From contig NZ_CP042911.1 in assembly GCF_008065095.1 (NCBI RefSeq), positions 2,160,001 through 2,192,000 of the forward strand: 32,000 bases of DNA, written 5' to 3'. The notes beneath the pieces are model-generated. The model ran no database searches, was not told the DNA's origin, and saw only the letters and a program-made list of their open reading frames with translations. Below are positions 1 through 32,000 of the stretch, one piece after another. The stretch is from Gemmata obscuriglobus. Its GTDB lineage: Bacteria; Planctomycetota; Planctomycetia; Gemmatales; Gemmataceae. Numbering within the stretch: position 1 is the first letter of the stretch; every line of letters starts with the position of its first letter. A program made the position numbers and the translations under genes.

Positions 1-784
1 CCGAGTCGGCGCAGGCGAGGTACCGGCCGTCCGGGCTGAACGCGGCCGTCACCACCTGGTCGGCGTGGCTGTTGAGCAGCATGAGCGGGTCCGGGTGCGG
101 CGGCCGCCACACCCGCGCGGACGTGTCCCAGCCGGCGGAGACCAGCAGGGCCGAGTCCGGCGACCACACCAGCGCCGGGATGCGGTCCGTGTGGCTCTTG
201 AGTTCGGCGACCGGGCGGCGCGTGGCCGCGTCCCACACCCGGACGGTGAGGTCCTCGCCGGCGGTCGCGACGAACTTCCCGTTCGGCGAGAACGCGAGCG
301 CGGAAATCGCTTTGCGCGGGTGCGCCTGCACCTCGCCCACGAGTGCGAAGCTCGTGGCGTCCCAGAACCGGAGCTTCCCGTCGTCGTGGCCGCTGGCCAC
401 GACCGCCCCGTCGGCGCTGAACGCCAGCGCGGTGAGCCACGCCGAACCGGCCGGCTGCTCGATCCGGCTCAGGAGCTGTCCGGTGCCGGTGTCCCAGATG
501 AGCAGGTCGTCGTTACCGCTGGCGAGCCGCTTCCCCCCGGGGCCGAAGCACCACAGCGTCTCGAGGTCGCTCAGGAAGTGCCGGGCCAACAGCCGCCCGT
601 CGGGGGCCCAGTGCCGCAGCACGCCCGACTCGTCGATCGAAAACAGACGCCCCTCGGCGTCGAAGGTGAGCCCCGCGATGTCGCCGTCGGTGTGGAACCT
701 CGGCTCGCCGAACACCCGGGTTACAAGTGGCAACGGGTAGATGGGTGTTGCGTCTTCGCGTGGAGTGGTCACGGGTGTGGACAT
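1..784 (-). CDS. WD40 / beta-propeller repeat protein (N-terminal ~261 codons; C-terminus lies beyond the left window edge)
   Basis: This gene is absent from the supplied ORF track because it is open at the window edge. My own reverse-strand translation from the ATG (complement of cat at 782-784) reads MSTPVTTPREDATPIYPLPLVTRVFGEPRFHTDGDIAGLTFDAEGRLFSIDESGVLRHWAPDGRLL... It contains successive WD-type units: LASGNDDLLIWD, VASGHDDGKLRFWD, VATAGEDLTVRVWD, LVSAGWDTSARVWR. I found no in-frame ATG/GTG/TTG in the ~110 nt upstream. The + strand ORFs 65..1210 and 72..740 are antisense shadows. Confidence 0.8.
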   Translation of the reverse strand, partial: MSTPVTTPREDATPIYPLPLVTRVFGEPRFHTDGDIAGLTFDAEGRLFSIDESGVLRHWAPDGRLLARHFLSDLETLWCFGPGGKRLASGNDDLLIWDTGTGQLLSRIEQPAGSAWLTALAFSADGAVVASGHDDGKLRFWDATSFALVGEVQAHPRKAISALAFSPNGKFVATAGEDLTVRVWDAATRRPVAELKSHTDRIPALVWSPDSALLVSAGWDTSARVWRPPHPDPLMLLNSHADQVVTAAFSPDGRYLACADS

Positions 785-1216
785 GAAAGCCCTTCGTCGT
801 GCGGTCTCGGTGTTCGCGCGGTGGGCGCGCGGAACGGGCGTTTCAACTCTAGAACAGTGTTTCCGTTGAGGCGAGAAAAACAGGGGCGCCGGGCAGAAAA
901 TTCGGCGTGCCGGGAACAGTTGACCAATTCGGAATTATTGTCGCATTTAAAATATTCTGCGCCAACAACAGAAATCCAGAGGATTTGGGCTGCGCGAGCC
1001 GCAAGCCACGTGAGTTTCGCCAAGTATGGCTTTGCTGGACCGGAAAGCAAATCGGCAGCGCGGAAAGCTCATTTACGGTGCGGGCCGGGTTTCATTCCGA
1101 CGACGGTTATTGCAAATGTGCCGCTTTTACGGCACTCACGCGGTTCCGGTACCAGCCGTATTACGGCAAACGGGTGTGATCTGGACGTTGCACCGCGGTC
1201 GCCCGTTTGAAACCGA

Positions 1217-3100
1217 TTACCACGTCCAGTCGACGCGGTACACGTGGTTCGCTTCCGGGTTCGGGATCTCCCAGTAAATCCAGCTCCCGTCGTCGGCCGC
1301 GAACGTGAGCAGCGGTCCGGTGTACGGGCGCGGCTCCTCGCGCGTTTTGGGGTCGTCTGCTCGAGTCGGTGCGTACCGGAACTGGTGGGTCTTGAACGGC
1401 CGGTCCTCGGGGAACAGGATCAACATGGAGGTCTTGACCGAGCCCTCGTAGCCGACCGCTCCGAACCACTGCTCGTCGGGCGCTTGGAGCGAGTTCCAGT
1501 AGGTGCTCGAATAGCGGAGCGTGAACTCGTGCCCCACCGGGATGTCGGACACGTCGAACACCAGTTGCCGCACTTTCATTGCCTGTTGCCCCACGAACCC
1601 GGGGCGCTCCGCACTGAACGCGCGGGCCTTGTCGGCGTTCGGCCGGCCGGCTCGGTTGACGACGTCCCGTCCGGTGGTGCGGGTCTCGACGCGCAACTCG
1701 TTCACGGGGGCGATCTTCTTCACCTCGCGCCGGGTGAAGTACACGATCGAGGATTCCGCGGTCGAGCCCGGAGGGACCGCGCGCCACCCGCGCATGTCCA
1801 CGATCCGCTCGTCCCGGCGCACCTCGAAGTGCGACGCGTCCGCGTCGGGCAGGTTCGGTAGTACGGTGACGGGGTGCGGCGAGGTCCGGTCCGGGAGCGG
1901 TTCCACGAGTCGGAGGGCATCGACCTGCTTGGCGACTTCGTCGCGCACGAGTGCGACGGCCGCGTCGTCCTTCTTGCGGAACAGCCACACCGGCGACGGT
2001 GCGAGCCACGCGACGGCGAGCAACCCGAGGAGAACGCCCGCCGCCAGGGCGGGGCGCCAGCGGCGGCGGAACTGCTTGCAGGCCGTGTACCACAGCCCGG
2101 TGCGCGGACCAAGGAGCGGCTCCCCGCCCAGGTACCGCCGCAGGTCGGCGGCGAGGTCCGCGGCGCTCGCGTACCGCTCCGCCGGGTCCTTCGCGAGGCA
2201 CTTGCGGCAGATCAGGTCGAGTTCGCGGGGGACGCCCGGGGCGCGCCGCGCCGCCGGCACCGGTTCGTCGCTAACCACCTGACGGATCACGGACCACGCA
2301 TCCGAACCGGTGAACGGCACCGAACCGGTGAGGCACTCGTACAGGATGACGCCGAGCGCGTAGACGTCCGCCGCCGGGCCGATGCTCTTCGTCTCGCCCC
2401 GCGCCTGCTCCGGCGACATGTACGCGGGGGTGCCCATCACCGACCCGGTTCGGGTGAGTTCGGCGCCGTCGCGCTTCGCGAGCCCGAAGTCCATCACCTT
2501 CGGTTCGCCCCACGGTTCGGCGGCGGGACCCGGGGCGTCGAGCAGGACGTTGTGGGGCTTCAGGTCGCGGTGGACGATGCCGCGGTCGTGGGCGGCCTGC
2601 ACCCCGAGCGCGACCTTCGCGACCAACTCGGCCGCGGCACAGGGGCGCATTTTCCCGGACGCGCGGAGCCGCTGCGCGAGGCTCCCGCCCTCCAGGCACT
2701 CCATCGCGAGGTACGGGCGCCCGTCGGCCTCACCGCTGTCGAACACCTGGATCACGTTGGGGTGGCGGATCGCGGCCACCGCTTGCGCTTCCCCGAGGAA
2801 CCGCGCGACCTCGCGCGCGTCCGCGTGCGCGCCGGCCAGCACCATCTTGAGCGCCACCACCCGGTTCAGTTTCACCTGCCGGGCCTTGTACACGACGCCC
2901 ATGCCGCCGCGCCCGAGTTCGCCGACGATCTCGTACCCGGGAGGGCCGGACGCCGTGAGCGTGAGCGCGACCCGCTGCGCCTGTTCCGCCGTCTGTGCGA
3001 GCGTCTCGCTGTGCGCGAGAGACGCTTCGCTCGGGTGCGTGTCCCCTTCGGTTGTCAAATCGGGGGGCGACGGCGATGCGGTTCGTGTTTCATCATTCAT
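1217..3100 (-). CDS. Hanks-type Ser/Thr protein kinase with one TM helix and a ~260-aa C-terminal extracytoplasmic domain of unknown type
   Basis: The kinase motifs are present: Gly-loop GELGRGGMGVVYKA, VALK lysine, catalytic loop HRDLKPHNVLL, DFGLAK, and activation segment GTPAYMSPEQ. A hydrophobic segment ALAAGVLLGLLAVAWLAPSPVWLF follows. The C-terminal domain (..VYFTRREVKKIAPVNELRVETRTTG..FTLRYSSTYWNSLQ..) has no motif I recognise. The ORF opens with GTG at 3121; the first ATG is at 3100, so the start is uncertain by 7 codons. Confidence 0.9.
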   Translation of the reverse strand: MNDETRTASPSPPDLTTEGDTHPSEASLAHSETLAQTAEQAQRVALTLTASGPPGYEIVGELGRGGMGVVYKARQVKLNRVVALKMVLAGAHADAREVARFLGEAQAVAAIRHPNVIQVFDSGEADGRPYLAMECLEGGSLAQRLRASGKMRPCAAAELVAKVALGVQAAHDRGIVHRDLKPHNVLLDAPGPAAEPWGEPKVMDFGLAKRDGAELTRTGSVMGTPAYMSPEQARGETKSIGPAADVYALGVILYECLTGSVPFTGSDAWSVIRQVVSDEPVPAARRAPGVPRELDLICRKCLAKDPAERYASAADLAADLRRYLGGEPLLGPRTGLWYTACKQFRRRWRPALAAGVLLGLLAVAWLAPSPVWLFRKKDDAAVALVRDEVAKQVDALRLVEPLPDRTSPHPVTVLPNLPDADASHFEVRRDERIVDMRGWRAVPPGSTAESSIVYFTRREVKKIAPVNELRVETRTTGRDVVNRAGRPNADKARAFSAERPGFVGQQAMKVRQLVFDVSDIPVGHEFTLRYSSTYWNSLQAPDEQWFGAVGYEGSVKTSMLILFPEDRPFKTHQFRYAPTRADDPKTREEPRPYTGPLLTFAADDGSWIYWEIPNPEANHVYRVDWTW

Positions 3101-3174
3101 GTGGCGCCCAGAAAGAAGCACGCGCGTAGTTTAGCACCGAACGGGGCGGGGCGCCTGCTGATGCGCCAGAAGCG

Positions 3175-3237
3175 TGAGCGGCGGCGCGGGGCGGGCGCGA
3201 CACAAATGATGTCGCGCCCGCCCCGCGCCGCCGCTCA
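3175..3237 (-). terminator. Perfect 28-bp GC-rich stem with a 7-nt loop between the Fe-S gene and the kinase gene; candidate terminator or attenuator
   Basis: The left arm at 3175-3202 is tgagcggcggcgcggggcgggcgcgaca. The loop at 3203-3209 is caaatga. The right arm at 3210-3237 is tgtcgcgcccgccccgcgccgccgctca, the exact reverse complement of the left arm. The structure begins 26 nt downstream of the stop at 3263-3265 on the minus strand. No U-tract follows it on the minus strand, so the intrinsic-terminator call is only moderate. The structure itself is certain. Confidence 0.55.
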
Positions 3238-3262
3238 GACTTCCCACACACCGTTCGGTCGT

Positions 3263-6022
3263 TTAGTCGTGGGTTTCGAGCCGGTGCAGCACTTCGGTAA
3301 GCAGTCCCGGGCCGCTCATCCGGTACGCGGCTTCGTGCGGGCACGCTTGAACGCAGAACGGCTCGTTGCCGCCGCACAGGTCGCAGTTGACGGCGCGCCG
3401 GGCGGCGATCTTGAGCGGGTCGCCGCTGGGGTGCTGGGTCGCGGCCGGGTTCGGGGTGCCGCGGGCGGTCATGTGGATCGCACCGTAGGGGCAGTTGCGC
3501 TCGCACAGCCCGCACCCGATGCAGTGGTTCTCGATCACCACCTCCAGGTGCGCGCCGCGGCGGTGGATCGCGTCCACCGGGCACCCCTCCATGCAGTACG
3601 GCTTCTGGCACGAGCGGCACGAGGTGGCGACCAGGAAGTCGCCGAACCGCAGCCCCTCGCGGAGCAGCCGGGCGTTACCGTCGTGCGAGTCGGCGCACGC
3701 CTTGGTACACTCGTCGCACCGGGTGCAGCTCTTCAGGTCGAGCACCAGCAGCCGCTGCCCCTGGTAGAGCCCCTGGCGGACGTAGTCGCGGAGGACCGCC
3801 GGGGGCGGGTCCTTGGCGACGCCCGGGACCGCGCGGCGCGGCCCCTCTTCCATGTGCTCTTTGAGCTTCGGGAACCGCTCGCACAGCCGGCGGAACACCG
3901 GGCCGGGGACCCGCACCACCTCGACCGGGTCCAGCGCCGCGACGGTCGCGGTGCGCACCCCGGGGCGGTCCGACAGCAGCCCGCGCTCGCCGAAGCTGTC
4001 GCCGGCGGACAGCAGCCGCAGCACCTGCTCGGCCCCGCCGGCCGTGGTGAACACCCGCACGGTGCCCAGCCGGATGATGTAGAACGCGGCCGCGACGTCC
4101 CCTTCGGACACGATCGCCTCGCCCGCCTCGACCCGGGCGAACGTGACCCCCTCGCTCAGCAGGAACGTCGCCGCCTGCTCCCGCTCCATCTTGTCGAGCG
4201 CCTCGAACACGCGGCTGTTCTGCACGCCGGTCTGGATCGCGCGCAGGGTGTACATCTCCTGGATGTCCTCGCGGGCCGAGGCCGACCGCTGCATCATGTC
4301 GAGCATGTTGCGGGTGATCTCGTACACCACCACCGGGCCGCGCTTCTTCGGGTTCCGCGCGACGGTGGGCCATCCGTTCTCGTCGTACCCCAGGGTGAGT
4401 TCGGGGCTGTCGTCCTCGGCGACCGCGACCACGGTCGCGGTGCGCGGGCGCTGGGTGAAACAGGTCATCTCGCCGAGCACCAGCTCGTCCCCGGACGACA
4501 CCTTCACCAGCGCCCCGTAGTCGCCCGCCGCGCGCTTCTTTTTCTTCTTCGCCCCGCCGAACAGGCTGCCGAGCAGCCCGAGCCGCACCTCGGGCTCCGG
4601 CCCGCGGACGTAGATCTCGAACGTGCCGGTCCCTTGCAGGAGGAACGCGGTGCTGCCGTACTCGCCCTCGTCGCACAGCACCTTGCGGTCGCCCGGGCGG
4701 ATCTCCCACCGGCGCACGGCCCCCTCGTTCCACTTGAGGTACGAGTACGGGATGGAGCGGAACGGGAACACGACCCGCGCCCCGCGGGTGGGGCTCTCGT
4801 ACAGGAGCCACACGTCCCGCATCTGGTCGGCGGTCAGGAAGTCGGACCCCTCCGGGAACGGGGTGTTCGGGTTCACCGGCACCTGCTCGGGCGAGTCGTC
4901 GCCCCACGCCCGGGGCCGCACGCGGCGGCGCAGCGACAGCGCGCCGGTGGGGCAACTGTTCATGCACTCGCCGCACTGCACGCAGGTGCTGTCCCGCATG
5001 ACGCTGTCGAGGTCGAAGCTGATGCGGGTGCCGTACCCCTTGCCGGTGTGGCCGATCACCTTGAACGGCTTCACCTCGGAGCACGCCCGCACGCACCGGT
5101 CGCACACGATGCACCGGTCGTGGTCCACCACCACCGTGCGCGACGAGTAGGGGTAGTCCTTGTCGATCTGCGCGTTCCACTCCTCCCAGGCGTCGCGCAG
5201 CTCCGGCGCCTCTTCCGTCAGCTCGTTTTCGCGGAGGGTGGGGAGGAGGGGCAGGTTGACGCGCCGGGACTTGGGGATCGCCTCTTCGGCCGCGTTGCGG
5301 CTCGGCAGGGCGGCGGGCTTGCGCAGGCTCGGCCGCGCCTCCAGCACCTCCAGCGACCGGGCCACCGTGGACAGCTCGTCCTCGTACCGCTTGGTCTCGG
5401 TGAGCGGCTCGTGGAGGCAGTCGGCGACGAGGAACTCGGCGAGCAGCTTGACCGACTGGTTGACGCTGTCTGCCGCGTCCCGGATGGTCTTGGCGGTCTT
5501 TTCGTCGCCCGTGGCCTCGTCGCGCTTCTGCGGGTTGTACCCGTCGAGCCCGGCGCGGGTGGTGACCACCATATTGGTTTCGACGCGGTGCTGGCACGCG
5601 GGCACCAGCTTGCGCCCGGGGGTCAGCTTCCCGCGCTTCATGCTCGAGATGTGGACCGAGCACATGCGGCACACCGCGACCGGGGCGACGTGCCGCTGGT
5701 GGCACAGCACCGGGATGCGCTCCTTCAGCTCCTCTTCCGTCCACGCCCCGGCGGCGACGAGGGCCGCGGCGGCGTCGTAGATGGTCGTGGTGCGCGGGAT
5801 CTCCTTGCCGTCGGCGTCGCGGACGACGTTCCCCTGCGCGTCGGTCTTGGGCACCGCGCGGGGCACCTCGACCGGGAACCCGTCGATGACGACGGTGACG
5901 AGGTCCCGGAACCGGTCGCGGGTCTCTTTCTCGCGCCGCACGAGCACGTCGTTGTCGTCGCGGGCGAAGAGGGACTCTTCTTCGCGGCCCAGGAAGATGT
6001 CGGGATCGGCGATGTCAGGCAT
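3263..6022 (-). CDS. Multidomain Fe-S protein: NuoG/HndD-type N-terminus ([2Fe-2S] + 2x[4Fe-4S]), two cyclic-nucleotide-binding domains, DmsB/HybA-type 4x[4Fe-4S] C-terminus
   Basis: The protein is 919 aa. The [2Fe-2S] pattern is C107-x10-C118-x2-C121-x21-C143. The two-cluster ferredoxin patterns are C304xxC307xxC310xxxC314 and C347xxC350xxC353xxxC357P. The cNMP phosphate-binding cassettes are LGEMTCFTQRPRTATV (aa 516-531) and FGERGLLSDRPGVRTATV (aa 677-694). The C-terminal clusters are C766xxCxxCxxxC776, C802xxCx4CxxxC814P, C834xxCxxCxxxC844P and C880xxCx6CxxxC894P. There is no molybdopterin or H-cluster domain and no TM helix. Confidence 0.9.
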   Translation of the reverse strand: MPDIADPDIFLGREEESLFARDDNDVLVRREKETRDRFRDLVTVVIDGFPVEVPRAVPKTDAQGNVVRDADGKEIPRTTTIYDAAAALVAAGAWTEEELKERIPVLCHQRHVAPVAVCRMCSVHISSMKRGKLTPGRKLVPACQHRVETNMVVTTRAGLDGYNPQKRDEATGDEKTAKTIRDAADSVNQSVKLLAEFLVADCLHEPLTETKRYEDELSTVARSLEVLEARPSLRKPAALPSRNAAEEAIPKSRRVNLPLLPTLRENELTEEAPELRDAWEEWNAQIDKDYPYSSRTVVVDHDRCIVCDRCVRACSEVKPFKVIGHTGKGYGTRISFDLDSVMRDSTCVQCGECMNSCPTGALSLRRRVRPRAWGDDSPEQVPVNPNTPFPEGSDFLTADQMRDVWLLYESPTRGARVVFPFRSIPYSYLKWNEGAVRRWEIRPGDRKVLCDEGEYGSTAFLLQGTGTFEIYVRGPEPEVRLGLLGSLFGGAKKKKKRAAGDYGALVKVSSGDELVLGEMTCFTQRPRTATVVAVAEDDSPELTLGYDENGWPTVARNPKKRGPVVVYEITRNMLDMMQRSASAREDIQEMYTLRAIQTGVQNSRVFEALDKMEREQAATFLLSEGVTFARVEAGEAIVSEGDVAAAFYIIRLGTVRVFTTAGGAEQVLRLLSAGDSFGERGLLSDRPGVRTATVAALDPVEVVRVPGPVFRRLCERFPKLKEHMEEGPRRAVPGVAKDPPPAVLRDYVRQGLYQGQRLLVLDLKSCTRCDECTKACADSHDGNARLLREGLRFGDFLVATSCRSCQKPYCMEGCPVDAIHRRGAHLEVVIENHCIGCGLCERNCPYGAIHMTARGTPNPAATQHPSGDPLKIAARRAVNCDLCGGNEPFCVQACPHEAAYRMSGPGLLTEVLHRLETHD

Positions 6023-6121
6023 GGTGGAACCCGTGTCCTGGCGAGCGAGGGCGCGAGCCCTGGCGTGACCTGTGGCGACGAGGCGATGCGTGCGCTGCGT
6101 GGGGGGAGCGGTGCCGGCCCG

Positions 6122-8182
6122 CTATTCGGCGGGCTTCCGCCCGTTCGCTTTGGGTGCGTCATCGACGAAGTACTCGAGCGCCGTCGCCAGCGGGATCGGG
6201 GCCACGTACCCCAGGCCGCAGATCGAGGTGAGCTGGAGCGTCTTCGTGATCTCTTTCACGTCCTTCTTGATCGCGGCCAGGTCGTCGGCCGGCAGCCGGC
6301 CCGCGCGGCGGCTCTTCAGCAGCCCCTCGCCGATCTGCACCAGCTTCTGCGACCCGAGCCGGCACGGCACGCACTTCCCGCACGACTCGTTTCGGTAGAA
6401 CTGCGTGTAGTTCACCGCCTGGTCGAGCACGTCCACGTCGCCCGCGTACACTGTGATGGCGGCGCCGAGCATCGCTTCCACGGGGAGCCGCAGCGCGCCG
6501 TTCAGGTGCCGGAAAAAGTTCAGGTCAAGGGGGATCTTGAGCACGTCGAGTTCGGTCGCGCCGAGCGGCAGGTGCGTGTTGAGGAACCACTCCATGAAGT
6601 CCGCGTCTTGCGCCGAGCGGTCGCGGATGCGGGCGACCGCGTCCGCCCGCTTCTTGGCGTCGAACTTGGGATCGACCGGCAGCTTCGCCGGGACCAGCCC
6701 GCCGGACGGGCCGGACGCGGCCACCGCCCGCAGCGGGCCGGTGATCCCGCCGCAATACTTGTCCCCGTTGAACAGCTCGCCGAGGGTGAGGCCGATCGCG
6801 ACCTCGTACACCCCGGGGCGCGCCACGTCGCCGCTGACCGAGAACAGCCGCCGCCCGCCGAACTTGATCTTCGGGTCGGTCGCCAGCCGCCACCCGCCCA
6901 TCTCGTACTTGTCGCCGCCGAACAGGATGATCCCCGGCGCCCAGGCCAGCGTCTCGACGTTGTTCACCACCGTCGGCTTGTCGCGGAACCCGTTGGCCGA
7001 CAGCTCCGGCGGCCGGTTCCGCGGTTGCCCGCGGCGGTCCTCCATTGCCTCGATCAGGGCCGACTGCTCGCCGCAAATGTACCCCCCCGGGCTCTCGAAC
7101 ACCTCGACCGGGAAGTTGCGTCCCGACCCGAAGATGTTCGGGCCGCACGCGCCGAGCTCTTGCGCGCGTTTGATCTCTTCTTTTAGGGCGTGGATCTGCT
7201 CGAAGTACTCGTGGCGGACGTAGATGTGCCCGCTGGTGGCGCCGGTCATGAGCCCGGCGAGGATGACCCCCTCCACCACGAGGTGCGGCATCCGCAGGAG
7301 GATCTCGCGGTCCTTGAAGGTGCCGGGTTCGCTCTCGTCGCCGTTGCAGACGATGTACTTCTCGTTGCCCGGCTGTTGCCACACGTCGAGCCACTTCTGG
7401 TACGCCGGCGCGCCGGCCCCGCCCATCCCGAGCAGGTTCGCCGTCTTGAGCTCCCACAGCAGCGGGTGGAACCGCTGGACGTAGGTCTCAAGGTCCTTGC
7501 CGCCCAGCTCGCGCGGGGGCGGCACGAGCGGCCGGATGAGCCGAGCCAGGTAGTCCGTGAACCGCTTGACGGCGCGGTAGTCGCGGGGCCAGCCCTGGCG
7601 CCCGTAGATGTCCAGCGACCAGCCCGCCGTGCGCGGCGCCGGGTGCTCCGGGTCGGCGATCACGCCCTTGGGTATCGCGTAACCGCGGTTGGTGTTGGTG
7701 TGCGGCTCGTAAGTCGCGTCGGTGTCCGGCTCGGGCGGGTCGCGGTCCGCGGCGAGGTCCCGCAGCACCCCTTCGAGGAACTCGCCGTCGCGCCCGGCGT
7801 AGACCCAGGCGTGAACGTGTTCGGGCATGGGCCGCTTCTCGACCCACACCGCCGGGGCGCGGTCGCACCGGCCCAGGCACGAAACGCCCTCGACGCACAC
7901 ACTCTTGCCGGTCGCCTCGGACAATTCGGCCGCGAGCACCGGCAGCCCGGTGCGCTCGTCCAGCAGCGCCGCGGCCCCGCGGTGGTGGCAGGTCAGGTCG
8001 CGGCACACCCGCATCTCGATCTCGGGCGGGTTGGTGCGTTCGAGCTTGAACGCGGGGAAAAAGCTGCTGACCTCCTCAATGCGGTACAGCGGCACGTTGA
8101 TCTCGTGCGCGAGCGCCCGCAGCTCCTTATCGGGGAGGAAGCCGAACCGGTTTTGGATGTCGCGGAGCCGCTGAACGATCAT
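6122..8182 (-). CDS. NuoE-NuoF fusion protein (NADH-oxidising flavoprotein module: thioredoxin-like [2Fe-2S] + FMN/NADH site + [4Fe-4S])
   Basis: The protein is 686 aa. The NuoE part begins MIVQRLRDIQNRFGFLPDKELRALAHEINVPLYRIEEVSSFFPAF and carries CRDLTC...CLGRC, a Cx4C...Cx3C pattern. The NuoF part has GMGGAGAPAYQKW (FMN loop), YIVCNGDESEPGTFKDREIL, GGYICGEQSALIEAME, VVNNVETLA, an SLBB-like RRLFSVSGDVARPGVYEV, and ESCGKCVPCRLG...SICGLG ([4Fe-4S]). The start is ATG at 8182. Confidence 0.92.
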   Translation of the reverse strand: MIVQRLRDIQNRFGFLPDKELRALAHEINVPLYRIEEVSSFFPAFKLERTNPPEIEMRVCRDLTCHHRGAAALLDERTGLPVLAAELSEATGKSVCVEGVSCLGRCDRAPAVWVEKRPMPEHVHAWVYAGRDGEFLEGVLRDLAADRDPPEPDTDATYEPHTNTNRGYAIPKGVIADPEHPAPRTAGWSLDIYGRQGWPRDYRAVKRFTDYLARLIRPLVPPPRELGGKDLETYVQRFHPLLWELKTANLLGMGGAGAPAYQKWLDVWQQPGNEKYIVCNGDESEPGTFKDREILLRMPHLVVEGVILAGLMTGATSGHIYVRHEYFEQIHALKEEIKRAQELGACGPNIFGSGRNFPVEVFESPGGYICGEQSALIEAMEDRRGQPRNRPPELSANGFRDKPTVVNNVETLAWAPGIILFGGDKYEMGGWRLATDPKIKFGGRRLFSVSGDVARPGVYEVAIGLTLGELFNGDKYCGGITGPLRAVAASGPSGGLVPAKLPVDPKFDAKKRADAVARIRDRSAQDADFMEWFLNTHLPLGATELDVLKIPLDLNFFRHLNGALRLPVEAMLGAAITVYAGDVDVLDQAVNYTQFYRNESCGKCVPCRLGSQKLVQIGEGLLKSRRAGRLPADDLAAIKKDVKEITKTLQLTSICGLGYVAPIPLATALEYFVDDAPKANGRKPAE

Positions 8183-8303
8183 CGCTGACCCTTGAGAGGT
8201 CGTAGGACGGAGGTCTGGGACAGAGGACGCCGGTCAGGAGCCAGAACGCACAGGTGTTTTCTTTGGCTACTGTTTTCTGTCGTCTGCCCTGTGCCCTCGG
8301 GTC

Positions 8304-9941
8304 TCATTCTTGCTTGGTGCTGCCCGTGAGCCACTGCTTGAGCGACAGCGGCGTTCCGCTTTCGCGGGCGGCGGCCCCACGCCCCTGGAGCGGGTTGTCG
8401 CCGTTGTGGTACCGGTGGCAGTCGGTGCAGTTGTGCCGGGCGCCGCCGCCCGCCACGTCGGTGCCGTCGGGCAGCTTGACGACAGTGCCGACCGGCGCGT
8501 GACAGGCCCGGCACGTGTTCAGCCCGAGGATCTGGACCGGCTCCGGTTTGTTCGCCTCGACCGGCGACACGTATGCGGCTGCGGTGCCGGGGTGGCACGT
8601 CGCGCAGGTGGCCCCGCGGTGTGATGCGTGGTTGAACGTCGCGTGCCGGAGCCAGACGGTGCGGTCCGGTACCGCCGCGATTTTCGTCCTCGCGCCGCCA
8701 GCGCCTGCGGTCACCGTGTGGCACTTCGCGCAGCTCCCGCGGCTGCCGAACAGGTTAGCCTCCGCGTCCGCGGTGAGGCGTTCGGCGGTGTGGCCCAGCG
8801 TCGGCGGGGCGAGCGGTTGTTGCGGGTCCAGTTTCCCGCCCAGTTCCGGCGGGCGGGCGAGTGCGGGGTGGCCGCCGTCGCTCAGCCCCTTCAGGTAGCC
8901 CGCCTTGAGTTCGGCCGCGAGGTCCGCGGGCTGCTTGCGGTGCGCCAGCTCGAACCGCGGCACGGCGAACTTCTTGCCCCCTGACTCGGCGACGGCCTCG
9001 GGGGCGGCTAGCGGGTGGCACGACCGGCAGTGCGCCTCGAAGTTGACCGGCAGGAAGTACGCACCTTCCGCGCGCGGCGGGAACAGCGCGTCCGCCGGGG
9101 CGCCCTTCGTCAACGTCGCCTTCACCTTGTCCAGTTCCGGGGAGCCGGCGCCGGCGTCGAGCGCGTGGCACGACGCGCACGCGAGCTGAACCTTCGCGCT
9201 GTCGGGTTGGCCGGGGGCGAAGCGGGCGACGGCCGCGGCACCGCCCAGCTCACGGAGCCGGGCGACGGTCATCGCTTCCTTCCCGTCCGCGCTGTACGCC
9301 TGCCCCGGACTCATGTGGACCGCGTGGCTGAACGTGAGTGTCCGCGGGCTCTTGGTGATGTCAAGCGACCGAAACTCCGGGTGGTCGGTCACGAAGTTGG
9401 TCACCTTGTTCGCGTAAGGCGGCTCGCCGCGGGCCGCGGTGAGCGACCGGTCCGCATCGTGGTACCGGTTGAGTTCGGCGTGGCACCAGTTGCAGTCCTT
9501 GTCGGCAAGCCGGACCAGCGAGTTGAGCCGCCCGTTATGGTCGTGGTGGCAGTTCGAGCACCGGTCGTGGAACGCCTGCGCCTCCTTATTGGAGGAGGCG
9601 TGGTGCGGCGGCCCCGCGTGGCACTTCTCGCAGGTGAGATCGTGCCACCGGTCCCGCGCCCGGAAGGCGTCGAGCGGATTCAGACTCACCTTATGCGCCT
9701 TGTGGCACGCCTCGCAGTTGTTGTCGAACGCCGCGTGGACGTCGGCGAGTTGGCCGTGCGAGTGGGCGTACTGGACCCGCTGGGCCGGTTTGGCCACATC
9801 GACCGCCGCCCAGACGCCGGCCCCGATGAGGGCAATGGCGGTGAGGGCGCGGCGGGCGCGGCGGAACACGTCGGGGCTGCGGAAGTACCCGCGCCGCCCG
9901 ATGTACCGGTCCGACAGGTCGCGACTAGGGGAGCGGGGCAT
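8304..9941 (-). CDS. Membrane-anchored decahaem c-type cytochrome
   Basis: The protein is 545 aa with an N-terminal hydrophobic anchor ALTAIALIGAGVWAAV. It has ten CXXCH motifs: CEACH, CEKCH, CSNCH, CNWCH, CASCH, CRSCH, CAKCH, CATCH, CRACH, CTDCH. It also has c3/c7-like distal-His motifs (FSHAVH, FNHASH). Confidence 0.92.
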   Translation of the reverse strand: MPRSPSRDLSDRYIGRRGYFRSPDVFRRARRALTAIALIGAGVWAAVDVAKPAQRVQYAHSHGQLADVHAAFDNNCEACHKAHKVSLNPLDAFRARDRWHDLTCEKCHAGPPHHASSNKEAQAFHDRCSNCHHDHNGRLNSLVRLADKDCNWCHAELNRYHDADRSLTAARGEPPYANKVTNFVTDHPEFRSLDITKSPRTLTFSHAVHMSPGQAYSADGKEAMTVARLRELGGAAAVARFAPGQPDSAKVQLACASCHALDAGAGSPELDKVKATLTKGAPADALFPPRAEGAYFLPVNFEAHCRSCHPLAAPEAVAESGGKKFAVPRFELAHRKQPADLAAELKAGYLKGLSDGGHPALARPPELGGKLDPQQPLAPPTLGHTAERLTADAEANLFGSRGSCAKCHTVTAGAGGARTKIAAVPDRTVWLRHATFNHASHRGATCATCHPGTAAAYVSPVEANKPEPVQILGLNTCRACHAPVGTVVKLPDGTDVAGGGARHNCTDCHRYHNGDNPLQGRGAAARESGTPLSLKQWLTGSTKQE

Positions 9942-10060
9942 CTCTTAACCCGACGGTTGGTGCTCGGTGTCTCGTACCTGGTGCCTGCCATACGTTCGAC
10001 GCGGGTGACCACGCACCGGTGCAGAACGTGTGGCCCGCCGAATGCAGTATGCAACACAAC

Positions 10061-10942
10061 TTACCAGTACTTCAGCGCCCGGACCGCGTGGAGGACCATG
10101 AGCGAGAACATGGCCCACGACAGCGGGATGTGAACCAGGAGCCAGCCGTGCAGCCACGCGTGCAGGGTCCGCTGGTCGTCCCAGCGGCGGCGCAGGTCGG
10201 CGAGCCCCTGGAGCTTGTCGAGCGCGCCGCGGGCGTCCGGCGGGACCGCCTCCCGGAGCCGGGCGAACCGGCGCTCGGCCTCGGCGCGGGCGGTCAGGGG
10301 CGACCGCGACTGCCGCCCTTGTTCCAGATAAGGGAGCAGCACCTCGTCGCGGAACGCCTCGAGTTCGCCGGCCAGCGGTCCGCTGATGACCGGCTCGTCG
10401 GATTCGGACTCCGGGGGCACCGTGGTGAGCGCGGTGATGAGCTGCCGGGCCTCGTCGGCCTGGTACTCGCCGAGCCGGTCGATTTGCGACGCGATCGACT
10501 CGCCCGGGATGTCTGCGAGCATCTTTTGGGGGAGCCACTGCTGCATCACCAGGCCCCAAACGCCGCTCGCGATGACCGCAAGGAACAGCGCCATCGTGGC
10601 CGCCGGGAGCGGGCCGCCGAACCCGAACCCGCCGTGGATCAGAATCACCGGCAGGCACAGGAGCCCGAGCCAGATGTGCAACCGCATCCAGGTGCGGGTG
10701 CGGCCGAGCCGGTGCCCGCGCAGCATTTTGCGGAACACCAGGGCCATTTCGAACGCGATGATGATCCCGCCCGCGACCCCGCACAGCACCCCGAACCCGC
10801 TGCTGGGCTGCGGGGGCCAGTCCCACAGCCCGAGGAGCCCGCCGACCCAGGCGACGGCCGTGACGGCAACCGTGATCCCGACGGTGGCACCGATGATGGT
10901 GAACACCCGGCGCGGAACGGTCTTGGTCTTACCGAGAAGCAC
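10061..10942 (-). CDS. Integral membrane protein, putative di-haem b-type transmembrane electron carrier (cytochrome b / ferric-reductase-domain-like)
   Basis: The protein is 293 aa with about five hydrophobic helices. H89-x13-H103 lies in RLHIWLGLLCLPVILIH, and H271-x13-H285 lies in VHIPLSWAMFSLMVLH. A ~120-aa charged helical insert (aa ~137-255) sits between TM4 and TM5. The start is GTG at 10942, and there is no nearby in-frame ATG. Family assignment is by pattern only. Confidence 0.7.
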   Translation of the reverse strand: MLLGKTKTVPRRVFTIIGATVGITVAVTAVAWVGGLLGLWDWPPQPSSGFGVLCGVAGGIIIAFEMALVFRKMLRGHRLGRTRTWMRLHIWLGLLCLPVILIHGGFGFGGPLPAATMALFLAVIASGVWGLVMQQWLPQKMLADIPGESIASQIDRLGEYQADEARQLITALTTVPPESESDEPVISGPLAGELEAFRDEVLLPYLEQGRQSRSPLTARAEAERRFARLREAVPPDARGALDKLQGLADLRRRWDDQRTLHAWLHGWLLVHIPLSWAMFSLMVLHAVRALKYW

Positions 10943-11206
10943 TCGCGGCTCCGATCATGACGCCGTATTTCGTGTTACGGTGAGGATAGTACCCCTCGTG
11001 CGCGGGGCGGTCAACTATTTCGAACAGGAACTTCGGCCCCGGTGACACCGGGGCGTCACCCGCGGCCGGCGCGCGACCTTGTGAGGCGCATTCGTGATGG
11101 ACGGCGCTTGCCGTCCGGCCCGGAAATGTTGAACATGGGGGACGCACCGGCGGGCGCGTCCCGTGGCTCGCGTTTTGAACACCCGCTCAACTATTATCGG
11201 CTGACA
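10943..11206. promoter_or_regulatory. Divergent intergenic control region between the two arms of the redox island
   Basis: This is 264 bp between divergent starts at 10942 (-) and 11207 (+). It contains a 19-bp perfect palindrome gccccggtgacaccggggc at 11036-11054. That palindrome overlaps an alternative stem ggtgac/gtcacc (11041-11046 / 11055-11060). There is a hairpin ggacggc-gctt-gccgtcc at 11099-11116 and a hairpin gggacgc-N10-gcgtccc at 11139-11162. The AT-rich 9-mer TCAACTATT occurs twice (11011-11019 and 11187-11195), each time next to a TT(C/T)GAACA motif. I could not place promoter hexamers confidently. Confidence 0.5.
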
Positions 11207-12664
11207 ATGAATCTCAGCGCGCGTACAGTTCTCGTCACACTGGTGGCGGCCGCGGTCGGCCTCGCGGTCGCGGTCGGCGCGGCCCGGGCCGTCAAACCCG
11301 ACACCGTGACGGTTCCGAAGTACGAGCCGGTCCACCCGACTTCCGACGCGCCAACCGAGCGCCGGCCGGTCGGCGCGGTCGGGTGCATGGCCGCCGCGTG
11401 TCACGGCGCGCCCGCCGGTGAACTGCTCAACGGCCGGAGCGGCCCCGACACATGGGCCGCTTCGGGGAGCTGCTGGGCCGCAGCCGATCCGCACACGGCG
11501 GCCTACAGCCTGCTGACCGACCGCCCGCGGCGTAGCGTGGTGGTGACCGCGGCCCGGATCATGGCGAAGTACCGACCGGGGGTGAAGGCGACCGACGACG
11601 CCCGGTGCCTGGCGTGTCACACCAACCCGACGCTCGCGGAACTCCCCGCGACGACTGAAGTGGTTGCGCTCCGCGAGCAGGGGGTGAGCTGTGAGGCGTG
11701 CCACGGTAACGCGGGACAGTGGATTCAACCGCACACCGGGTGGACCGGCGACCGGGCGCAGGTGTACCGCGAGACCGGATTAAAACCGCTGTACGACATG
11801 GGCGAACGGGCGGTGACCTGCGCTGGGTGCCACGTCGGGGCGCCGGCCGACGGCTCCAACCCGGTGCGCGACATGAACCACGACATGATCGCGGCCGGGC
11901 ACCCGCGGCTGAACTTCGACTTCGCCGAGTACCAGCGCCGGCTCCCGAAACACTGGCACGAGAAGGAACGAACGAGCGGCGCGGCCAAACTGAACGAGTC
12001 GCAGGTGTGGTACGTCGGGCGGTTGGCCCACGCGGAGACCGCGTGCCGGCTCCTGGGGAGCCGGGCGCAGCGGACCGAGGCGAACGACGCCCGGACGGTC
12101 TGGCCCGAGTTCGCCGAGTTCAACTGTGCCGCTTGCCACCACAACTTGCGCGCTCCCGAGGAGGACGGCGGGCACTGGCGCAAGAGCGCGGAATACCTCG
12201 ACGGCCGCCCGATCGGTTCGACCCCGTGGCAAACGATCTGGCCCGTGACGCACGCGCCAGGACTGCCGCAGCCGCGCCGGGCGACCTCTGAAGTCGCGGC
12301 GCTGGTGCGGCTGATGGAGGGGGAGACCGGGCAGACGTGGCCCGACGGCCGGCCCAAGGTGCTCCGCTTCGCGAAGGCCCCGGATGCGAAGGGGCTGGCT
12401 CTCGCCACCGCCGATGCGCTCGCGGCGGCCCGGCGCGAGGCGGCGGCGGGTACGAAGGGGCCGCCGCCCGGGCTGTTCCCGGCGGGCGCGCCGCTTGTGC
12501 CCGAGTGGGACAGCGCGGAACAACTGTTCTTCGGGCTCGCGGCGCGGGAATACGCCCGGGGCGCGCCCGCCGCCGGGACCGTGCAGAAGTACCGGACCGG
12601 CGTGGACGCGTTTCGCGCCCGAGACTGGCTGAAGGTCAAGGACGTGTTCACCGGGCTGCGCTAG
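11207..12664 (+). CDS. Secreted pentahaem c-type cytochrome, paralogue 1 (cytochrome c554-family-like signature)
   Basis: The track ORF is 11042..12664. I prefer the ATG at 11207, which gives a signal-like N-terminus MNLSARTVLVTLVAAAVGLAVAVGAARA. The haem sites are CMAAACH (CX4CH, nt 11384-11404), CLACH, GVSCEACHGN, CAGCH and CAACHH. It shares DPHxxAYSLL and DMNHDMIAAGHPRL with the two downstream paralogues. Confidence 0.88.
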   Translation: MNLSARTVLVTLVAAAVGLAVAVGAARAVKPDTVTVPKYEPVHPTSDAPTERRPVGAVGCMAAACHGAPAGELLNGRSGPDTWAASGSCWAAADPHTAAYSLLTDRPRRSVVVTAARIMAKYRPGVKATDDARCLACHTNPTLAELPATTEVVALREQGVSCEACHGNAGQWIQPHTGWTGDRAQVYRETGLKPLYDMGERAVTCAGCHVGAPADGSNPVRDMNHDMIAAGHPRLNFDFAEYQRRLPKHWHEKERTSGAAKLNESQVWYVGRLAHAETACRLLGSRAQRTEANDARTVWPEFAEFNCAACHHNLRAPEEDGGHWRKSAEYLDGRPIGSTPWQTIWPVTHAPGLPQPRRATSEVAALVRLMEGETGQTWPDGRPKVLRFAKAPDAKGLALATADALAAARREAAAGTKGPPPGLFPAGAPLVPEWDSAEQLFFGLAAREYARGAPAAGTVQKYRTGVDAFRARDWLKVKDVFTGLR

Positions 12665-12695
12665 GAGCGCGGCCCGCGAAGGATTCCCCGCACGG

Positions 12696-14240
12696 ATGCG
12701 ACGGAAGCGAACCGCGAGTGTGATCGTGCGCGCCGTTCCCCTTGTTGCGATGGCCCTCGCCGCTGGCGTCGTCGCCGGTGGCCTGAACGCGGTTCATTCC
12801 TCTCATCCCCCGACCCGCTCCCCTCAACTCGCGTCGGCGGTGGGTGCGGCGGGCGACAAGCCTTACGGGGTCGGGGCGGCGCCGTTCGCGCACCGGCCGA
12901 GCACCTCGTGCGCCGCGTCCGCCTGCCACGGCGGCGGCGCGATCGGCAAGGCGGGCAGCGAACACTCGACCTGGACCCGCGAGGCCGCGCCGTCCGCGAC
13001 CGGCGACCCGCACGCGAAGGCGTACAGCGTTCTGTTCAACCCGGTCTCGGTGCGGATGGGACAGTTGCTCGGGTTCGACGGCAAAAAGGAGCCGCTGCCC
13101 CACGAGAACACCAGGTGCCTCGTGTGCCACTCCGTGGCCGAGGGCGCGGGCGGCGGAGACGATCGCGAGCAGTTCCTGGCGGAGGGCGTGGGGTGCGGCG
13201 GGTGCCACGGGCCGGCGGACAAGTGGATCGCCGAGCACACGCTCCCGTCGTGGAAGGCCCGTTCTAACGAGTCCAAGTGGAAAGACTTCGGGTTCGTGCC
13301 CACGAAGAACCTCGTGGCGCGGACGCTGAACTGCGCGAGCTGTCACGTCGGCGACGGCACGCGCGACATGAACCACGACTTCATTGCGGCCGGGCACCCC
13401 AGACTGGCGTTCGAGCCGGCCCGCTTCCACGCCCAGCCCGACTACCGCAAGCACTGGACGGAGAAGGCCCCGGCCCGCGATTTCGAGGTTCGCGTGTGGG
13501 TGGTCGGTCAGGCCGCGACCCTTCGCGCGGCTGTGAATCTGCTTTACGAGCGGGCGCGGAAGGCCGAGACGCCGAACGTCTCGCACCCGTGGCCGGAGTT
13601 CAGCGGCTACAGTTGCTTCTCGTGCCATCAGACGATTGGGGGCGATGCGCTGCGGGGCGAACGGAGCGCAACCGCCCGCCCCGTCGGCAACCCGCCCTGG
13701 GAGGTGTGGGCGAACGCCGGCGCGGGTGTCGCGGCCGAAACTTGCGGCACGGCGTTTCCCGGGGTAAGCTCGCCACAGTTGTTGAAAGTGCAAGAGCTTC
13801 GCAAACTGATGGGGGCGAAGCGGGAGCCGAACCCGGCCGAGGTCGCGCGACTGGCGCTCGCCGCCCGGGACGAACTCGACCAGTGGCTGGCGCAGCTCCA
13901 GGCCGCCGAAGATCGGGAGCTTGTGCCCGTCCCCGAAGGGACGCCGCGCCGGATCGCGCACCTGCTCACCTCGCGGGCGCTGAACGGGGACAAGCTCGCG
14001 GACCACGACTGGGACGCGCTGGCGTCGACGTACCTGGGCGCCGCGTCGATGTGGACCGCGACCGGCGGTCGGGGCGGGCGCGAGGCGCTCTGGGGTGAGC
14101 CCCTGGCGCGGGTGTACGGCGCCCTGAAGTTCCCCCCCGGCTCGAACGGGCCGGTCAAGTTCGGCAAGCCGGAACTGGACACCATCTACAAGCAGCTCGA
14201 ACTGCTGCGCGACACGACGGGCACACCGGAGGGGAAGTGA
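12696..14240 (+). CDS. Secreted pentahaem c-type cytochrome, paralogue 2
   Basis: The protein is 514 aa with a signal/anchor MRRKRTASVIVRAVPLVAMALAAGVVAG. The haem sites are CAASACH (CX4CH, nt 12909-12929), CLVCH, GVGCGGCHGP, CASCH and CFSCH. Shared motifs are DPHAKAYSVL, DMNHDFIAAGHPRL and WPEFSGYSC. A GAAGGA sits ~12 nt upstream of the ATG. The gap to paralogue 1 is 31 bp. Confidence 0.9.
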   Translation: MRRKRTASVIVRAVPLVAMALAAGVVAGGLNAVHSSHPPTRSPQLASAVGAAGDKPYGVGAAPFAHRPSTSCAASACHGGGAIGKAGSEHSTWTREAAPSATGDPHAKAYSVLFNPVSVRMGQLLGFDGKKEPLPHENTRCLVCHSVAEGAGGGDDREQFLAEGVGCGGCHGPADKWIAEHTLPSWKARSNESKWKDFGFVPTKNLVARTLNCASCHVGDGTRDMNHDFIAAGHPRLAFEPARFHAQPDYRKHWTEKAPARDFEVRVWVVGQAATLRAAVNLLYERARKAETPNVSHPWPEFSGYSCFSCHQTIGGDALRGERSATARPVGNPPWEVWANAGAGVAAETCGTAFPGVSSPQLLKVQELRKLMGAKREPNPAEVARLALAARDELDQWLAQLQAAEDRELVPVPEGTPRRIAHLLTSRALNGDKLADHDWDALASTYLGAASMWTATGGRGGREALWGEPLARVYGALKFPPGSNGPVKFGKPELDTIYKQLELLRDTTGTPEGK

Positions 14241-16054
14241 TGACGACGGGACACGCGGGGCGGACCGCCCGCGCCGCCGGACTTGCGGCGGTGTTCGCGG
14301 GCCTCGCGCTCGGGCTGGCGGTCGCCGTCAGCCCGCCGCGGGCCGCTGTCGCCGCGCAGGATGACAAGAAGGAGCCGCCGCGCCCCACCGAGGCCCAGAA
14401 GAAGGACCACGCCCTGCTCGGCGCGTCCCAGTGCAAGAAGTGCCACTCGGTCGCCGACCGGAAGGCGGCGGGCCTTGAGGAGTACGAGGAGACGAAGGCC
14501 TACGACTTCATCCGGCTCTCGGAGAACATCGTGTGGAGCGCGCACGACCTGCACTCCACCGCCTACCGGAGCCTGCTGACCGAAGAGACCGCAAAGGGGT
14601 CCAAGTTCACCCCCAACAAGACGGCCGAGCGGATGGAGCAGAAGCTCCGCAAATACAAGGGCGACAGCTACCGGGTGGCGACCGACACCGCGTGCCTCGC
14701 GTGCCACGCGAGCGTGCGCCAGCCGGTCGACAAGGTCCCACCGGACGCGTGGAAGGCCGGCAAGCTGACCGCGGGGAACCTCGCGGGCGGCTCGTTCACC
14801 AGCCTCGAAGGGGTGGGCTGCGAGATGTGCCACGGCCACGGGACGATGTATCAGACGGTCCACCAGGCGTCGCGCGAGGGCGACACCAACCCCGGGGCGC
14901 TGAAGGTGGTCGACTGGCGGCTGTTCCCGACGGCGGTGAAGACGGAGTGGGGCCTTAACAACCTTCGCGACCCGGCCGTCGCGGCCCAGACGTGCGCGTC
15001 GTGCCACATCGGCAACAAGGCCGAGGGGCGGTTCGTGACCCACGACATGTTCGCGGCCGGGCACCCGCCGCTGCCGCCGCTGGACCTGATGGCCTACACC
15101 CGCGAGCAGCCGCGGCACTGGGGGTTCGCGGGCGACATGCCGTTCATCACCAAGATGGCCGAGAACAAGGCGACCGCGGACAAGGCGTTCGCACTGTACC
15201 GCTACCGCGCGGGCGAGTCCCTCGTGGCCCGGCGGTTCGCGGAATCGGCCCTCGCGGTGCTGGGCGCCACCGCCGGCCTCGGCGCGCAGCTCGCCGACGA
15301 CGCGAAGGCCAAGGGCGACGGGCTCGACTTCTCGGCGTTCGACTGCTACTCGTGCCACCACAACCTGAAGTACCCGAGCGAGCGGCAGGATCGCGGCTAC
15401 GTCGGGCGCCCGGGGCGGCCGCTGTACCGTCCGGCGGCGTTCGCGCTCGCCCGGCTCGTGCTCGACCACGCCGGCGGGATGACGGGCGGTGAGTCCCTCA
15501 AGGGGGCCGCGAACGAACTCGACAAGCTGGAACTGGAACTGGCCGACGCGTTCACCGTGAAGACCTACGGCGACGCCGACAAGGTGAAGGCCGCGACCGC
15601 GAAACTCGCGGCCTGGAGCGAGGGCGTCCGAAAGAAACTCGAGCCGGTGCGGTACACGCCCGAGGAGGTCGCCAAGCTGTTCACCAAGCTGACCGCGGTC
15701 GCGAGCGACGCGAAGAAGCCGGTCGGTGACCCGGAGGTCGCCCAACTGTACCTGTGGGCGGCCGAGACGCTGTACCTGGACCTCCAGCCCAAGGAACTGA
15801 CGGATAAGGCGGTCGAGCCAAAGGCCCTCAAGGCGATGCGCGACGGGATCGCGGCGTCGGTCGTGACCCGGCTGCGCCCGGACACCGACTTCTACTATGA
15901 ACAGCGCTTCGTCGAGGGGAAATCGAGTCCGATCGAGAAACCGACGACCAACGACTCGGTCGAGCGCCGGCTCGAAAAGCGGATGGACATCTTCAACGCC
16001 TTCCGCGGCGATCCGTTCCGCATGGCGGTCGAGGGGCTGAAGCTCCCGAAATAG
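14240..16054 (+). CDS. Secreted pentahaem c-type cytochrome, paralogue 3 (longer C-terminal helical domain)
   Basis: The protein is ~604 aa. The start is GTG at 14237 or ATG at 14240, inside GTGATGA, which overlaps the TGA of paralogue 2 (translational coupling). The haem sites are CKKCH, CLACH, GVGCEMCHGH, CASCH and CYSCHH. Shared motifs are DLHSTAYRSLL and THDMFAAGHPPL. Confidence 0.9.
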   Translation: MTTGHAGRTARAAGLAAVFAGLALGLAVAVSPPRAAVAAQDDKKEPPRPTEAQKKDHALLGASQCKKCHSVADRKAAGLEEYEETKAYDFIRLSENIVWSAHDLHSTAYRSLLTEETAKGSKFTPNKTAERMEQKLRKYKGDSYRVATDTACLACHASVRQPVDKVPPDAWKAGKLTAGNLAGGSFTSLEGVGCEMCHGHGTMYQTVHQASREGDTNPGALKVVDWRLFPTAVKTEWGLNNLRDPAVAAQTCASCHIGNKAEGRFVTHDMFAAGHPPLPPLDLMAYTREQPRHWGFAGDMPFITKMAENKATADKAFALYRYRAGESLVARRFAESALAVLGATAGLGAQLADDAKAKGDGLDFSAFDCYSCHHNLKYPSERQDRGYVGRPGRPLYRPAAFALARLVLDHAGGMTGGESLKGAANELDKLELELADAFTVKTYGDADKVKAATAKLAAWSEGVRKKLEPVRYTPEEVAKLFTKLTAVASDAKKPVGDPEVAQLYLWAAETLYLDLQPKELTDKAVEPKALKAMRDGIAASVVTRLRPDTDFYYEQRFVEGKSSPIEKPTTNDSVERRLEKRMDIFNAFRGDPFRMAVEGLKLPK

Positions 16055-16071
16055 TTCTTTGCCTCGGCGAC

Positions 16072-16109
16072 CGCAAAACGGGTTCCCTTGAGTGGGAACC
16101 CGTTTTGCG
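16072..16109 (+). terminator. Rho-independent-type terminator hairpin after the cytochrome operon
   Basis: A perfect 16-bp stem joins cgcaaaacgggttccc (16072-16087) and gggaacccgttttgcg (16094-16109), with loop ttgagt. It starts 18 nt after the TAG at 16052-16054 and is followed by ttat. Confidence 0.75.
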
Positions 16110-16183
16110 TTATGTGCGTAGCCGGCGCGGAGTGCTCCGCTCGCGCCACTTACCGGGAAGAACCCGGCGGGCGAGGCACGCAG

Positions 16184-17458
16184 ATGCGGATCGGTTCAGA
16201 GCGAACGGCCCGACGGCTCGATCGGGTTGCCGTAATTGGTCTTGTGGGCTGGCTTTTGTTCGATCTGACCGCACGCACGGTGTTCGGGTCGGTGCCCTGG
16301 CCGCAGTCTGTCGTCGATTACCGCATCATCTACGACGGCAGCCGACACGTCGTCGAAACGCACACCTACCCGACCGATAACCCGTACCCGTACCCGCCGC
16401 CTGCGGTCGCGCTCCACGCCGCCAGCGCGGTGTTCCCGTTCCGGGTGTCGGTGGCGCTGTGGCTGGCGCTGACCGGCGTGGCCGCCGCCGCCGTTTACTT
16501 CGCCCTCGCCCGCACGCTCGGGTTGCTCGTGCGTCCGGGACAACTCATCCTCCTACCGCTCGCGCACGTCGTGGCTGCGTACTACTTCCAGTGGGACATG
16601 CGGTCGGTGAACAGCAACCTCATCGTTCTGGCCGCACTCGTGTTCGGCTGCGCCGCGCTGGCACGGGCGCGCGACGGTGCGGCGGGGTTCTGGTTCGCAC
16701 TGTCTGTTGCGCTGAAACTGCTTCCGGTGCTGGTGCTGCCGTACCTCGCGTGGACCCGGCGGTGGCGCGCGTTCGCCTGGGCCGTCGCGTTCTCGCTGGT
16801 GTTTTGGTGCGCGGTCCCCGTGGCGGCGTTCGGAGTCACGGGCGCGGGGCCGGTTTACGAGGGGTGGGCGGCTGAGATCACGCGCGCGACGGACGCGCAG
16901 ACCAAAAGCCATCACCCGATTTTGATCTCACTCGATAAGGCCGCGTTGCACCTGTGCGCGGGTGACGCGGCGCGAGCGAAGGCGCTTTCGCTCGCCGTGT
17001 GTGTGGTGTGGGGGCTCGTGGGCGTCTGCGGGGCCGCGTCGTGCTGGGGGAACCGCGAACGCGACGCACGCAGCATCCTGACGCACGTGTCGCTGCTGGT
17101 ACTCGGTCCGGTCGCGGTCAACCCGTACCTGGAAGCATACCACCTCGTGCCGCTGGTGGTGCCGGCACTGGTGCTTTTGGTTGTGGGCGCCGACCCGACG
17201 TGTGGCCGGTTCGTGCGGGGCTTCGCGCTCGCGGCGTTCGCGCTCGCGGTCCTCATTCTGAAGGTGTCCAGCCCGTGGCCCCTGCGCGGTTTGTTGGTGA
17301 ACGCGCAGGCGCTCGTGTTGTGTGGTGCCGCGGTCGGAGTGGTGTACGGGCGTGCGAAATGGCGGATGCGGGACACGAGTGCAGGGCGGGTGGAAGAGGT
17401 GCGAGGGAACCGACTCACCGGTCTGGCCCGGCGCCTCGCGTTACACCCGAAGAGCTGA
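16184..17458 (+). CDS. Polytopic membrane glycosyltransferase, GT87 / DUF2029-like
   Basis: The track ORF starts with TTG at 16088, inside the terminator hairpin. I prefer the ATG at 16184 (MRIGSERTARRLDRVAVIGLVGWLLF). There are many TM helices. The first loop, VVDYRIIYDGSRHVVETHTYPTDNPYPYPPPAV, matches the D-x-x-x-Y ... YPP pattern typical of PimE-type DUF2029 mannosyltransferases. Confidence 0.65.
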   Translation: MRIGSERTARRLDRVAVIGLVGWLLFDLTARTVFGSVPWPQSVVDYRIIYDGSRHVVETHTYPTDNPYPYPPPAVALHAASAVFPFRVSVALWLALTGVAAAAVYFALARTLGLLVRPGQLILLPLAHVVAAYYFQWDMRSVNSNLIVLAALVFGCAALARARDGAAGFWFALSVALKLLPVLVLPYLAWTRRWRAFAWAVAFSLVFWCAVPVAAFGVTGAGPVYEGWAAEITRATDAQTKSHHPILISLDKAALHLCAGDAARAKALSLAVCVVWGLVGVCGAASCWGNRERDARSILTHVSLLVLGPVAVNPYLEAYHLVPLVVPALVLLVVGADPTCGRFVRGFALAAFALAVLILKVSSPWPLRGLLVNAQALVLCGAAVGVVYGRAKWRMRDTSAGRVEEVRGNRLTGLARRLALHPKS

Positions 17459-17553
17459 TTGTGAGCACACTTCGACCGCGGGACAGGTCTGGGCGAACCG
17501 GGCGCGAGCGGCCCGTCAAAACATTCGTTACCGGGGCGTAACCGTTTTGTGGG

Positions 17554-18009
17554 TCAGGTCCGGTTCTCGTGGCTCTTTTCGTAGGCGTCCACTTTCTCGC
17601 GGCGGCGGGTGTGGCGCCCGCCCTCGAAGTCGGTCAGCAGCCACGCCCGGATGATGCGCTCGATTTGGTCTTCCCCGAGCAAGTCCGCCGCCAGACACAG
17701 GATGTTCGAGTCGTTGTGTCGGCGGCTCAGCTCGGCGTCGATGACATCGCGGCTGTTGACGGCCCGGATGCCGTGGACCTTGTTCGCCGCGATGCACATC
17801 CCGTGACCGGTCGCGCAGATGAGGACGCCGCGGTCGGCTTTACCGGCGGCTACCTCTTCGGCCACCGGGATCGCGTAGTCGGGGTAGTCCACGCCGGCCG
17901 GTCCGCTGGCGCCGAGGTCGTGCACCTCGTGCCCCAGTTCGGCCAGCAACCCGAGGACGCGCGGCCGCACGCACAGCCCGCGGTGGTCGTTGCCCACGGC
18001 AACCTTCAT
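17554..18009 (-). CDS. rpiB: Ribose-5-phosphate isomerase B (RpiB/LacAB family)
   Basis: The 151-aa product is MKVAVGNDHRGLCVRPRVLGLLAELGHEVHDLGA...GVLICATGHGMCIAANKVHGIRA...SRRHNDSNILCLAADLLG. These are the classic RpiB motifs (GxDHxG, C-x-T/S-G-x-G, NK..G.RA, HN..N.L). The ATG at 18009 overlaps the upstream TGA (ATGA). The 298-aa track ORF extension is rejected. Confidence 0.9.
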   Translation of the reverse strand: MKVAVGNDHRGLCVRPRVLGLLAELGHEVHDLGASGPAGVDYPDYAIPVAEEVAAGKADRGVLICATGHGMCIAANKVHGIRAVNSRDVIDAELSRRHNDSNILCLAADLLGEDQIERIIRAWLLTDFEGGRHTRRREKVDAYEKSHENRT

Positions 18010-19037
18010 GACGCTACCCATTCGGGAAGGATCCGCTCCAGGTGCCGGACGACGACCCGGGCACACTCCCGGTACACGTCGAGACTCGCCCCGATCGGAT
18101 CGTCCAAGTCTTCGTCGCCGCACAGCAACCGGGCGCCCGGGCCGGCCCCAGGGTATCGCGTCGCGAGGGCGTGCAGGTGGCCGTGCGTCATCGCGATGAC
18201 GTCGTCGGCGGCGGCCAGCAGTTGCGGGTTCAGCGGGCGGCTCGCGTGCCGACCCAGGTCCGCACCGAACTCGGCCGCAACCGCGAGCGACTCCTCCGAC
18301 GCCGGGCCGCCGCCGTAGGCCGCGACGCCGGCCGACAGCACCCAGAAACCGCGGGCCGGGAGTTCGTCGGTGGCGCACCGGAGCCGGTCGGCGAGGAGCT
18401 TCTTCGCGAGGCCCTCCGCCAGCGGGCTGCGGCACGTGTTGCCGGTACACACGAACAGAACGATCCGCGCCGCGAGCCGGTCGATTTCCTCCTTGGGGAA
18501 CGCGCCGGGCTCAACGACAGCGTATCCCGCGTCGGAACAACGGACGACCGTTGGCTTCGGACCGCCACGCAGGCCGGCGTTGATGGACAGTGCGACCTCG
18601 GTGCCCGCGCGTGTGACGGCGTCGGCCGCCGATTCGGCCCCCGTGTCCGCGATCAGCACCGGCCCCAGATCGGCCAGCGCCGGAACGACGAGATCGAACA
18701 GCGGGTGTTCGGGGAACCGGAACCGCACGAAGCCGTTGGCGGCGCCGGGCACTTGATTGCCCGCAGGCACCTCGACCGTCAGCGGCGCGGGCCACGCGCG
18801 GGCCATGAGCCGCCGGGCCGTCTTCGGGATCGTTACGCCAGCGGCGGCCGCTTCCTCGGGGCCGAACACCAGCAGCGCCGGAGCGGGACGTTCCGGCGCG
18901 GTACCCGGCCGCCAAAGGACGACGTAGCCGCCGTCGCCCGGCAGGACGACGGCGCCGCCGGACGCGAGAGCGTCACGTGTGCGCTGCACCAGCCCTGACG
19001 GATCGACGGTCGGGTTCCAGTCGATCACGCTCGGCAT
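18006..19037 (-). CDS. Fusion protein: degenerate YrdC/Sua5-like domain + low-molecular-weight protein (Tyr/Arg) phosphatase domain
   Basis: The C-terminal half has the LMW-PTP P-loop VLFVCTGNTCRSPLAEG (C-x5-R-S) and a distal DDPIG. The N-terminal half has a YrdC-like layout (GGAVVLPGDGGYVVL, PAPLTVEVP, KPTVVRC, EPGAFPKEEIDRL) but lacks the usual K-x-R motif. I prefer the ATG at 19037. The 31 codons upstream, to 19130, are AT-richer and look non-coding. Confidence 0.75.
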   Translation of the reverse strand: MPSVIDWNPTVDPSGLVQRTRDALASGGAVVLPGDGGYVVLWRPGTAPERPAPALLVFGPEEAAAAGVTIPKTARRLMARAWPAPLTVEVPAGNQVPGAANGFVRFRFPEHPLFDLVVPALADLGPVLIADTGAESAADAVTRAGTEVALSINAGLRGGPKPTVVRCSDAGYAVVEPGAFPKEEIDRLAARIVLFVCTGNTCRSPLAEGLAKKLLADRLRCATDELPARGFWVLSAGVAAYGGGPASEESLAVAAEFGADLGRHASRPLNPQLLAAADDVIAMTHGHLHALATRYPGAGPGARLLCGDEDLDDPIGASLDVYRECARVVVRHLERILPEWVAS

Positions 19038-19212
19038 GGCGCGGCGGTCCCCCGGACGGCAAGTGGAACTGTACCCAATATTAGAAAAGAAGAGGCGAAA
19101 GGGCGAGAGGGAGTCGAGAGTCTTGCTCATTGCTGGTTGTTAGACCAACGCCGCGGCTCGATCGCTCATGTGAGCGGCCGAACCGCGGCGCGGTGGGAGC
19201 CGCCGGCCGGTT

Positions 19213-20190
19213 CTACGGCTTGTTCGTTTTGAGTTCGTCGAGTCGTTTGGTCAGCGCGTCGAGCTGCTTCGCGAGTTGCTCGTTGCGATCTTTCAGTTTG
19301 GCGATCTCGCCGCTCGGGTCGGGCTGCGCGGTCAGCGGGGCCGGAATGCCGTTGAAGAGCGCGGTCTGCACCTGCGGGTTCCGGTCCTTCAGCTTCTGGG
19401 CCTCTTCCTTCGCGCGGGCGGCCGCGCGCTCGCGGGTGGTGACCAGCAGCACGTTCGCGTCCTCGATCGCGCCGGTGTCGGTCATCTCGCAGAGGGTGCG
19501 CACCGCGGCATCGACGGGGGTGTTCGCGAACCGGACCGTGACCGGGGCCTGGCGCACGGCGGCCGGGACGGTCGGCGAGAGGGTCACGTTCGCCCCGGTC
19601 GCCTCGGCGATCTCGTCGACGATCTCGGCCAGCGGCTTGTTCTTGAAGCTCGCGTTGACCAGCCCGCGCTTGGTGAGCGGCTTGGAGCGGAGCAGGTCGG
19701 TGACGGTGAGCAGCGGCGCGTCCTCGCCGTTCGTCGGGTCGGGCGTGGTCGAGAGGACGCCGGACTCGTAGGCGGCGAACGTGTCCGGTACGATCTTGAT
19801 GTGGTCCGGGTACACCAGGAACTTGGCCTCCGCTTGCTCGCACAGCATCGTGAGGATCGTTTCGATCTTCACGCTCGTTAGCCGCGGCAGTTTCACCGCC
19901 AGCTCCCCGCGGACGGTCTCGTCGCTGGCGATGTGCCCCTGGTCGCCCTGGCGGGTCAGCACCAGCGGGAGTTCGTAAGCGGTGGCGATCACGTCGACGG
20001 CGTCGCGGAACTTTCCCTCATACCGCCCGAGCGTGACGCGGCTGGCGAGCAGCTTGTTCAGGTCGACCTTTTCGGCCTTGGCCTGCGCCGGCACCGGCGC
20101 GCCGGCGGGTTCGGTCGTTTTGGGCGGCTGCGCGAGGGCGGTGCCCAGTGCCGCGACGAGGGCGCAGACGGTGAGCGTGCGGACGGTCAT
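19213..20190 (-). CDS. Secreted hypothetical protein with two STN/secretin-N0-like modules and a C-terminal coiled coil
   Basis: The signal peptide is MTVRTLTVCALVAALGTALAQ. An internal duplication is visible: VTLGRYEGKFRDAVDVIATAYELPLVLT...KIETILTMLCEQAEAKFLVYPDHIKIV versus VNASFKNKPLAEIVDEIAEATGANVTLS...VDAAVRTLCEMTDTGAIEDANVLLVT. The C-terminus is a heptad-like EIAKLKDRNEQLAKQLDALTKRLDELK. A GGAGG lies 8 nt upstream of the ATG at 20190. The module family is a guess. Confidence 0.7.
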   Translation of the reverse strand: MTVRTLTVCALVAALGTALAQPPKTTEPAGAPVPAQAKAEKVDLNKLLASRVTLGRYEGKFRDAVDVIATAYELPLVLTRQGDQGHIASDETVRGELAVKLPRLTSVKIETILTMLCEQAEAKFLVYPDHIKIVPDTFAAYESGVLSTTPDPTNGEDAPLLTVTDLLRSKPLTKRGLVNASFKNKPLAEIVDEIAEATGANVTLSPTVPAAVRQAPVTVRFANTPVDAAVRTLCEMTDTGAIEDANVLLVTTRERAAARAKEEAQKLKDRNPQVQTALFNGIPAPLTAQPDPSGEIAKLKDRNEQLAKQLDALTKRLDELKTNKP

Positions 20191-20277
20191 ACGGAACCTC
20201 CGGGAAGTGAGACGTGCCAGACGCCTAACGCACGAACGCGGCTGGCGTTGGTGGCGCGCCGGTCGCGGAGTTCCGCC

Positions 20278-21525
20278 TTACACCCGCCGGGGCGGGCGGT
20301 TGTACTTCTGGTCCAGGGCTTTTCGCATCTCGTGCGTGAGGTTCAGAGGTGAGTACACGAGCCGCCGCAGGCCGCGCCAGTATGGGCTGTTGAGCAGCGC
20401 CCGAAAGCCGGTTTCGCCGATCGGATTGTTGCTCAGGTCGAGCAGGTCGACCCGCTCGAGGTGCGGGCTGTTGGCCAGCGCCCGGACCCCTTCGTCCCCG
20501 ATGCCGCAACTCGTCAGGGTGAGGGCGGTGAGGCCCGCGAGGTGGGGGCTGTGGGCGAGCACCACGGCGCCCGCGTCGTTGAGCGTGTTGGACCCGAGGT
20601 GCAACTCCTCCAGCCGGATTGCCGTGTGGTCGGCCGCCCGCCGCCCCAAAATCGCCTGGAGGCCCGTGTGCGTCAGCTCGTTCATCGTGAGGTCCAGGAC
20701 CGGCACGGTGAGCAGCGCGTGCGGGCGCGCCAGCGAGAGCAGCCGCGGGGTGCCGATTTCGTTCTCGCCCAGTCCCAGCGTCCGCAGCGAGGTGAGCCGG
20801 TCGGACCCCGCGAGCGCTTCCGCCCCGCCGGGGCCGAGCCGGTTCTCGCGCAGCTCCAGCCGCCGGAGGTTCCCGAGGTGCGGTGACCCCGCCAGCGCGA
20901 GCGCGCCGGTTTCGCCGATCTCGTTTTCGCTCAGATCGAGTTCTTCAAGCGCCGGCAGGTTGGGGGAACCCGCCAGGTGCTCTACCGCGTCGTCGGCCAG
21001 CCGGTTCCGGCCGAGGTGAAGGACCCGCAGCGCACCGAGGTGTGGCGACCGCGCGACGGCGCGGGCCAGCGGCTCGCTCGCGTGCTGCGCGTACACCGTT
21101 AGCGCCGACAGCCGGCTCAAATACGGGCACTGCATGACCGCCGGCAGGTTCCCGCCCACGTCGAGCAGGTGGACGCGCCGCACCGGCGTAGCGTCGAAGA
21201 TCCGGTGCGCGTGCTGAAGGAACTGCTTCGCCTCGACCTTCACTTCGTCCACGAACCCGCGGCGGAACACCGGTCCGCTTATGAGCCCGCGAAGCGGTGC
21301 CTCCCAGGTGTCGCGATGGGCCGCGAGTAGCTGGCGCTCCTCGGCCAGTAGCGCCGGGCGCGCCCGGTCGCCCTCGGGAAGGTGCGCCAGCGCCAGTTGC
21401 ACGCGAATGAACCGCCCGCGCGGGTCGCCCTCCTCGTCGAGCCAGTCGGCGAAGATGAGCCGCTGCGCGTCGTCGTCCGGGTACGCCCGGATGCGCTGAA
21501 GGAAGGCTTCGGCCTCGGTCTGCAT
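20278..21525 (-). CDS. TIGR02996 'repeat-companion' domain protein with ribonuclease-inhibitor-type leucine-rich repeats
   Basis: The N-terminus FLQRIRAYPDDDAQRLIFADWLDEEGDPRGRFIRVQLALA is the Gemmata-type TIGR02996 signature. About ten ~28-aa LRR units follow (L..L.L..N.IGD.GA.ALA.SP.L). Confidence 0.88.
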   Translation of the reverse strand: MQTEAEAFLQRIRAYPDDDAQRLIFADWLDEEGDPRGRFIRVQLALAHLPEGDRARPALLAEERQLLAAHRDTWEAPLRGLISGPVFRRGFVDEVKVEAKQFLQHAHRIFDATPVRRVHLLDVGGNLPAVMQCPYLSRLSALTVYAQHASEPLARAVARSPHLGALRVLHLGRNRLADDAVEHLAGSPNLPALEELDLSENEIGETGALALAGSPHLGNLRRLELRENRLGPGGAEALAGSDRLTSLRTLGLGENEIGTPRLLSLARPHALLTVPVLDLTMNELTHTGLQAILGRRAADHTAIRLEELHLGSNTLNDAGAVVLAHSPHLAGLTALTLTSCGIGDEGVRALANSPHLERVDLLDLSNNPIGETGFRALLNSPYWRGLRRLVYSPLNLTHEMRKALDQKYNRPPRRV

Positions 21526-21703
21526 AGCGGCCCGGTTCCGCAGGTGGTCGTCCCACTCAGTTTAGCACGTCGCTCCTTCCATCTGGTTCCACACTTGTAT
21601 CGGATTCGTCGCGGCAAATGGGATTGTTACTCTGGACGAAATAGTGAATTAGGTTAAACTAATTTCTAGTTTTGCTGAGGCTACAGCAACGAAGGAGAAC
21701 GGT

Positions 21704-22696
21704 ATGCTTTGCACTCGAAGTTCTCGGTGGCGGCGCAATGGGGCCTCTCTGAATTGGGGCGTGCGAGTCGCCTTTACCCTGATCGAGTTGCTGGTGGTGA
21801 TCGCGATCATCGCCATTCTGATCGGGCTCCTGCTTCCCGCCGTTCAGAAGGTGCGTGAGGCGGCGGCCCGGCTGAAGTGCAAGAACAACCTGAAGCAGAT
21901 CGGGCTGGCGCTCCACAACTGCCACGACCGCGGCAGCGCGTTCCCGCCGGGGTACACTTCGACGGCGGCCAACTCCGATGCCGGTCCGGGTTGGGGGTGG
22001 GCCGCGCACCTGCTGCCCGACTTGGAGCAGGACAACCTGCATCGGGGCATCGACTTCACGCAGCCGATCACGGCAGCGGGAAACCACGACGCGGTGCGCC
22101 AGGTGAACGTGCCGTTTTTCCGGTGCCCGTCGGACCCGCGGCAGGAGCCGATTCAGCCGGCAGAATTCACCGCCGCCGCCGGCCTGACCACGCCGCTGGG
22201 GCGCACCAACTACGTCGCGTGCTACGGGAACACGCCGTTTCTGGGCGAGTCCGCGGCCGTTCTGACCACGCACCTCGTTGTTGATGGGGTGAGCGGGAAG
22301 GGCATGTTCTACCGCAACAGCAGGACGCGGATCGCGGACGTGACTGACGGGCTCTCGAATACGCTCGCTGTCGGCGAGAAGAACGCGAAGAACACGATGG
22401 CGACGTGGGTGGGGGTGATTCCGGGCTCGCAGTGGCGCAGCGCGAACGACACCGCGAACTACGGCGGGGTGCCGTCCAACATCGCGGCGGCGAAGGTGCT
22501 GGGGCACGCGTGCCGGCAGCACCCGCCGAGCGCGGAAGCGGGTGTCGCCGAGGACTTCTCGTCGCCCCACATTAACGGCGTCAACATGCTGTTCGCGGAC
22601 GGGTCCGTTCACGCGGTGCGCACGAGCATTGACATGGGCGTGTACCCGTTCACCGCCAGCATTTCCGACGGCCGCGCGCTCAGCATCGATTTCTGA
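21704..22696 (+). CDS. DUF1559 (H-X9-DG) protein with prepilin-type N-terminal cleavage/methylation motif
   Basis: The N-terminus is FTLIELLVVIAIIAILIGLLLPAVQKVREAAARLKCKNNLKQIGLALHN. The C-terminal motifs are TNYVACYG, DVTDGLSNTLAVGE and HINGVNMLFADGSVH. A strong SD AAGGAG at 21692-21697 lies 6 nt before the ATG at 21704. Confidence 0.9.
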   Translation: MLCTRSSRWRRNGASLNWGVRVAFTLIELLVVIAIIAILIGLLLPAVQKVREAAARLKCKNNLKQIGLALHNCHDRGSAFPPGYTSTAANSDAGPGWGWAAHLLPDLEQDNLHRGIDFTQPITAAGNHDAVRQVNVPFFRCPSDPRQEPIQPAEFTAAAGLTTPLGRTNYVACYGNTPFLGESAAVLTTHLVVDGVSGKGMFYRNSRTRIADVTDGLSNTLAVGEKNAKNTMATWVGVIPGSQWRSANDTANYGGVPSNIAAAKVLGHACRQHPPSAEAGVAEDFSSPHINGVNMLFADGSVHAVRTSIDMGVYPFTASISDGRALSIDF

Positions 22697-22703
22697 TCAC
22701 GGC

Positions 22704-22742
22704 CGCCGCGACCATCACGAACGCCGTGTGGTGGTCGCGGCG
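22704..22742 (+). terminator. Hairpin just after the DUF1559 gene stop; candidate terminator
   Basis: An 11-bp stem joins cgccgcgacca (22704-22714) and tggtcgcggcg (22732-22742), with a 17-nt loop. It starts 8 nt after the TGA at 22694-22696 and is followed by tgttgctcgtg. Confidence 0.45.
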
Positions 22743-22827
22743 TGTTGCTCGTGTCTGCTGATAACTGGTCGTGTGCCGGATTGTCCCGACTTCGCGCCGT
22801 CCTACACGGCCTCGCGTGTACGAAGAA

Positions 22828-22890
22828 GATTTTGACAGGATCGACAGGATAAACAGGATCGGCAGAATTAGGACGGATTCTGTCAAAATC
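22828..22890. repeat. Intergenic repeat cassette: 15-bp inverted termini enclosing 9-bp-phased ACAGGAT direct repeats
   Basis: The termini gattttgacaggatc (22828-22842) and gattctgtcaaaatc (22876-22890) are reverse complements with one mismatch. Inside, ACAGGAT occurs at 22835, 22844 and 22853 (9-bp period). Degenerate units gcagaat and gacggat follow. The local G+C is visibly lower than that of the flanks. Confidence 0.7.
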
Positions 22891-23121
22891 TACTTGGCTT
22901 CTCGTCGCGCCGTACCAACCCGATGCGCACTGACTGAGCTTCTGCTCTGATACCCCCTTGCGGTAGAGTTCGAGAGCATTCGTGGGTTGGCGCCAGGGGT
23001 GGTACGCTCTTGTCGGGAGGCGTGTCGCACGTCCGTCACGATCCGGTCTGCCATCGTTTGGCCGTTGCAACTCCCGCTGGAATCGATCACCCGTTTGGGA
23101 GCACGTTGGAAGGTGCGAGTG

Positions 23122-24039
23122 ATGTCTGAGGATAAGACGAATTCCAAGGCCAAACGCGCGCCTCGGGTAAACAGGGCTGATAAGCCGGCTGCCGCGACCG
23201 GCGCGAAAGCCAAGTCGGTAGCGACAGCCGGCGCCGGCGGGCCGTCCGCTTCCCGCCTCATCGACCAGCGGATAAGTGACCTGGGGGGATGGCGCGGGGA
23301 GGCGCTGGCTCGGGTGCGGGCGCTGATCCTGCAAGCCGATCCCCAGGTGACCGAAGAGTGGAAGTGGAACAATCCGGTTTGGTCCCATCACGGCATCGTC
23401 TGTACCGGTGAGGCGTACACAAAGGCCGTAAAGCTCACGTTCGCCCGCGGTGCCAGCGTCCCGGACCCGTCGCGGCTCTTCAATTCCAGCCTGGAAGGCA
23501 ACACCCGAAGAGCGATCGATATTCACGAAGGCGAAGAGGTTGATGGGGATGCGTTCAAAGCGCTTGTCGCCGCCGCAATCGCTCAGAACCTGACATCGGT
23601 GAAAAAAGCACGATCGGGTGCGCATGAGGTCGGCCCGGTGAAACTCCTTTCGGGCGGAAACCCGCAGATTGCGAAGGGAGACGGTGACGCCCCGGTGCAG
23701 GCGTACATCGCCGCAATGCCGGGTTGGAAGCACGACATCGGCCGCTGGATCGACGCGCTCGTCGTCCGGGCGGTGCCCGGCGTGTGCAAAGCCGTGAAGT
23801 GGAACTCGCCGTTTTACGGCGTCGCAGGACGAGGTTGGTTTCTGAGCGTCCACTGCCTGACGAAGTACGTCAAGGTGACCTTCTTTCGGGGGCTCTCGTT
23901 GCAACCCGTTCCCTCCGGTGGCACGCCGAAGAGCAAGGACGCACGCTGGATCGACATCTACGAAGGCGACGCGCTCGATGAGGCGCAGATGACGGCCTGG
24001 GTGGAACAGGCGGCGGCGTTGCCCGGCTGGGCGCCTTGA
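23122..24039 (+). CDS. Tandem DUF1801 (YdhG-like) domain protein
   Basis: The track ORF starts at 22987. I prefer the ATG at 23122, which has GGAAGG ~10 nt upstream. There are two DUF1801-like units: EEWKWNNPVWSHHGIVCTGEAYTKAVKLTFARGASV...AIDIHEGEEVD and KAVKWNSPFYGVAGRGWFLSVHCLTKYVKVTFFRGLSL...WIDIYEGDALD. The N-terminal ~45 aa are Lys/Ala-rich. Confidence 0.7.
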   Translation: MSEDKTNSKAKRAPRVNRADKPAAATGAKAKSVATAGAGGPSASRLIDQRISDLGGWRGEALARVRALILQADPQVTEEWKWNNPVWSHHGIVCTGEAYTKAVKLTFARGASVPDPSRLFNSSLEGNTRRAIDIHEGEEVDGDAFKALVAAAIAQNLTSVKKARSGAHEVGPVKLLSGGNPQIAKGDGDAPVQAYIAAMPGWKHDIGRWIDALVVRAVPGVCKAVKWNSPFYGVAGRGWFLSVHCLTKYVKVTFFRGLSLQPVPSGGTPKSKDARWIDIYEGDALDEAQMTAWVEQAAALPGWAP

Positions 24040-24160
24040 AGGTTTTTGCTCGGCAGATTGTTGGTGCTTCGGGGCTTATTGCGGGCGCGGGCGTCCTGGT
24101 GGCCGAAAAGGGCGGCGCTGACGCGATCCGTGCCGCGCGGGCGTGAGGCGAAATGAGTTG

Positions 24161-24203
24161 GGCCGGTGCAGGCGGCACGATGTGACGCGCGCCTGCACCG
24201 GCC
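24161..24203. terminator. Hairpin between convergent genes; candidate bidirectional terminator
   Basis: A perfect 14-bp stem joins ggccggtgcaggcg (24161-24174) and cgcctgcaccggcc (24190-24203), with a 15-nt loop. An outer 7-bp pairing joins cgtgagg (24142-24148) and cctcacg (24203-24209). It lies between the stops at 24039 (+) and 24263 (-). Confidence 0.6.
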
Positions 24204-24262
24204 CTCACGATATCCAATTGCGACCGCCTCTGGCCTCGTGCCCGCCGGTCGCCTGGGGCGGG

Positions 24263-27241
24263 TTACTTTTCGCCCTCTTTCTTTTCGCCCTCTTTCTTTT
24301 CGCGGGGCGCCGGCGTCGCGTCAGGAGAGCCCTTCGGTTCGGTTTTGGCCGGCGGGGGCGTGGTCGTTTTGTTTTCGGGCGCCGGCGGGGCGGGTTTCGG
24401 GGCGACCGGGCCGGCCGGCTTCGGCAGTGCGGATAGCGGGGCGGCCGTGTTGACGTCCGCGAGATCTGCCATGTCACCGCCGGCGCGCGTGCCGAGCGCC
24501 AGAAGAACTTTCTTGTCCACGTTGGCGGGGACGAACCGCACCGACCCGTCTCCCATGAGCGCGTATGTACCGGGTTTGCCGCCGTTGGCGTGGCGGAACC
24601 CGGCCATGGGGTCGTCCTCGTTGAACCCGCGGACCGTCGCGCCGCCGCCCGCGATCCACGGCTGCTGCAACCCCGGCGGGGTCTGCATCAGGTAGATCGT
24701 GTTCGCCAGCCCGTCGGTCACGTCCTCGGCGCGCGAGCCCCAGTTGTACCCGGTCATCCCCAACTTCTTCTTCACCTCCGGGTCCGACGAGTTCGGGTCG
24801 AGCCGGGCCGCGTTCAGGCCGGTGCCGGCGATCGCGACGTAGTTGGTGGCGCCGAACGTGTGGTCCGGGGCGTACGGGCTGGTGGCCCGCCACGCCGACT
24901 GCGGGTACGAGGGGACCAGCAGTTCGGGTATCCATTCGCCGCCCGGGGTCACGTTGTCCACGCGCTTGCGGGGCGGGACCGTCGGGTTGTTCGGGTCCAC
25001 GGGGTCGTACTCCAGGGCGTACCACGCGGCGTTCCGGTCGATCTGGCCCGCCAGGCTGCCGCGCCCGAGGTGCGGCAGCAGTTCGGCGAACAGGCTGACG
25101 CGCTGGATCGGCGGGTACTCCAGCCCGAGGCGGGCCGGATCGGATTTCGCCCGGTCCCAGGTGCCGCGCGGGGTCGTTTTGGCCGTGCTCAGCACCCGCG
25201 GCGCGACCGTCGCGAGGGCGTGCAGGCCCGCTTCGCCCGAGAACACCGCCACCTTACCCTTGATCTGGTTCGCGATGCCGATCACCCGCGGCGCGACCGT
25301 GGTGCGGTACGTGAAGTCGTTCCAGAACAGGTCAATCGCGATCAGCAATTGATCGTCCCGGTGGTACAGGTCGAAGTGCGACGGCGGGAGTGCCGGGGCC
25401 TCGCCGCCGGGTAGGACGCCCCCCGGCCCCATGCTGCCGGGCATAGCTCCTGGCCCCATGCTCCCAGACCCCATGCCCCCCGGCATGGCGCCCGGCCCCA
25501 TGCTCCCAGACCCGAGGCCCCCCGGCCCCATGCGACCTGGGCCAGCGCCCCCCGGCCCCATGCTGCCCGGATTGATCCGGCCCGGCCCGATACCGCCCGG
25601 GGGCGTGCGGCCTTCTTCCCCGTCGCCACCGGGGCCGAAGCGGCCCGGCCCGGCGCCGGGGAACCCGCTACCCGGAGGCATCCCGGGGAGGCCGTTGCCC
25701 GGTTGGCCGGTGCCGGGGAAGCCGCCGCCGGCCACCGTGTAGTCGCGGAACTCGACCGGGGTGGTCAGGTACAGCTTGAACAGCTCGGTGACCATCGTCA
25801 GCCCCGGCGCGACCTTCTCTTTAGCCAGGGTCCGCGCGTCGGCCACGTCGGCGAGCGTGAGCTGCACGTTCGCGGCGAACTGCTGGTAGCCGAACGCGGT
25901 CACGTTCGCGGCGATGTACCGCAGCCGCGACGCGATCGGGTCGAGCGTGGTCGCGAGGATCTGGTACTCCTTCTTCAGCAGCTTCGGGTCGTACTGGCGG
26001 GCGTCGAACTTCTCGGCGTACACCAGCACCGTGCGGGCGGCGCGGTCGGCCTCCATGTCGTCAAGGGCCCGCTTGAGCGTCGGCTCGATGGTGCGGTAGG
26101 CGTTGATCGTGGAGGACGTTTGGGCGCCAGACGCCGGTTGCTTCGCCGGAGGCTTCGGCTGCGGCTGTGTGGGGGCGGGTTCCGGTGCGGGGGCCGGTGC
26201 CCCGTCCGTCGGCGGCGTGCTGGGCGGCGTGGCCGGGACCACCAGCACGTCCAGGTCGCTCTTGAACGGAGGGTAGCCGTTGGCGTCGAGTTCGCCGAGG
26301 AACCGCTCGAGCAGCCCGTAATCGCCGACGAGGACGTGTTGGGTGTCGAGGACGCACACGCCGTGGGGCTTGTCCTTCGGCGGGGCCGCGGCGGCCGGCG
26401 GGAGGGCGGAGTACAGGTCCCCGAACAGCGACCGCATCGCCACTGCGTGCGAAATCGCGTGCAGCAGCGGGGCCGAACGGAACTCGTGCAGGTCGCGGCC
26501 CTTGACCGCCTTGGGCGCGGACTTCAGCGGCATCTTCGCCAGCCGGTCCGCTGCCTTTGCCGGGCTCTTGAGCTTGATGACGCCGAACGGGTCGCGGCCG
26601 TCGCCGGCGACGCAGTGGATGTAGGTGTCCACGTCGTCCGGGTTGAACCCGAGCGTGCCATTGAACAGCGCCGTCATCGGTTGGTCGACCAGCGCCGCGT
26701 ACACCGGCCCGCCGCGCAACTGATCCACGTTGATCCGGTACACGGCCACCGCCTGCCCGGGGAGCAGGTTGGAAGTCACCTTGTCGCTGGACGGGACCGA
26801 CGGTGTGACCGGGGCGCTCGTCTTTTCCTTGTTGCCGTCCTCGGGTTGCGTCTCTTCGGGAGACGCCGAACCGGTTCTGCTGGGGCCGGAGCCCACCGCG
26901 AACGGGTCCTTTTTCGGCTTCTTGCCGTCGCCCCCGAGGAACGCGACCGCGCCGCCGATGAGCACCACCAGCGCGACCACCCCGGCGACGATCGGCACCA
27001 GCTTCTTGTTCTTCCCGCCCCCGCCGGATTTGGCCTTCTTCTCGGCCTTCTTGTCTTTCTCTTTGGCGGCGTCTTTGTCTTTGGTCGGATCGGCGCCGGC
27101 CGCAGCGACCTCAGCGGCCGGCTCTTCGACCTTGAACCGGTACTTGCACTTCGGGCATTCGACCTTGGTGCCGACGAGGTTCGGATTCTTGATGAGAACC
27201 GGGGCCTCGCAGCTCGGACACTGGACCTTGAAACTCGGCAT
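24263..27241 (-). CDS. Large membrane protein: N-terminal MJ0042-type zinc ribbon, one TM helix, unknown ~480-aa domain, Gly/Pro/Met-rich repeat linker, DUF1559-like C-terminal domain
   Basis: The protein is 992 aa. The zinc ribbon is MPSFKVQCPSCEAPVLIKNPNLVGTKVECPKCKYRFKV (CxxC...CxxC). A Lys/Asp-rich tract follows, then the TM helix LVPIVAGVVALVVLIGGAVAFLG. The GP-rich block contains ...GPGRMGPGGLGSGSMGPGAMPGGMGSGSMGPGAMPGSMGPGG... The C-terminal motifs TNYVAIAG, DVTDGLANTIYLMQ and GTYALMGDGSVRFV parallel TNYVACYG, DVTDGLSNTLAVGE and NMLFADGSVH of the DUF1559 gene at 21704. The tail is KKEGEKKEGEK. Confidence 0.85.
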   Translation of the reverse strand: MPSFKVQCPSCEAPVLIKNPNLVGTKVECPKCKYRFKVEEPAAEVAAAGADPTKDKDAAKEKDKKAEKKAKSGGGGKNKKLVPIVAGVVALVVLIGGAVAFLGGDGKKPKKDPFAVGSGPSRTGSASPEETQPEDGNKEKTSAPVTPSVPSSDKVTSNLLPGQAVAVYRINVDQLRGGPVYAALVDQPMTALFNGTLGFNPDDVDTYIHCVAGDGRDPFGVIKLKSPAKAADRLAKMPLKSAPKAVKGRDLHEFRSAPLLHAISHAVAMRSLFGDLYSALPPAAAAPPKDKPHGVCVLDTQHVLVGDYGLLERFLGELDANGYPPFKSDLDVLVVPATPPSTPPTDGAPAPAPEPAPTQPQPKPPAKQPASGAQTSSTINAYRTIEPTLKRALDDMEADRAARTVLVYAEKFDARQYDPKLLKKEYQILATTLDPIASRLRYIAANVTAFGYQQFAANVQLTLADVADARTLAKEKVAPGLTMVTELFKLYLTTPVEFRDYTVAGGGFPGTGQPGNGLPGMPPGSGFPGAGPGRFGPGGDGEEGRTPPGGIGPGRINPGSMGPGGAGPGRMGPGGLGSGSMGPGAMPGGMGSGSMGPGAMPGSMGPGGVLPGGEAPALPPSHFDLYHRDDQLLIAIDLFWNDFTYRTTVAPRVIGIANQIKGKVAVFSGEAGLHALATVAPRVLSTAKTTPRGTWDRAKSDPARLGLEYPPIQRVSLFAELLPHLGRGSLAGQIDRNAAWYALEYDPVDPNNPTVPPRKRVDNVTPGGEWIPELLVPSYPQSAWRATSPYAPDHTFGATNYVAIAGTGLNAARLDPNSSDPEVKKKLGMTGYNWGSRAEDVTDGLANTIYLMQTPPGLQQPWIAGGGATVRGFNEDDPMAGFRHANGGKPGTYALMGDGSVRFVPANVDKKVLLALGTRAGGDMADLADVNTAAPLSALPKPAGPVAPKPAPPAPENKTTTPPPAKTEPKGSPDATPAPREKKEGEKKEGEK
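25400..25735 (-). repeat. In-frame low-complexity / tandem repeat DNA encoding the Gly-Pro-Met-rich linker of the 992-aa protein
   Basis: The 20-mer ggccccatgctcccagaccc occurs twice, at 25452 and 25493 (~41-42-nt period, coding GSGSMGPGAMPG). The core ccggccccatgc recurs at about 25424, 25492, 25523 and 25553. All copies are coding, not a CRISPR or satellite. Confidence 0.8.
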
Positions 27242-27623
27242 GGAGCGCTCCCGCAGTGCCGCCGGTTGGGATTGGTTGAGGCGTGAGGTGCCGTGCCCTC
27301 ATCTTAGTGGTTCGGGCGCGAGGGGTGCAAAGGGTTTTGTCGCCGCTTGATACCGAAATCGCCGGGACGGCCGGTACCGCATGCCCGTGCCGGCGAGAGC
27401 GGGGGCGGATCGCGTCCCTTGTTCGAGGGAGGGTTCCTACGAACGAGCGGACCACGGGTGTGGCAATCTCGGTCGGCGGTAGCGGACGGGCGGGGGCGGT
27501 GCCCGGAAACTCCCGCGGGTTGTACTTTTTCTCTTCACACCCGCACCGCTCACACTATCCTGTTCCTCACGTGCGCCGATACGGCGCGCCCGCCCCGGGG
27601 CCGACGCCGCGGAGTGAAGAGCC

Positions 27624-28469
27624 ATGCGTTCCCCGCTCAAGGGGCTGTTCGACCGACTGCGGCCGCGGCAGTACGGGCGGCGCGAGCCGCTCGTGCTCAT
27701 CAACGGCCTGGCCGAACAAGCCGAATCGTGGTACCGCAACCGCAAGTTCTGGTCGCGGTACTTCGAAGTGCTGACGCCCAACATCCTCGCCTACGAGGGC
27801 GACGCGCTCCACGCGCGCATCAACGCCAAACAGCCCGTCACCGTCGAATATCTTGTTGAGCAACTCCACACGTACCTGACGCAGTTCGTTCAGACGCCGC
27901 CGTACCACCTCGTCGCCAGCAGCCTCGGCGGCAAGGTCGCGGTCGAGTTCGCGGCCAAGTACCCCCAGCTCGTGAACCGGGTGGTGCTCCTGTGCCCGTC
28001 CGGGATGGGCGACAAGGAGCAGCTGCCCATCATTGAGGGCGTCGTCGGTCGCAACGCCCGCGCGATGGTGGAGAGCGTGTTCCACAAGCCCCGGCGGGCC
28101 GACGGCGGGCTGCTCCGCTACTACCGGTCGAAGTTCGCGAACCGCAAGTGGCAGAAGGGGTTCATCCGGTCCGTGCGCGGGACGCTCGACCACGTCGTGC
28201 GCGACAAGATGAGGCTGGTGACGGCGCCGACCCTGCTGGTCACCGCGTCGGGCGATAAGGTGTGCGACCCTCAGACGGCCGAGGACGCCGCCCGCGAACT
28301 GCCCAACGGCCACTTCCGCAAGATCGAGCGGTGCGGGCACGCGCCGCACATCGAGAAGCACTGGTTGATCAACCGACTGGTCGTAGACTTCCTCAGTTCG
28401 ACGCGACCCACCGCGCACCCGTCGTGGACCAAACTCATCCTGGCGAAGGCCCCCCGAGCGAGCAAATGA
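27624..28469 (+). CDS. Alpha/beta-fold hydrolase
   Basis: The protein is 281 aa. The motifs are an oxyanion-region LVLINGL, a nucleophile elbow LVASSLGG, a late acid SGDKV and a catalytic His in ERCGHAPHIEKH. The stop overlaps the next start (ATGA at 28466-28469). Confidence 0.8.
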   Translation: MRSPLKGLFDRLRPRQYGRREPLVLINGLAEQAESWYRNRKFWSRYFEVLTPNILAYEGDALHARINAKQPVTVEYLVEQLHTYLTQFVQTPPYHLVASSLGGKVAVEFAAKYPQLVNRVVLLCPSGMGDKEQLPIIEGVVGRNARAMVESVFHKPRRADGGLLRYYRSKFANRKWQKGFIRSVRGTLDHVVRDKMRLVTAPTLLVTASGDKVCDPQTAEDAARELPNGHFRKIERCGHAPHIEKHWLINRLVVDFLSSTRPTAHPSWTKLILAKAPRASK

Positions 28470-29185
28470 CGCCATCCATCGTGCCGCCGCAGCCGGCGAC
28501 CGCCGCCCCGCTCCCGCCCGCCGCGCCGGCGCACACCCCGCCGGACCTGGGGGCAGCGGGGCGGACCAACCCGAACCCGCCGGCCTCCGCGCCGAAGGGG
28601 CCGGACTGGTGGCTCATGATGCGGGCGTTCCTCACGCAGGGTAAGCGGATCGCGTCGTTCGCGCCCAGCTCCCGGTTCATGGCCCGCAAGCTCCTCGACG
28701 GCATCGACTGGGCGCACGCCCGGTCCATCGTCGAGTTGGGCGCCGGGACCGGGCCGATCACCGCGGAACTGGTCCGGCTCGCGCACCCGAAGGCGCGGCT
28801 GGTGGTGATCGAACTGGACCCGGTGCTGTGCGGCCGGCTCCAGGCGCGGTTCCGCGAGTCGCCGAACGTCGAGGTGGTGCTCGGTGACGCGACGAAGTTC
28901 GGCGAGATCCTCGCCGCCCGCGGCATCCCCAAGGTCGACCACGTGCTGTCCGGGCTGCCGCTCCCGTCGTTCCCGGCCGCGGCCCGCGACGCGATCCTGG
29001 AAACGTCGGCCAAGACCATCAGCGCCGGCGGGACGTTCCGCCAGCTCACCGTGATGCCGCTGATCTACTACAAGATGTACCGCCGGTACTTCGAGGACGT
29101 GCGGTTCCGGTTCGTGCCGTTCAACCTGCCCCCGGGCGGCGTGTACGTGTGCCGCGGGTACCGCGGGGCGCAGCCCGCAAAGTAG
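28466..29185 (+). CDS. Class I SAM-dependent methyltransferase, COG3963 / phospholipid-N-methyltransferase-like
   Basis: The track ORF starts at 28262 inside the hydrolase gene. I prefer the ATG at 28466. After a Pro/Ala-rich N-terminus the sequence reads MMRAFLTQGKRIASFAPSSRFMARKLLDGIDWAHARSIVELGAGTGPITAELV (SAM motif I, E/DxGxGxG), then VVIELD and VLGDA. Confidence 0.75.
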   Translation: MTPSIVPPQPATAAPLPPAAPAHTPPDLGAAGRTNPNPPASAPKGPDWWLMMRAFLTQGKRIASFAPSSRFMARKLLDGIDWAHARSIVELGAGTGPITAELVRLAHPKARLVVIELDPVLCGRLQARFRESPNVEVVLGDATKFGEILAARGIPKVDHVLSGLPLPSFPAAARDAILETSAKTISAGGTFRQLTVMPLIYYKMYRRYFEDVRFRFVPFNLPPGGVYVCRGYRGAQPAK

Positions 29186-29202
29186 CTCGCACAGAAGACC
29201 AA

Positions 29203-29326
29203 AAAAGAGTGTTTACCGCAGAGGGCACGAGAGGGCGCAGAGAGAAAGACATTGAGAGTTTGAAGAACAATCTCTCTTAGTTTTCTCTCTGCGCCCTCTT
29301 GTGCCCTCTGCGGTGAACACTCTTTT
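29203..29326. repeat. ~124-bp near-perfect palindromic intergenic element (REP/MITE-like, or a long terminator hairpin)
   Basis: The left arm is aaaagagtgtttaccgcagagggcacgagagggcgcagagagaaa (29203-29247). The right arm is tttctctctgcgccctcttgtgccctctgcggtgaacactctttt (29282-29326). The arms are 45 nt with two mismatches, both compatible with G-U pairing in the + strand RNA fold. The central 34 nt hold a further gagag/ctctc pair. The element lies between the methyltransferase stop (29185) and the GH3 start (29344). Confidence 0.8.
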
Positions 29327-29343
29327 GTATTGGGTTGCCCCAT

Positions 29344-30915
29344 ATGGCCAGCACTGCGTTCCTCGCGCCGCTCACCGACTCGCGCCTGGTCCGCCGGGCC
29401 GCGGACGCCGTCCTGCTGCGCTACGCCCACCACCGGACCGCCCAGCTCGACCGGATGGACGTGGCCGCGGTGCAGCGCAACACGCTCATGCGGCTCGTTC
29501 GCAGGGCGAAACGCACGCAGTTCGGCCGCGATCACGATTTCTCCCGCATCCGCTCGATCGCGGACTATCAGGCCCGCGTGCCGGTGCGCACCTACGAGTG
29601 GTTCTGGGACACGTACTGGAAGGCCGCGTTCCCGCGCATCGATAACCTCACCTGGCCGGGGAAGATCCCGTACTACGCGCTCTCGTCCGGCACCACGAGC
29701 GGGGCGACGAAGTACGTGCCCGTCTCGTGGGAGATGGTCGCGTCGAACAAGAAGGCGGGGTTCACCACCACCGCGCTGTTCCGGCACGCGAACCCGGGCG
29801 CGAAGCTGTTCACCGGGAAGTTCTTCTTCCTGGGGGGCAGCACGGACCTCCGCCGGCAGGACGACGGCAGCCTTGCGGGCGACCTTAGCGGCATCGCCTC
29901 CAAGGAGCTGCTGGAACTGCTCCGCCCGTACACGTTCCCGCCCCGCGACCTCACGCTCATCACCAACTGGGAAGAGAAGGTGCGCCGGTTCGCGGAGCTG
30001 AGCGCGCGCGAGCCCGTCACCGCCCTCAGCGGCATCCCGGCGTGGATGCACGTGCTGTTCACGCGCCTCAAGGAGGTGACCGGTAAGGGCACCATCGCCG
30101 AGATCTGGCCCGACTTGCGCTTGATCGTCCACGGCGGTACGAAGTTCGACCCGTACCGCGAGCTGTTCAAGAAGGAGATCGGCAGCGATCTCGTGAAGTT
30201 CTGCGAGGTGTACCCGTGCTCCGAGGGGTTCGTCGCGACCGAGGACCCGCGGCACCAGCACCTCCGCATCGTGCCGGATCACGGCATCTTCTTCGAGTTC
30301 GTTCCCGTCGGCCAACTGGGGCAGGACCGGCCGACGCGGCACACGCTCGCGGACGTCGAGGTCGGCGTGCAGTACGCGGTGGTGCTGACCTCGTGCGCCG
30401 GCGTGTGGTCGTACCTCGTGGGCGACACCGTGGCGTTCGAGCGCCGCGACCCGCCGCTCATCCGCTTCACCGGGCGGACGAAGTACTTCCTCTCGGCGTT
30501 CGGCGAGCACCTCATCAGTGAAGAGGTCGAGGCGGCCGTCGCGCGGGCCGCGAGCGTGTGCGGGGCGGTGGCGGTGGACTTCCACGTGGGGCCGGTGTTC
30601 CCGTCGGTGCCCGGAAAGGCGGGGCACCACCTGTACCTCGTCGAGTTCGCCGAGGGGCGGCCCGACCTGGCCCGGTTCGCGAAGGAGATCGACGACGAGC
30701 TGAACCGCATCAACGAGGACTACGGGCCGCACCGCGTTGGCGACCTCGCGATGCTGATGCCCGAGGTGCGGGTGGTGAAGCCGGGCGGTTTTGCGGAATG
30801 GATGAAGGCCCGCGGGAAGTACGGCGGGCAGAACAAAGTGCCGCGCATGGACAACAGCGGCGCCATGACGAAAGACATGGCTAACTGGTTCGAGAGCAAC
30901 GGCTGGGCGGGTTGA
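29344..30915 (+). CDS. GH3-family (acyl-adenylate-forming amido synthetase-like) protein
   Basis: The bacterial GH3 signature YYALSSGTTSGATKYVPVS is present, along with FFLGGS, YPCSEGF, YELV-type VQYAVVLTSCAGVWSYLVGDTV, and C-terminal NEDYG...VP. The track ORF starts at TTG 29335, and the first ATG is at 29344. Confidence 0.82.
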   Translation: MASTAFLAPLTDSRLVRRAADAVLLRYAHHRTAQLDRMDVAAVQRNTLMRLVRRAKRTQFGRDHDFSRIRSIADYQARVPVRTYEWFWDTYWKAAFPRIDNLTWPGKIPYYALSSGTTSGATKYVPVSWEMVASNKKAGFTTTALFRHANPGAKLFTGKFFFLGGSTDLRRQDDGSLAGDLSGIASKELLELLRPYTFPPRDLTLITNWEEKVRRFAELSAREPVTALSGIPAWMHVLFTRLKEVTGKGTIAEIWPDLRLIVHGGTKFDPYRELFKKEIGSDLVKFCEVYPCSEGFVATEDPRHQHLRIVPDHGIFFEFVPVGQLGQDRPTRHTLADVEVGVQYAVVLTSCAGVWSYLVGDTVAFERRDPPLIRFTGRTKYFLSAFGEHLISEEVEAAVARAASVCGAVAVDFHVGPVFPSVPGKAGHHLYLVEFAEGRPDLARFAKEIDDELNRINEDYGPHRVGDLAMLMPEVRVVKPGGFAEWMKARGKYGGQNKVPRMDNSGAMTKDMANWFESNGWAG

Positions 30916-30975
30916 GTACGAATCCGAGCGGCCGGCGCGGCGCGGGCCGCCAACCTCACGACTGCACGAAATGCG

Positions 30976-31881
30976 ATGCGCGCACACACACCGTTCGTCG
31001 GATTGGTTCCCGCGGTCCTCACGCCGTTCGACGCGGGCGGCGCCCTCAACCTGTCCGCGGTGGGACCGCAGGCGGAGCGGCTCGCCCGCGACGGCGTCGC
31101 GGGGGTGTTCGTCGGCGGCACCACCGGGGAGTTCTCGTCGCTCACGCAGGGCGAGCGGCTCGCGCTGGCGGAGCGCTGGGCGGCGGTCGTGAAGGGGAGC
31201 CCGACGCGGCTGGTGGTTCACGTCGGGGCGAACTGCCTGGCGGACGCGAAGCAGCTCGCGGCGCAGGCGGACGCGCTCGGGGCCGACGCGATCTCGGCGG
31301 TCGCGCCCAGCTACTTCAAGCCGAAGTCGGTGGACGTGCTGGTTCAGTGGTGTGCGGAGCTGGCGGCGGCGGCGCCGAACACGCCGTTCTACTTCTACGA
31401 CATCCCGGTGCTCACCGGGGTCGCGCTCCCGATGGTCGATTTCCTCGATCAGGCCGCGGAGCGGGTCCCGACGCTCCGCGGGGTGAAGTTCACCAACCCC
31501 GACCTGATGACGTTCCAGCGGCTGCTGCGGGCGGGCGGCGGGCGGTTCGACGTGCTGTTCGGGATGGACGAGCAGTTGCTCACGGCGGTGGTGCTGGGCG
31601 CGCAGGGCGCGGTCGGCAGCGGGTACAACTTCGCGGCGCCGCTCTACAACCGGCTGCTGGCGGCCGCCCGCGCGAACGACTTCGCGACCGCCCGCGCGGA
31701 GCAGTACCGGGGCGTGGAAGTGGTCGCGGTGCTCATGCGCTACGGGTATCTGGCCGCCGCAAAGGAGCTGCTCCGCCTGCGCGGCCTCGACCTCGGCTCG
31801 GTCCGGTTGCCGCACGTCCCGCTGACGCCGGACCAGGCCGCGAGCCTGCGCCGCGACCTCGAATCGCTGAGCGCTCTGTAA
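30976..31881 (+). CDS. DapA-family class I aldolase, N-acetylneuraminate-lyase-like
   Basis: The protein is 301 aa. The motifs are GVFVGGTTGEFSSLTQGER (GTTGE), FYFYDIP (the family's Y-x-x-P region) and LRGVKFTNPDLMTFQRLL. The last holds the Schiff-base Lys in a GVKFT context resembling the Haemophilus NanA motif GVKFTAGD. Confidence 0.78.
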   Translation: MRAHTPFVGLVPAVLTPFDAGGALNLSAVGPQAERLARDGVAGVFVGGTTGEFSSLTQGERLALAERWAAVVKGSPTRLVVHVGANCLADAKQLAAQADALGADAISAVAPSYFKPKSVDVLVQWCAELAAAAPNTPFYFYDIPVLTGVALPMVDFLDQAAERVPTLRGVKFTNPDLMTFQRLLRAGGGRFDVLFGMDEQLLTAVVLGAQGAVGSGYNFAAPLYNRLLAAARANDFATARAEQYRGVEVVAVLMRYGYLAAAKELLRLRGLDLGSVRLPHVPLTPDQAASLRRDLESLSAL

Positions 31882-31943
31882 CGGCCGGGGCCGTGGGCGC
31901 CGCCGCGCGGCTCCAGAACGGGCAGTCGCCGCGGGTTCCGCTG

Positions 31944-31972
31944 TTTACCGGCGCGAATGTGTGAGCTATAGT
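31944..31972 (+). promoter_or_regulatory. Sigma70-like promoter candidate pointing out of the right window edge
   Basis: TTTACC at 31944-31949 (4/6 to TTGACA), a 17-nt spacer, and TATAGT at 31967-31972 (5/6 to TATAAT) sit in an AT-richer patch downstream of the lyase stop. Pattern match only. Confidence 0.25.
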
Positions 31973-32000
31973 TTACACTTAACACGGGCCACTAGCCCGG

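Follow-up and report, generated by a model that had tools for sequence, protein, structure and literature searches.

Genes and features of the locus

The window, by which we mean the whole 32,000-nucleotide stretch of Gemmata DNA that was analysed, holds exactly seven genes between positions 3263 and 16054 according to GC3 analysis; D, C, B and A make up the minus arm and E, F and G the plus arm. A sequence-only reading of the same DNA had counted eight genes, which is one too many if the downstream Ser/Thr kinase gene is left aside, and had described an island, a label that composition does not support, the GC content of about 70% being the same as that of the flanks. The features are as follows:

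1217-3121, minus strand: Ser/Thr protein kinase, 634 aa (Pfam Pkinase)
3176-3236, minus strand: perfect hairpin with 27-bp arms, directly downstream of A (sequence)
3263-6022, minus strand: gene A, 919 aa, cytoplasmic Fe-S 'wire' (Pfam, NCBIfam and PDB sequence matches)
6122-8182, minus strand: gene B, 686 aa, NuoE-NuoF fusion (Pfam, PDB matches, motifs)
8304-9941, minus strand: gene C, 545 aa, periplasmic decahaem cytochrome c, N-terminally TM-anchored
10061-10942, minus strand: gene D, 293 aa, 5-TM protein, putative di-haem b transmembrane electron carrier
10943-11206, no strand assigned: divergent control region, 264 bp, with a promoter-like site inside
11207-12664, plus strand: gene E, 485 aa (ATG at 11207), signal-peptide pentahaem cytochrome, CX4CH and four CXXCH
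12696-14240, plus strand: gene F, 514 aa, paralogous pentahaem cytochrome, CX4CH and four CXXCH
14237-16054, plus strand: gene G, 605 aa, paralogous pentahaem cytochrome, five CXXCH, its start overlapping the F stop
16072-16109, plus strand: perfect 16-bp hairpin at the end of the plus arm

The length of the control region, the 31-bp gap between E and F and the GTGATGA overlap of F and G are all as first described, and the perfect 16-bp terminator is the hairpin with arms at 16072-16087 and 16094-16109. On the minus arm the intergenic gaps are 99-121 bp and there is no translational coupling. A promoter-like TTGACC-N17-TACTAT on the minus strand (10986-11014) points toward D, and the motif GTTGACC...TACTATCC upstream of D recurs in other Gemmataceae loci. 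The 27-bp-arm hairpin, which stands between the kinase gene and A, probably ends the minus arm; the kinase is a recurrent neighbour and a possible regulator of the module.

The absences listed in the sequence-only reading also hold among the ORFs scanned. The flanking ORFs covered, which lie outside 17459-18005, 22697-24262, 28470-29334 and 30916-32000, contain no match to Nuo membrane subunits, molybdopterin enzymes, hydrogenases or NrfD; among the window ORFs scanned there is no NuoA-D or NuoH-N and no hydrogenase or formate dehydrogenase catalytic subunit, and the count of CXXCK motifs is zero. The window contains no MtrB-like porin (tblastn with the MtrB/PioB porin of the related locus L045 as query), and neither an outer-membrane component nor an identifiable terminal reductase.

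The cytoplasmic proteins

All domain assignments made in the earlier reading stand when compared with Pfam, NCBIfam and PDB sequence matches. B clears the Pfam cut-offs for 2Fe-2S_thioredx, Complex1_51K and NADH_4Fe-4S, with SLBB also matched, and its PDB sequence matches are HydB, NuoF and HoxF at 1e-68 to 1e-50. The FMN/NADH and Fe-S motifs are intact, as claimed: C60-x4-C65, C102-x3-C106, GMGGAGAPAYQK, DESEPGTFKDR, C601-x2-C604-x2-C607 and C655. At 289.9 bits B falls well under the NuoF equivalog cut-off of 558.65. It has no signal peptide and no TM segment, and the same is true of A.

In A, a module like HoxU and the N-terminus of NuoG is followed by two cyclic-nucleotide-binding (CNB) domains and a four-cluster ferredoxin, and the PDB sequence matches follow suit (HydA, FdhA and Nqo3 N-termini; PKG/PKA CNB domains; HycB). 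Its parts are:

5555-5770, minus strand: residues 85-156, [2Fe-2S] domain Fer2_4 (C107, C118, C121, C143; Pfam, conservation)
4925-5134, minus strand: residues 297-366, two [4Fe-4S] motifs (C304-C314, C347-C357), Fer4_Nqo3-like
4223-4765, minus strand: residues ~420-600, divergent first CNB-like domain (weak Pfam match)
3875-4135, minus strand: residues 630-716, second CNB domain (Pfam cNMP_binding E = 1.5e-24, PKG/PKA matches)
3308-3757, minus strand: residues 756-905, HycB/DmsB/HydN-type ferredoxin with four [4Fe-4S] motifs

The proposed complement of one [2Fe-2S] and six [4Fe-4S] clusters is confirmed by 28 cluster cysteines (4 + 8 + 16), each at least 99% conserved across 116 homologues. 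Of the two cyclic-nucleotide-binding domains that had been claimed, the second is significant by Pfam and its phosphate-binding cassette (G678-E679...R690-x-A692) is conserved in the same homologues; the first falls under the Pfam threshold (E = 0.002), but its cassette, G517-E518...R527-T-A529, is conserved (0.96-1.0 for G, E, R and A in the 116 homologues) and the region is also found in a 531-aa protein of L045. The His-ligated cluster that bridges the [2Fe-2S] cluster and the [4Fe-4S] pair in NuoG and HydA is missing from A, which has a poorly conserved 130-residue linker in its place; the continuity of the Fe-S chain is for this reason putative.

The membrane protein and the cytochromes

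D has the five hydrophobic segments and two H-x13-H pairs (H89/H103 and H271/H285) that had been described. The pairs lie in two segments:

10631-10693, minus strand: TM3 of D, residues 84-104, with H89 and H103 (alignments A1, A2, A4, A5)
10079-10159, minus strand: TM5 of D, residues 262-288, with H265, H271 and H285 (alignments)

The four paired histidines are invariant or at least 90% conserved, down to relatives of 30-35% identity. Counts of K and R place the N-terminus inside and the C-terminus outside, with a helical insert of 125 aa (residues 137-261) on the cytoplasmic side. D has no sequence relative in the PDB and no significant structural match there (Foldseek E of at least 0.1), and Foldseek comparison with solved NOX and STEAP structures gave no match. 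The sub-threshold Pfam matches of the D family are exclusively to di-haem b families, namely DUF4405 (21/42), Ferric_reduct (12/42), Ni_hydr_CYTB (4/42) and PepSY_TM, and it is on this basis that we liken D to the outward-conducting di-haem reductases.

C is the TM-anchored decahaem protein originally proposed, with a single TM segment (residues 31-51) and ten CXXCH motifs; in 25 orthologues all ten motifs are 100% conserved, together with 10 further invariant histidines. Its match to HmcA is weak (E = 2e-7) and far under the cut-off. The three paralogous signal-peptide pentahaem cytochromes of the plus arm are equally confirmed. The first haem site of G is a CXXCH motif, whereas E and F both have CX4CH at this position, so that the total of 25 c-type haem sites is correct while its make-up needs amending to 23 CXXCH and two CX4CH. 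The five haem motifs of F, including CX4CH, are invariant in 55 sequences, as are H106, H136, H181, H227 and H234. E carries a helical C-terminal domain. The PDB contains no relative of E, F or G, and a predicted fold of F (AF2 model, pLDDT 78.5) has no significant match there.

Conservation across related loci

That the arms and genes would be syntenic in related genomes was the central prediction, and about 80 related loci keep five families together, far beyond expectation: B, A, D, C and a c554-like cytochrome. The complete arrangement, G-F-E followed divergently by D-C-B-A, is retained in ~30 Gemmatales loci with D identity down to 44%, and the orders found among the loci as a whole are D-C-B-A, B-A-D-C and D-C-F-B-A. 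The same families occur in other orders in Isosphaera pallida, a Planctomycetales MAG and L048, and ~37 soil metagenome contigs also carry them. A restriction to Gemmata is not borne out; on the sequences compared, planctomycetes and bacteria from soil carry the set widely.

These comparisons bear on whether the genes encode one machine at all. They might be co-localised and co-regulated yet not form one complex, NuoEF and A constituting a soluble cNMP-regulated NADH:ferredoxin-like oxidoreductase while D and the cytochromes serve an unrelated periplasmic redox task. The width of the minus-arm gaps, the division of the two arms into separate transcription units and the finding that no longer D-family protein is a fusion of D to any partner would all suit such an arrangement. 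Nevertheless, the five-family neighbourhood persists through at least three gene orders and in distant lineages, which is hard to explain without functional coupling; the triad of CNB-ferredoxin, D and decahaem recurs in the porin-containing L045, and an operon of the same composition, ptd, has been described. We therefore regard separate functions as decidedly unlikely.

Variation in A among the loci is instructive. In L048 A is split into two genes and its ferredoxin part is a 234-aa gene of its own, directly upstream of D; in L045 only the CNB-ferredoxin half exists, next to D, along with an MtrB/PioB porin and an MtrA-like cytochrome. Two distant loci, L041 and L044, have D and C, joined in L044 by one c554-like gene, and within 10 kb of them there is neither A nor B. 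The D-C core thus can occur with no NADH module nearby, and this keeps alive a rival in which D and C act as a quinol:cytochrome c oxidoreductase, like CymA, NrfH or CbcL, joining the quinone pool to periplasmic cytochromes, with A and B either accessories that feed or drain the same b-haems or a separate, co-regulated NADH:acceptor enzyme. Di-haem b proteins of the Ni_hydr_CYTB and NarI types are usually quinone-reactive, and weak Ni_hydr_CYTB matches are indeed present in the D family. Set against this, most loci by far have A and B alongside D in spite of the shuffled gene order, a ferredoxin gene abuts D in L048, and the 125-aa cytoplasmic insert of D is conserved even in the stand-alone loci, suggesting that a cytoplasmic partner is encoded elsewhere. 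No signature of a quinone site was identified. A quinol-linked core is, on balance, unlikely, but it deserves to be taken seriously.

Genes for adenylate/guanylate cyclase, phosphodiesterase and Ser/Thr kinase are repeatedly found close to the module: all three kinds in L047, a cyclase in L004 and L045, and a kinase homologue adjoining it in at least 12 loci. Together with the CNB domains, this company might indicate that A is mainly a redox/cNMP sensor and that the cluster reports periplasmic redox state to a kinase. Yet sensors do not normally carry anything like seven Fe-S clusters, 25 c-haem sites and an intact NADH/FMN site, Pfam and NCBIfam reveal no output domain (HTH, kinase, GGDEF) in A, and the kinase is parted from A by a strong hairpin here and varies in position among loci. 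We consider a sensory role most improbable.

A model for electron transfer

Our preferred reading, to which we assign a probability of roughly 0.55, is that the products of all seven genes work as a single redox machine, in which electrons from NAD(P)H in the cytoplasm would reach c-type cytochromes in the periplasm with no obligatory quinone step. This machine, NOX-like in outline, is most likely uncharacterised; it would span the route from NADH through the inner membrane to multihaem cytochromes on the periplasmic side, and is probably regulated by cyclic nucleotides. NADH would be oxidised at the FMN of B, and electrons would pass from the clusters of B through the HoxU-like [2Fe-2S] and two [4Fe-4S] clusters of A to its C-terminal four-cluster ferredoxin, which may dock to the cytoplasmic face of D as NarH does to NarI. 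D is predicted to hold two b-haems, one near each membrane face, with H89/H271 and H103/H285 as ligands, and to conduct electrons outward to C, whose haems are all bis-His if judged by motif count; C would pass them on to soluble E, F and G, putative carriers or terminal reductases. The topology fits this path: A and B have neither signal peptide nor TM segment, D has its N-terminus inside, C is TM-anchored, and E, F and G have signal peptides. The two CNB domains between the Fe-S halves of A probably gate the flow in response to cAMP or cGMP, and gating would make sense because outward export costs both NADH and membrane potential.

Outward flow is the predicted direction. Characterised members of the NOX/FRE/STEAP group carry electrons outward; electrons run downhill from NADH (-320 mV) to b- and c-haems, and an inside-negative membrane potential favours outward flow. 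Operation in reverse, from periplasmic donors through E, F and G, C, D and A to NAD+ at B, would amount to lithotrophic electron uptake. The potentials of c- and b-haems lie far above that of NAD+/NADH, as established thermodynamics has it, electrons moving inward oppose the membrane potential, and there is no coupling-ion module (NuoH-N, Rnf-like) among the window ORFs scanned. We think this very unlikely, even though NuoEF modules are reversible in principle and ptd-like clusters occur in nitrite oxidisers (10.1101/2023.11.21.568154).

Comparison with known systems

The sequence-only reading knew of no characterised complex with this composition. That is true in so far as we found no homologue with an assigned function, but a compositionally related operon, ptdABCDEFG, had already been named (10.1101/2023.11.21.568154). 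The 2024 preprint presents it as a putative porin-cytochrome operon, its function 'completely unknown', that includes a cNMP-binding protein with 4Fe-4S clusters (PtdE), a ferric-reductase-like TM protein (PtdF), a periplasmic decahaem (PtdG), an NAD(P)-linked dehydrogenase and pentahaem cytochromes (10.1101/2023.11.21.568154). Judging from this description and from L045, which is ptd-like in composition and has homologues of A residues 421-902, D and C at 37%, 33% and 27% identity, PtdE would correspond to the C-terminal two-thirds of A, PtdF to D and PtdG to C. The Gemmata cluster differs in lacking the porin (PtdB) and the tetrahaem (PtdD), in its triplicated pentahaems, whose C-terminal domain is helical rather than a beta-sandwich, and in its host, a freshwater/soil Gemmataceae as opposed to a marine or saline lineage.

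Individual parts have analogues in better understood systems. B has the NuoE and NuoF domains of the NuoEFG N-module of complex I and of the HoxEFU diaphorase of NAD-linked hydrogenases and formate dehydrogenases, with all cofactor motifs, and the N-terminus of A, with its [2Fe-2S] and two [4Fe-4S] clusters, is like HoxU and the N-termini of NuoG and HydA; A differs in having no His-ligated cluster and in what follows this module, namely the CNB domains and the ferredoxin with its four clusters. NarH-NarI and FdnH-FdnI likewise pair a DmsB/NarH/HycB-type four-cluster ferredoxin with a small di-haem b membrane protein, here putative, and NarI, a transmembrane electron conductor, has five TM segments as D does. 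No homology of D to NarI or FdnI is detectable, however, and in Gemmata there is no molybdoenzyme and the distal partner is a decahaem. Hmc and Tmc of sulfate reducers and Cbc of Geobacter also link periplasmic multihaem c cytochromes through a b-type cytochrome to cytoplasmic or membrane Fe-S proteins, whereas the Gemmata cluster lacks their NrfD-like and HdrD-like subunits and those complexes lack an NADH module and a CNB domain.

The Ferric_reduct superfamily (NOX, FRE, STEAP and MsrQ) offers a parallel in logic: electrons pass from cytoplasmic NAD(P)H to flavin, two b-haems stacked across the membrane and an acceptor outside. Here, as would be the case in D, the haems sit on His pairs that belong to the third and the fifth helix, which run parallel to each other. 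D has five TM segments where these proteins have six, and its Ferric_reduct match is sub-threshold; a NuoEF/Fe-S chain stands in place of the FNR-like FAD domain, and instead of O2 or a metal ion the acceptor would be a decahaem cytochrome. In NOX5 and DUOX gating is the task of a regulatory Ca2+ domain, a counterpart to the role that we propose for the CNB domains of A.

Organisation of the locus

Third-position GC content was the criterion by which real genes were divided from the spurious long open reading frames that abound in a high-GC genome, and by this test the interval 3263-16054 holds exactly seven genes, which we designate A to G.

Genes of the divergent cluster, each supported by the third-position GC test
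3263-6022, minus strand, A: 919-aa Fe-S protein with predicted cyclic-nucleotide-binding (CNB) domains
6122-8182, minus strand, B: 686-aa NuoE-NuoF fusion
8304-9941, minus strand, C: 545-aa membrane-anchored decahaem cytochrome
10061-10942, minus strand, D: 293-aa membrane protein, putative di-haem b type
11207-12664, plus strand, E: 485-aa pentahaem cytochrome
12696-14240, plus strand, F: 514-aa pentahaem cytochrome
14237-16054, plus strand, G: 605-aa pentahaem cytochrome

The sequence-only reading had counted eight genes here; what comes closest to being the eighth is the Ser/Thr kinase gene at 1217-3121. Long frames overlapping or antisense to the genes, at 1874-7186 on the plus strand (1770 aa) and 9945-10826 on the minus strand, failed the GC test and are artefacts of 70% GC. 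The junctions in that reading were all correct, namely a divergent spacer of 264 bp, a gap of 31 bp between E and F and a GTGATGA overlap of F with G, and so was the perfect 16-bp hairpin (16072-16109) that terminates the plus arm. Directly downstream of A, between it and the kinase gene, a perfect inverted repeat at 3176-3236 has 27-bp arms around a 7-nt loop and is far longer than the hairpin ending the plus arm. A promoter-like TTGACC-N17-TACTAT, conserved among other Gemmataceae as well, is directed towards D. On the E side of the control region (11080-11140) we also noted a second conserved motif, CTTGC-N(~19)-GAACATGG on the E strand, which recurs upstream of E in several Gemmataceae loci and does not match the sigma-70 consensus. 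Inspection of the control region by eye found no FNR/CRP-type palindrome.

A horizontally acquired island is ruled out. The cluster is not an island by composition, because GC stays at about 70% throughout the window and the flanks consist of ordinary planctomycete genes with no redox link (WD40, kinase, GT87 glycosyltransferase, LRR and DUF1559); proteins of the window are 99% identical to those encoded on contig 133 of Gemmata algarum JC673. Among the flanking genes, 18006-19130 (minus strand) encodes a Sua5/YciO/YrdC domain apparently fused to a domain of the low-molecular-weight phosphotyrosine phosphatase type. Membrane Nuo subunits and NiFe, FeFe, Mo or W catalytic subunits, previously noted as missing, occur neither among the seven genes and ten scanned flanking ORFs (a scan of the window covering all but 17459-18005, 22697-24262, 28470-29334 and 30916-32000) nor in the related loci examined.

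Cytoplasmic proteins A and B

Profile searches bear out the description of B as a NuoE-NuoF fusion, with 2Fe-2S_thioredx, Complex1_51K and NADH_4Fe-4S all above their Pfam gathering cut-offs, and the motifs for FMN and NADH, like the cysteines for the N3 [4Fe-4S] and N1a [2Fe-2S] clusters, were each located and are intact. Its best relatives in the PDB are HydB, NuoF and HoxF. That B is a subunit of complex I can be excluded, since it falls far under the NuoF equivalog cut-off of NCBIfam (TIGR01959, nuoF_fam, 289.9 bits against 558.65); the NuoE equivalog (TIGR01958, nuoE_fam) gives 57.3 against 142.4.

Domains of protein A (residues), from sequence matches in Pfam, NCBIfam and the PDB
85-156: [2Fe-2S] domain
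about 161-290: poorly conserved linker
297-366: pair of [4Fe-4S] motifs of NuoG/HydA type
about 420-600: first of two CNB regions
630-716: second of the two CNB regions
756-905: ferredoxin of HycB/DmsB type with four cluster motifs

All 28 cluster cysteines of A are at least 99% conserved among 116 homologues, and the CNB domains are placed exactly between its two Fe-S halves. The second CNB domain matches PF00027 with E = 1.5e-24, while the first on its own is sub-threshold (E = 0.002) and found no match in the PDB; both regions keep the G-E...R-x-A phosphate-binding cassette, with a conservation of 0.93-1.0. On the profile match and the cassette, A carries a predicted cyclic-nucleotide-binding domain of PF00027 type. 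The insertion of second-messenger domains within an Fe-S chain, as in A, is unprecedented.

The membrane protein D

D has five hydrophobic segments, and the lysine and arginine counts of its loops (4, 0, 6, 0) place the N-terminus inside and the C-terminus outside. The two H-x13-H pairs reported from the sequence are present as H89/H103 on TM3 and H271/H285 on TM5, each with 13 residues between partners. TM3 and TM5 both run from inside to outside and are therefore parallel, and each pair has one histidine close to the cytoplasmic side of the membrane and one close to the periplasmic side. All four are invariant or at least 90% conserved, including in relatives at 30-35% identity. Two pairs about 13 residues apart on parallel transmembrane helices is the layout of the di-haem b proteins of the Ferric_reduct and DUF4405 families. 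Between the pairs, residues 137-261 form a helical insert of 125 residues on the cytoplasmic side.

The families that D resembles are solely of the di-haem b reductase type (DUF4405, Ferric_reduct, Ni_hydr_CYTB and PepSY_TM), and the resemblance is always below threshold. The window protein scores 19.1 bits against DUF4405 (E = 0.0019), under the Pfam gathering cut-off of 26.7, and across 42 members of the family the best values, 6.4e-5 for DUF4405 and 4.3e-4 for Ferric_reduct, are likewise sub-threshold. Sequence and profile searches of the PDB produced no match, and a Foldseek search of the PDB with the AF2 model (pLDDT 88) gave nothing at E < 0.1 and no cytochrome b among its matches, all that it returned being helical bundles short of significance (TorS sensors, ABC transporters and the like), so that no assignment is made at the level of fold. 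The D family comprises 1803 clusters at 50% identity, and its longer members include no Rosetta-stone fusion with any partner.

The multihaem cytochromes

C consists of one N-terminal transmembrane segment and a domain with ten CXXCH motifs, as first described. These ten motifs and ten further histidines are all 100% conserved among 25 orthologues, which is the pattern that an all-bis-His electron wire would be expected to show. E, F and G are indeed paralogues with signal peptides, sharing 26-36% identity, and their haem region is only distantly c554/NrfB-like. The first haem site, in the same alignment column, is CX4CH in E (residues 59-65, 11381-11401) and F (residues 72-78, 12909-12929) and CXXCH in G. 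Among 55 orthologues of F this CX4CH site is invariant, as are all five haem sites and five further histidines; the region around the first haem is of low AF2 confidence (residues 71-103, pLDDT < 50).

Pentahaem proteins of this kind might be NrfA-like nitrite reductases, and matches related to NrfA do exist, albeit only 1oah at E = 0.28 and NrfB at E = 6.6e-4. The active-site haem of NrfA sits on CXXCK or an equivalent motif and its distal position is open. We reject an NrfA identity: there is no CXXCK motif, in agreement with the sequence-only reading, F has five extra invariant histidines for its five haems, and Foldseek finds no match to the NrfA fold.

The C-terminal halves of E, F and G are helical, that of F being all-helical in its AF2 model, and in a Foldseek search of F against the PDB this half had no significant structural relative. 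The top matches resemble EfeM, EfeO and imelysin, at E about 1 and with a probability of 0.54, and give no more than a weak lead to the nature of the helical domain (residues ~260-514, 13470-14240). Proteins of the EfeM/EfeO/imelysin type are periplasmic and bind metal. The same domain of F has a conserved acidic motif, D-H-D-W-D, at residues 436-440, and it may be that it binds a metal.

Conservation of the module in other genomes

Scanning a D-family alignment over 185,579 species genomes yielded 39 loci. Wherever the contig was long enough, the divergent order G-F-E / D-C-B-A was kept down to 44-47% identity in D, for instance in Limnoglobus roseus, Fimbriiglobus, Frigoriglobus and an 'Isosphaera sp.' MAG. 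Around more distant relatives of D the same families appear in other orders.

Gene orders around distant D relatives
Isosphaera pallida ATCC 43644: c554-like gene / B-A ... D-C
Planctomycetales MAG (L047): D-C-(c554-like)-B-A-phosphodiesterase-cyclase-kinase
190-kb contig (L048): c554-like gene / B-A1-A2-D-C; A is split and its ferredoxin half stops 9 bp before D

A metagenome scan with distant D sequences added 80 loci, mostly from soil, and essentially all 37 of those longer than 6 kb have the arrangement F-like / B-A-D-C. In sum, about 80 loci carry the set of five families; their sources are cultured Gemmataceae, Isosphaera and many metagenomes from soil. The exceptions are L041, which has D and C only, and L044, where one c554-like gene accompanies D and C; in both cases A and B are missing within 10 kb. 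In L045, a farmland contig, only the CNB-ferredoxin part of A is kept (37% identity over A residues 421-902), adjoining D and a homologue of C and accompanied by an MtrB/PioB porin, an MtrA-like cytochrome and a cyclase.

Loss of synteny in related genomes had been named at the outset as grounds for abandoning the proposal; on the contrary, the module is kept through its relatives. That five families stay together through shuffled gene order, the splitting of a gene and long divergence argues strongly for their functional coupling, and we regard both the unit and its make-up as well supported. None of the homologues carries an assigned function. The databases call them 'hypothetical protein', 'cyclic nucleotide-binding domain-containing protein' or 'cytochrome c family protein', and distant D clusters are almost all 'hypothetical protein'.

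Genes adjoining the module

Several genes absent from the core set recur beside it. In 21 of 54 related loci the module adjoins a gene for a nonahaem protein, some 1250-1430 aa long, in which nine CXXCH motifs are combined with beta-propeller repeats of LVIVD type (Pfam LVIVD, E = 3e-18); its hosts include Frigoriglobus and many soil contigs, and it is absent from the Gemmata window. Often the gene that follows it encodes a product of about 700 aa, with CarboxypepD_reg at the N-terminus and a C-terminus that resembles a beta-barrel and ends in aromatic-x-F.

Recurrent neighbours of the module
Nonahaem-LVIVD gene: L011:655-4779, plus; L107:12537-16385, minus; L115:3528-7823, plus; 18 other loci
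Putative beta-barrel of about 700 aa: L107:16417-18594, minus; L066:16271-18508, minus; 6 other loci
Signalling genes: window 1217-3121, minus; L047:17800-20193; L004:3752-7625; L045:586-1860
HbpS-repeat protein: L002:13542-15911, minus; L001:20493-20882; L047:5007-7484; with a Dockerin in one case

The nonahaem protein and the barrel may mark an electron route leading further outward in the organisms that carry them, and the putative barrel could serve as the porin in a porin-cytochrome pair of a new kind. Signalling genes also stand beside the module in varying positions: Ser/Thr kinases (in at least 12 loci), Guanylate_cyc-type cyclases and PDEase_II/Apyc1-like phosphodiesterases. Their recurrence fits cyclic-nucleotide control of A. 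Secreted proteins of some 790-825 aa with HbpS-like (haem-degrading or haem-binding) repeats are encoded within a few kb of the module in six loci. In the Gemmataceae isolate CJuql4 a two-gene cassette with a PIN-domain protein, toxin-antitoxin-like, lies between B and A (L002:9258-9970), the rest of the cluster being undisturbed.

A model for gated electron export

In proposing how these proteins might work together, we retain the functional unit and composition set out in the sequence-only reading and treat its electron path as a model. On the model with the best support, B would oxidise NADH at FMN, and the Fe-S clusters of B and then of A would relay the electrons; the four-cluster ferredoxin end of A would dock onto the cytoplasmic insert of D, whose two b-haems would conduct electrons outward to the anchored decahaem C, and the pentahaems would pass them on. 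While the cofactor ligands, their conservation, the topology of D and the co-localisation of the genes are observed, we infer that the proteins form a complex, that D binds haem, that flow is outward and that quinones are bypassed.

The b- and c-haems are far less reducing than NADH, and an inside-negative membrane potential aids outward movement of electrons, such that inward flow to NAD+ would run uphill on both counts; the characterised members of the NOX/FRE type conduct electrons outward. We favour the outward direction because of these thermodynamic considerations and because the families that D resembles, below threshold, are di-haem b reductases only. Export of this kind would cost both NADH and membrane potential, and regulation is therefore to be expected. 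We propose that cyclic nucleotides control electron flow through the wire in A, because the CNB domains sit between its Fe-S halves and because cyclase, phosphodiesterase and kinase genes recur nearby. Our full proposal is that cAMP or cGMP at the CNB domains switches on a quinone-independent export from NuoEF through seven Fe-S clusters and two b-haems to ten plus fifteen c-haems, letting nominally aerobic planctomycetes of soil and fresh water, and many uncultured soil bacteria, dump reducing equivalents on periplasmic acceptors or, with LVIVD-nonahaem and beta-barrel partners, on extracellular ones (Fe(III), Mn(IV)). It is a tentative proposal, to which we would give about three chances in ten.

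Should the model hold, there would be a widespread and so far uncharacterised quinone-free route for NADH electrons across the inner membrane, and a molecular explanation, open to test, of how planctomycetes treated as strict aerobes might balance redox under anaerobic or micro-oxic conditions or reduce metals. It would be the first case of cyclic-nucleotide-binding domains inside an Fe-S electron-transfer chain, tying a second messenger directly to electron flux; a gated wire, if real, would stand as a respiratory or redox-balancing complex of a new class and as the first electron-transfer chain gated by a second messenger. The cultured hosts Gemmata, Frigoriglobus, Limnoglobus and Isosphaera pallida make experiments feasible.

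Comparison with known systems

The cluster had been thought to be without known relatives, and this is true in so far as no homologue has an assigned function; an operon of related composition has, however, already been described. This is ptdABCDEFG, named in a 2024 preprint on Alphaproteobacteria of oxygen-deficient zones, which also reports its presence in Planctomycetes MAGs, and whose authors state that the function 'remains completely unknown' (10.1101/2023.11.21.568154). Its products are a beta-sandwich-bearing pentahaem (PtdA), a porin (PtdB), an FAD/NAD(P) oxidoreductase (PtdC), a tetrahaem (PtdD), a cNMP-binding 4Fe-4S protein (PtdE), a ferric-reductase-like transmembrane protein (PtdF) and a decahaem (PtdG) (10.1101/2023.11.21.568154). 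Beyond this preprint, our search of the literature on multihaem or NuoEF systems in Gemmata and other planctomycetes, on DUF4405 and on LVIVD combined with multihaem proteins returned nothing relevant.

Compared by description, the two systems share the cNMP/4Fe-4S protein (the C-terminal part of A), the ferric-reductase-like membrane protein (D) and the periplasmic decahaem (C), and the triad in the ptd-like locus L045 is homologous to these same three. They differ in that Gemmata has, in place of PtdC, NuoEF and a HoxU-like module that is fused to the PtdE-like protein, and a porin, an FAD/NAD(P)-type reductase and a tetrahaem are all missing from its window. Its pentahaems are three in number with helical domains, while PtdA has a beta-sandwich, and the F profile reaches only E = 0.003 against cytochrome c552 (5ZE8), a relative of PtdA. 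If our model holds, it would offer a functional handle on the unexplained ptd clusters, whose transcription in marine oxygen-deficient zones is high.

The cluster falls outside complex I by the equivalog scores of B, and outside the operons of complex I, Hox hydrogenases and NAD-linked formate dehydrogenases by the lack of Nuo membrane or catalytic subunits in the scanned ORFs. In Mtr, Pio and Pcc conduits an outer-membrane beta-barrel stands beside a periplasmic decahaem, whereas the Gemmata window has no outer-membrane component; tblastn with the L045 proteins as queries found no MtrB/PioB porin or MtrA-like protein in the window or in other loci. The A-D pair is reminiscent of NarH-NarI, although family searches do not place it there. 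In functional terms the system would be like a split, Fe-S-extended version of a NOX or ferric reductase, albeit outside Ferric_reduct by both profile and structure, and we rate the cluster as one that would combine transmembrane electron export of the ferric-reductase type with a multihaem conduit.

Follow-up and report, generated by a model that had tools for sequence, protein, structure and literature searches.

A tandem cyclic nucleotide-binding iron–sulphur protein in a putative NADH-to-periplasm electron conduit of Gemmata obscuriglobus

Tmc and Hmc of sulphate reducers and the NOX/ferric reductases combine a cytoplasmic redox module, a membrane protein whose stacked bis-His haems cross the bilayer and, outside, a multihaem cytochrome or an acceptor; in NOX5 and DUOX the switch is a second messenger, Ca2+, that binds to the enzyme. 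The ptdABCDEFG cluster, an operon defined in silico and found in Planctomycetes among other phyla, encodes PtdE together with the ferric-reductase-like membrane protein PtdF, the periplasmic decahaem cytochrome PtdG, other multihaem cytochromes and the NAD(P)-linked flavoprotein PtdC (bioRxiv 10.1101/2023.11.21.568154). A precedent for a cyclic nucleotide-binding (CNB) domain embedded in a non-signalling protein is provided by the family 2B encapsulins, whose internal cNMP-binding domain is proposed to control access or activity directly and not through transcription (PMC8346489).

The window analysed here, 32,000 nt of the Gemmata obscuriglobus genome, holds a gene cluster that appears, from the domain content of its products, to link cytoplasmic NADH to periplasmic multihaem cytochromes. 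It resembles ptd in combining a CNB–Fe–S protein, a four-His membrane protein, and decahaem, tetrahaem and pentahaem cytochromes. We read it as a conserved electron conduit of the Planctomycetota in which a 919-aa protein is the cytoplasmic Fe–S subunit and is gated by a cyclic nucleotide, and give this reading a probability of about 0.5. As in the encapsulins, the regulation is a proposal; their HK97-fold shell is unrelated and carries a single CNB domain on a disordered linker. The genes are:

1217..3121, minus strand: Ser/Thr protein kinase with a C-terminal extension (Pkinase 1.8e-51), 141 bp downstream of the 919-aa gene
3263..6022, minus strand: 919-aa Fe–S/CNB/Fe–S protein (ORF and translation; Pfam, NCBIfam)
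6122..8182, minus strand: NuoE–NuoF fusion, 686 aa, with [2Fe-2S], FMN/NADH site and [4Fe-4S] (Pfam 2Fe-2S_thioredx, Complex1_51K, SLBB, NADH_4Fe-4S)
8304..9941, minus strand: decahaem cytochrome c, 545 aa, with an N-terminal membrane anchor (ten CXXCH; Cytochrome_C7, c3_2)
10061..10942, minus strand: 293-aa membrane protein with four invariant His (hydrophobic segments; 55 orthologues)
11042..16054, plus strand: three multihaem cytochromes c, divergently transcribed (4–5 CXXCH each; signal or anchor)

The NuoE–NuoF fusion (NCBIfam nuoF_fam, 2.2e-86) is the predicted entry or exit point for NAD(H), where ptd has an FAD/NAD(P) oxidoreductase; a further difference from ptd is that no porin gene is recognised in the window. 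Adjacency to NuoE/NuoF recalls HoxEFU-type diaphorases, and nuoEF lies directly upstream in 57 of 62 loci, with a small insert or overlap in four more. The decahaem cytochrome, which has a single hydrophobic segment (at aa 32), is syntenic, as are the three divergent multihaem cytochromes in most loci. The membrane protein has five helices (model pLDDT 87), and its four His, invariant in all 55 orthologues, form two pairs (H89/H103 and H271/H285), each on one helix and 14 residues apart; this spacing by itself predicts a dihaem b-type transmembrane electron carrier. The protein matches DUF4405 weakly, an orthologue is named ‘Ferric oxidoreductase domain-containing’ in UniRef, and no PDB relative is found by sequence or fold. 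Its resemblance to Tmc/Hmc and the NOX/ferric reductases is functional only, and the cytoplasmic module here is NuoEF plus Fe–S protein, unlike the HdrD-like or FAD/NADPH modules of those systems. The membrane protein and decahaem cytochrome genes lie no more than 10 kb away in 34 of 36 loci, and the Verrucomicrobiota share a minimal version in which a CNB-ferredoxin gene stands with those for the membrane protein and the decahaem cytochrome. The kinase adjoins downstream in only 8 of 57 loci and is therefore not core; it is a possible accessory regulator. Gaps of 99–141 bp between genes, no promoter-like site other than the one that precedes the membrane-protein gene and the absence of a minus-strand terminator-like site inside the cluster fit a single operon.

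The 919-aa protein shares 99% identity with a Gemmata protein that carries the annotation ‘cyclic nucleotide-binding domain-containing protein’ and with one from Gemmata algarum JC673 (locus L007). It joins a HoxU-like subunit to a putative homologue of PtdE in one polypeptide, the latter relation resting on comparison with PtdE's description; it differs from PtdE in having two CNB domains, four clusters in the ferredoxin part and the fused HoxU-like module. Seven Fe–S clusters are predicted in the chain, which is organised as follows:

5909..5989, minus strand: N-terminal motif, aa 12–38, GREEESLFARD.ND.LVRREKETR.RF (high conservation)
5543..5905, minus strand: [2Fe-2S] domain, aa 40–160, ligands C107/C118/C121/C143 (Fer2_4 match aa 85–156)
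5156..5542, minus strand: helical region, aa 161–289, replacing the His-ligated [4Fe-4S] domain (model helices)
4907..5155, minus strand: 2x[4Fe-4S] ferredoxin domain, aa 290–372 (Fer4_Nqo3, Fer4_9; NCBIfam HoxU, FeFe_hydrog_A6)
4217..4840, minus strand: CNB1, aa 395–602, a barrel with two insertions followed by αB/αC helices (Pfam, profile–profile comparison, model, Foldseek)
4514..4606, minus strand: insertion 1 in CNB1, aa 473–503, a variable basic loop with GGAKKKKKRAAG (low conservation)
4430..4477, minus strand: phosphate-binding cassette 1, LGEMTCFTQRPRTATV, aa 516–531, with the canonical 8-residue GE-to-R spacing
4334..4420, minus strand: insertion 2 in CNB1, aa 535–563, a β-hairpin between strands 7 and 8 (model)
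3842..4216, minus strand: CNB2, aa 603–727, a canonical CNB domain (PF00027; PKA-R/PKG sequence matches; model)
3941..3994, minus strand: phosphate-binding cassette 2, FGERGLLSDRPGVRTATV, aa 677–694, two residues over canonical length
3752..3841, minus strand: junction, aa 728–757, from the CNB2 C-helix to the first C-terminal cluster (conservation)
3308..3751, minus strand: 4x[4Fe-4S] polyferredoxin module, aa 758–905, HycB/HydN/DmsB type (Fer4_11, Fer4_7, Fer4_21)

Both flanking Fe–S modules bear out an earlier note on this DNA, which had called them NuoG/HndD-like and DmsB/HybA-like. The N-terminal module shares with HoxU, NuoG (Nqo3), HydA and FdhA a [2Fe-2S] pattern C-x10-C-x2-C-xn-C followed by a 2x[4Fe-4S] ferredoxin domain, and the PDB sequence matches to aa 290–372 are NiFe hydrogenase subunit A, FdhA, HydA and Nqo3. 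Its twelve Cys (the four [2Fe-2S] ligands, C304/307/310/314 and C347/350/353/357) are invariant; invariance, here and for the cassettes, was scored over 58–116 homologues reaching down to ~45% identity. In contrast to the HoxU/NuoG group, the His-ligated (N5-type) cluster motif is absent, as the same note had remarked: just 4 of 202 long relatives contain H-x3-C-x2-C-x4-6-C, and ‘ADH’ in the family consensus is ‘ADC’ in the Gemmata strain analysed. The helical region found instead (helices 164–202, 216–223 and 265–289; AlphaFold2 pLDDT mostly >80) ranges from 83 to 191 aa across the family, and no hydrogenase, molybdopterin or quinone module follows the N-terminal part. The motif at aa 12–38, modelled as disordered (pLDDT 32–38) despite its strong conservation, is a possible docking peptide.

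The C-terminal module has the four Cys groups of HycB, HydN, HycB3-4 and DmsB–NarH and would hold a chain of four [4Fe-4S] clusters; all sixteen Cys (C766/769/772/776, C802/805/810/814, C834/837/840/844 and C880/883/890/894) are invariant. NCBIfam matches are to DmsB, FDH3 beta and HydN, and among solved structures HycB3 of hydrogen-dependent CO2 reductase comes closest (E 8.6e-15). NarH docks on the cytoplasmic side of NarI, a dihaem b subunit, which gives a precedent for the proposed docking of the polyferredoxin on the membrane protein. In contrast to the HycB/DmsB families, the Gemmata cluster encodes no catalytic partner subunit, and the N-terminal tandem CNB extension is a feature not described for them.

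Positions 3878–4840, picked out by the earlier note, map exactly to aa 395–715 of the minus-strand ORF, and the two cNMP-binding barrels proposed there are indeed found. They are arranged as in PKA-R and PKG, with two consecutive barrels joined by B/C helices and cassettes that hold Glu and Arg. Pfam recognises CNB2 directly (cNMP_binding, PF00027, aa 630–716, 86 bits, E 1.5e-24). CNB1 is divergent, scoring 18.8 bits uncut (Pfam cut-off 27.5 bits) and 28.2 bits (E 1.9e-6) after deletion of both insertions; it matches CNB2 in profile–profile comparison (E 1.7e-5), and phmmer matches PKG chains in two stretches. The top 50 Foldseek matches to the AlphaFold2 model are tandem CNB domains of PKA-R/PKG over ~300 aligned columns (probability 1.0, E as low as 3e-14), with r.m.s.d. 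of 9–25 Å, which points to a different inter-domain orientation. The two CNB1 insertions, the lack of an inhibitor sequence or kinase partner and the Fe–S output also set the protein apart from PKA-R/PKG. Pfam finds no DNA-binding, kinase, channel or cyclase output domain, so any output would be the Fe–S modules or a partner. The whole-chain model has a pLDDT of 77.5 (CNB region mostly >85) and a pTM of 0.73, which in a multidomain chain of this length suggests a defined rather than floppy arrangement. Insertion 1, to which the KKKKK run had drawn attention, is real but is a variable loop of 15–127 aa across relatives, modelled with low confidence (pLDDT 53–58); insertion 2 (strands 540–546 and 552–561, pLDDT >90) measures 23–36 aa in 85 of 116 relatives and 2–8 aa in the others.

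In characterised CNB domains the cassette Glu and Arg touch the ligand. Both cassettes quoted previously are present with their Gly-Glu...Arg residues conserved: G517, E518 and R527 are invariant in cassette 1, as are G678 and R690 in cassette 2, where E679 occurs in at least 90%. Few positions of either domain are invariant, and the cassette residues are among them. The G-E...R triad of CNB1 is kept in 118 of 120 close relatives and 103 of 113 representatives of 50%-identity clusters, that of CNB2 in 111 of 120 and 107 of 135. Judged by this conservation the cassette residues of both domains are under selection, and the pair most likely binds cAMP or cGMP.

In some relatives (e.g. P0124, P0138, P0154, P0157, P0169 and P0175) the CNB domains nevertheless persist without the cassette Glu or Arg, and cassette 2 carries an insertion, of ~15 and up to ~100 aa, in many lineages; the domains would thus also have a ligand-independent role. 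It is conceivable, although we think it unlikely, that this role is the main one: a structural or docking scaffold, holding the polyferredoxin for example on NuoEF–HoxU or against the membrane protein's cytoplasmic helical domain, with no small molecule regulating electron flow. The family-specific invariant residues of CNB1 outside the cassette (L429, W431, N432, E433, G434 and R437) resemble an interface, and the pTM is suggestive of a rigid assembly. However, a pure scaffold has no need of ligand-contact residues, which hardly vary, if at all, in the close family, the triad being retained in 79–91% of distant representatives, and cyclase genes recur next to the operon.

The earlier note had recommended a search for cyclases. 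The 32,000-nt window contains no cyclase or phosphodiesterase gene, but an orthologous GAF–class III cyclase (31–46% identity over most of its length; several planctomycete families) adjoins the operon in L004, L058, L059, L075 and L069, its catalytic half does so in L030 and L031, and L004 also has a PDEase_II gene nearby. Adjacency is seen in only ~9 of 86 loci, a raw count that may be near chance level in cyclase-rich genomes, and the argument is drawn from orthology across families instead. The domains could be true sensors that report metabolic state to the conduit through another ligand, such as c-di-GMP, a nucleoside, a redox metabolite or some other nucleotide, whether cyclic or linear. 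CNB folds do bind other ligands (nucleoside-binding trypanosome PKA-R is among the top Foldseek matches), the residue after the CNB1 cassette Arg varies (T, N, G, A, V, S), cassette 2 exceeds canonical length, and a GGDEF response regulator adjoins the gene of one relative, P0160. The trypanosome proteins, however, differ at the cassette (an entry title credits E311A/T318R/V319A with restoring cAMP binding), Glu and Arg are invariant in the Gemmata-type family, and the signalling enzyme that recurs across families is the class III cyclase; a different ligand therefore seems rather improbable.

The 30-aa junction, like the stretch aa 741–763 that overlaps it, is as conserved as the cluster motifs, with Q750, G751, L752, Q754 and Q756 highly conserved, and we infer a role in coupling. 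Such tight coupling of CNB2 to the first cluster would permit either direction, and with no separate output domain the signal might run in reverse, Fe–S redox state setting the nucleotide affinity of an abundant protein whose buffering or reporting of cyclic nucleotide would follow NADH/NAD+ or the redox state of the cytochromes. We know of no precedent for this, and synteny with a whole electron-transfer chain indicates that electron transfer is the function controlled, which makes the reverse direction very unlikely.

The earlier note had placed the CNB pair where hydrogenase or formate dehydrogenase relatives carry their catalytic domain, and the N-terminal module is indeed closest to [FeFe]-hydrogenase group A6, HoxU and FdhA. 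Gene organisation in relatives excludes such an insertion. In L004, NuoEF, a HoxU-like protein (395 aa) and a CNB-CNB-ferredoxin of 530 aa come from three genes, of which the second and third share 4 nt and are translationally coupled; L006 has a NuoEF–HoxU fusion and a separate CNB-CNB-ferredoxin; P0160 unites all parts in a single 1483-aa protein; and the Verrucomicrobiota have a stand-alone CNB-CNB-ferredoxin, with neither HoxU nor NuoEF partner in the cassette. The pair thus belongs natively to the polyferredoxin subunit, as its N-terminal part, and the 919-aa protein is a gene fusion; the variants also point to a single complex of NuoEF, the HoxU-like protein and CNB-CNB-ferredoxin. CNB-ferredoxins that stand alone are plentiful (one verrucomicrobial query matches 4841 proteins at E ≤ 1e-20), and Pfam and NCBIfam detect neither an H-cluster remnant nor one of a molybdopterin domain, so that descent from a degenerate hydrogenase or formate dehydrogenase large subunit is scarcely tenable. 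Nor is the architecture rare: relatives occur in 443 species-level genomes (the best 80 all Planctomycetota), and it is phylum-wide and already listed in databases under the name ‘cyclic nucleotide-binding domain-containing protein’. That the protein is an Fe–S-sensing transcription factor of CRP/FNR type, as the automatic JGI name ‘CRP-like cAMP-binding protein’ would suggest, is highly improbable, since Pfam finds no helix-turn-helix domain, the four-cluster ferredoxin sits where the CRP/FNR DNA-binding domain would, and the structural matches are tandem PKA-R/PKG domains.

Under the cyclic nucleotide-gated conduit that we prefer, with steps ordered by domain content and synteny, the NuoE–NuoF flavoprotein would trade electrons with NAD(H) and pass them to the HoxU-like module ([2Fe-2S] and two [4Fe-4S]), from which they would move along the HycB-like chain of four [4Fe-4S] to the two predicted bis-His haems of the membrane protein and on to periplasmic acceptors, the anchored decahaem cytochrome and the further multihaem cytochromes. 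Nucleotide binding would shift the cassettes and C-terminal helices, as in PKA-R, PKG and Epac, and through the conserved junction reposition the four-cluster module relative to its HoxU-like donor or membrane partner, giving a post-translational on/off switch. Setting the distance between modules within one chain cannot be the general mechanism, because the Verrucomicrobiota lack the N-terminal Fe–S partner. Cassette conservation, the missing DNA-binding domain, the conserved junction and the adjacent cyclase in several lineages count for gating, and direct action of a cyclic nucleotide on electron transfer, not via transcription, is plausible. A path from NADH to the periplasm without energy conservation would drain reducing power and membrane potential, which may be the physiological reason for tight gating. 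If this is true, electron flow may be under the direct control of a second messenger.

The target, a 919-residue iron-sulphur protein whose middle part is made of two cyclic-nucleotide-binding (CNB) domains, lies in a window with a G+C content of about 70%; the closest match to the whole locus is that of Gemmata algarum JC673, with 99% protein identity. Its layout is as follows.

3263..6022 (-), target ORF, 919 aa; 3878..4840 is exactly aa 395-715
aa 85-156 (-), Fer2_4 [2Fe-2S] domain (Pfam)
aa 297-365 (-), Fer4_Nqo3-type 2x[4Fe-4S] domain (Pfam)
aa 473-503, CNB1 insertion 1, a loop with a KKKKK run, low model confidence
aa 535-563, CNB1 insertion 2, a confidently modelled beta-hairpin
aa 630-716 (-), cNMP_binding domain, CNB2 (Pfam PF00027, 86 bits)
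aa 757-905 (-), DmsB/HydN/HycB-type four-cluster module (Pfam, including Fer4_11, and NCBIfam)

The N-terminal region has the HoxU/NuoG-type order, in which a [2Fe-2S] cysteine pattern precedes a 2x[4Fe-4S] ferredoxin domain. All predicted cluster ligands (4 + 8 + 16 Cys) are invariant in alignments down to about 45% identity: C107/118/121/143 of the [2Fe-2S] cluster, the groups C304-314 and C347-357 of the 2x[4Fe-4S] domain and, in the HycB/HydN/DmsB-type module, 16 cysteines from C766 to C894, arranged in four groups for four [4Fe-4S] clusters within about 150 aa. For aa 297-365 NCBIfam ranks [FeFe]-hydrogenase A6 and HoxU highest, with every model far under its cut-off; HoxU matches the target with an E-value of 1.2e-18, yet with 67 bits against a 333-bit cut-off. 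PDB sequences matched are NiFe hydrogenase subunit A, FdhA, HydA and Nqo3 (aa 291-370), PKG and PKA-R (aa 603-727) and HycB3 of hydrogen-dependent CO2 reductase (aa 756-905, E 8.6e-15). Unlike HoxU/NuoG, the target lacks the His-ligated [4Fe-4S] cluster, which the earlier note had found unrecognisable; the motif (H-x3-C-x2-C-x5-C) is likewise absent from 198 of the 202 long relatives, the relaxed form being present in 4/202 only. In an AlphaFold2 model (58 homologues, mean pLDDT 77.5, pTM 0.73) a helical region stands where NuoG and HydA carry this cluster. At aa 202 [window 5416-5418 (-)] the family reads ‘ADH’, with His in at least 90% of homologues, and this strain reads ‘ADC’ with a His two residues later (LVADCLHEP); the family ‘ADH’ is a remnant of the His-ligated motif. 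Two further stretches are strongly conserved. The 30 residues from the C-helix of CNB2 to the first C-terminal cluster are conserved on a par with the cluster motifs. Few stretches of the family are as well conserved as the motif GREEESLFARD.ND.LVRREKETR.RF at aa 12-38 [window 5909-5989 (-)], although its pLDDT is 32-38; it resembles a short linear motif folding upon contact with a partner, possibly NuoEF.

CNB1 is not reported by Pfam in the intact target. Searched alone (aa 383-601) it scores 18.8 bits with PF00027, and after removal of both insertions 28.2 bits (E 1.9e-6), just over the curated cut-off. A CNB1 profile (116 homologues) aligns with the CNB2 profile over barrel and cassette, the phosphate-binding segment of the domain (hhalign E 1.7e-5, probability 78%). 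Both barrels are modelled at pLDDT mostly 85-94, in the canonical order of A-helix, eight strands, cassette helix and B/C helices, and the top 50 Foldseek matches in the PDB are without exception tandem CNB-A/B domains of PKG or of PKA regulatory subunits, aligned over about 300 columns with probability 1.0 and E down to 3e-14. By the Pfam score, the profile alignment, the model and the tandem structural match it is thus confirmed that the target holds two CNB domains in a PKA-R/PKG-like arrangement. The anatomy reported in the earlier note is correct, far beyond chance. The KKKKK insertion to which it drew attention does exist, but as part of a poorly conserved loop of 15-127 aa. In 85 of 116 relatives insertion 2 measures 23-36 aa; the others have 2-8 aa there.

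Both cassettes show the PF00027 pattern G-E ... R-[ST]-A and, as had been claimed, are intact. G517, E518 and R527 of cassette 1 and G678 and R690 of cassette 2 are invariant in alignments down to about 45% identity, with E679 kept in at least 90%. The G-E...R triad of CNB1 is retained in 118/120 close relatives and in 103/113 representatives of 50%-identity clusters, that of CNB2 in 111/120 and 107/135 respectively; the Glu or the Arg has been lost in a minority of relatives. Cassette 1 has the canonical spacing of eight residues, cassette 2 is two residues longer in the target, and in many other lineages cassette 2 contains an insertion of about 15, at times about 100, residues. In many relatives from Pirellulales and Planctomycetaceae (proteins P0121-P0267) this insertion sits between GEIALL and RTA. 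Such an insertion is unusual among CNB domains, and the ligand site may be remodelled there.

The target is the last gene of a minus-strand row, followed by a kinase gene.

10061-10942 (-), 293-aa membrane protein
8304-9941 (-), 545-aa decahaem cytochrome c, ten CXXCH, N-terminal anchor
6122-8182 (-), NuoE-NuoF fusion, directly upstream of the target
divergent from the target row, three multihaem cytochromes with 4, 4 and 5 CXXCH
1217-3121 (-), Ser/Thr kinase, downstream of the target

The four genes from membrane protein to target are separated by gaps of 99-141 bp, with a sigma-70-like site solely upstream of the membrane-protein gene and no minus-strand terminator-like site within the row. 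Like HoxU/NuoG, the target is encoded with a NuoE/NuoF-type flavoprotein. The arrangement was followed through 80 genome loci: nuoEF lies directly upstream of the target in 57/62 loci with enough flanking sequence (in four more there is a small inserted gene or an overlap), and the membrane protein and decahaem cytochrome are at most 10 kb away in 34/36. The kinase was rejected as a core component because it adjoins the target in only 8/57 loci. In some Gemmataceae and Isosphaeraceae (L002, L006, L009, L011, L017 and L021) it directly follows the target, overlapping the CNB-ferredoxin gene by 4 nt in L006, and in P0229, a distant relative, two FHA domains are joined to the N-terminus of the CNB-ferredoxin; there are hints here of phospho-Thr signalling converging on the system. 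One Gemmataceae lineage (L001:9258-9970, L034, L020) carries between nuoEF and the target gene a toxin-antitoxin-like two-gene cassette encoding 97 aa and a 139-aa protein with a faint PIN match. Elsewhere in the window, a tRNA-Arg(CCG) called by ARAGORN at 6644-6738 (-), 95 nt within the conserved coding region of nuoEF, is in all likelihood spurious, and Rfam has no match in the window. A 350-aa ORF at 22987-24039 (+), in a stretch of lower G+C (64%), by eye resembles a genuine gene composed of two similar halves.

The membrane protein has four His residues that are invariant in 55 orthologues and in a 13-sequence alignment including one verrucomicrobial homologue; at least 90% of 41 database homologues retain H103. 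In a confident five-helix model (pLDDT 87) H89 and H103 share one helix and H271 and H285 another, each pair 14 residues apart. Two helices that each bear His residues at a 14-residue spacing classically mark a pair of bis-His haems, one above the other in the membrane, and we infer that the protein would carry such a pair; a helical domain of about 115 aa is predicted to be cytoplasmic. Pfam gives a weak match to DUF4405, and one orthologue is named ‘Ferric oxidoreductase domain-containing’ in UniRef. No solved relative emerged from a profile search of PDB sequences (best E 0.2) and Foldseek returned generic helical bundles only (best E 0.09), so that neither search demonstrates a ferric-reductase or cytochrome b fold. 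The protein probably represents an undescribed family of dihaem transmembrane electron carriers common to Planctomycetota and Verrucomicrobiota.

Relatives of the target are numerous: 519 proteins at E<=1e-10 in a 90%-clustered collection and 1216 representatives (50% identity) at E<=1e-30. Among the matches listed, all full-length relatives have the target's Fe-S and cNMP_binding Pfam families, and the named ones are called ‘cyclic nucleotide-binding domain-containing protein’. Relatives occur in 443 species-level genomes; the best 80 of the 443 are all Planctomycetota (Gemmataceae, Isosphaeraceae, Pirellulaceae and Planctomycetaceae), full length down to 37% identity. In a census in which each module was scored with HMMs in the 147 best representatives, about 70 have the full architecture and about 45 consist of CNB-CNB-4x[4Fe-4S] alone, with 500-550 aa. 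CNB-ferredoxins of smaller size occur likewise among the 147; two of these, P0259 and P0262, come from contigs of about 1.5 kb and hence have no genomic context. The architecture is not rare; databases already include it, and the literature makes a single passing mention of it. The CNB-CNB-polyferredoxin abounds in Verrucomicrobiota (4841 proteins at E<=1e-20 with one query), where it has two gene partners only, a ten-haem cytochrome c and a homologue of the membrane protein (HMM E 1e-71 to 1e-77) with His motifs as in the window. Profile searches also revealed 12-14 consecutive CNB-like repeats in P0214 (3779 aa), P0232 (2659 aa) and P0233 (2651 aa).

The earlier note took the CNB pair to be inserted at the position where relatives carry a catalytic domain; split and fused forms of one system lead to a different origin. 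Locus L004 has three genes, encoding NuoEF (659 aa), a HoxU-like protein (395 aa) and a CNB-CNB-ferredoxin (530 aa), the last two sharing 4 nt; in L006 NuoEF and the HoxU-like module form one 1158-aa protein with the CNB-CNB-ferredoxin next to it; and P0160 unites all modules in a single 1483-aa protein. Judging from these relatives, the target is a gene fusion that joins a HoxU-like subunit to a CNB-polyferredoxin subunit, and no catalytic domain was replaced by the CNB pair. A degenerate hydrogenase or formate dehydrogenase large subunit, to which NCBIfam hydrogenase models could point, is rejected: these models match aa 287-369 only, with scores far under cut-offs, and Pfam detects neither an H-cluster nor a molybdopterin catalytic domain in the target. 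A CRP/FNR transcription regulator is likewise rejected, as no HTH DNA-binding domain was detected in the target and the ferredoxin module occupies its place.

There is no cyclase gene in the window. A GAF-class III cyclase of about 610 aa adjoins the operon in five other loci (31-46% identity over most of the length), immediately downstream of the target in L058 and L059, and its catalytic half is adjacent in two more.

L004:669-2504, cyclase
L058:12439-14259, cyclase
L059:12463-14130, cyclase
L075:5353-7029, cyclase
L069:2056-3942, cyclase
L030:12846-13688, catalytic half of cyclase
L031:9066-9899, catalytic half of cyclase

GAF and class III catalytic domains are detected in L058 and the catalytic domain only in L004, where a class II phosphodiesterase-like gene (PDEase_II/metallo-beta-lactamase) is also found at 16933-17593. 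The raw adjacency is modest (about 9/86 loci); the orthologues are spread over several planctomycete families. The presence of an orthologous GAF-class III cyclase beside the operon is independent support for a real cyclic-nucleotide link.

Full-text searches of the literature found no experimental characterisation, and the sole relevant text is a preprint (10.1101/2023.11.21.568154) on the ptdABCDEFG operon of marine Alpha- and Gammaproteobacteria, Nitrospirales and Planctomycetes. This operon encodes a ferric-reductase-like membrane protein (PtdF), a decahaem cytochrome (PtdG), other multihaem cytochromes, a porin and an FAD/NAD(P) oxidoreductase; it is transcribed, and according to its authors its function ‘remains completely unknown’ (10.1101/2023.11.21.568154). 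The C-terminal two-thirds of the target fit the description of PtdE, the CNB-domain Fe-S protein of the operon, and stand-alone relatives of this part exist. The window also has a decahaem cytochrome (as PtdG) and tetra- and pentahaem cytochromes, and a candidate counterpart of PtdF is the five-helix protein with its four invariant His, weak DUF4405 match and lack of a PDB relative. In contrast, no porin (PtdB) or FAD-oxidoreductase (PtdC) gene is found among the neighbours scanned, and the NAD(H) input in Gemmata is NuoEF plus the HoxU-like module. By analogy, the Gemmata cluster and ptd share a common core logic. A peat EET preprint and a paper on freshwater Verrucomicrobia were rejected as matches since they describe other systems. 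For a CNB domain lying within a non-signalling protein, the closest precedent is the family 2B encapsulins (PMC8346489).

Domain content, conserved cluster ligands and cassette residues, gene fusions and synteny are observed; from these we infer the path of the electrons. The target is likely to serve as Fe-S subunit in a conduit from NAD(H) to cytochromes. NuoEF would oxidise NADH or reduce NAD+, and electrons would pass through the HoxU-like clusters to the four-cluster chain and onward, via the dihaem membrane protein, to the anchored decahaem and other periplasmic cytochromes. That a cyclic nucleotide controls this conduit is a nearly even proposition, leaning towards doubt. In its specific form, binding of the nucleotide to the tandem CNB domains would directly open or close a transmembrane conduit from NADH to multihaem cytochromes (probability roughly 0.4); the gating hypothesis is the best available explanation. 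The CNB pair, covalently and conservatively coupled to the polyferredoxin, would bind the nucleotide and reposition the polyferredoxin relative to its donor or membrane partner. As an N-terminal Fe-S partner is missing from the verrucomicrobial form, the general mechanism would be docking of the polyferredoxin rather than a change in distance between the two halves, on which the earlier note had focused. A rationale for gating is that a path from NADH to the periplasm would conserve no energy and would work against the membrane potential.

The target would then belong to a second-messenger-operated electron valve conserved across Planctomycetota, with a minimal form in Verrucomicrobiota and Ptd-carrying bacteria, receiving its input from a dedicated GAF-cyclase in some lineages and possibly from Ser/Thr-kinase or FHA signalling too. 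To our knowledge, all characterised bacterial routes from cAMP or cGMP to respiration go via transcription factors such as CRP. If true, a CNB domain wired into an Fe-S chain would be a first case of post-translational second-messenger control of electron transfer itself, and a natural ligand-gated electron switch useful to bioelectrochemistry and synthetic biology. The host system is widespread, with relatives in the 443 species-level genomes, thousands of related CNB-polyferredoxins in Verrucomicrobiota and a protein of similar description in the ptd operon. Knowledge of its function, for which an NADH overflow route, extracellular or periplasmic electron transfer, or reverse electron flow are candidates, would explain the role of a large set of ‘planctomycete cytochromes’.

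Follow-up and report, generated by a model that had tools for sequence, protein, structure and literature searches.

The window, a 32,000-nucleotide stretch of Gemmata obscuriglobus DNA, contains at 10061..10942 (-) a gene with a GTG start that encodes a 293-aa protein with five transmembrane (TM) helices. Directly downstream of this TM gene lies a gene for a membrane-anchored, PtdG-like decahaem cytochrome c (8304..9941, (-)), in which a conserved N-terminal tail, predicted to be cytoplasmic, is followed by one TM helix and then by 10 CXXCH motifs; a decahaem neighbour had also been reported in the preliminary description of this DNA. The next gene on the same strand (6122..8182, (-)) was identified by Pfam, NCBIfam and motif matches as a NuoE-NuoF fusion with a 2Fe-2S site, an FMN/NADH site and a 4Fe-4S site (Pfam 2Fe-2S_thioredx, Complex1_51K, SLBB and NADH_4Fe-4S; NCBIfam nuoF_fam and nuoE_fam). 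It is followed by the gene for a PtdE-like Fe-S protein (3263..6022, (-)), recognized by Pfam, NCBIfam and its Cys motifs. The N-terminal part of this protein is NuoG/HoxU-like (2Fe-2S plus two 4Fe-4S), its middle has two cNMP_binding domains, and its C-terminus is a DmsB-like four-cluster ferredoxin (Fer4_11/DmsB-like matches). The cofactor motifs of both the NuoEF and the Fe-S protein are intact. The same-strand gene row ends with a Ser/Thr protein kinase (1217..3121, (-); Pkinase 175 bits), a possible regulator. Divergent from the TM gene are the genes for three large cytochromes c with five haem motifs each (11042-12664, 12696-14240 and 14237-16054, all (+)). Their motifs are, in order, four CXXCH plus one CX4CH, again four plus one, and five CXXCH, and their Pfam matches are to Cytochrome_C554, C7 and MtrC-like families. 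No porin-like Pfam match was found among the window ORFs.

The preliminary description had pointed to two H-x13-H pairs on separate helices, and both are located on this ORF. The protein has His residues at positions 77, 89, 103, 261, 265, 271 and 285, and the pairs are H89-x13-H103 (RLHIWLGLLCLPVILIH) and H271-x13-H285 (VHIPLSWAMFSLMVLH), with verified codon coordinates (H89, 10676-10678; H103, 10634-10636; H271, 10130-10132; H285, 10088-10090). When the 293-aa sequence was shuffled, two or more such pairs arose in 0.6% of cases only. Hydropathy analysis gave five TM segments (residues 13-36, 49-73, 84-104, 111-135 and 266-290), and an AlphaFold2 (AF2) model (pLDDT 85, pTM 0.71) has TM-region helices at 9-36, 49-73, 82-104 and 111-144 and one long helix at 235-292. 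The AF2 helices match the hydropathy segments, and therefore the pairs lie, as first described, on TM3 (10631..10693, (-)), as W85-x3-H89-x13-H103, and on the last helix, TM5 (10073..10150, (-)), where H265 precedes W267-x3-H271-x13-H285. TM4 (10538..10612, (-)) is marked by its conservation and by a match to an SGXXG motif (S126-G127-x-x-G130, 10553-10567), and ends in QQWLP. The C-terminus is 3-5 residues past TM5, and the TM count is five, not six as in the FRD superfamily. Three overlapping ORFs (9945-10826 -, 10019-10960 + and 10386-11045 +) were taken as high-GC shadow ORFs because homologues and the conservation pattern were found in the 10061-10942 (-) frame, which was the frame searched.

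The charged helical domain of about 120 aa originally noted between TM4 and TM5 proves to be an insert of 129 aa (residues 136-264; 10151..10537, (-)), which is all-helical in the AF2 model (helices 154-173, 189-212, 219-232 and 235-264; pLDDT mostly 80-95) and is predicted from the topology to be cytoplasmic. Its middle loop differs in length among homologues, and no conserved Cys or His cofactor motif was seen in it.

Searches with the 293-aa protein found 952 homologues, which have the N-terminal start MLxGK in common, and the family profile matched 3328 clusters at 50% identity (E<=1e-3). Conservation and charge were counted in 376 full-length homologues. The four paired His residues are conserved in 99.7% (H89), 99.7% (H103), 100% (H271) and 99.7% (H285) of these, and the associated Trp residues in 98.7% (W85) and 100% (W267). 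H265, at the cytoplasmic interface, is conserved in 96.5%, and H77 and H261 are not conserved. In TM4 the figures are 98.9% for S126, 100% for G127, 99.5% for G130 and 99% for Q134 and P138. The same homologues have on average 2.7 K+R in the N-terminus, 5.9 in the 15 residues of the TM2-TM3 loop, and 0.3 in each of the TM1-TM2 and TM3-TM4 loops. A positive N-terminus and TM2-TM3 loop, with the other two loops nearly free of K and R, indicate that the N-terminus is inside. On this positive-inside prediction, H89 and H271 lie near the cytoplasmic face and the insert (mean charge 18.5 K+R, 20.6 D+E) is in the cytoplasm, and H103 and H285 lie near the periplasmic face. One His of each pair is thus at each face, as the original proposal of a membrane-crossing cytochrome had envisaged. 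Mean-field DCA, run for helix packing, was dominated by gap artefacts, with Neff 34 once gaps were removed.

The family matches are confined to di-haem cytochrome b families, namely DUF4405, Ferric_reduct, Ni_hydr_CYTB and PepSY_TM, which suits the same proposal; for the 293-aa protein itself they are sub-threshold or marginal. Among 52 full-length homologues, 26 matched DUF4405, ten Ferric_reduct, six Ni_hydr_CYTB and one PepSY_TM. With the insert deleted, DUF4405 was matched by 37 of 54 cores (best E 2e-7) and Ferric_reduct by 10/54; the Ferric_reduct matches among homologues were all below threshold (best E 1.2e-5). The 293-aa protein is below the Pfam gathering score in every family: against DUF4405 (PF14358, gathering cut-off 26.7) it scored 19.1 bits at full length and 25.3 with the insert deleted, it had no match to Ferric_reduct (PF01794, gathering threshold 28 bits), and an NCBIfam search assigned it to no family. 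Precomputed PF01794 or PF14358 matches are present on some homologues, and NCBI names some of them 'ferric reductase-like transmembrane domain-containing protein'. For instance, the homologue from locus L049 scored 25.9 bits against PF01794 and has both a precomputed PF01794 match and an NCBI ferric-reductase name.

The best PDB matches of a profile of the insert-deleted core were STEAP1 (E 0.025), STEAP4 (0.07) and STEAP2 (0.37), E-values that are marginal and come from an artificial profile. In the alignment H285 falls on the STEAP1 haem ligand, and the TM5 segment corresponds to STEAP1 W-x3-R161-x13-H175. PDB sequence searches with the full-length protein and profiles returned noise only (opsins, tape measure protein, CD81, LptG). 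A Foldseek search of the PDB with the AF2 model gave nothing at E<=0.001, and its top matches, to the helical sensor domains of TorS, McpS and PilJ, were set aside as generic long-helix similarities (E 0.1-3, TM-score 0.3-0.4). Alignment of family profiles with single E. coli MsrQ or YodB sequences (hhalign) likewise found nothing, such single-sequence templates being too weak, and tblastn against plasmids gave no match.

Gene neighbourhoods were compared across phyla. In 49 of 50 loci a decahaem gene is the neighbour of the TM gene. NuoEF is conserved in 43 loci, the three pentahaem cytochromes in 34-38 loci and the Ser/Thr kinase in 13 loci. The order TM, decahaem, NuoEF, Fe-S/cNMP is found in some 45 Planctomycetota loci, and the order Fe-S/cNMP/FHA, TM, decahaem in loci from Binatia, Deltaproteobacteria and Polyangiaceae. 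In loci of these three taxa the TM gene is immediately preceded by an Fe-S gene that shares 38-45% identity with the C-terminal ~226 aa of the Gemmata Fe-S protein. The core of polyferredoxin (with cNMP domain), TM protein and decahaem cytochrome is found in Planctomycetota, Binatia, Myxococcota and Deltaproteobacteria, but with different cytoplasmic dehydrogenases: the NuoEF fusion here and a molybdoenzyme in one other locus, L053, which has a cytoplasmic molybdopterin oxidoreductase in place of NuoEF. In L053 the start of the TM gene also overlaps with the stop codon of the Fe-S gene. The decahaem cytochrome likewise has 10 CXXCH motifs in L053 and L054, both of them distant loci, and distant clusters include FHA, PP2C and cyclase genes. 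Across 51 loci no further gene, porin included, is conserved with the seven-gene block. The link that the preliminary description drew between the NuoEF/Fe-S proteins and the periplasmic multihaem proteins fits this synteny, which extends over about 50 loci and several phyla, and so seems plausible; at one locus, L040, the TM protein and decahaem/cytochromes occur with no Fe-S or NuoEF gene within 10 kb.

This type of protein has already been described from sequence, with the same di-haem call, by He et al. 2017 and in the ptd preprint. He et al. reported an inner-membrane protein of the PCC3/PCC4 clusters, termed IMP, that has ~300 aa, five TM helices, SGXXG on TM4 and WX3HX13H on TM3 and TM5, and predicted that it has two b-haems (PMC5566968). 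The Gemmata protein matches all of these features, with 293 aa, five TM helices, both WX3HX13H motifs and S126-G127-V-W-G130; homology is inferred from this signature and the context. PCC4 clusters, some of them from Planctomycetes, encode multihaem cytochromes (MHCs) of 4, 5 and 10 haems, with an Fe-S gene (PF13247) upstream of IMP (PMC5566968). Both the decahaem cytochrome and a linked cNMP 4Fe-4S protein with four Cys clusters are present in Gemmata, and its three further cytochromes, with 4+1, 4+1 and 5 motifs, may correspond by motif count to the tetra-/penta-haem cytochromes of PCC4 and ptd. Unlike PCC3/PCC4, the Gemmata cluster has no recognizable porin and carries an NADH dehydrogenase N-module, and its host is not known as an Fe(II) oxidizer. 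Porin-less clusters are listed in Table S6 of He et al., with an MHC of 544-556 aa and 9 haems, an IMP of 308-310 aa and a redox protein of 796-805 aa (PMC5566968).

The ptdABCDEFG (penta/tetra/deca-haem) operon has been reported in Planctomycetes MAGs; in it the gene for PtdF, a ferric-reductase-like cytoplasmic-membrane protein, lies between those for PtdE, a cyclic-nucleotide-binding 4Fe-4S protein, and PtdG, a decahaem cytochrome (bioRxiv 10.1101/2023.11.21.568154). The window shares the E, F and G components with this operon, a likeness drawn from description and context, and has 5-haem cytochromes that may be counterparts of those in the operon. The operon also has a porin, PtdB, and a FAD/NAD(P) oxidoreductase, PtdC, whereas the Gemmataceae cluster has no conserved porin and lacks PtdC, and in Gemmata the NuoE-NuoF fusion stands in place of a PtdC-type oxidoreductase. 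Moreover, the Gemmata PtdE-like protein has an extra NuoG/HoxU-like N-terminus and the gene order is F-G-(NuoEF)-E. In Gemmataceae, then, this type of protein goes together with a complex-I-type NADH module, and no porin gene is conserved alongside.

More remote parallels come from proteins that carry electrons across membranes. In the FRD superfamily two stacked b-haems take electrons from a cytoplasmic donor to an acceptor outside, the NOX haem ligands being His101/115/209/222 (PMC3591440). The Gemmata protein has in common with this superfamily (NOX, FRE, YedZ/MsrQ, STEAP; PF01794) a cytoplasmic N-terminus and, on each of TM3 and TM5, a His pair spaced by 13 residues. It differs in having five TM helices instead of six and no fused FAD/NADPH domain, and its 129-aa helical insert occupies the TM4-TM5 (D-loop) position. 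The donor in Gemmata would be separate Fe-S and NuoEF proteins, and a multihaem cytochrome c would take the place of O2 or a metal as the acceptor. Haem b binding has been shown experimentally for one DUF4405 protein and for FezC, each with four central His residues (PMC11334425). The DUF4405 family, the commonest Pfam match of the Gemmata family, is alike in these four His residues, but those of its members that have been studied possess six TM helices and flavinylation (ApbE) partners, in contrast to the multihaem cytochrome partners found here. The Tmc, Hmc and DsrMKJOP complexes of sulfate reducers join a periplasmic multihaem c, a membrane cytochrome b and a cytoplasmic Fe-S protein. They are functional analogues that are not homologous to the Gemmata protein: in them a NarI/HdrE-type cytochrome b, whose fold and His pattern differ from those here, is combined with an HdrD-like cytoplasmic subunit.

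The analysis shows the conserved motifs, the topology, the cross-phylum gene linkage and the remote similarity to di-haem families. In our view the product of the TM gene is probably the b-type cytochrome that spans the membrane in a multi-subunit electron conduit, as the counterpart of PtdF and of the PCC4 IMP. By the arrangement of ferric-reductase/NOX domains (His on TM3 and TM5, N-in), the 293-aa protein would bind an inner haem b on the cytoplasmic side through H89 and H271 and, about 20 Å away on the periplasmic side, an outer haem b through H103 and H285. Electrons would pass from NADH to the FMN of the NuoE-NuoF fusion, then, within the cNMP-binding Fe-S protein, through the NuoG-like clusters to the DmsB-like four-cluster ferredoxin. 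The docking surface for the Fe-S protein would be cytoplasmic and formed by the Arg/Lys-rich TM2-TM3 loop together with the helical TM4-TM5 insert; a docking role for the insert, suggested in the preliminary description, is topologically compatible with the data. Transfer from Fe-S cluster to haem would be direct, without quinone, and electrons would cross from inner to outer haem b, enter the membrane-anchored decahaem cytochrome c, and continue by way of the three pentahaem cytochromes to some periplasmic or extracellular acceptor. An outward direction is favoured because the membrane potential and the NADH potential both push electrons outward.

A more specific version is advanced tentatively, and we hold it to be somewhat doubtful. 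In Gemmataceae and related Planctomycetota an IMP/PtdF di-haem cytochrome b may be wired to a complex-I-type NADH module (NuoE-NuoF plus a NuoG-like cNMP polyferredoxin), and would form with the decahaem cytochrome a porin-less, quinone-independent NADH:periplasmic-cytochrome-c oxidoreductase that is switched by cyclic nucleotides. It would then be a four-gene prokaryotic multi-subunit counterpart of NADPH oxidase, passing reducing equivalents from NADH directly to the periplasm.

In an alternative, the cytochrome b is quinone-coupled and connects the menaquinone pool with the decahaem cytochrome, its activity being that of a quinol:cytochrome c or a cytochrome c:quinone oxidoreductase, and NuoEF and the Fe-S protein either reduce quinone at the TM subunit or act separately. 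DmsB-type ferredoxins are usually paired with quinone-reactive membrane anchors, and QQWLP, where TM4 ends on the cytoplasmic side, shows high conservation; no quinone-site motif, however, was identified. Quinone-pool coupling, with inward flow for Fe(II) oxidation, was what He et al. 2017 proposed for IMP, and they list clusters that, like L040, have no adjacent cytoplasmic redox gene (PMC5566968). An Fe-S partner thus need not be present, which leaves some room for a quinone-coupled mode. Nevertheless, we judge this mode unlikely: the gene of a soluble, anchor-less polyferredoxin is tightly linked to the TM gene across phyla, to the point of stop/start overlap in one locus, the dehydrogenase upstream is exchangeable, and the FRD, DUF4405 and STEAP relatives move electrons across the membrane without quinone (PMC3591440; PMC11334425).

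The haem stoichiometry could also differ from that proposed. There might be a single haem, as in the YedZ/STEAP type, or haems bound between the subunits of a homodimer, as in the FezC model, with a different second cofactor on the cytoplasmic side or a dimer needed for electron transfer. It fits this that STEAP proteins, the best PDB matches, retain the outer haem alone, that FezC and MsrQ are both modelled as homodimers, and that a fifth His, H265, is conserved at the cytoplasmic interface. We nonetheless find it quite improbable, since all four canonical His residues are kept, whereas YedZ and STEAP have Arg for the first His, and one chain brings both helices and both His residues of each, enough for two bis-His sites as in NOX. 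We give even less credence, and see hardly any likelihood, to a non-redox membrane sensor or scaffold of cyclic-nucleotide and Ser/Thr-kinase signalling, with the His residues serving metal sensing or structure. The neighbourhood is indeed rich in cNMP-binding, FHA, kinase, PP2C and cyclase domains, and helical sensor domains head the Foldseek matches, but these are non-significant (E >=0.1, TM-scores no higher than 0.4); the motif pattern, the topology and every sequence-profile match indicate di-haem cytochromes, and the invariant neighbours are redox proteins.

If the prediction of a transmembrane electron conduit holds, electrons would have a third general route across the cytoplasmic membrane to multihaem cytochromes, the other two being the NapC/CymA-type and the NarI/HydC-type quinol dehydrogenases. 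The quinone pool would be bypassed and electrons would come directly from cytoplasmic dehydrogenases: in Gemmata from the oxidation of NADH, at one other locus from a molybdoenzyme. This would provide a mechanism for Ptd/PCC4 clusters and revise how reducing power is linked to extracellular or periplasmic acceptors in Planctomycetota, iron oxidizers and oxygen-deficient-zone bacteria. The presence of cyclic-nucleotide-binding and FHA domains inside the Fe-S subunit suggests, from domain content, that electron flow may be gated as by a valve, which respiratory modules do not usually show.

Longer homologues were inspected for natural fusions of Fe-S protein and IMP, and none is a fusion. Two of them (P0200 and P0249) have additional TM helices between TM2 and TM3, and two others (P0256 and P0268) have a long Ala/Pro-rich loop within the insert.

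The gene for the membrane protein (10061-10942, minus strand) starts with GTG and encodes 293 residues, coinciding exactly with the feature in the preliminary description. The gene model is sound, as homologues share its MLxGK N-terminus; ORFs that overlap it in other frames are most plausibly high-GC shadows. The product is 99% identical to a copy on Gemmata algarum JC673 contig NZ_JAXBLV010000133.1. Its histidines lie at positions 77, 89, 103, 261, 265, 271 and 285; both H-x13-H pairs reported earlier, in TM3 (89/103) and the last TM helix (271/285), are therefore real, and the codon positions of the paired residues were verified. Hydropathy gives five TM segments (13-36, 49-73, 84-104, 111-135 and 266-290), with which the helices predicted by AlphaFold2 from 26 homologues agree (pLDDT 85, pTM 0.71). 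The helical domain described between TM4 and TM5 is a 129-aa insert, all-helical in the model, whose last helix (235-292) is continuous with TM5.

Could the two His pairs be fortuitous? Two or more such pairs arise in 0.6% of shuffles of the sequence, but conservation is the stronger argument. Among 376 full-length homologues H271 is 100% conserved and H89, H103 and H285 are each 99.7% conserved, as the di-haem proposal had called for; H77 and H261 are unconserved. In the same alignment W85 and W267, each four residues ahead of an inner His, are nearly invariant, as is S126-G127-x-x-G130 on TM4. A fifth histidine, H265 (codon 10148-10150, minus strand), two residues N-terminal to W267 at the cytoplasmic end of TM5, is 96.5% conserved in this set; absent from the preliminary description, it may pair with a haem propionate or serve as an alternative ligand. 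In TM2, E65 (codon 10748-10750, minus strand) is invariant in a 26-sequence Gemmataceae alignment and 64% conserved family-wide. The cytoplasmic insert accommodates large additions: members P0256, P0268, P0200 and P0249 retain all the His, Trp and SGxxG motifs despite theirs. Some of these four have a ~170-aa Ala/Pro/Ser-rich low-complexity loop in the insert; others have two or more additional TM helices between TM2 and TM3.

Lys plus Arg residues average 2.7 at the N-terminus and 5.9 in the 15-residue TM2-TM3 loop across the family, and 0.3 in each of the TM1-TM2 and TM3-TM4 loops. By the positive-inside rule this distribution indicates an N-in protein whose TM3 and TM5 both cross the membrane in the outward direction. 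H89 and H271 are thereby predicted near the cytoplasmic face and H103 and H285 near the periplasmic one, with the insert in the cytoplasm, so each pair would span the membrane with one His per face. This is the arrangement that two stacked bis-His haems across the bilayer need (14 residues, ~21 Å), and ferric-reductase/NOX domains orient the two helices that carry their His, TM3 and TM5, in the same way (PMC3591440). The TM2-TM3 loop is rich in Arg and Lys (R71, K72, R75 and R78, 86-95% conserved). Because this loop and the TM4-TM5 insert lie where NOX has its B- and D-loops, which contact the dehydrogenase domain, the earlier suggestion that the insert may be a docking site for the Fe-S module is topologically reasonable. 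The homologue alignment shows no conserved Cys or His cluster in the insert, which therefore probably holds no cofactor. The periplasmic loops are short, conserved and Gly-rich (WPPxPSS; H103-x-GFxxGG) and probably form the docking face for the decahaem cytochrome.

The full-length protein had no match in NCBIfam or in PDB sequence searches, and in Pfam only DUF4405 (19.1 bits against a cut-off of 26.7). For 52 diverse homologues the Pfam matches, all sub-threshold, were DUF4405 (26), Ferric_reduct (10), Ni_hydr_CYTB (6) and PepSY_TM (1), every one a di-haem membrane cytochrome family. When 54 diverse members were stripped of their insert in silico, DUF4405 matches rose to 37 of 54 (best E 2e-7), with Ferric_reduct at 10; the core of the Gemmata protein scored 25.3 bits against DUF4405. 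A profile of these cores, an artificial construct, had marginal top PDB matches to STEAP1 (E 0.025), STEAP4 (0.07) and STEAP2 (0.37). It aligned W267-LLV-H271...H285 to W-MLT-R161...H175 of STEAP1, placing the outer His on the haem ligand and the inner His on the Arg typical of the YedZ/STEAP branch; family and register are thus consistent despite the marginal E-values. Some homologues have precomputed PF01794 or PF14358 matches, and NCBI names some 'ferric reductase-like transmembrane domain-containing protein'. Binding of haem b has been shown experimentally for one DUF4405 protein and FezC (PMC11334425). A Foldseek search with the full AlphaFold2 model found nothing significant; its helical-sensor matches (E at least 0.1) were generic and were set aside. 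The family is large, with 3328 clusters (50% identity) at E<=1e-3 and 451 at E<=1e-30.

Downstream lies the decahaem cytochrome already noticed (8304-9941, minus strand), which contains ten CXXCH motifs and is anchored by an N-terminal TM helix. Its cytoplasmic tail ahead of the anchor (residues 1-30; 9852-9941, minus strand; compared with loci L002-L050) reads MPRSPSRDLSDRYxGxRGYFRxPD in Planctomycetota and M(A/P)RSSK(D/E)(L/I)AKRLRFDxFPxPDxF(R/Q)RWY in Binatia, Deltaproteobacteria and Myxococcota, which suggests that it contacts the membrane protein's insert or the Fe-S partner. Such strong conservation is unusual for a signal anchor. The row continues on the minus strand with a NuoE-NuoF fusion (6122-8182) in which the 2Fe-2S, NADH/FMN and N3 cluster motifs are intact, an Fe-S/cNMP protein (3263-6022) with an N-terminal 2Fe-2S, two 4Fe-4S, two cNMP-binding domains and four DmsB-like Cys clusters, and finally a Ser/Thr kinase (1217-3121). 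The FMN-site motif of the fusion is GGYICGEQSAL, the canonical NuoF motif being ...ICGEETAL, and a ~120-aa linker joins its two parts; these features suggest a dedicated, non-complex-I diaphorase. On the plus strand three tandem cytochromes (11042-16054; 514-605 aa) have only five haem motifs each, in two of them four CXXCH and one CX4CH (CMAAACH, CAASACH). Their low haem density and Cytochrome_C554 and MtrC-domain matches suggest enzymes rather than wires, perhaps the system's terminal reductases.

This block is kept across 51 loci, with the membrane protein in 50, the decahaem in 49, NuoE-NuoF in 43, the Fe-S/cNMP protein in 38 and the divergent cytochromes in 34-38; no further gene, porin included, is conserved beside it. 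In other Planctomycetota the four-gene cassette stands alone; in Binatia, Deltaproteobacteria and Polyangiaceae a cNMP-binding/FHA/four-4Fe-4S-motif protein precedes the membrane protein and decahaem. Locus L040 has the membrane protein, the decahaem and one five-haem cytochrome only. In the distant locus L053 the membrane protein's start overlaps the Fe-S stop codon, and a cytoplasmic molybdopterin oxidoreductase (5798-7993, plus strand; no Tat signal, N-terminal 4Fe-4S motif) lies directly upstream of the trio, in the place of the Gemmataceae NuoEF. The decahaem is thus the invariant partner and a soluble polyferredoxin the usual second one, and the dehydrogenase feeding the latter appears exchangeable.

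The best-supported reading is that the protein is part of a transmembrane electron conduit. Electrons would pass from NADH through the FMN and Fe-S centres of NuoEF and NuoG-like clusters to the four-cluster ferredoxin, then to an inner haem b (H89/H271), an outer haem b (H103/H285), the decahaem, the pentahaem cytochromes and an acceptor. Outward flow is presumed, since the low potential of NADH and the inside-negative membrane potential both favour export; inward flow to NAD+ is disfavoured, being uphill on both counts. Motifs, topology and synteny lend computational support to the proposed membrane-crossing link between NuoEF/Fe-S and periplasmic multihaem proteins, with haem binding predicted. 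He et al. modelled a quinone-coupled cytochrome b, which we consider unlikely here. A single-haem or dimeric arrangement is improbable, and a non-redox sensor or scaffold, given Pfam matches confined to di-haem families, very improbable.

The type has been recognised from sequence before, in two studies. For the putative porin-cytochrome clusters PCC3/PCC4, He et al. 2017 (PMC5566968) described an IMP of ~300 aa that has WX3HX13H on both TM3 and TM5 of its five TM helices and SGXXG on TM4; it was likened to FRD and cytochrome b, with two b-haems predicted. PCC4, which occurs in Planctomycetes, combines MHCs of 4, 5 and 10 haems with 'other redox proteins' and, upstream of IMP, an Fe-S (PF13247) gene, and Table S6 of that paper lists porin-less clusters of MHC, IMP and redox protein with protein sizes very close to ours. 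The ptdABCDEFG operon, named in a 2023-24 preprint (10.1101/2023.11.21.568154) and also found in Planctomycetes, encodes a cNMP-binding protein with 4Fe-4S clusters (PtdE), a ferric-reductase-like membrane protein (PtdF) and a decahaem (PtdG); its authors call its function 'completely unknown'. By signature and context the Gemmata protein is a putative orthologue of PtdF/IMP. The Gemmataceae cluster differs in having no conserved porin, a complex-I-type NuoE-NuoF fusion in place of PtdC, and a PtdE-like protein that gained a NuoG/HoxU-like N-terminus. The literature searched contained no follow-up biochemistry on this type; an uncharacterised family, it is widespread and lends itself to direct testing. 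An NADH:cytochrome c transmembrane oxidoreductase that is gated by cNMP and independent of quinone would, if real, add notably to bacterial bioenergetics, although its central idea has twice appeared in print as a prediction.

Signalling domains occur inside or beside electron-transfer proteins in the Gemmata stretch, L049, L050 and L053. Distant homologues of the Fe-S protein have cNMP plus FHA domains, and L053 has genes for PP2C and a guanylate-cyclase-FHA protein, both downstream, and a cNMP-gated MscS-like channel. Such domains point to possible post-translational or allosteric gating of the conduit.

A 1770-aa ORF on the strand opposite the kinase, Fe-S and NuoEF genes (1874-7186, plus strand) is almost certainly not a gene but a high-GC shadow. 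Past the third pentahaem gene, where our stretch has a GT87 glycosyltransferase (16088-17458), several Gemmataceae loci have ~1400-aa frames with nine CXXCH (L007 610-4776, L010 640-4767, L012 491-4705, L022 618-4718, L039 794-5011) that lack a counterpart here. RpiB (17554-18450), a Sua5/LMW-phosphatase fusion (18006-19130), an LRR protein (20278-21525) and DUF1559 (SBP_bac_10) proteins typical of planctomycetes, whose N-termini have a prepilin-type methylation motif (21704-22696, plus strand; 24263-27241, minus strand) are unrelated to the cytochrome cluster.
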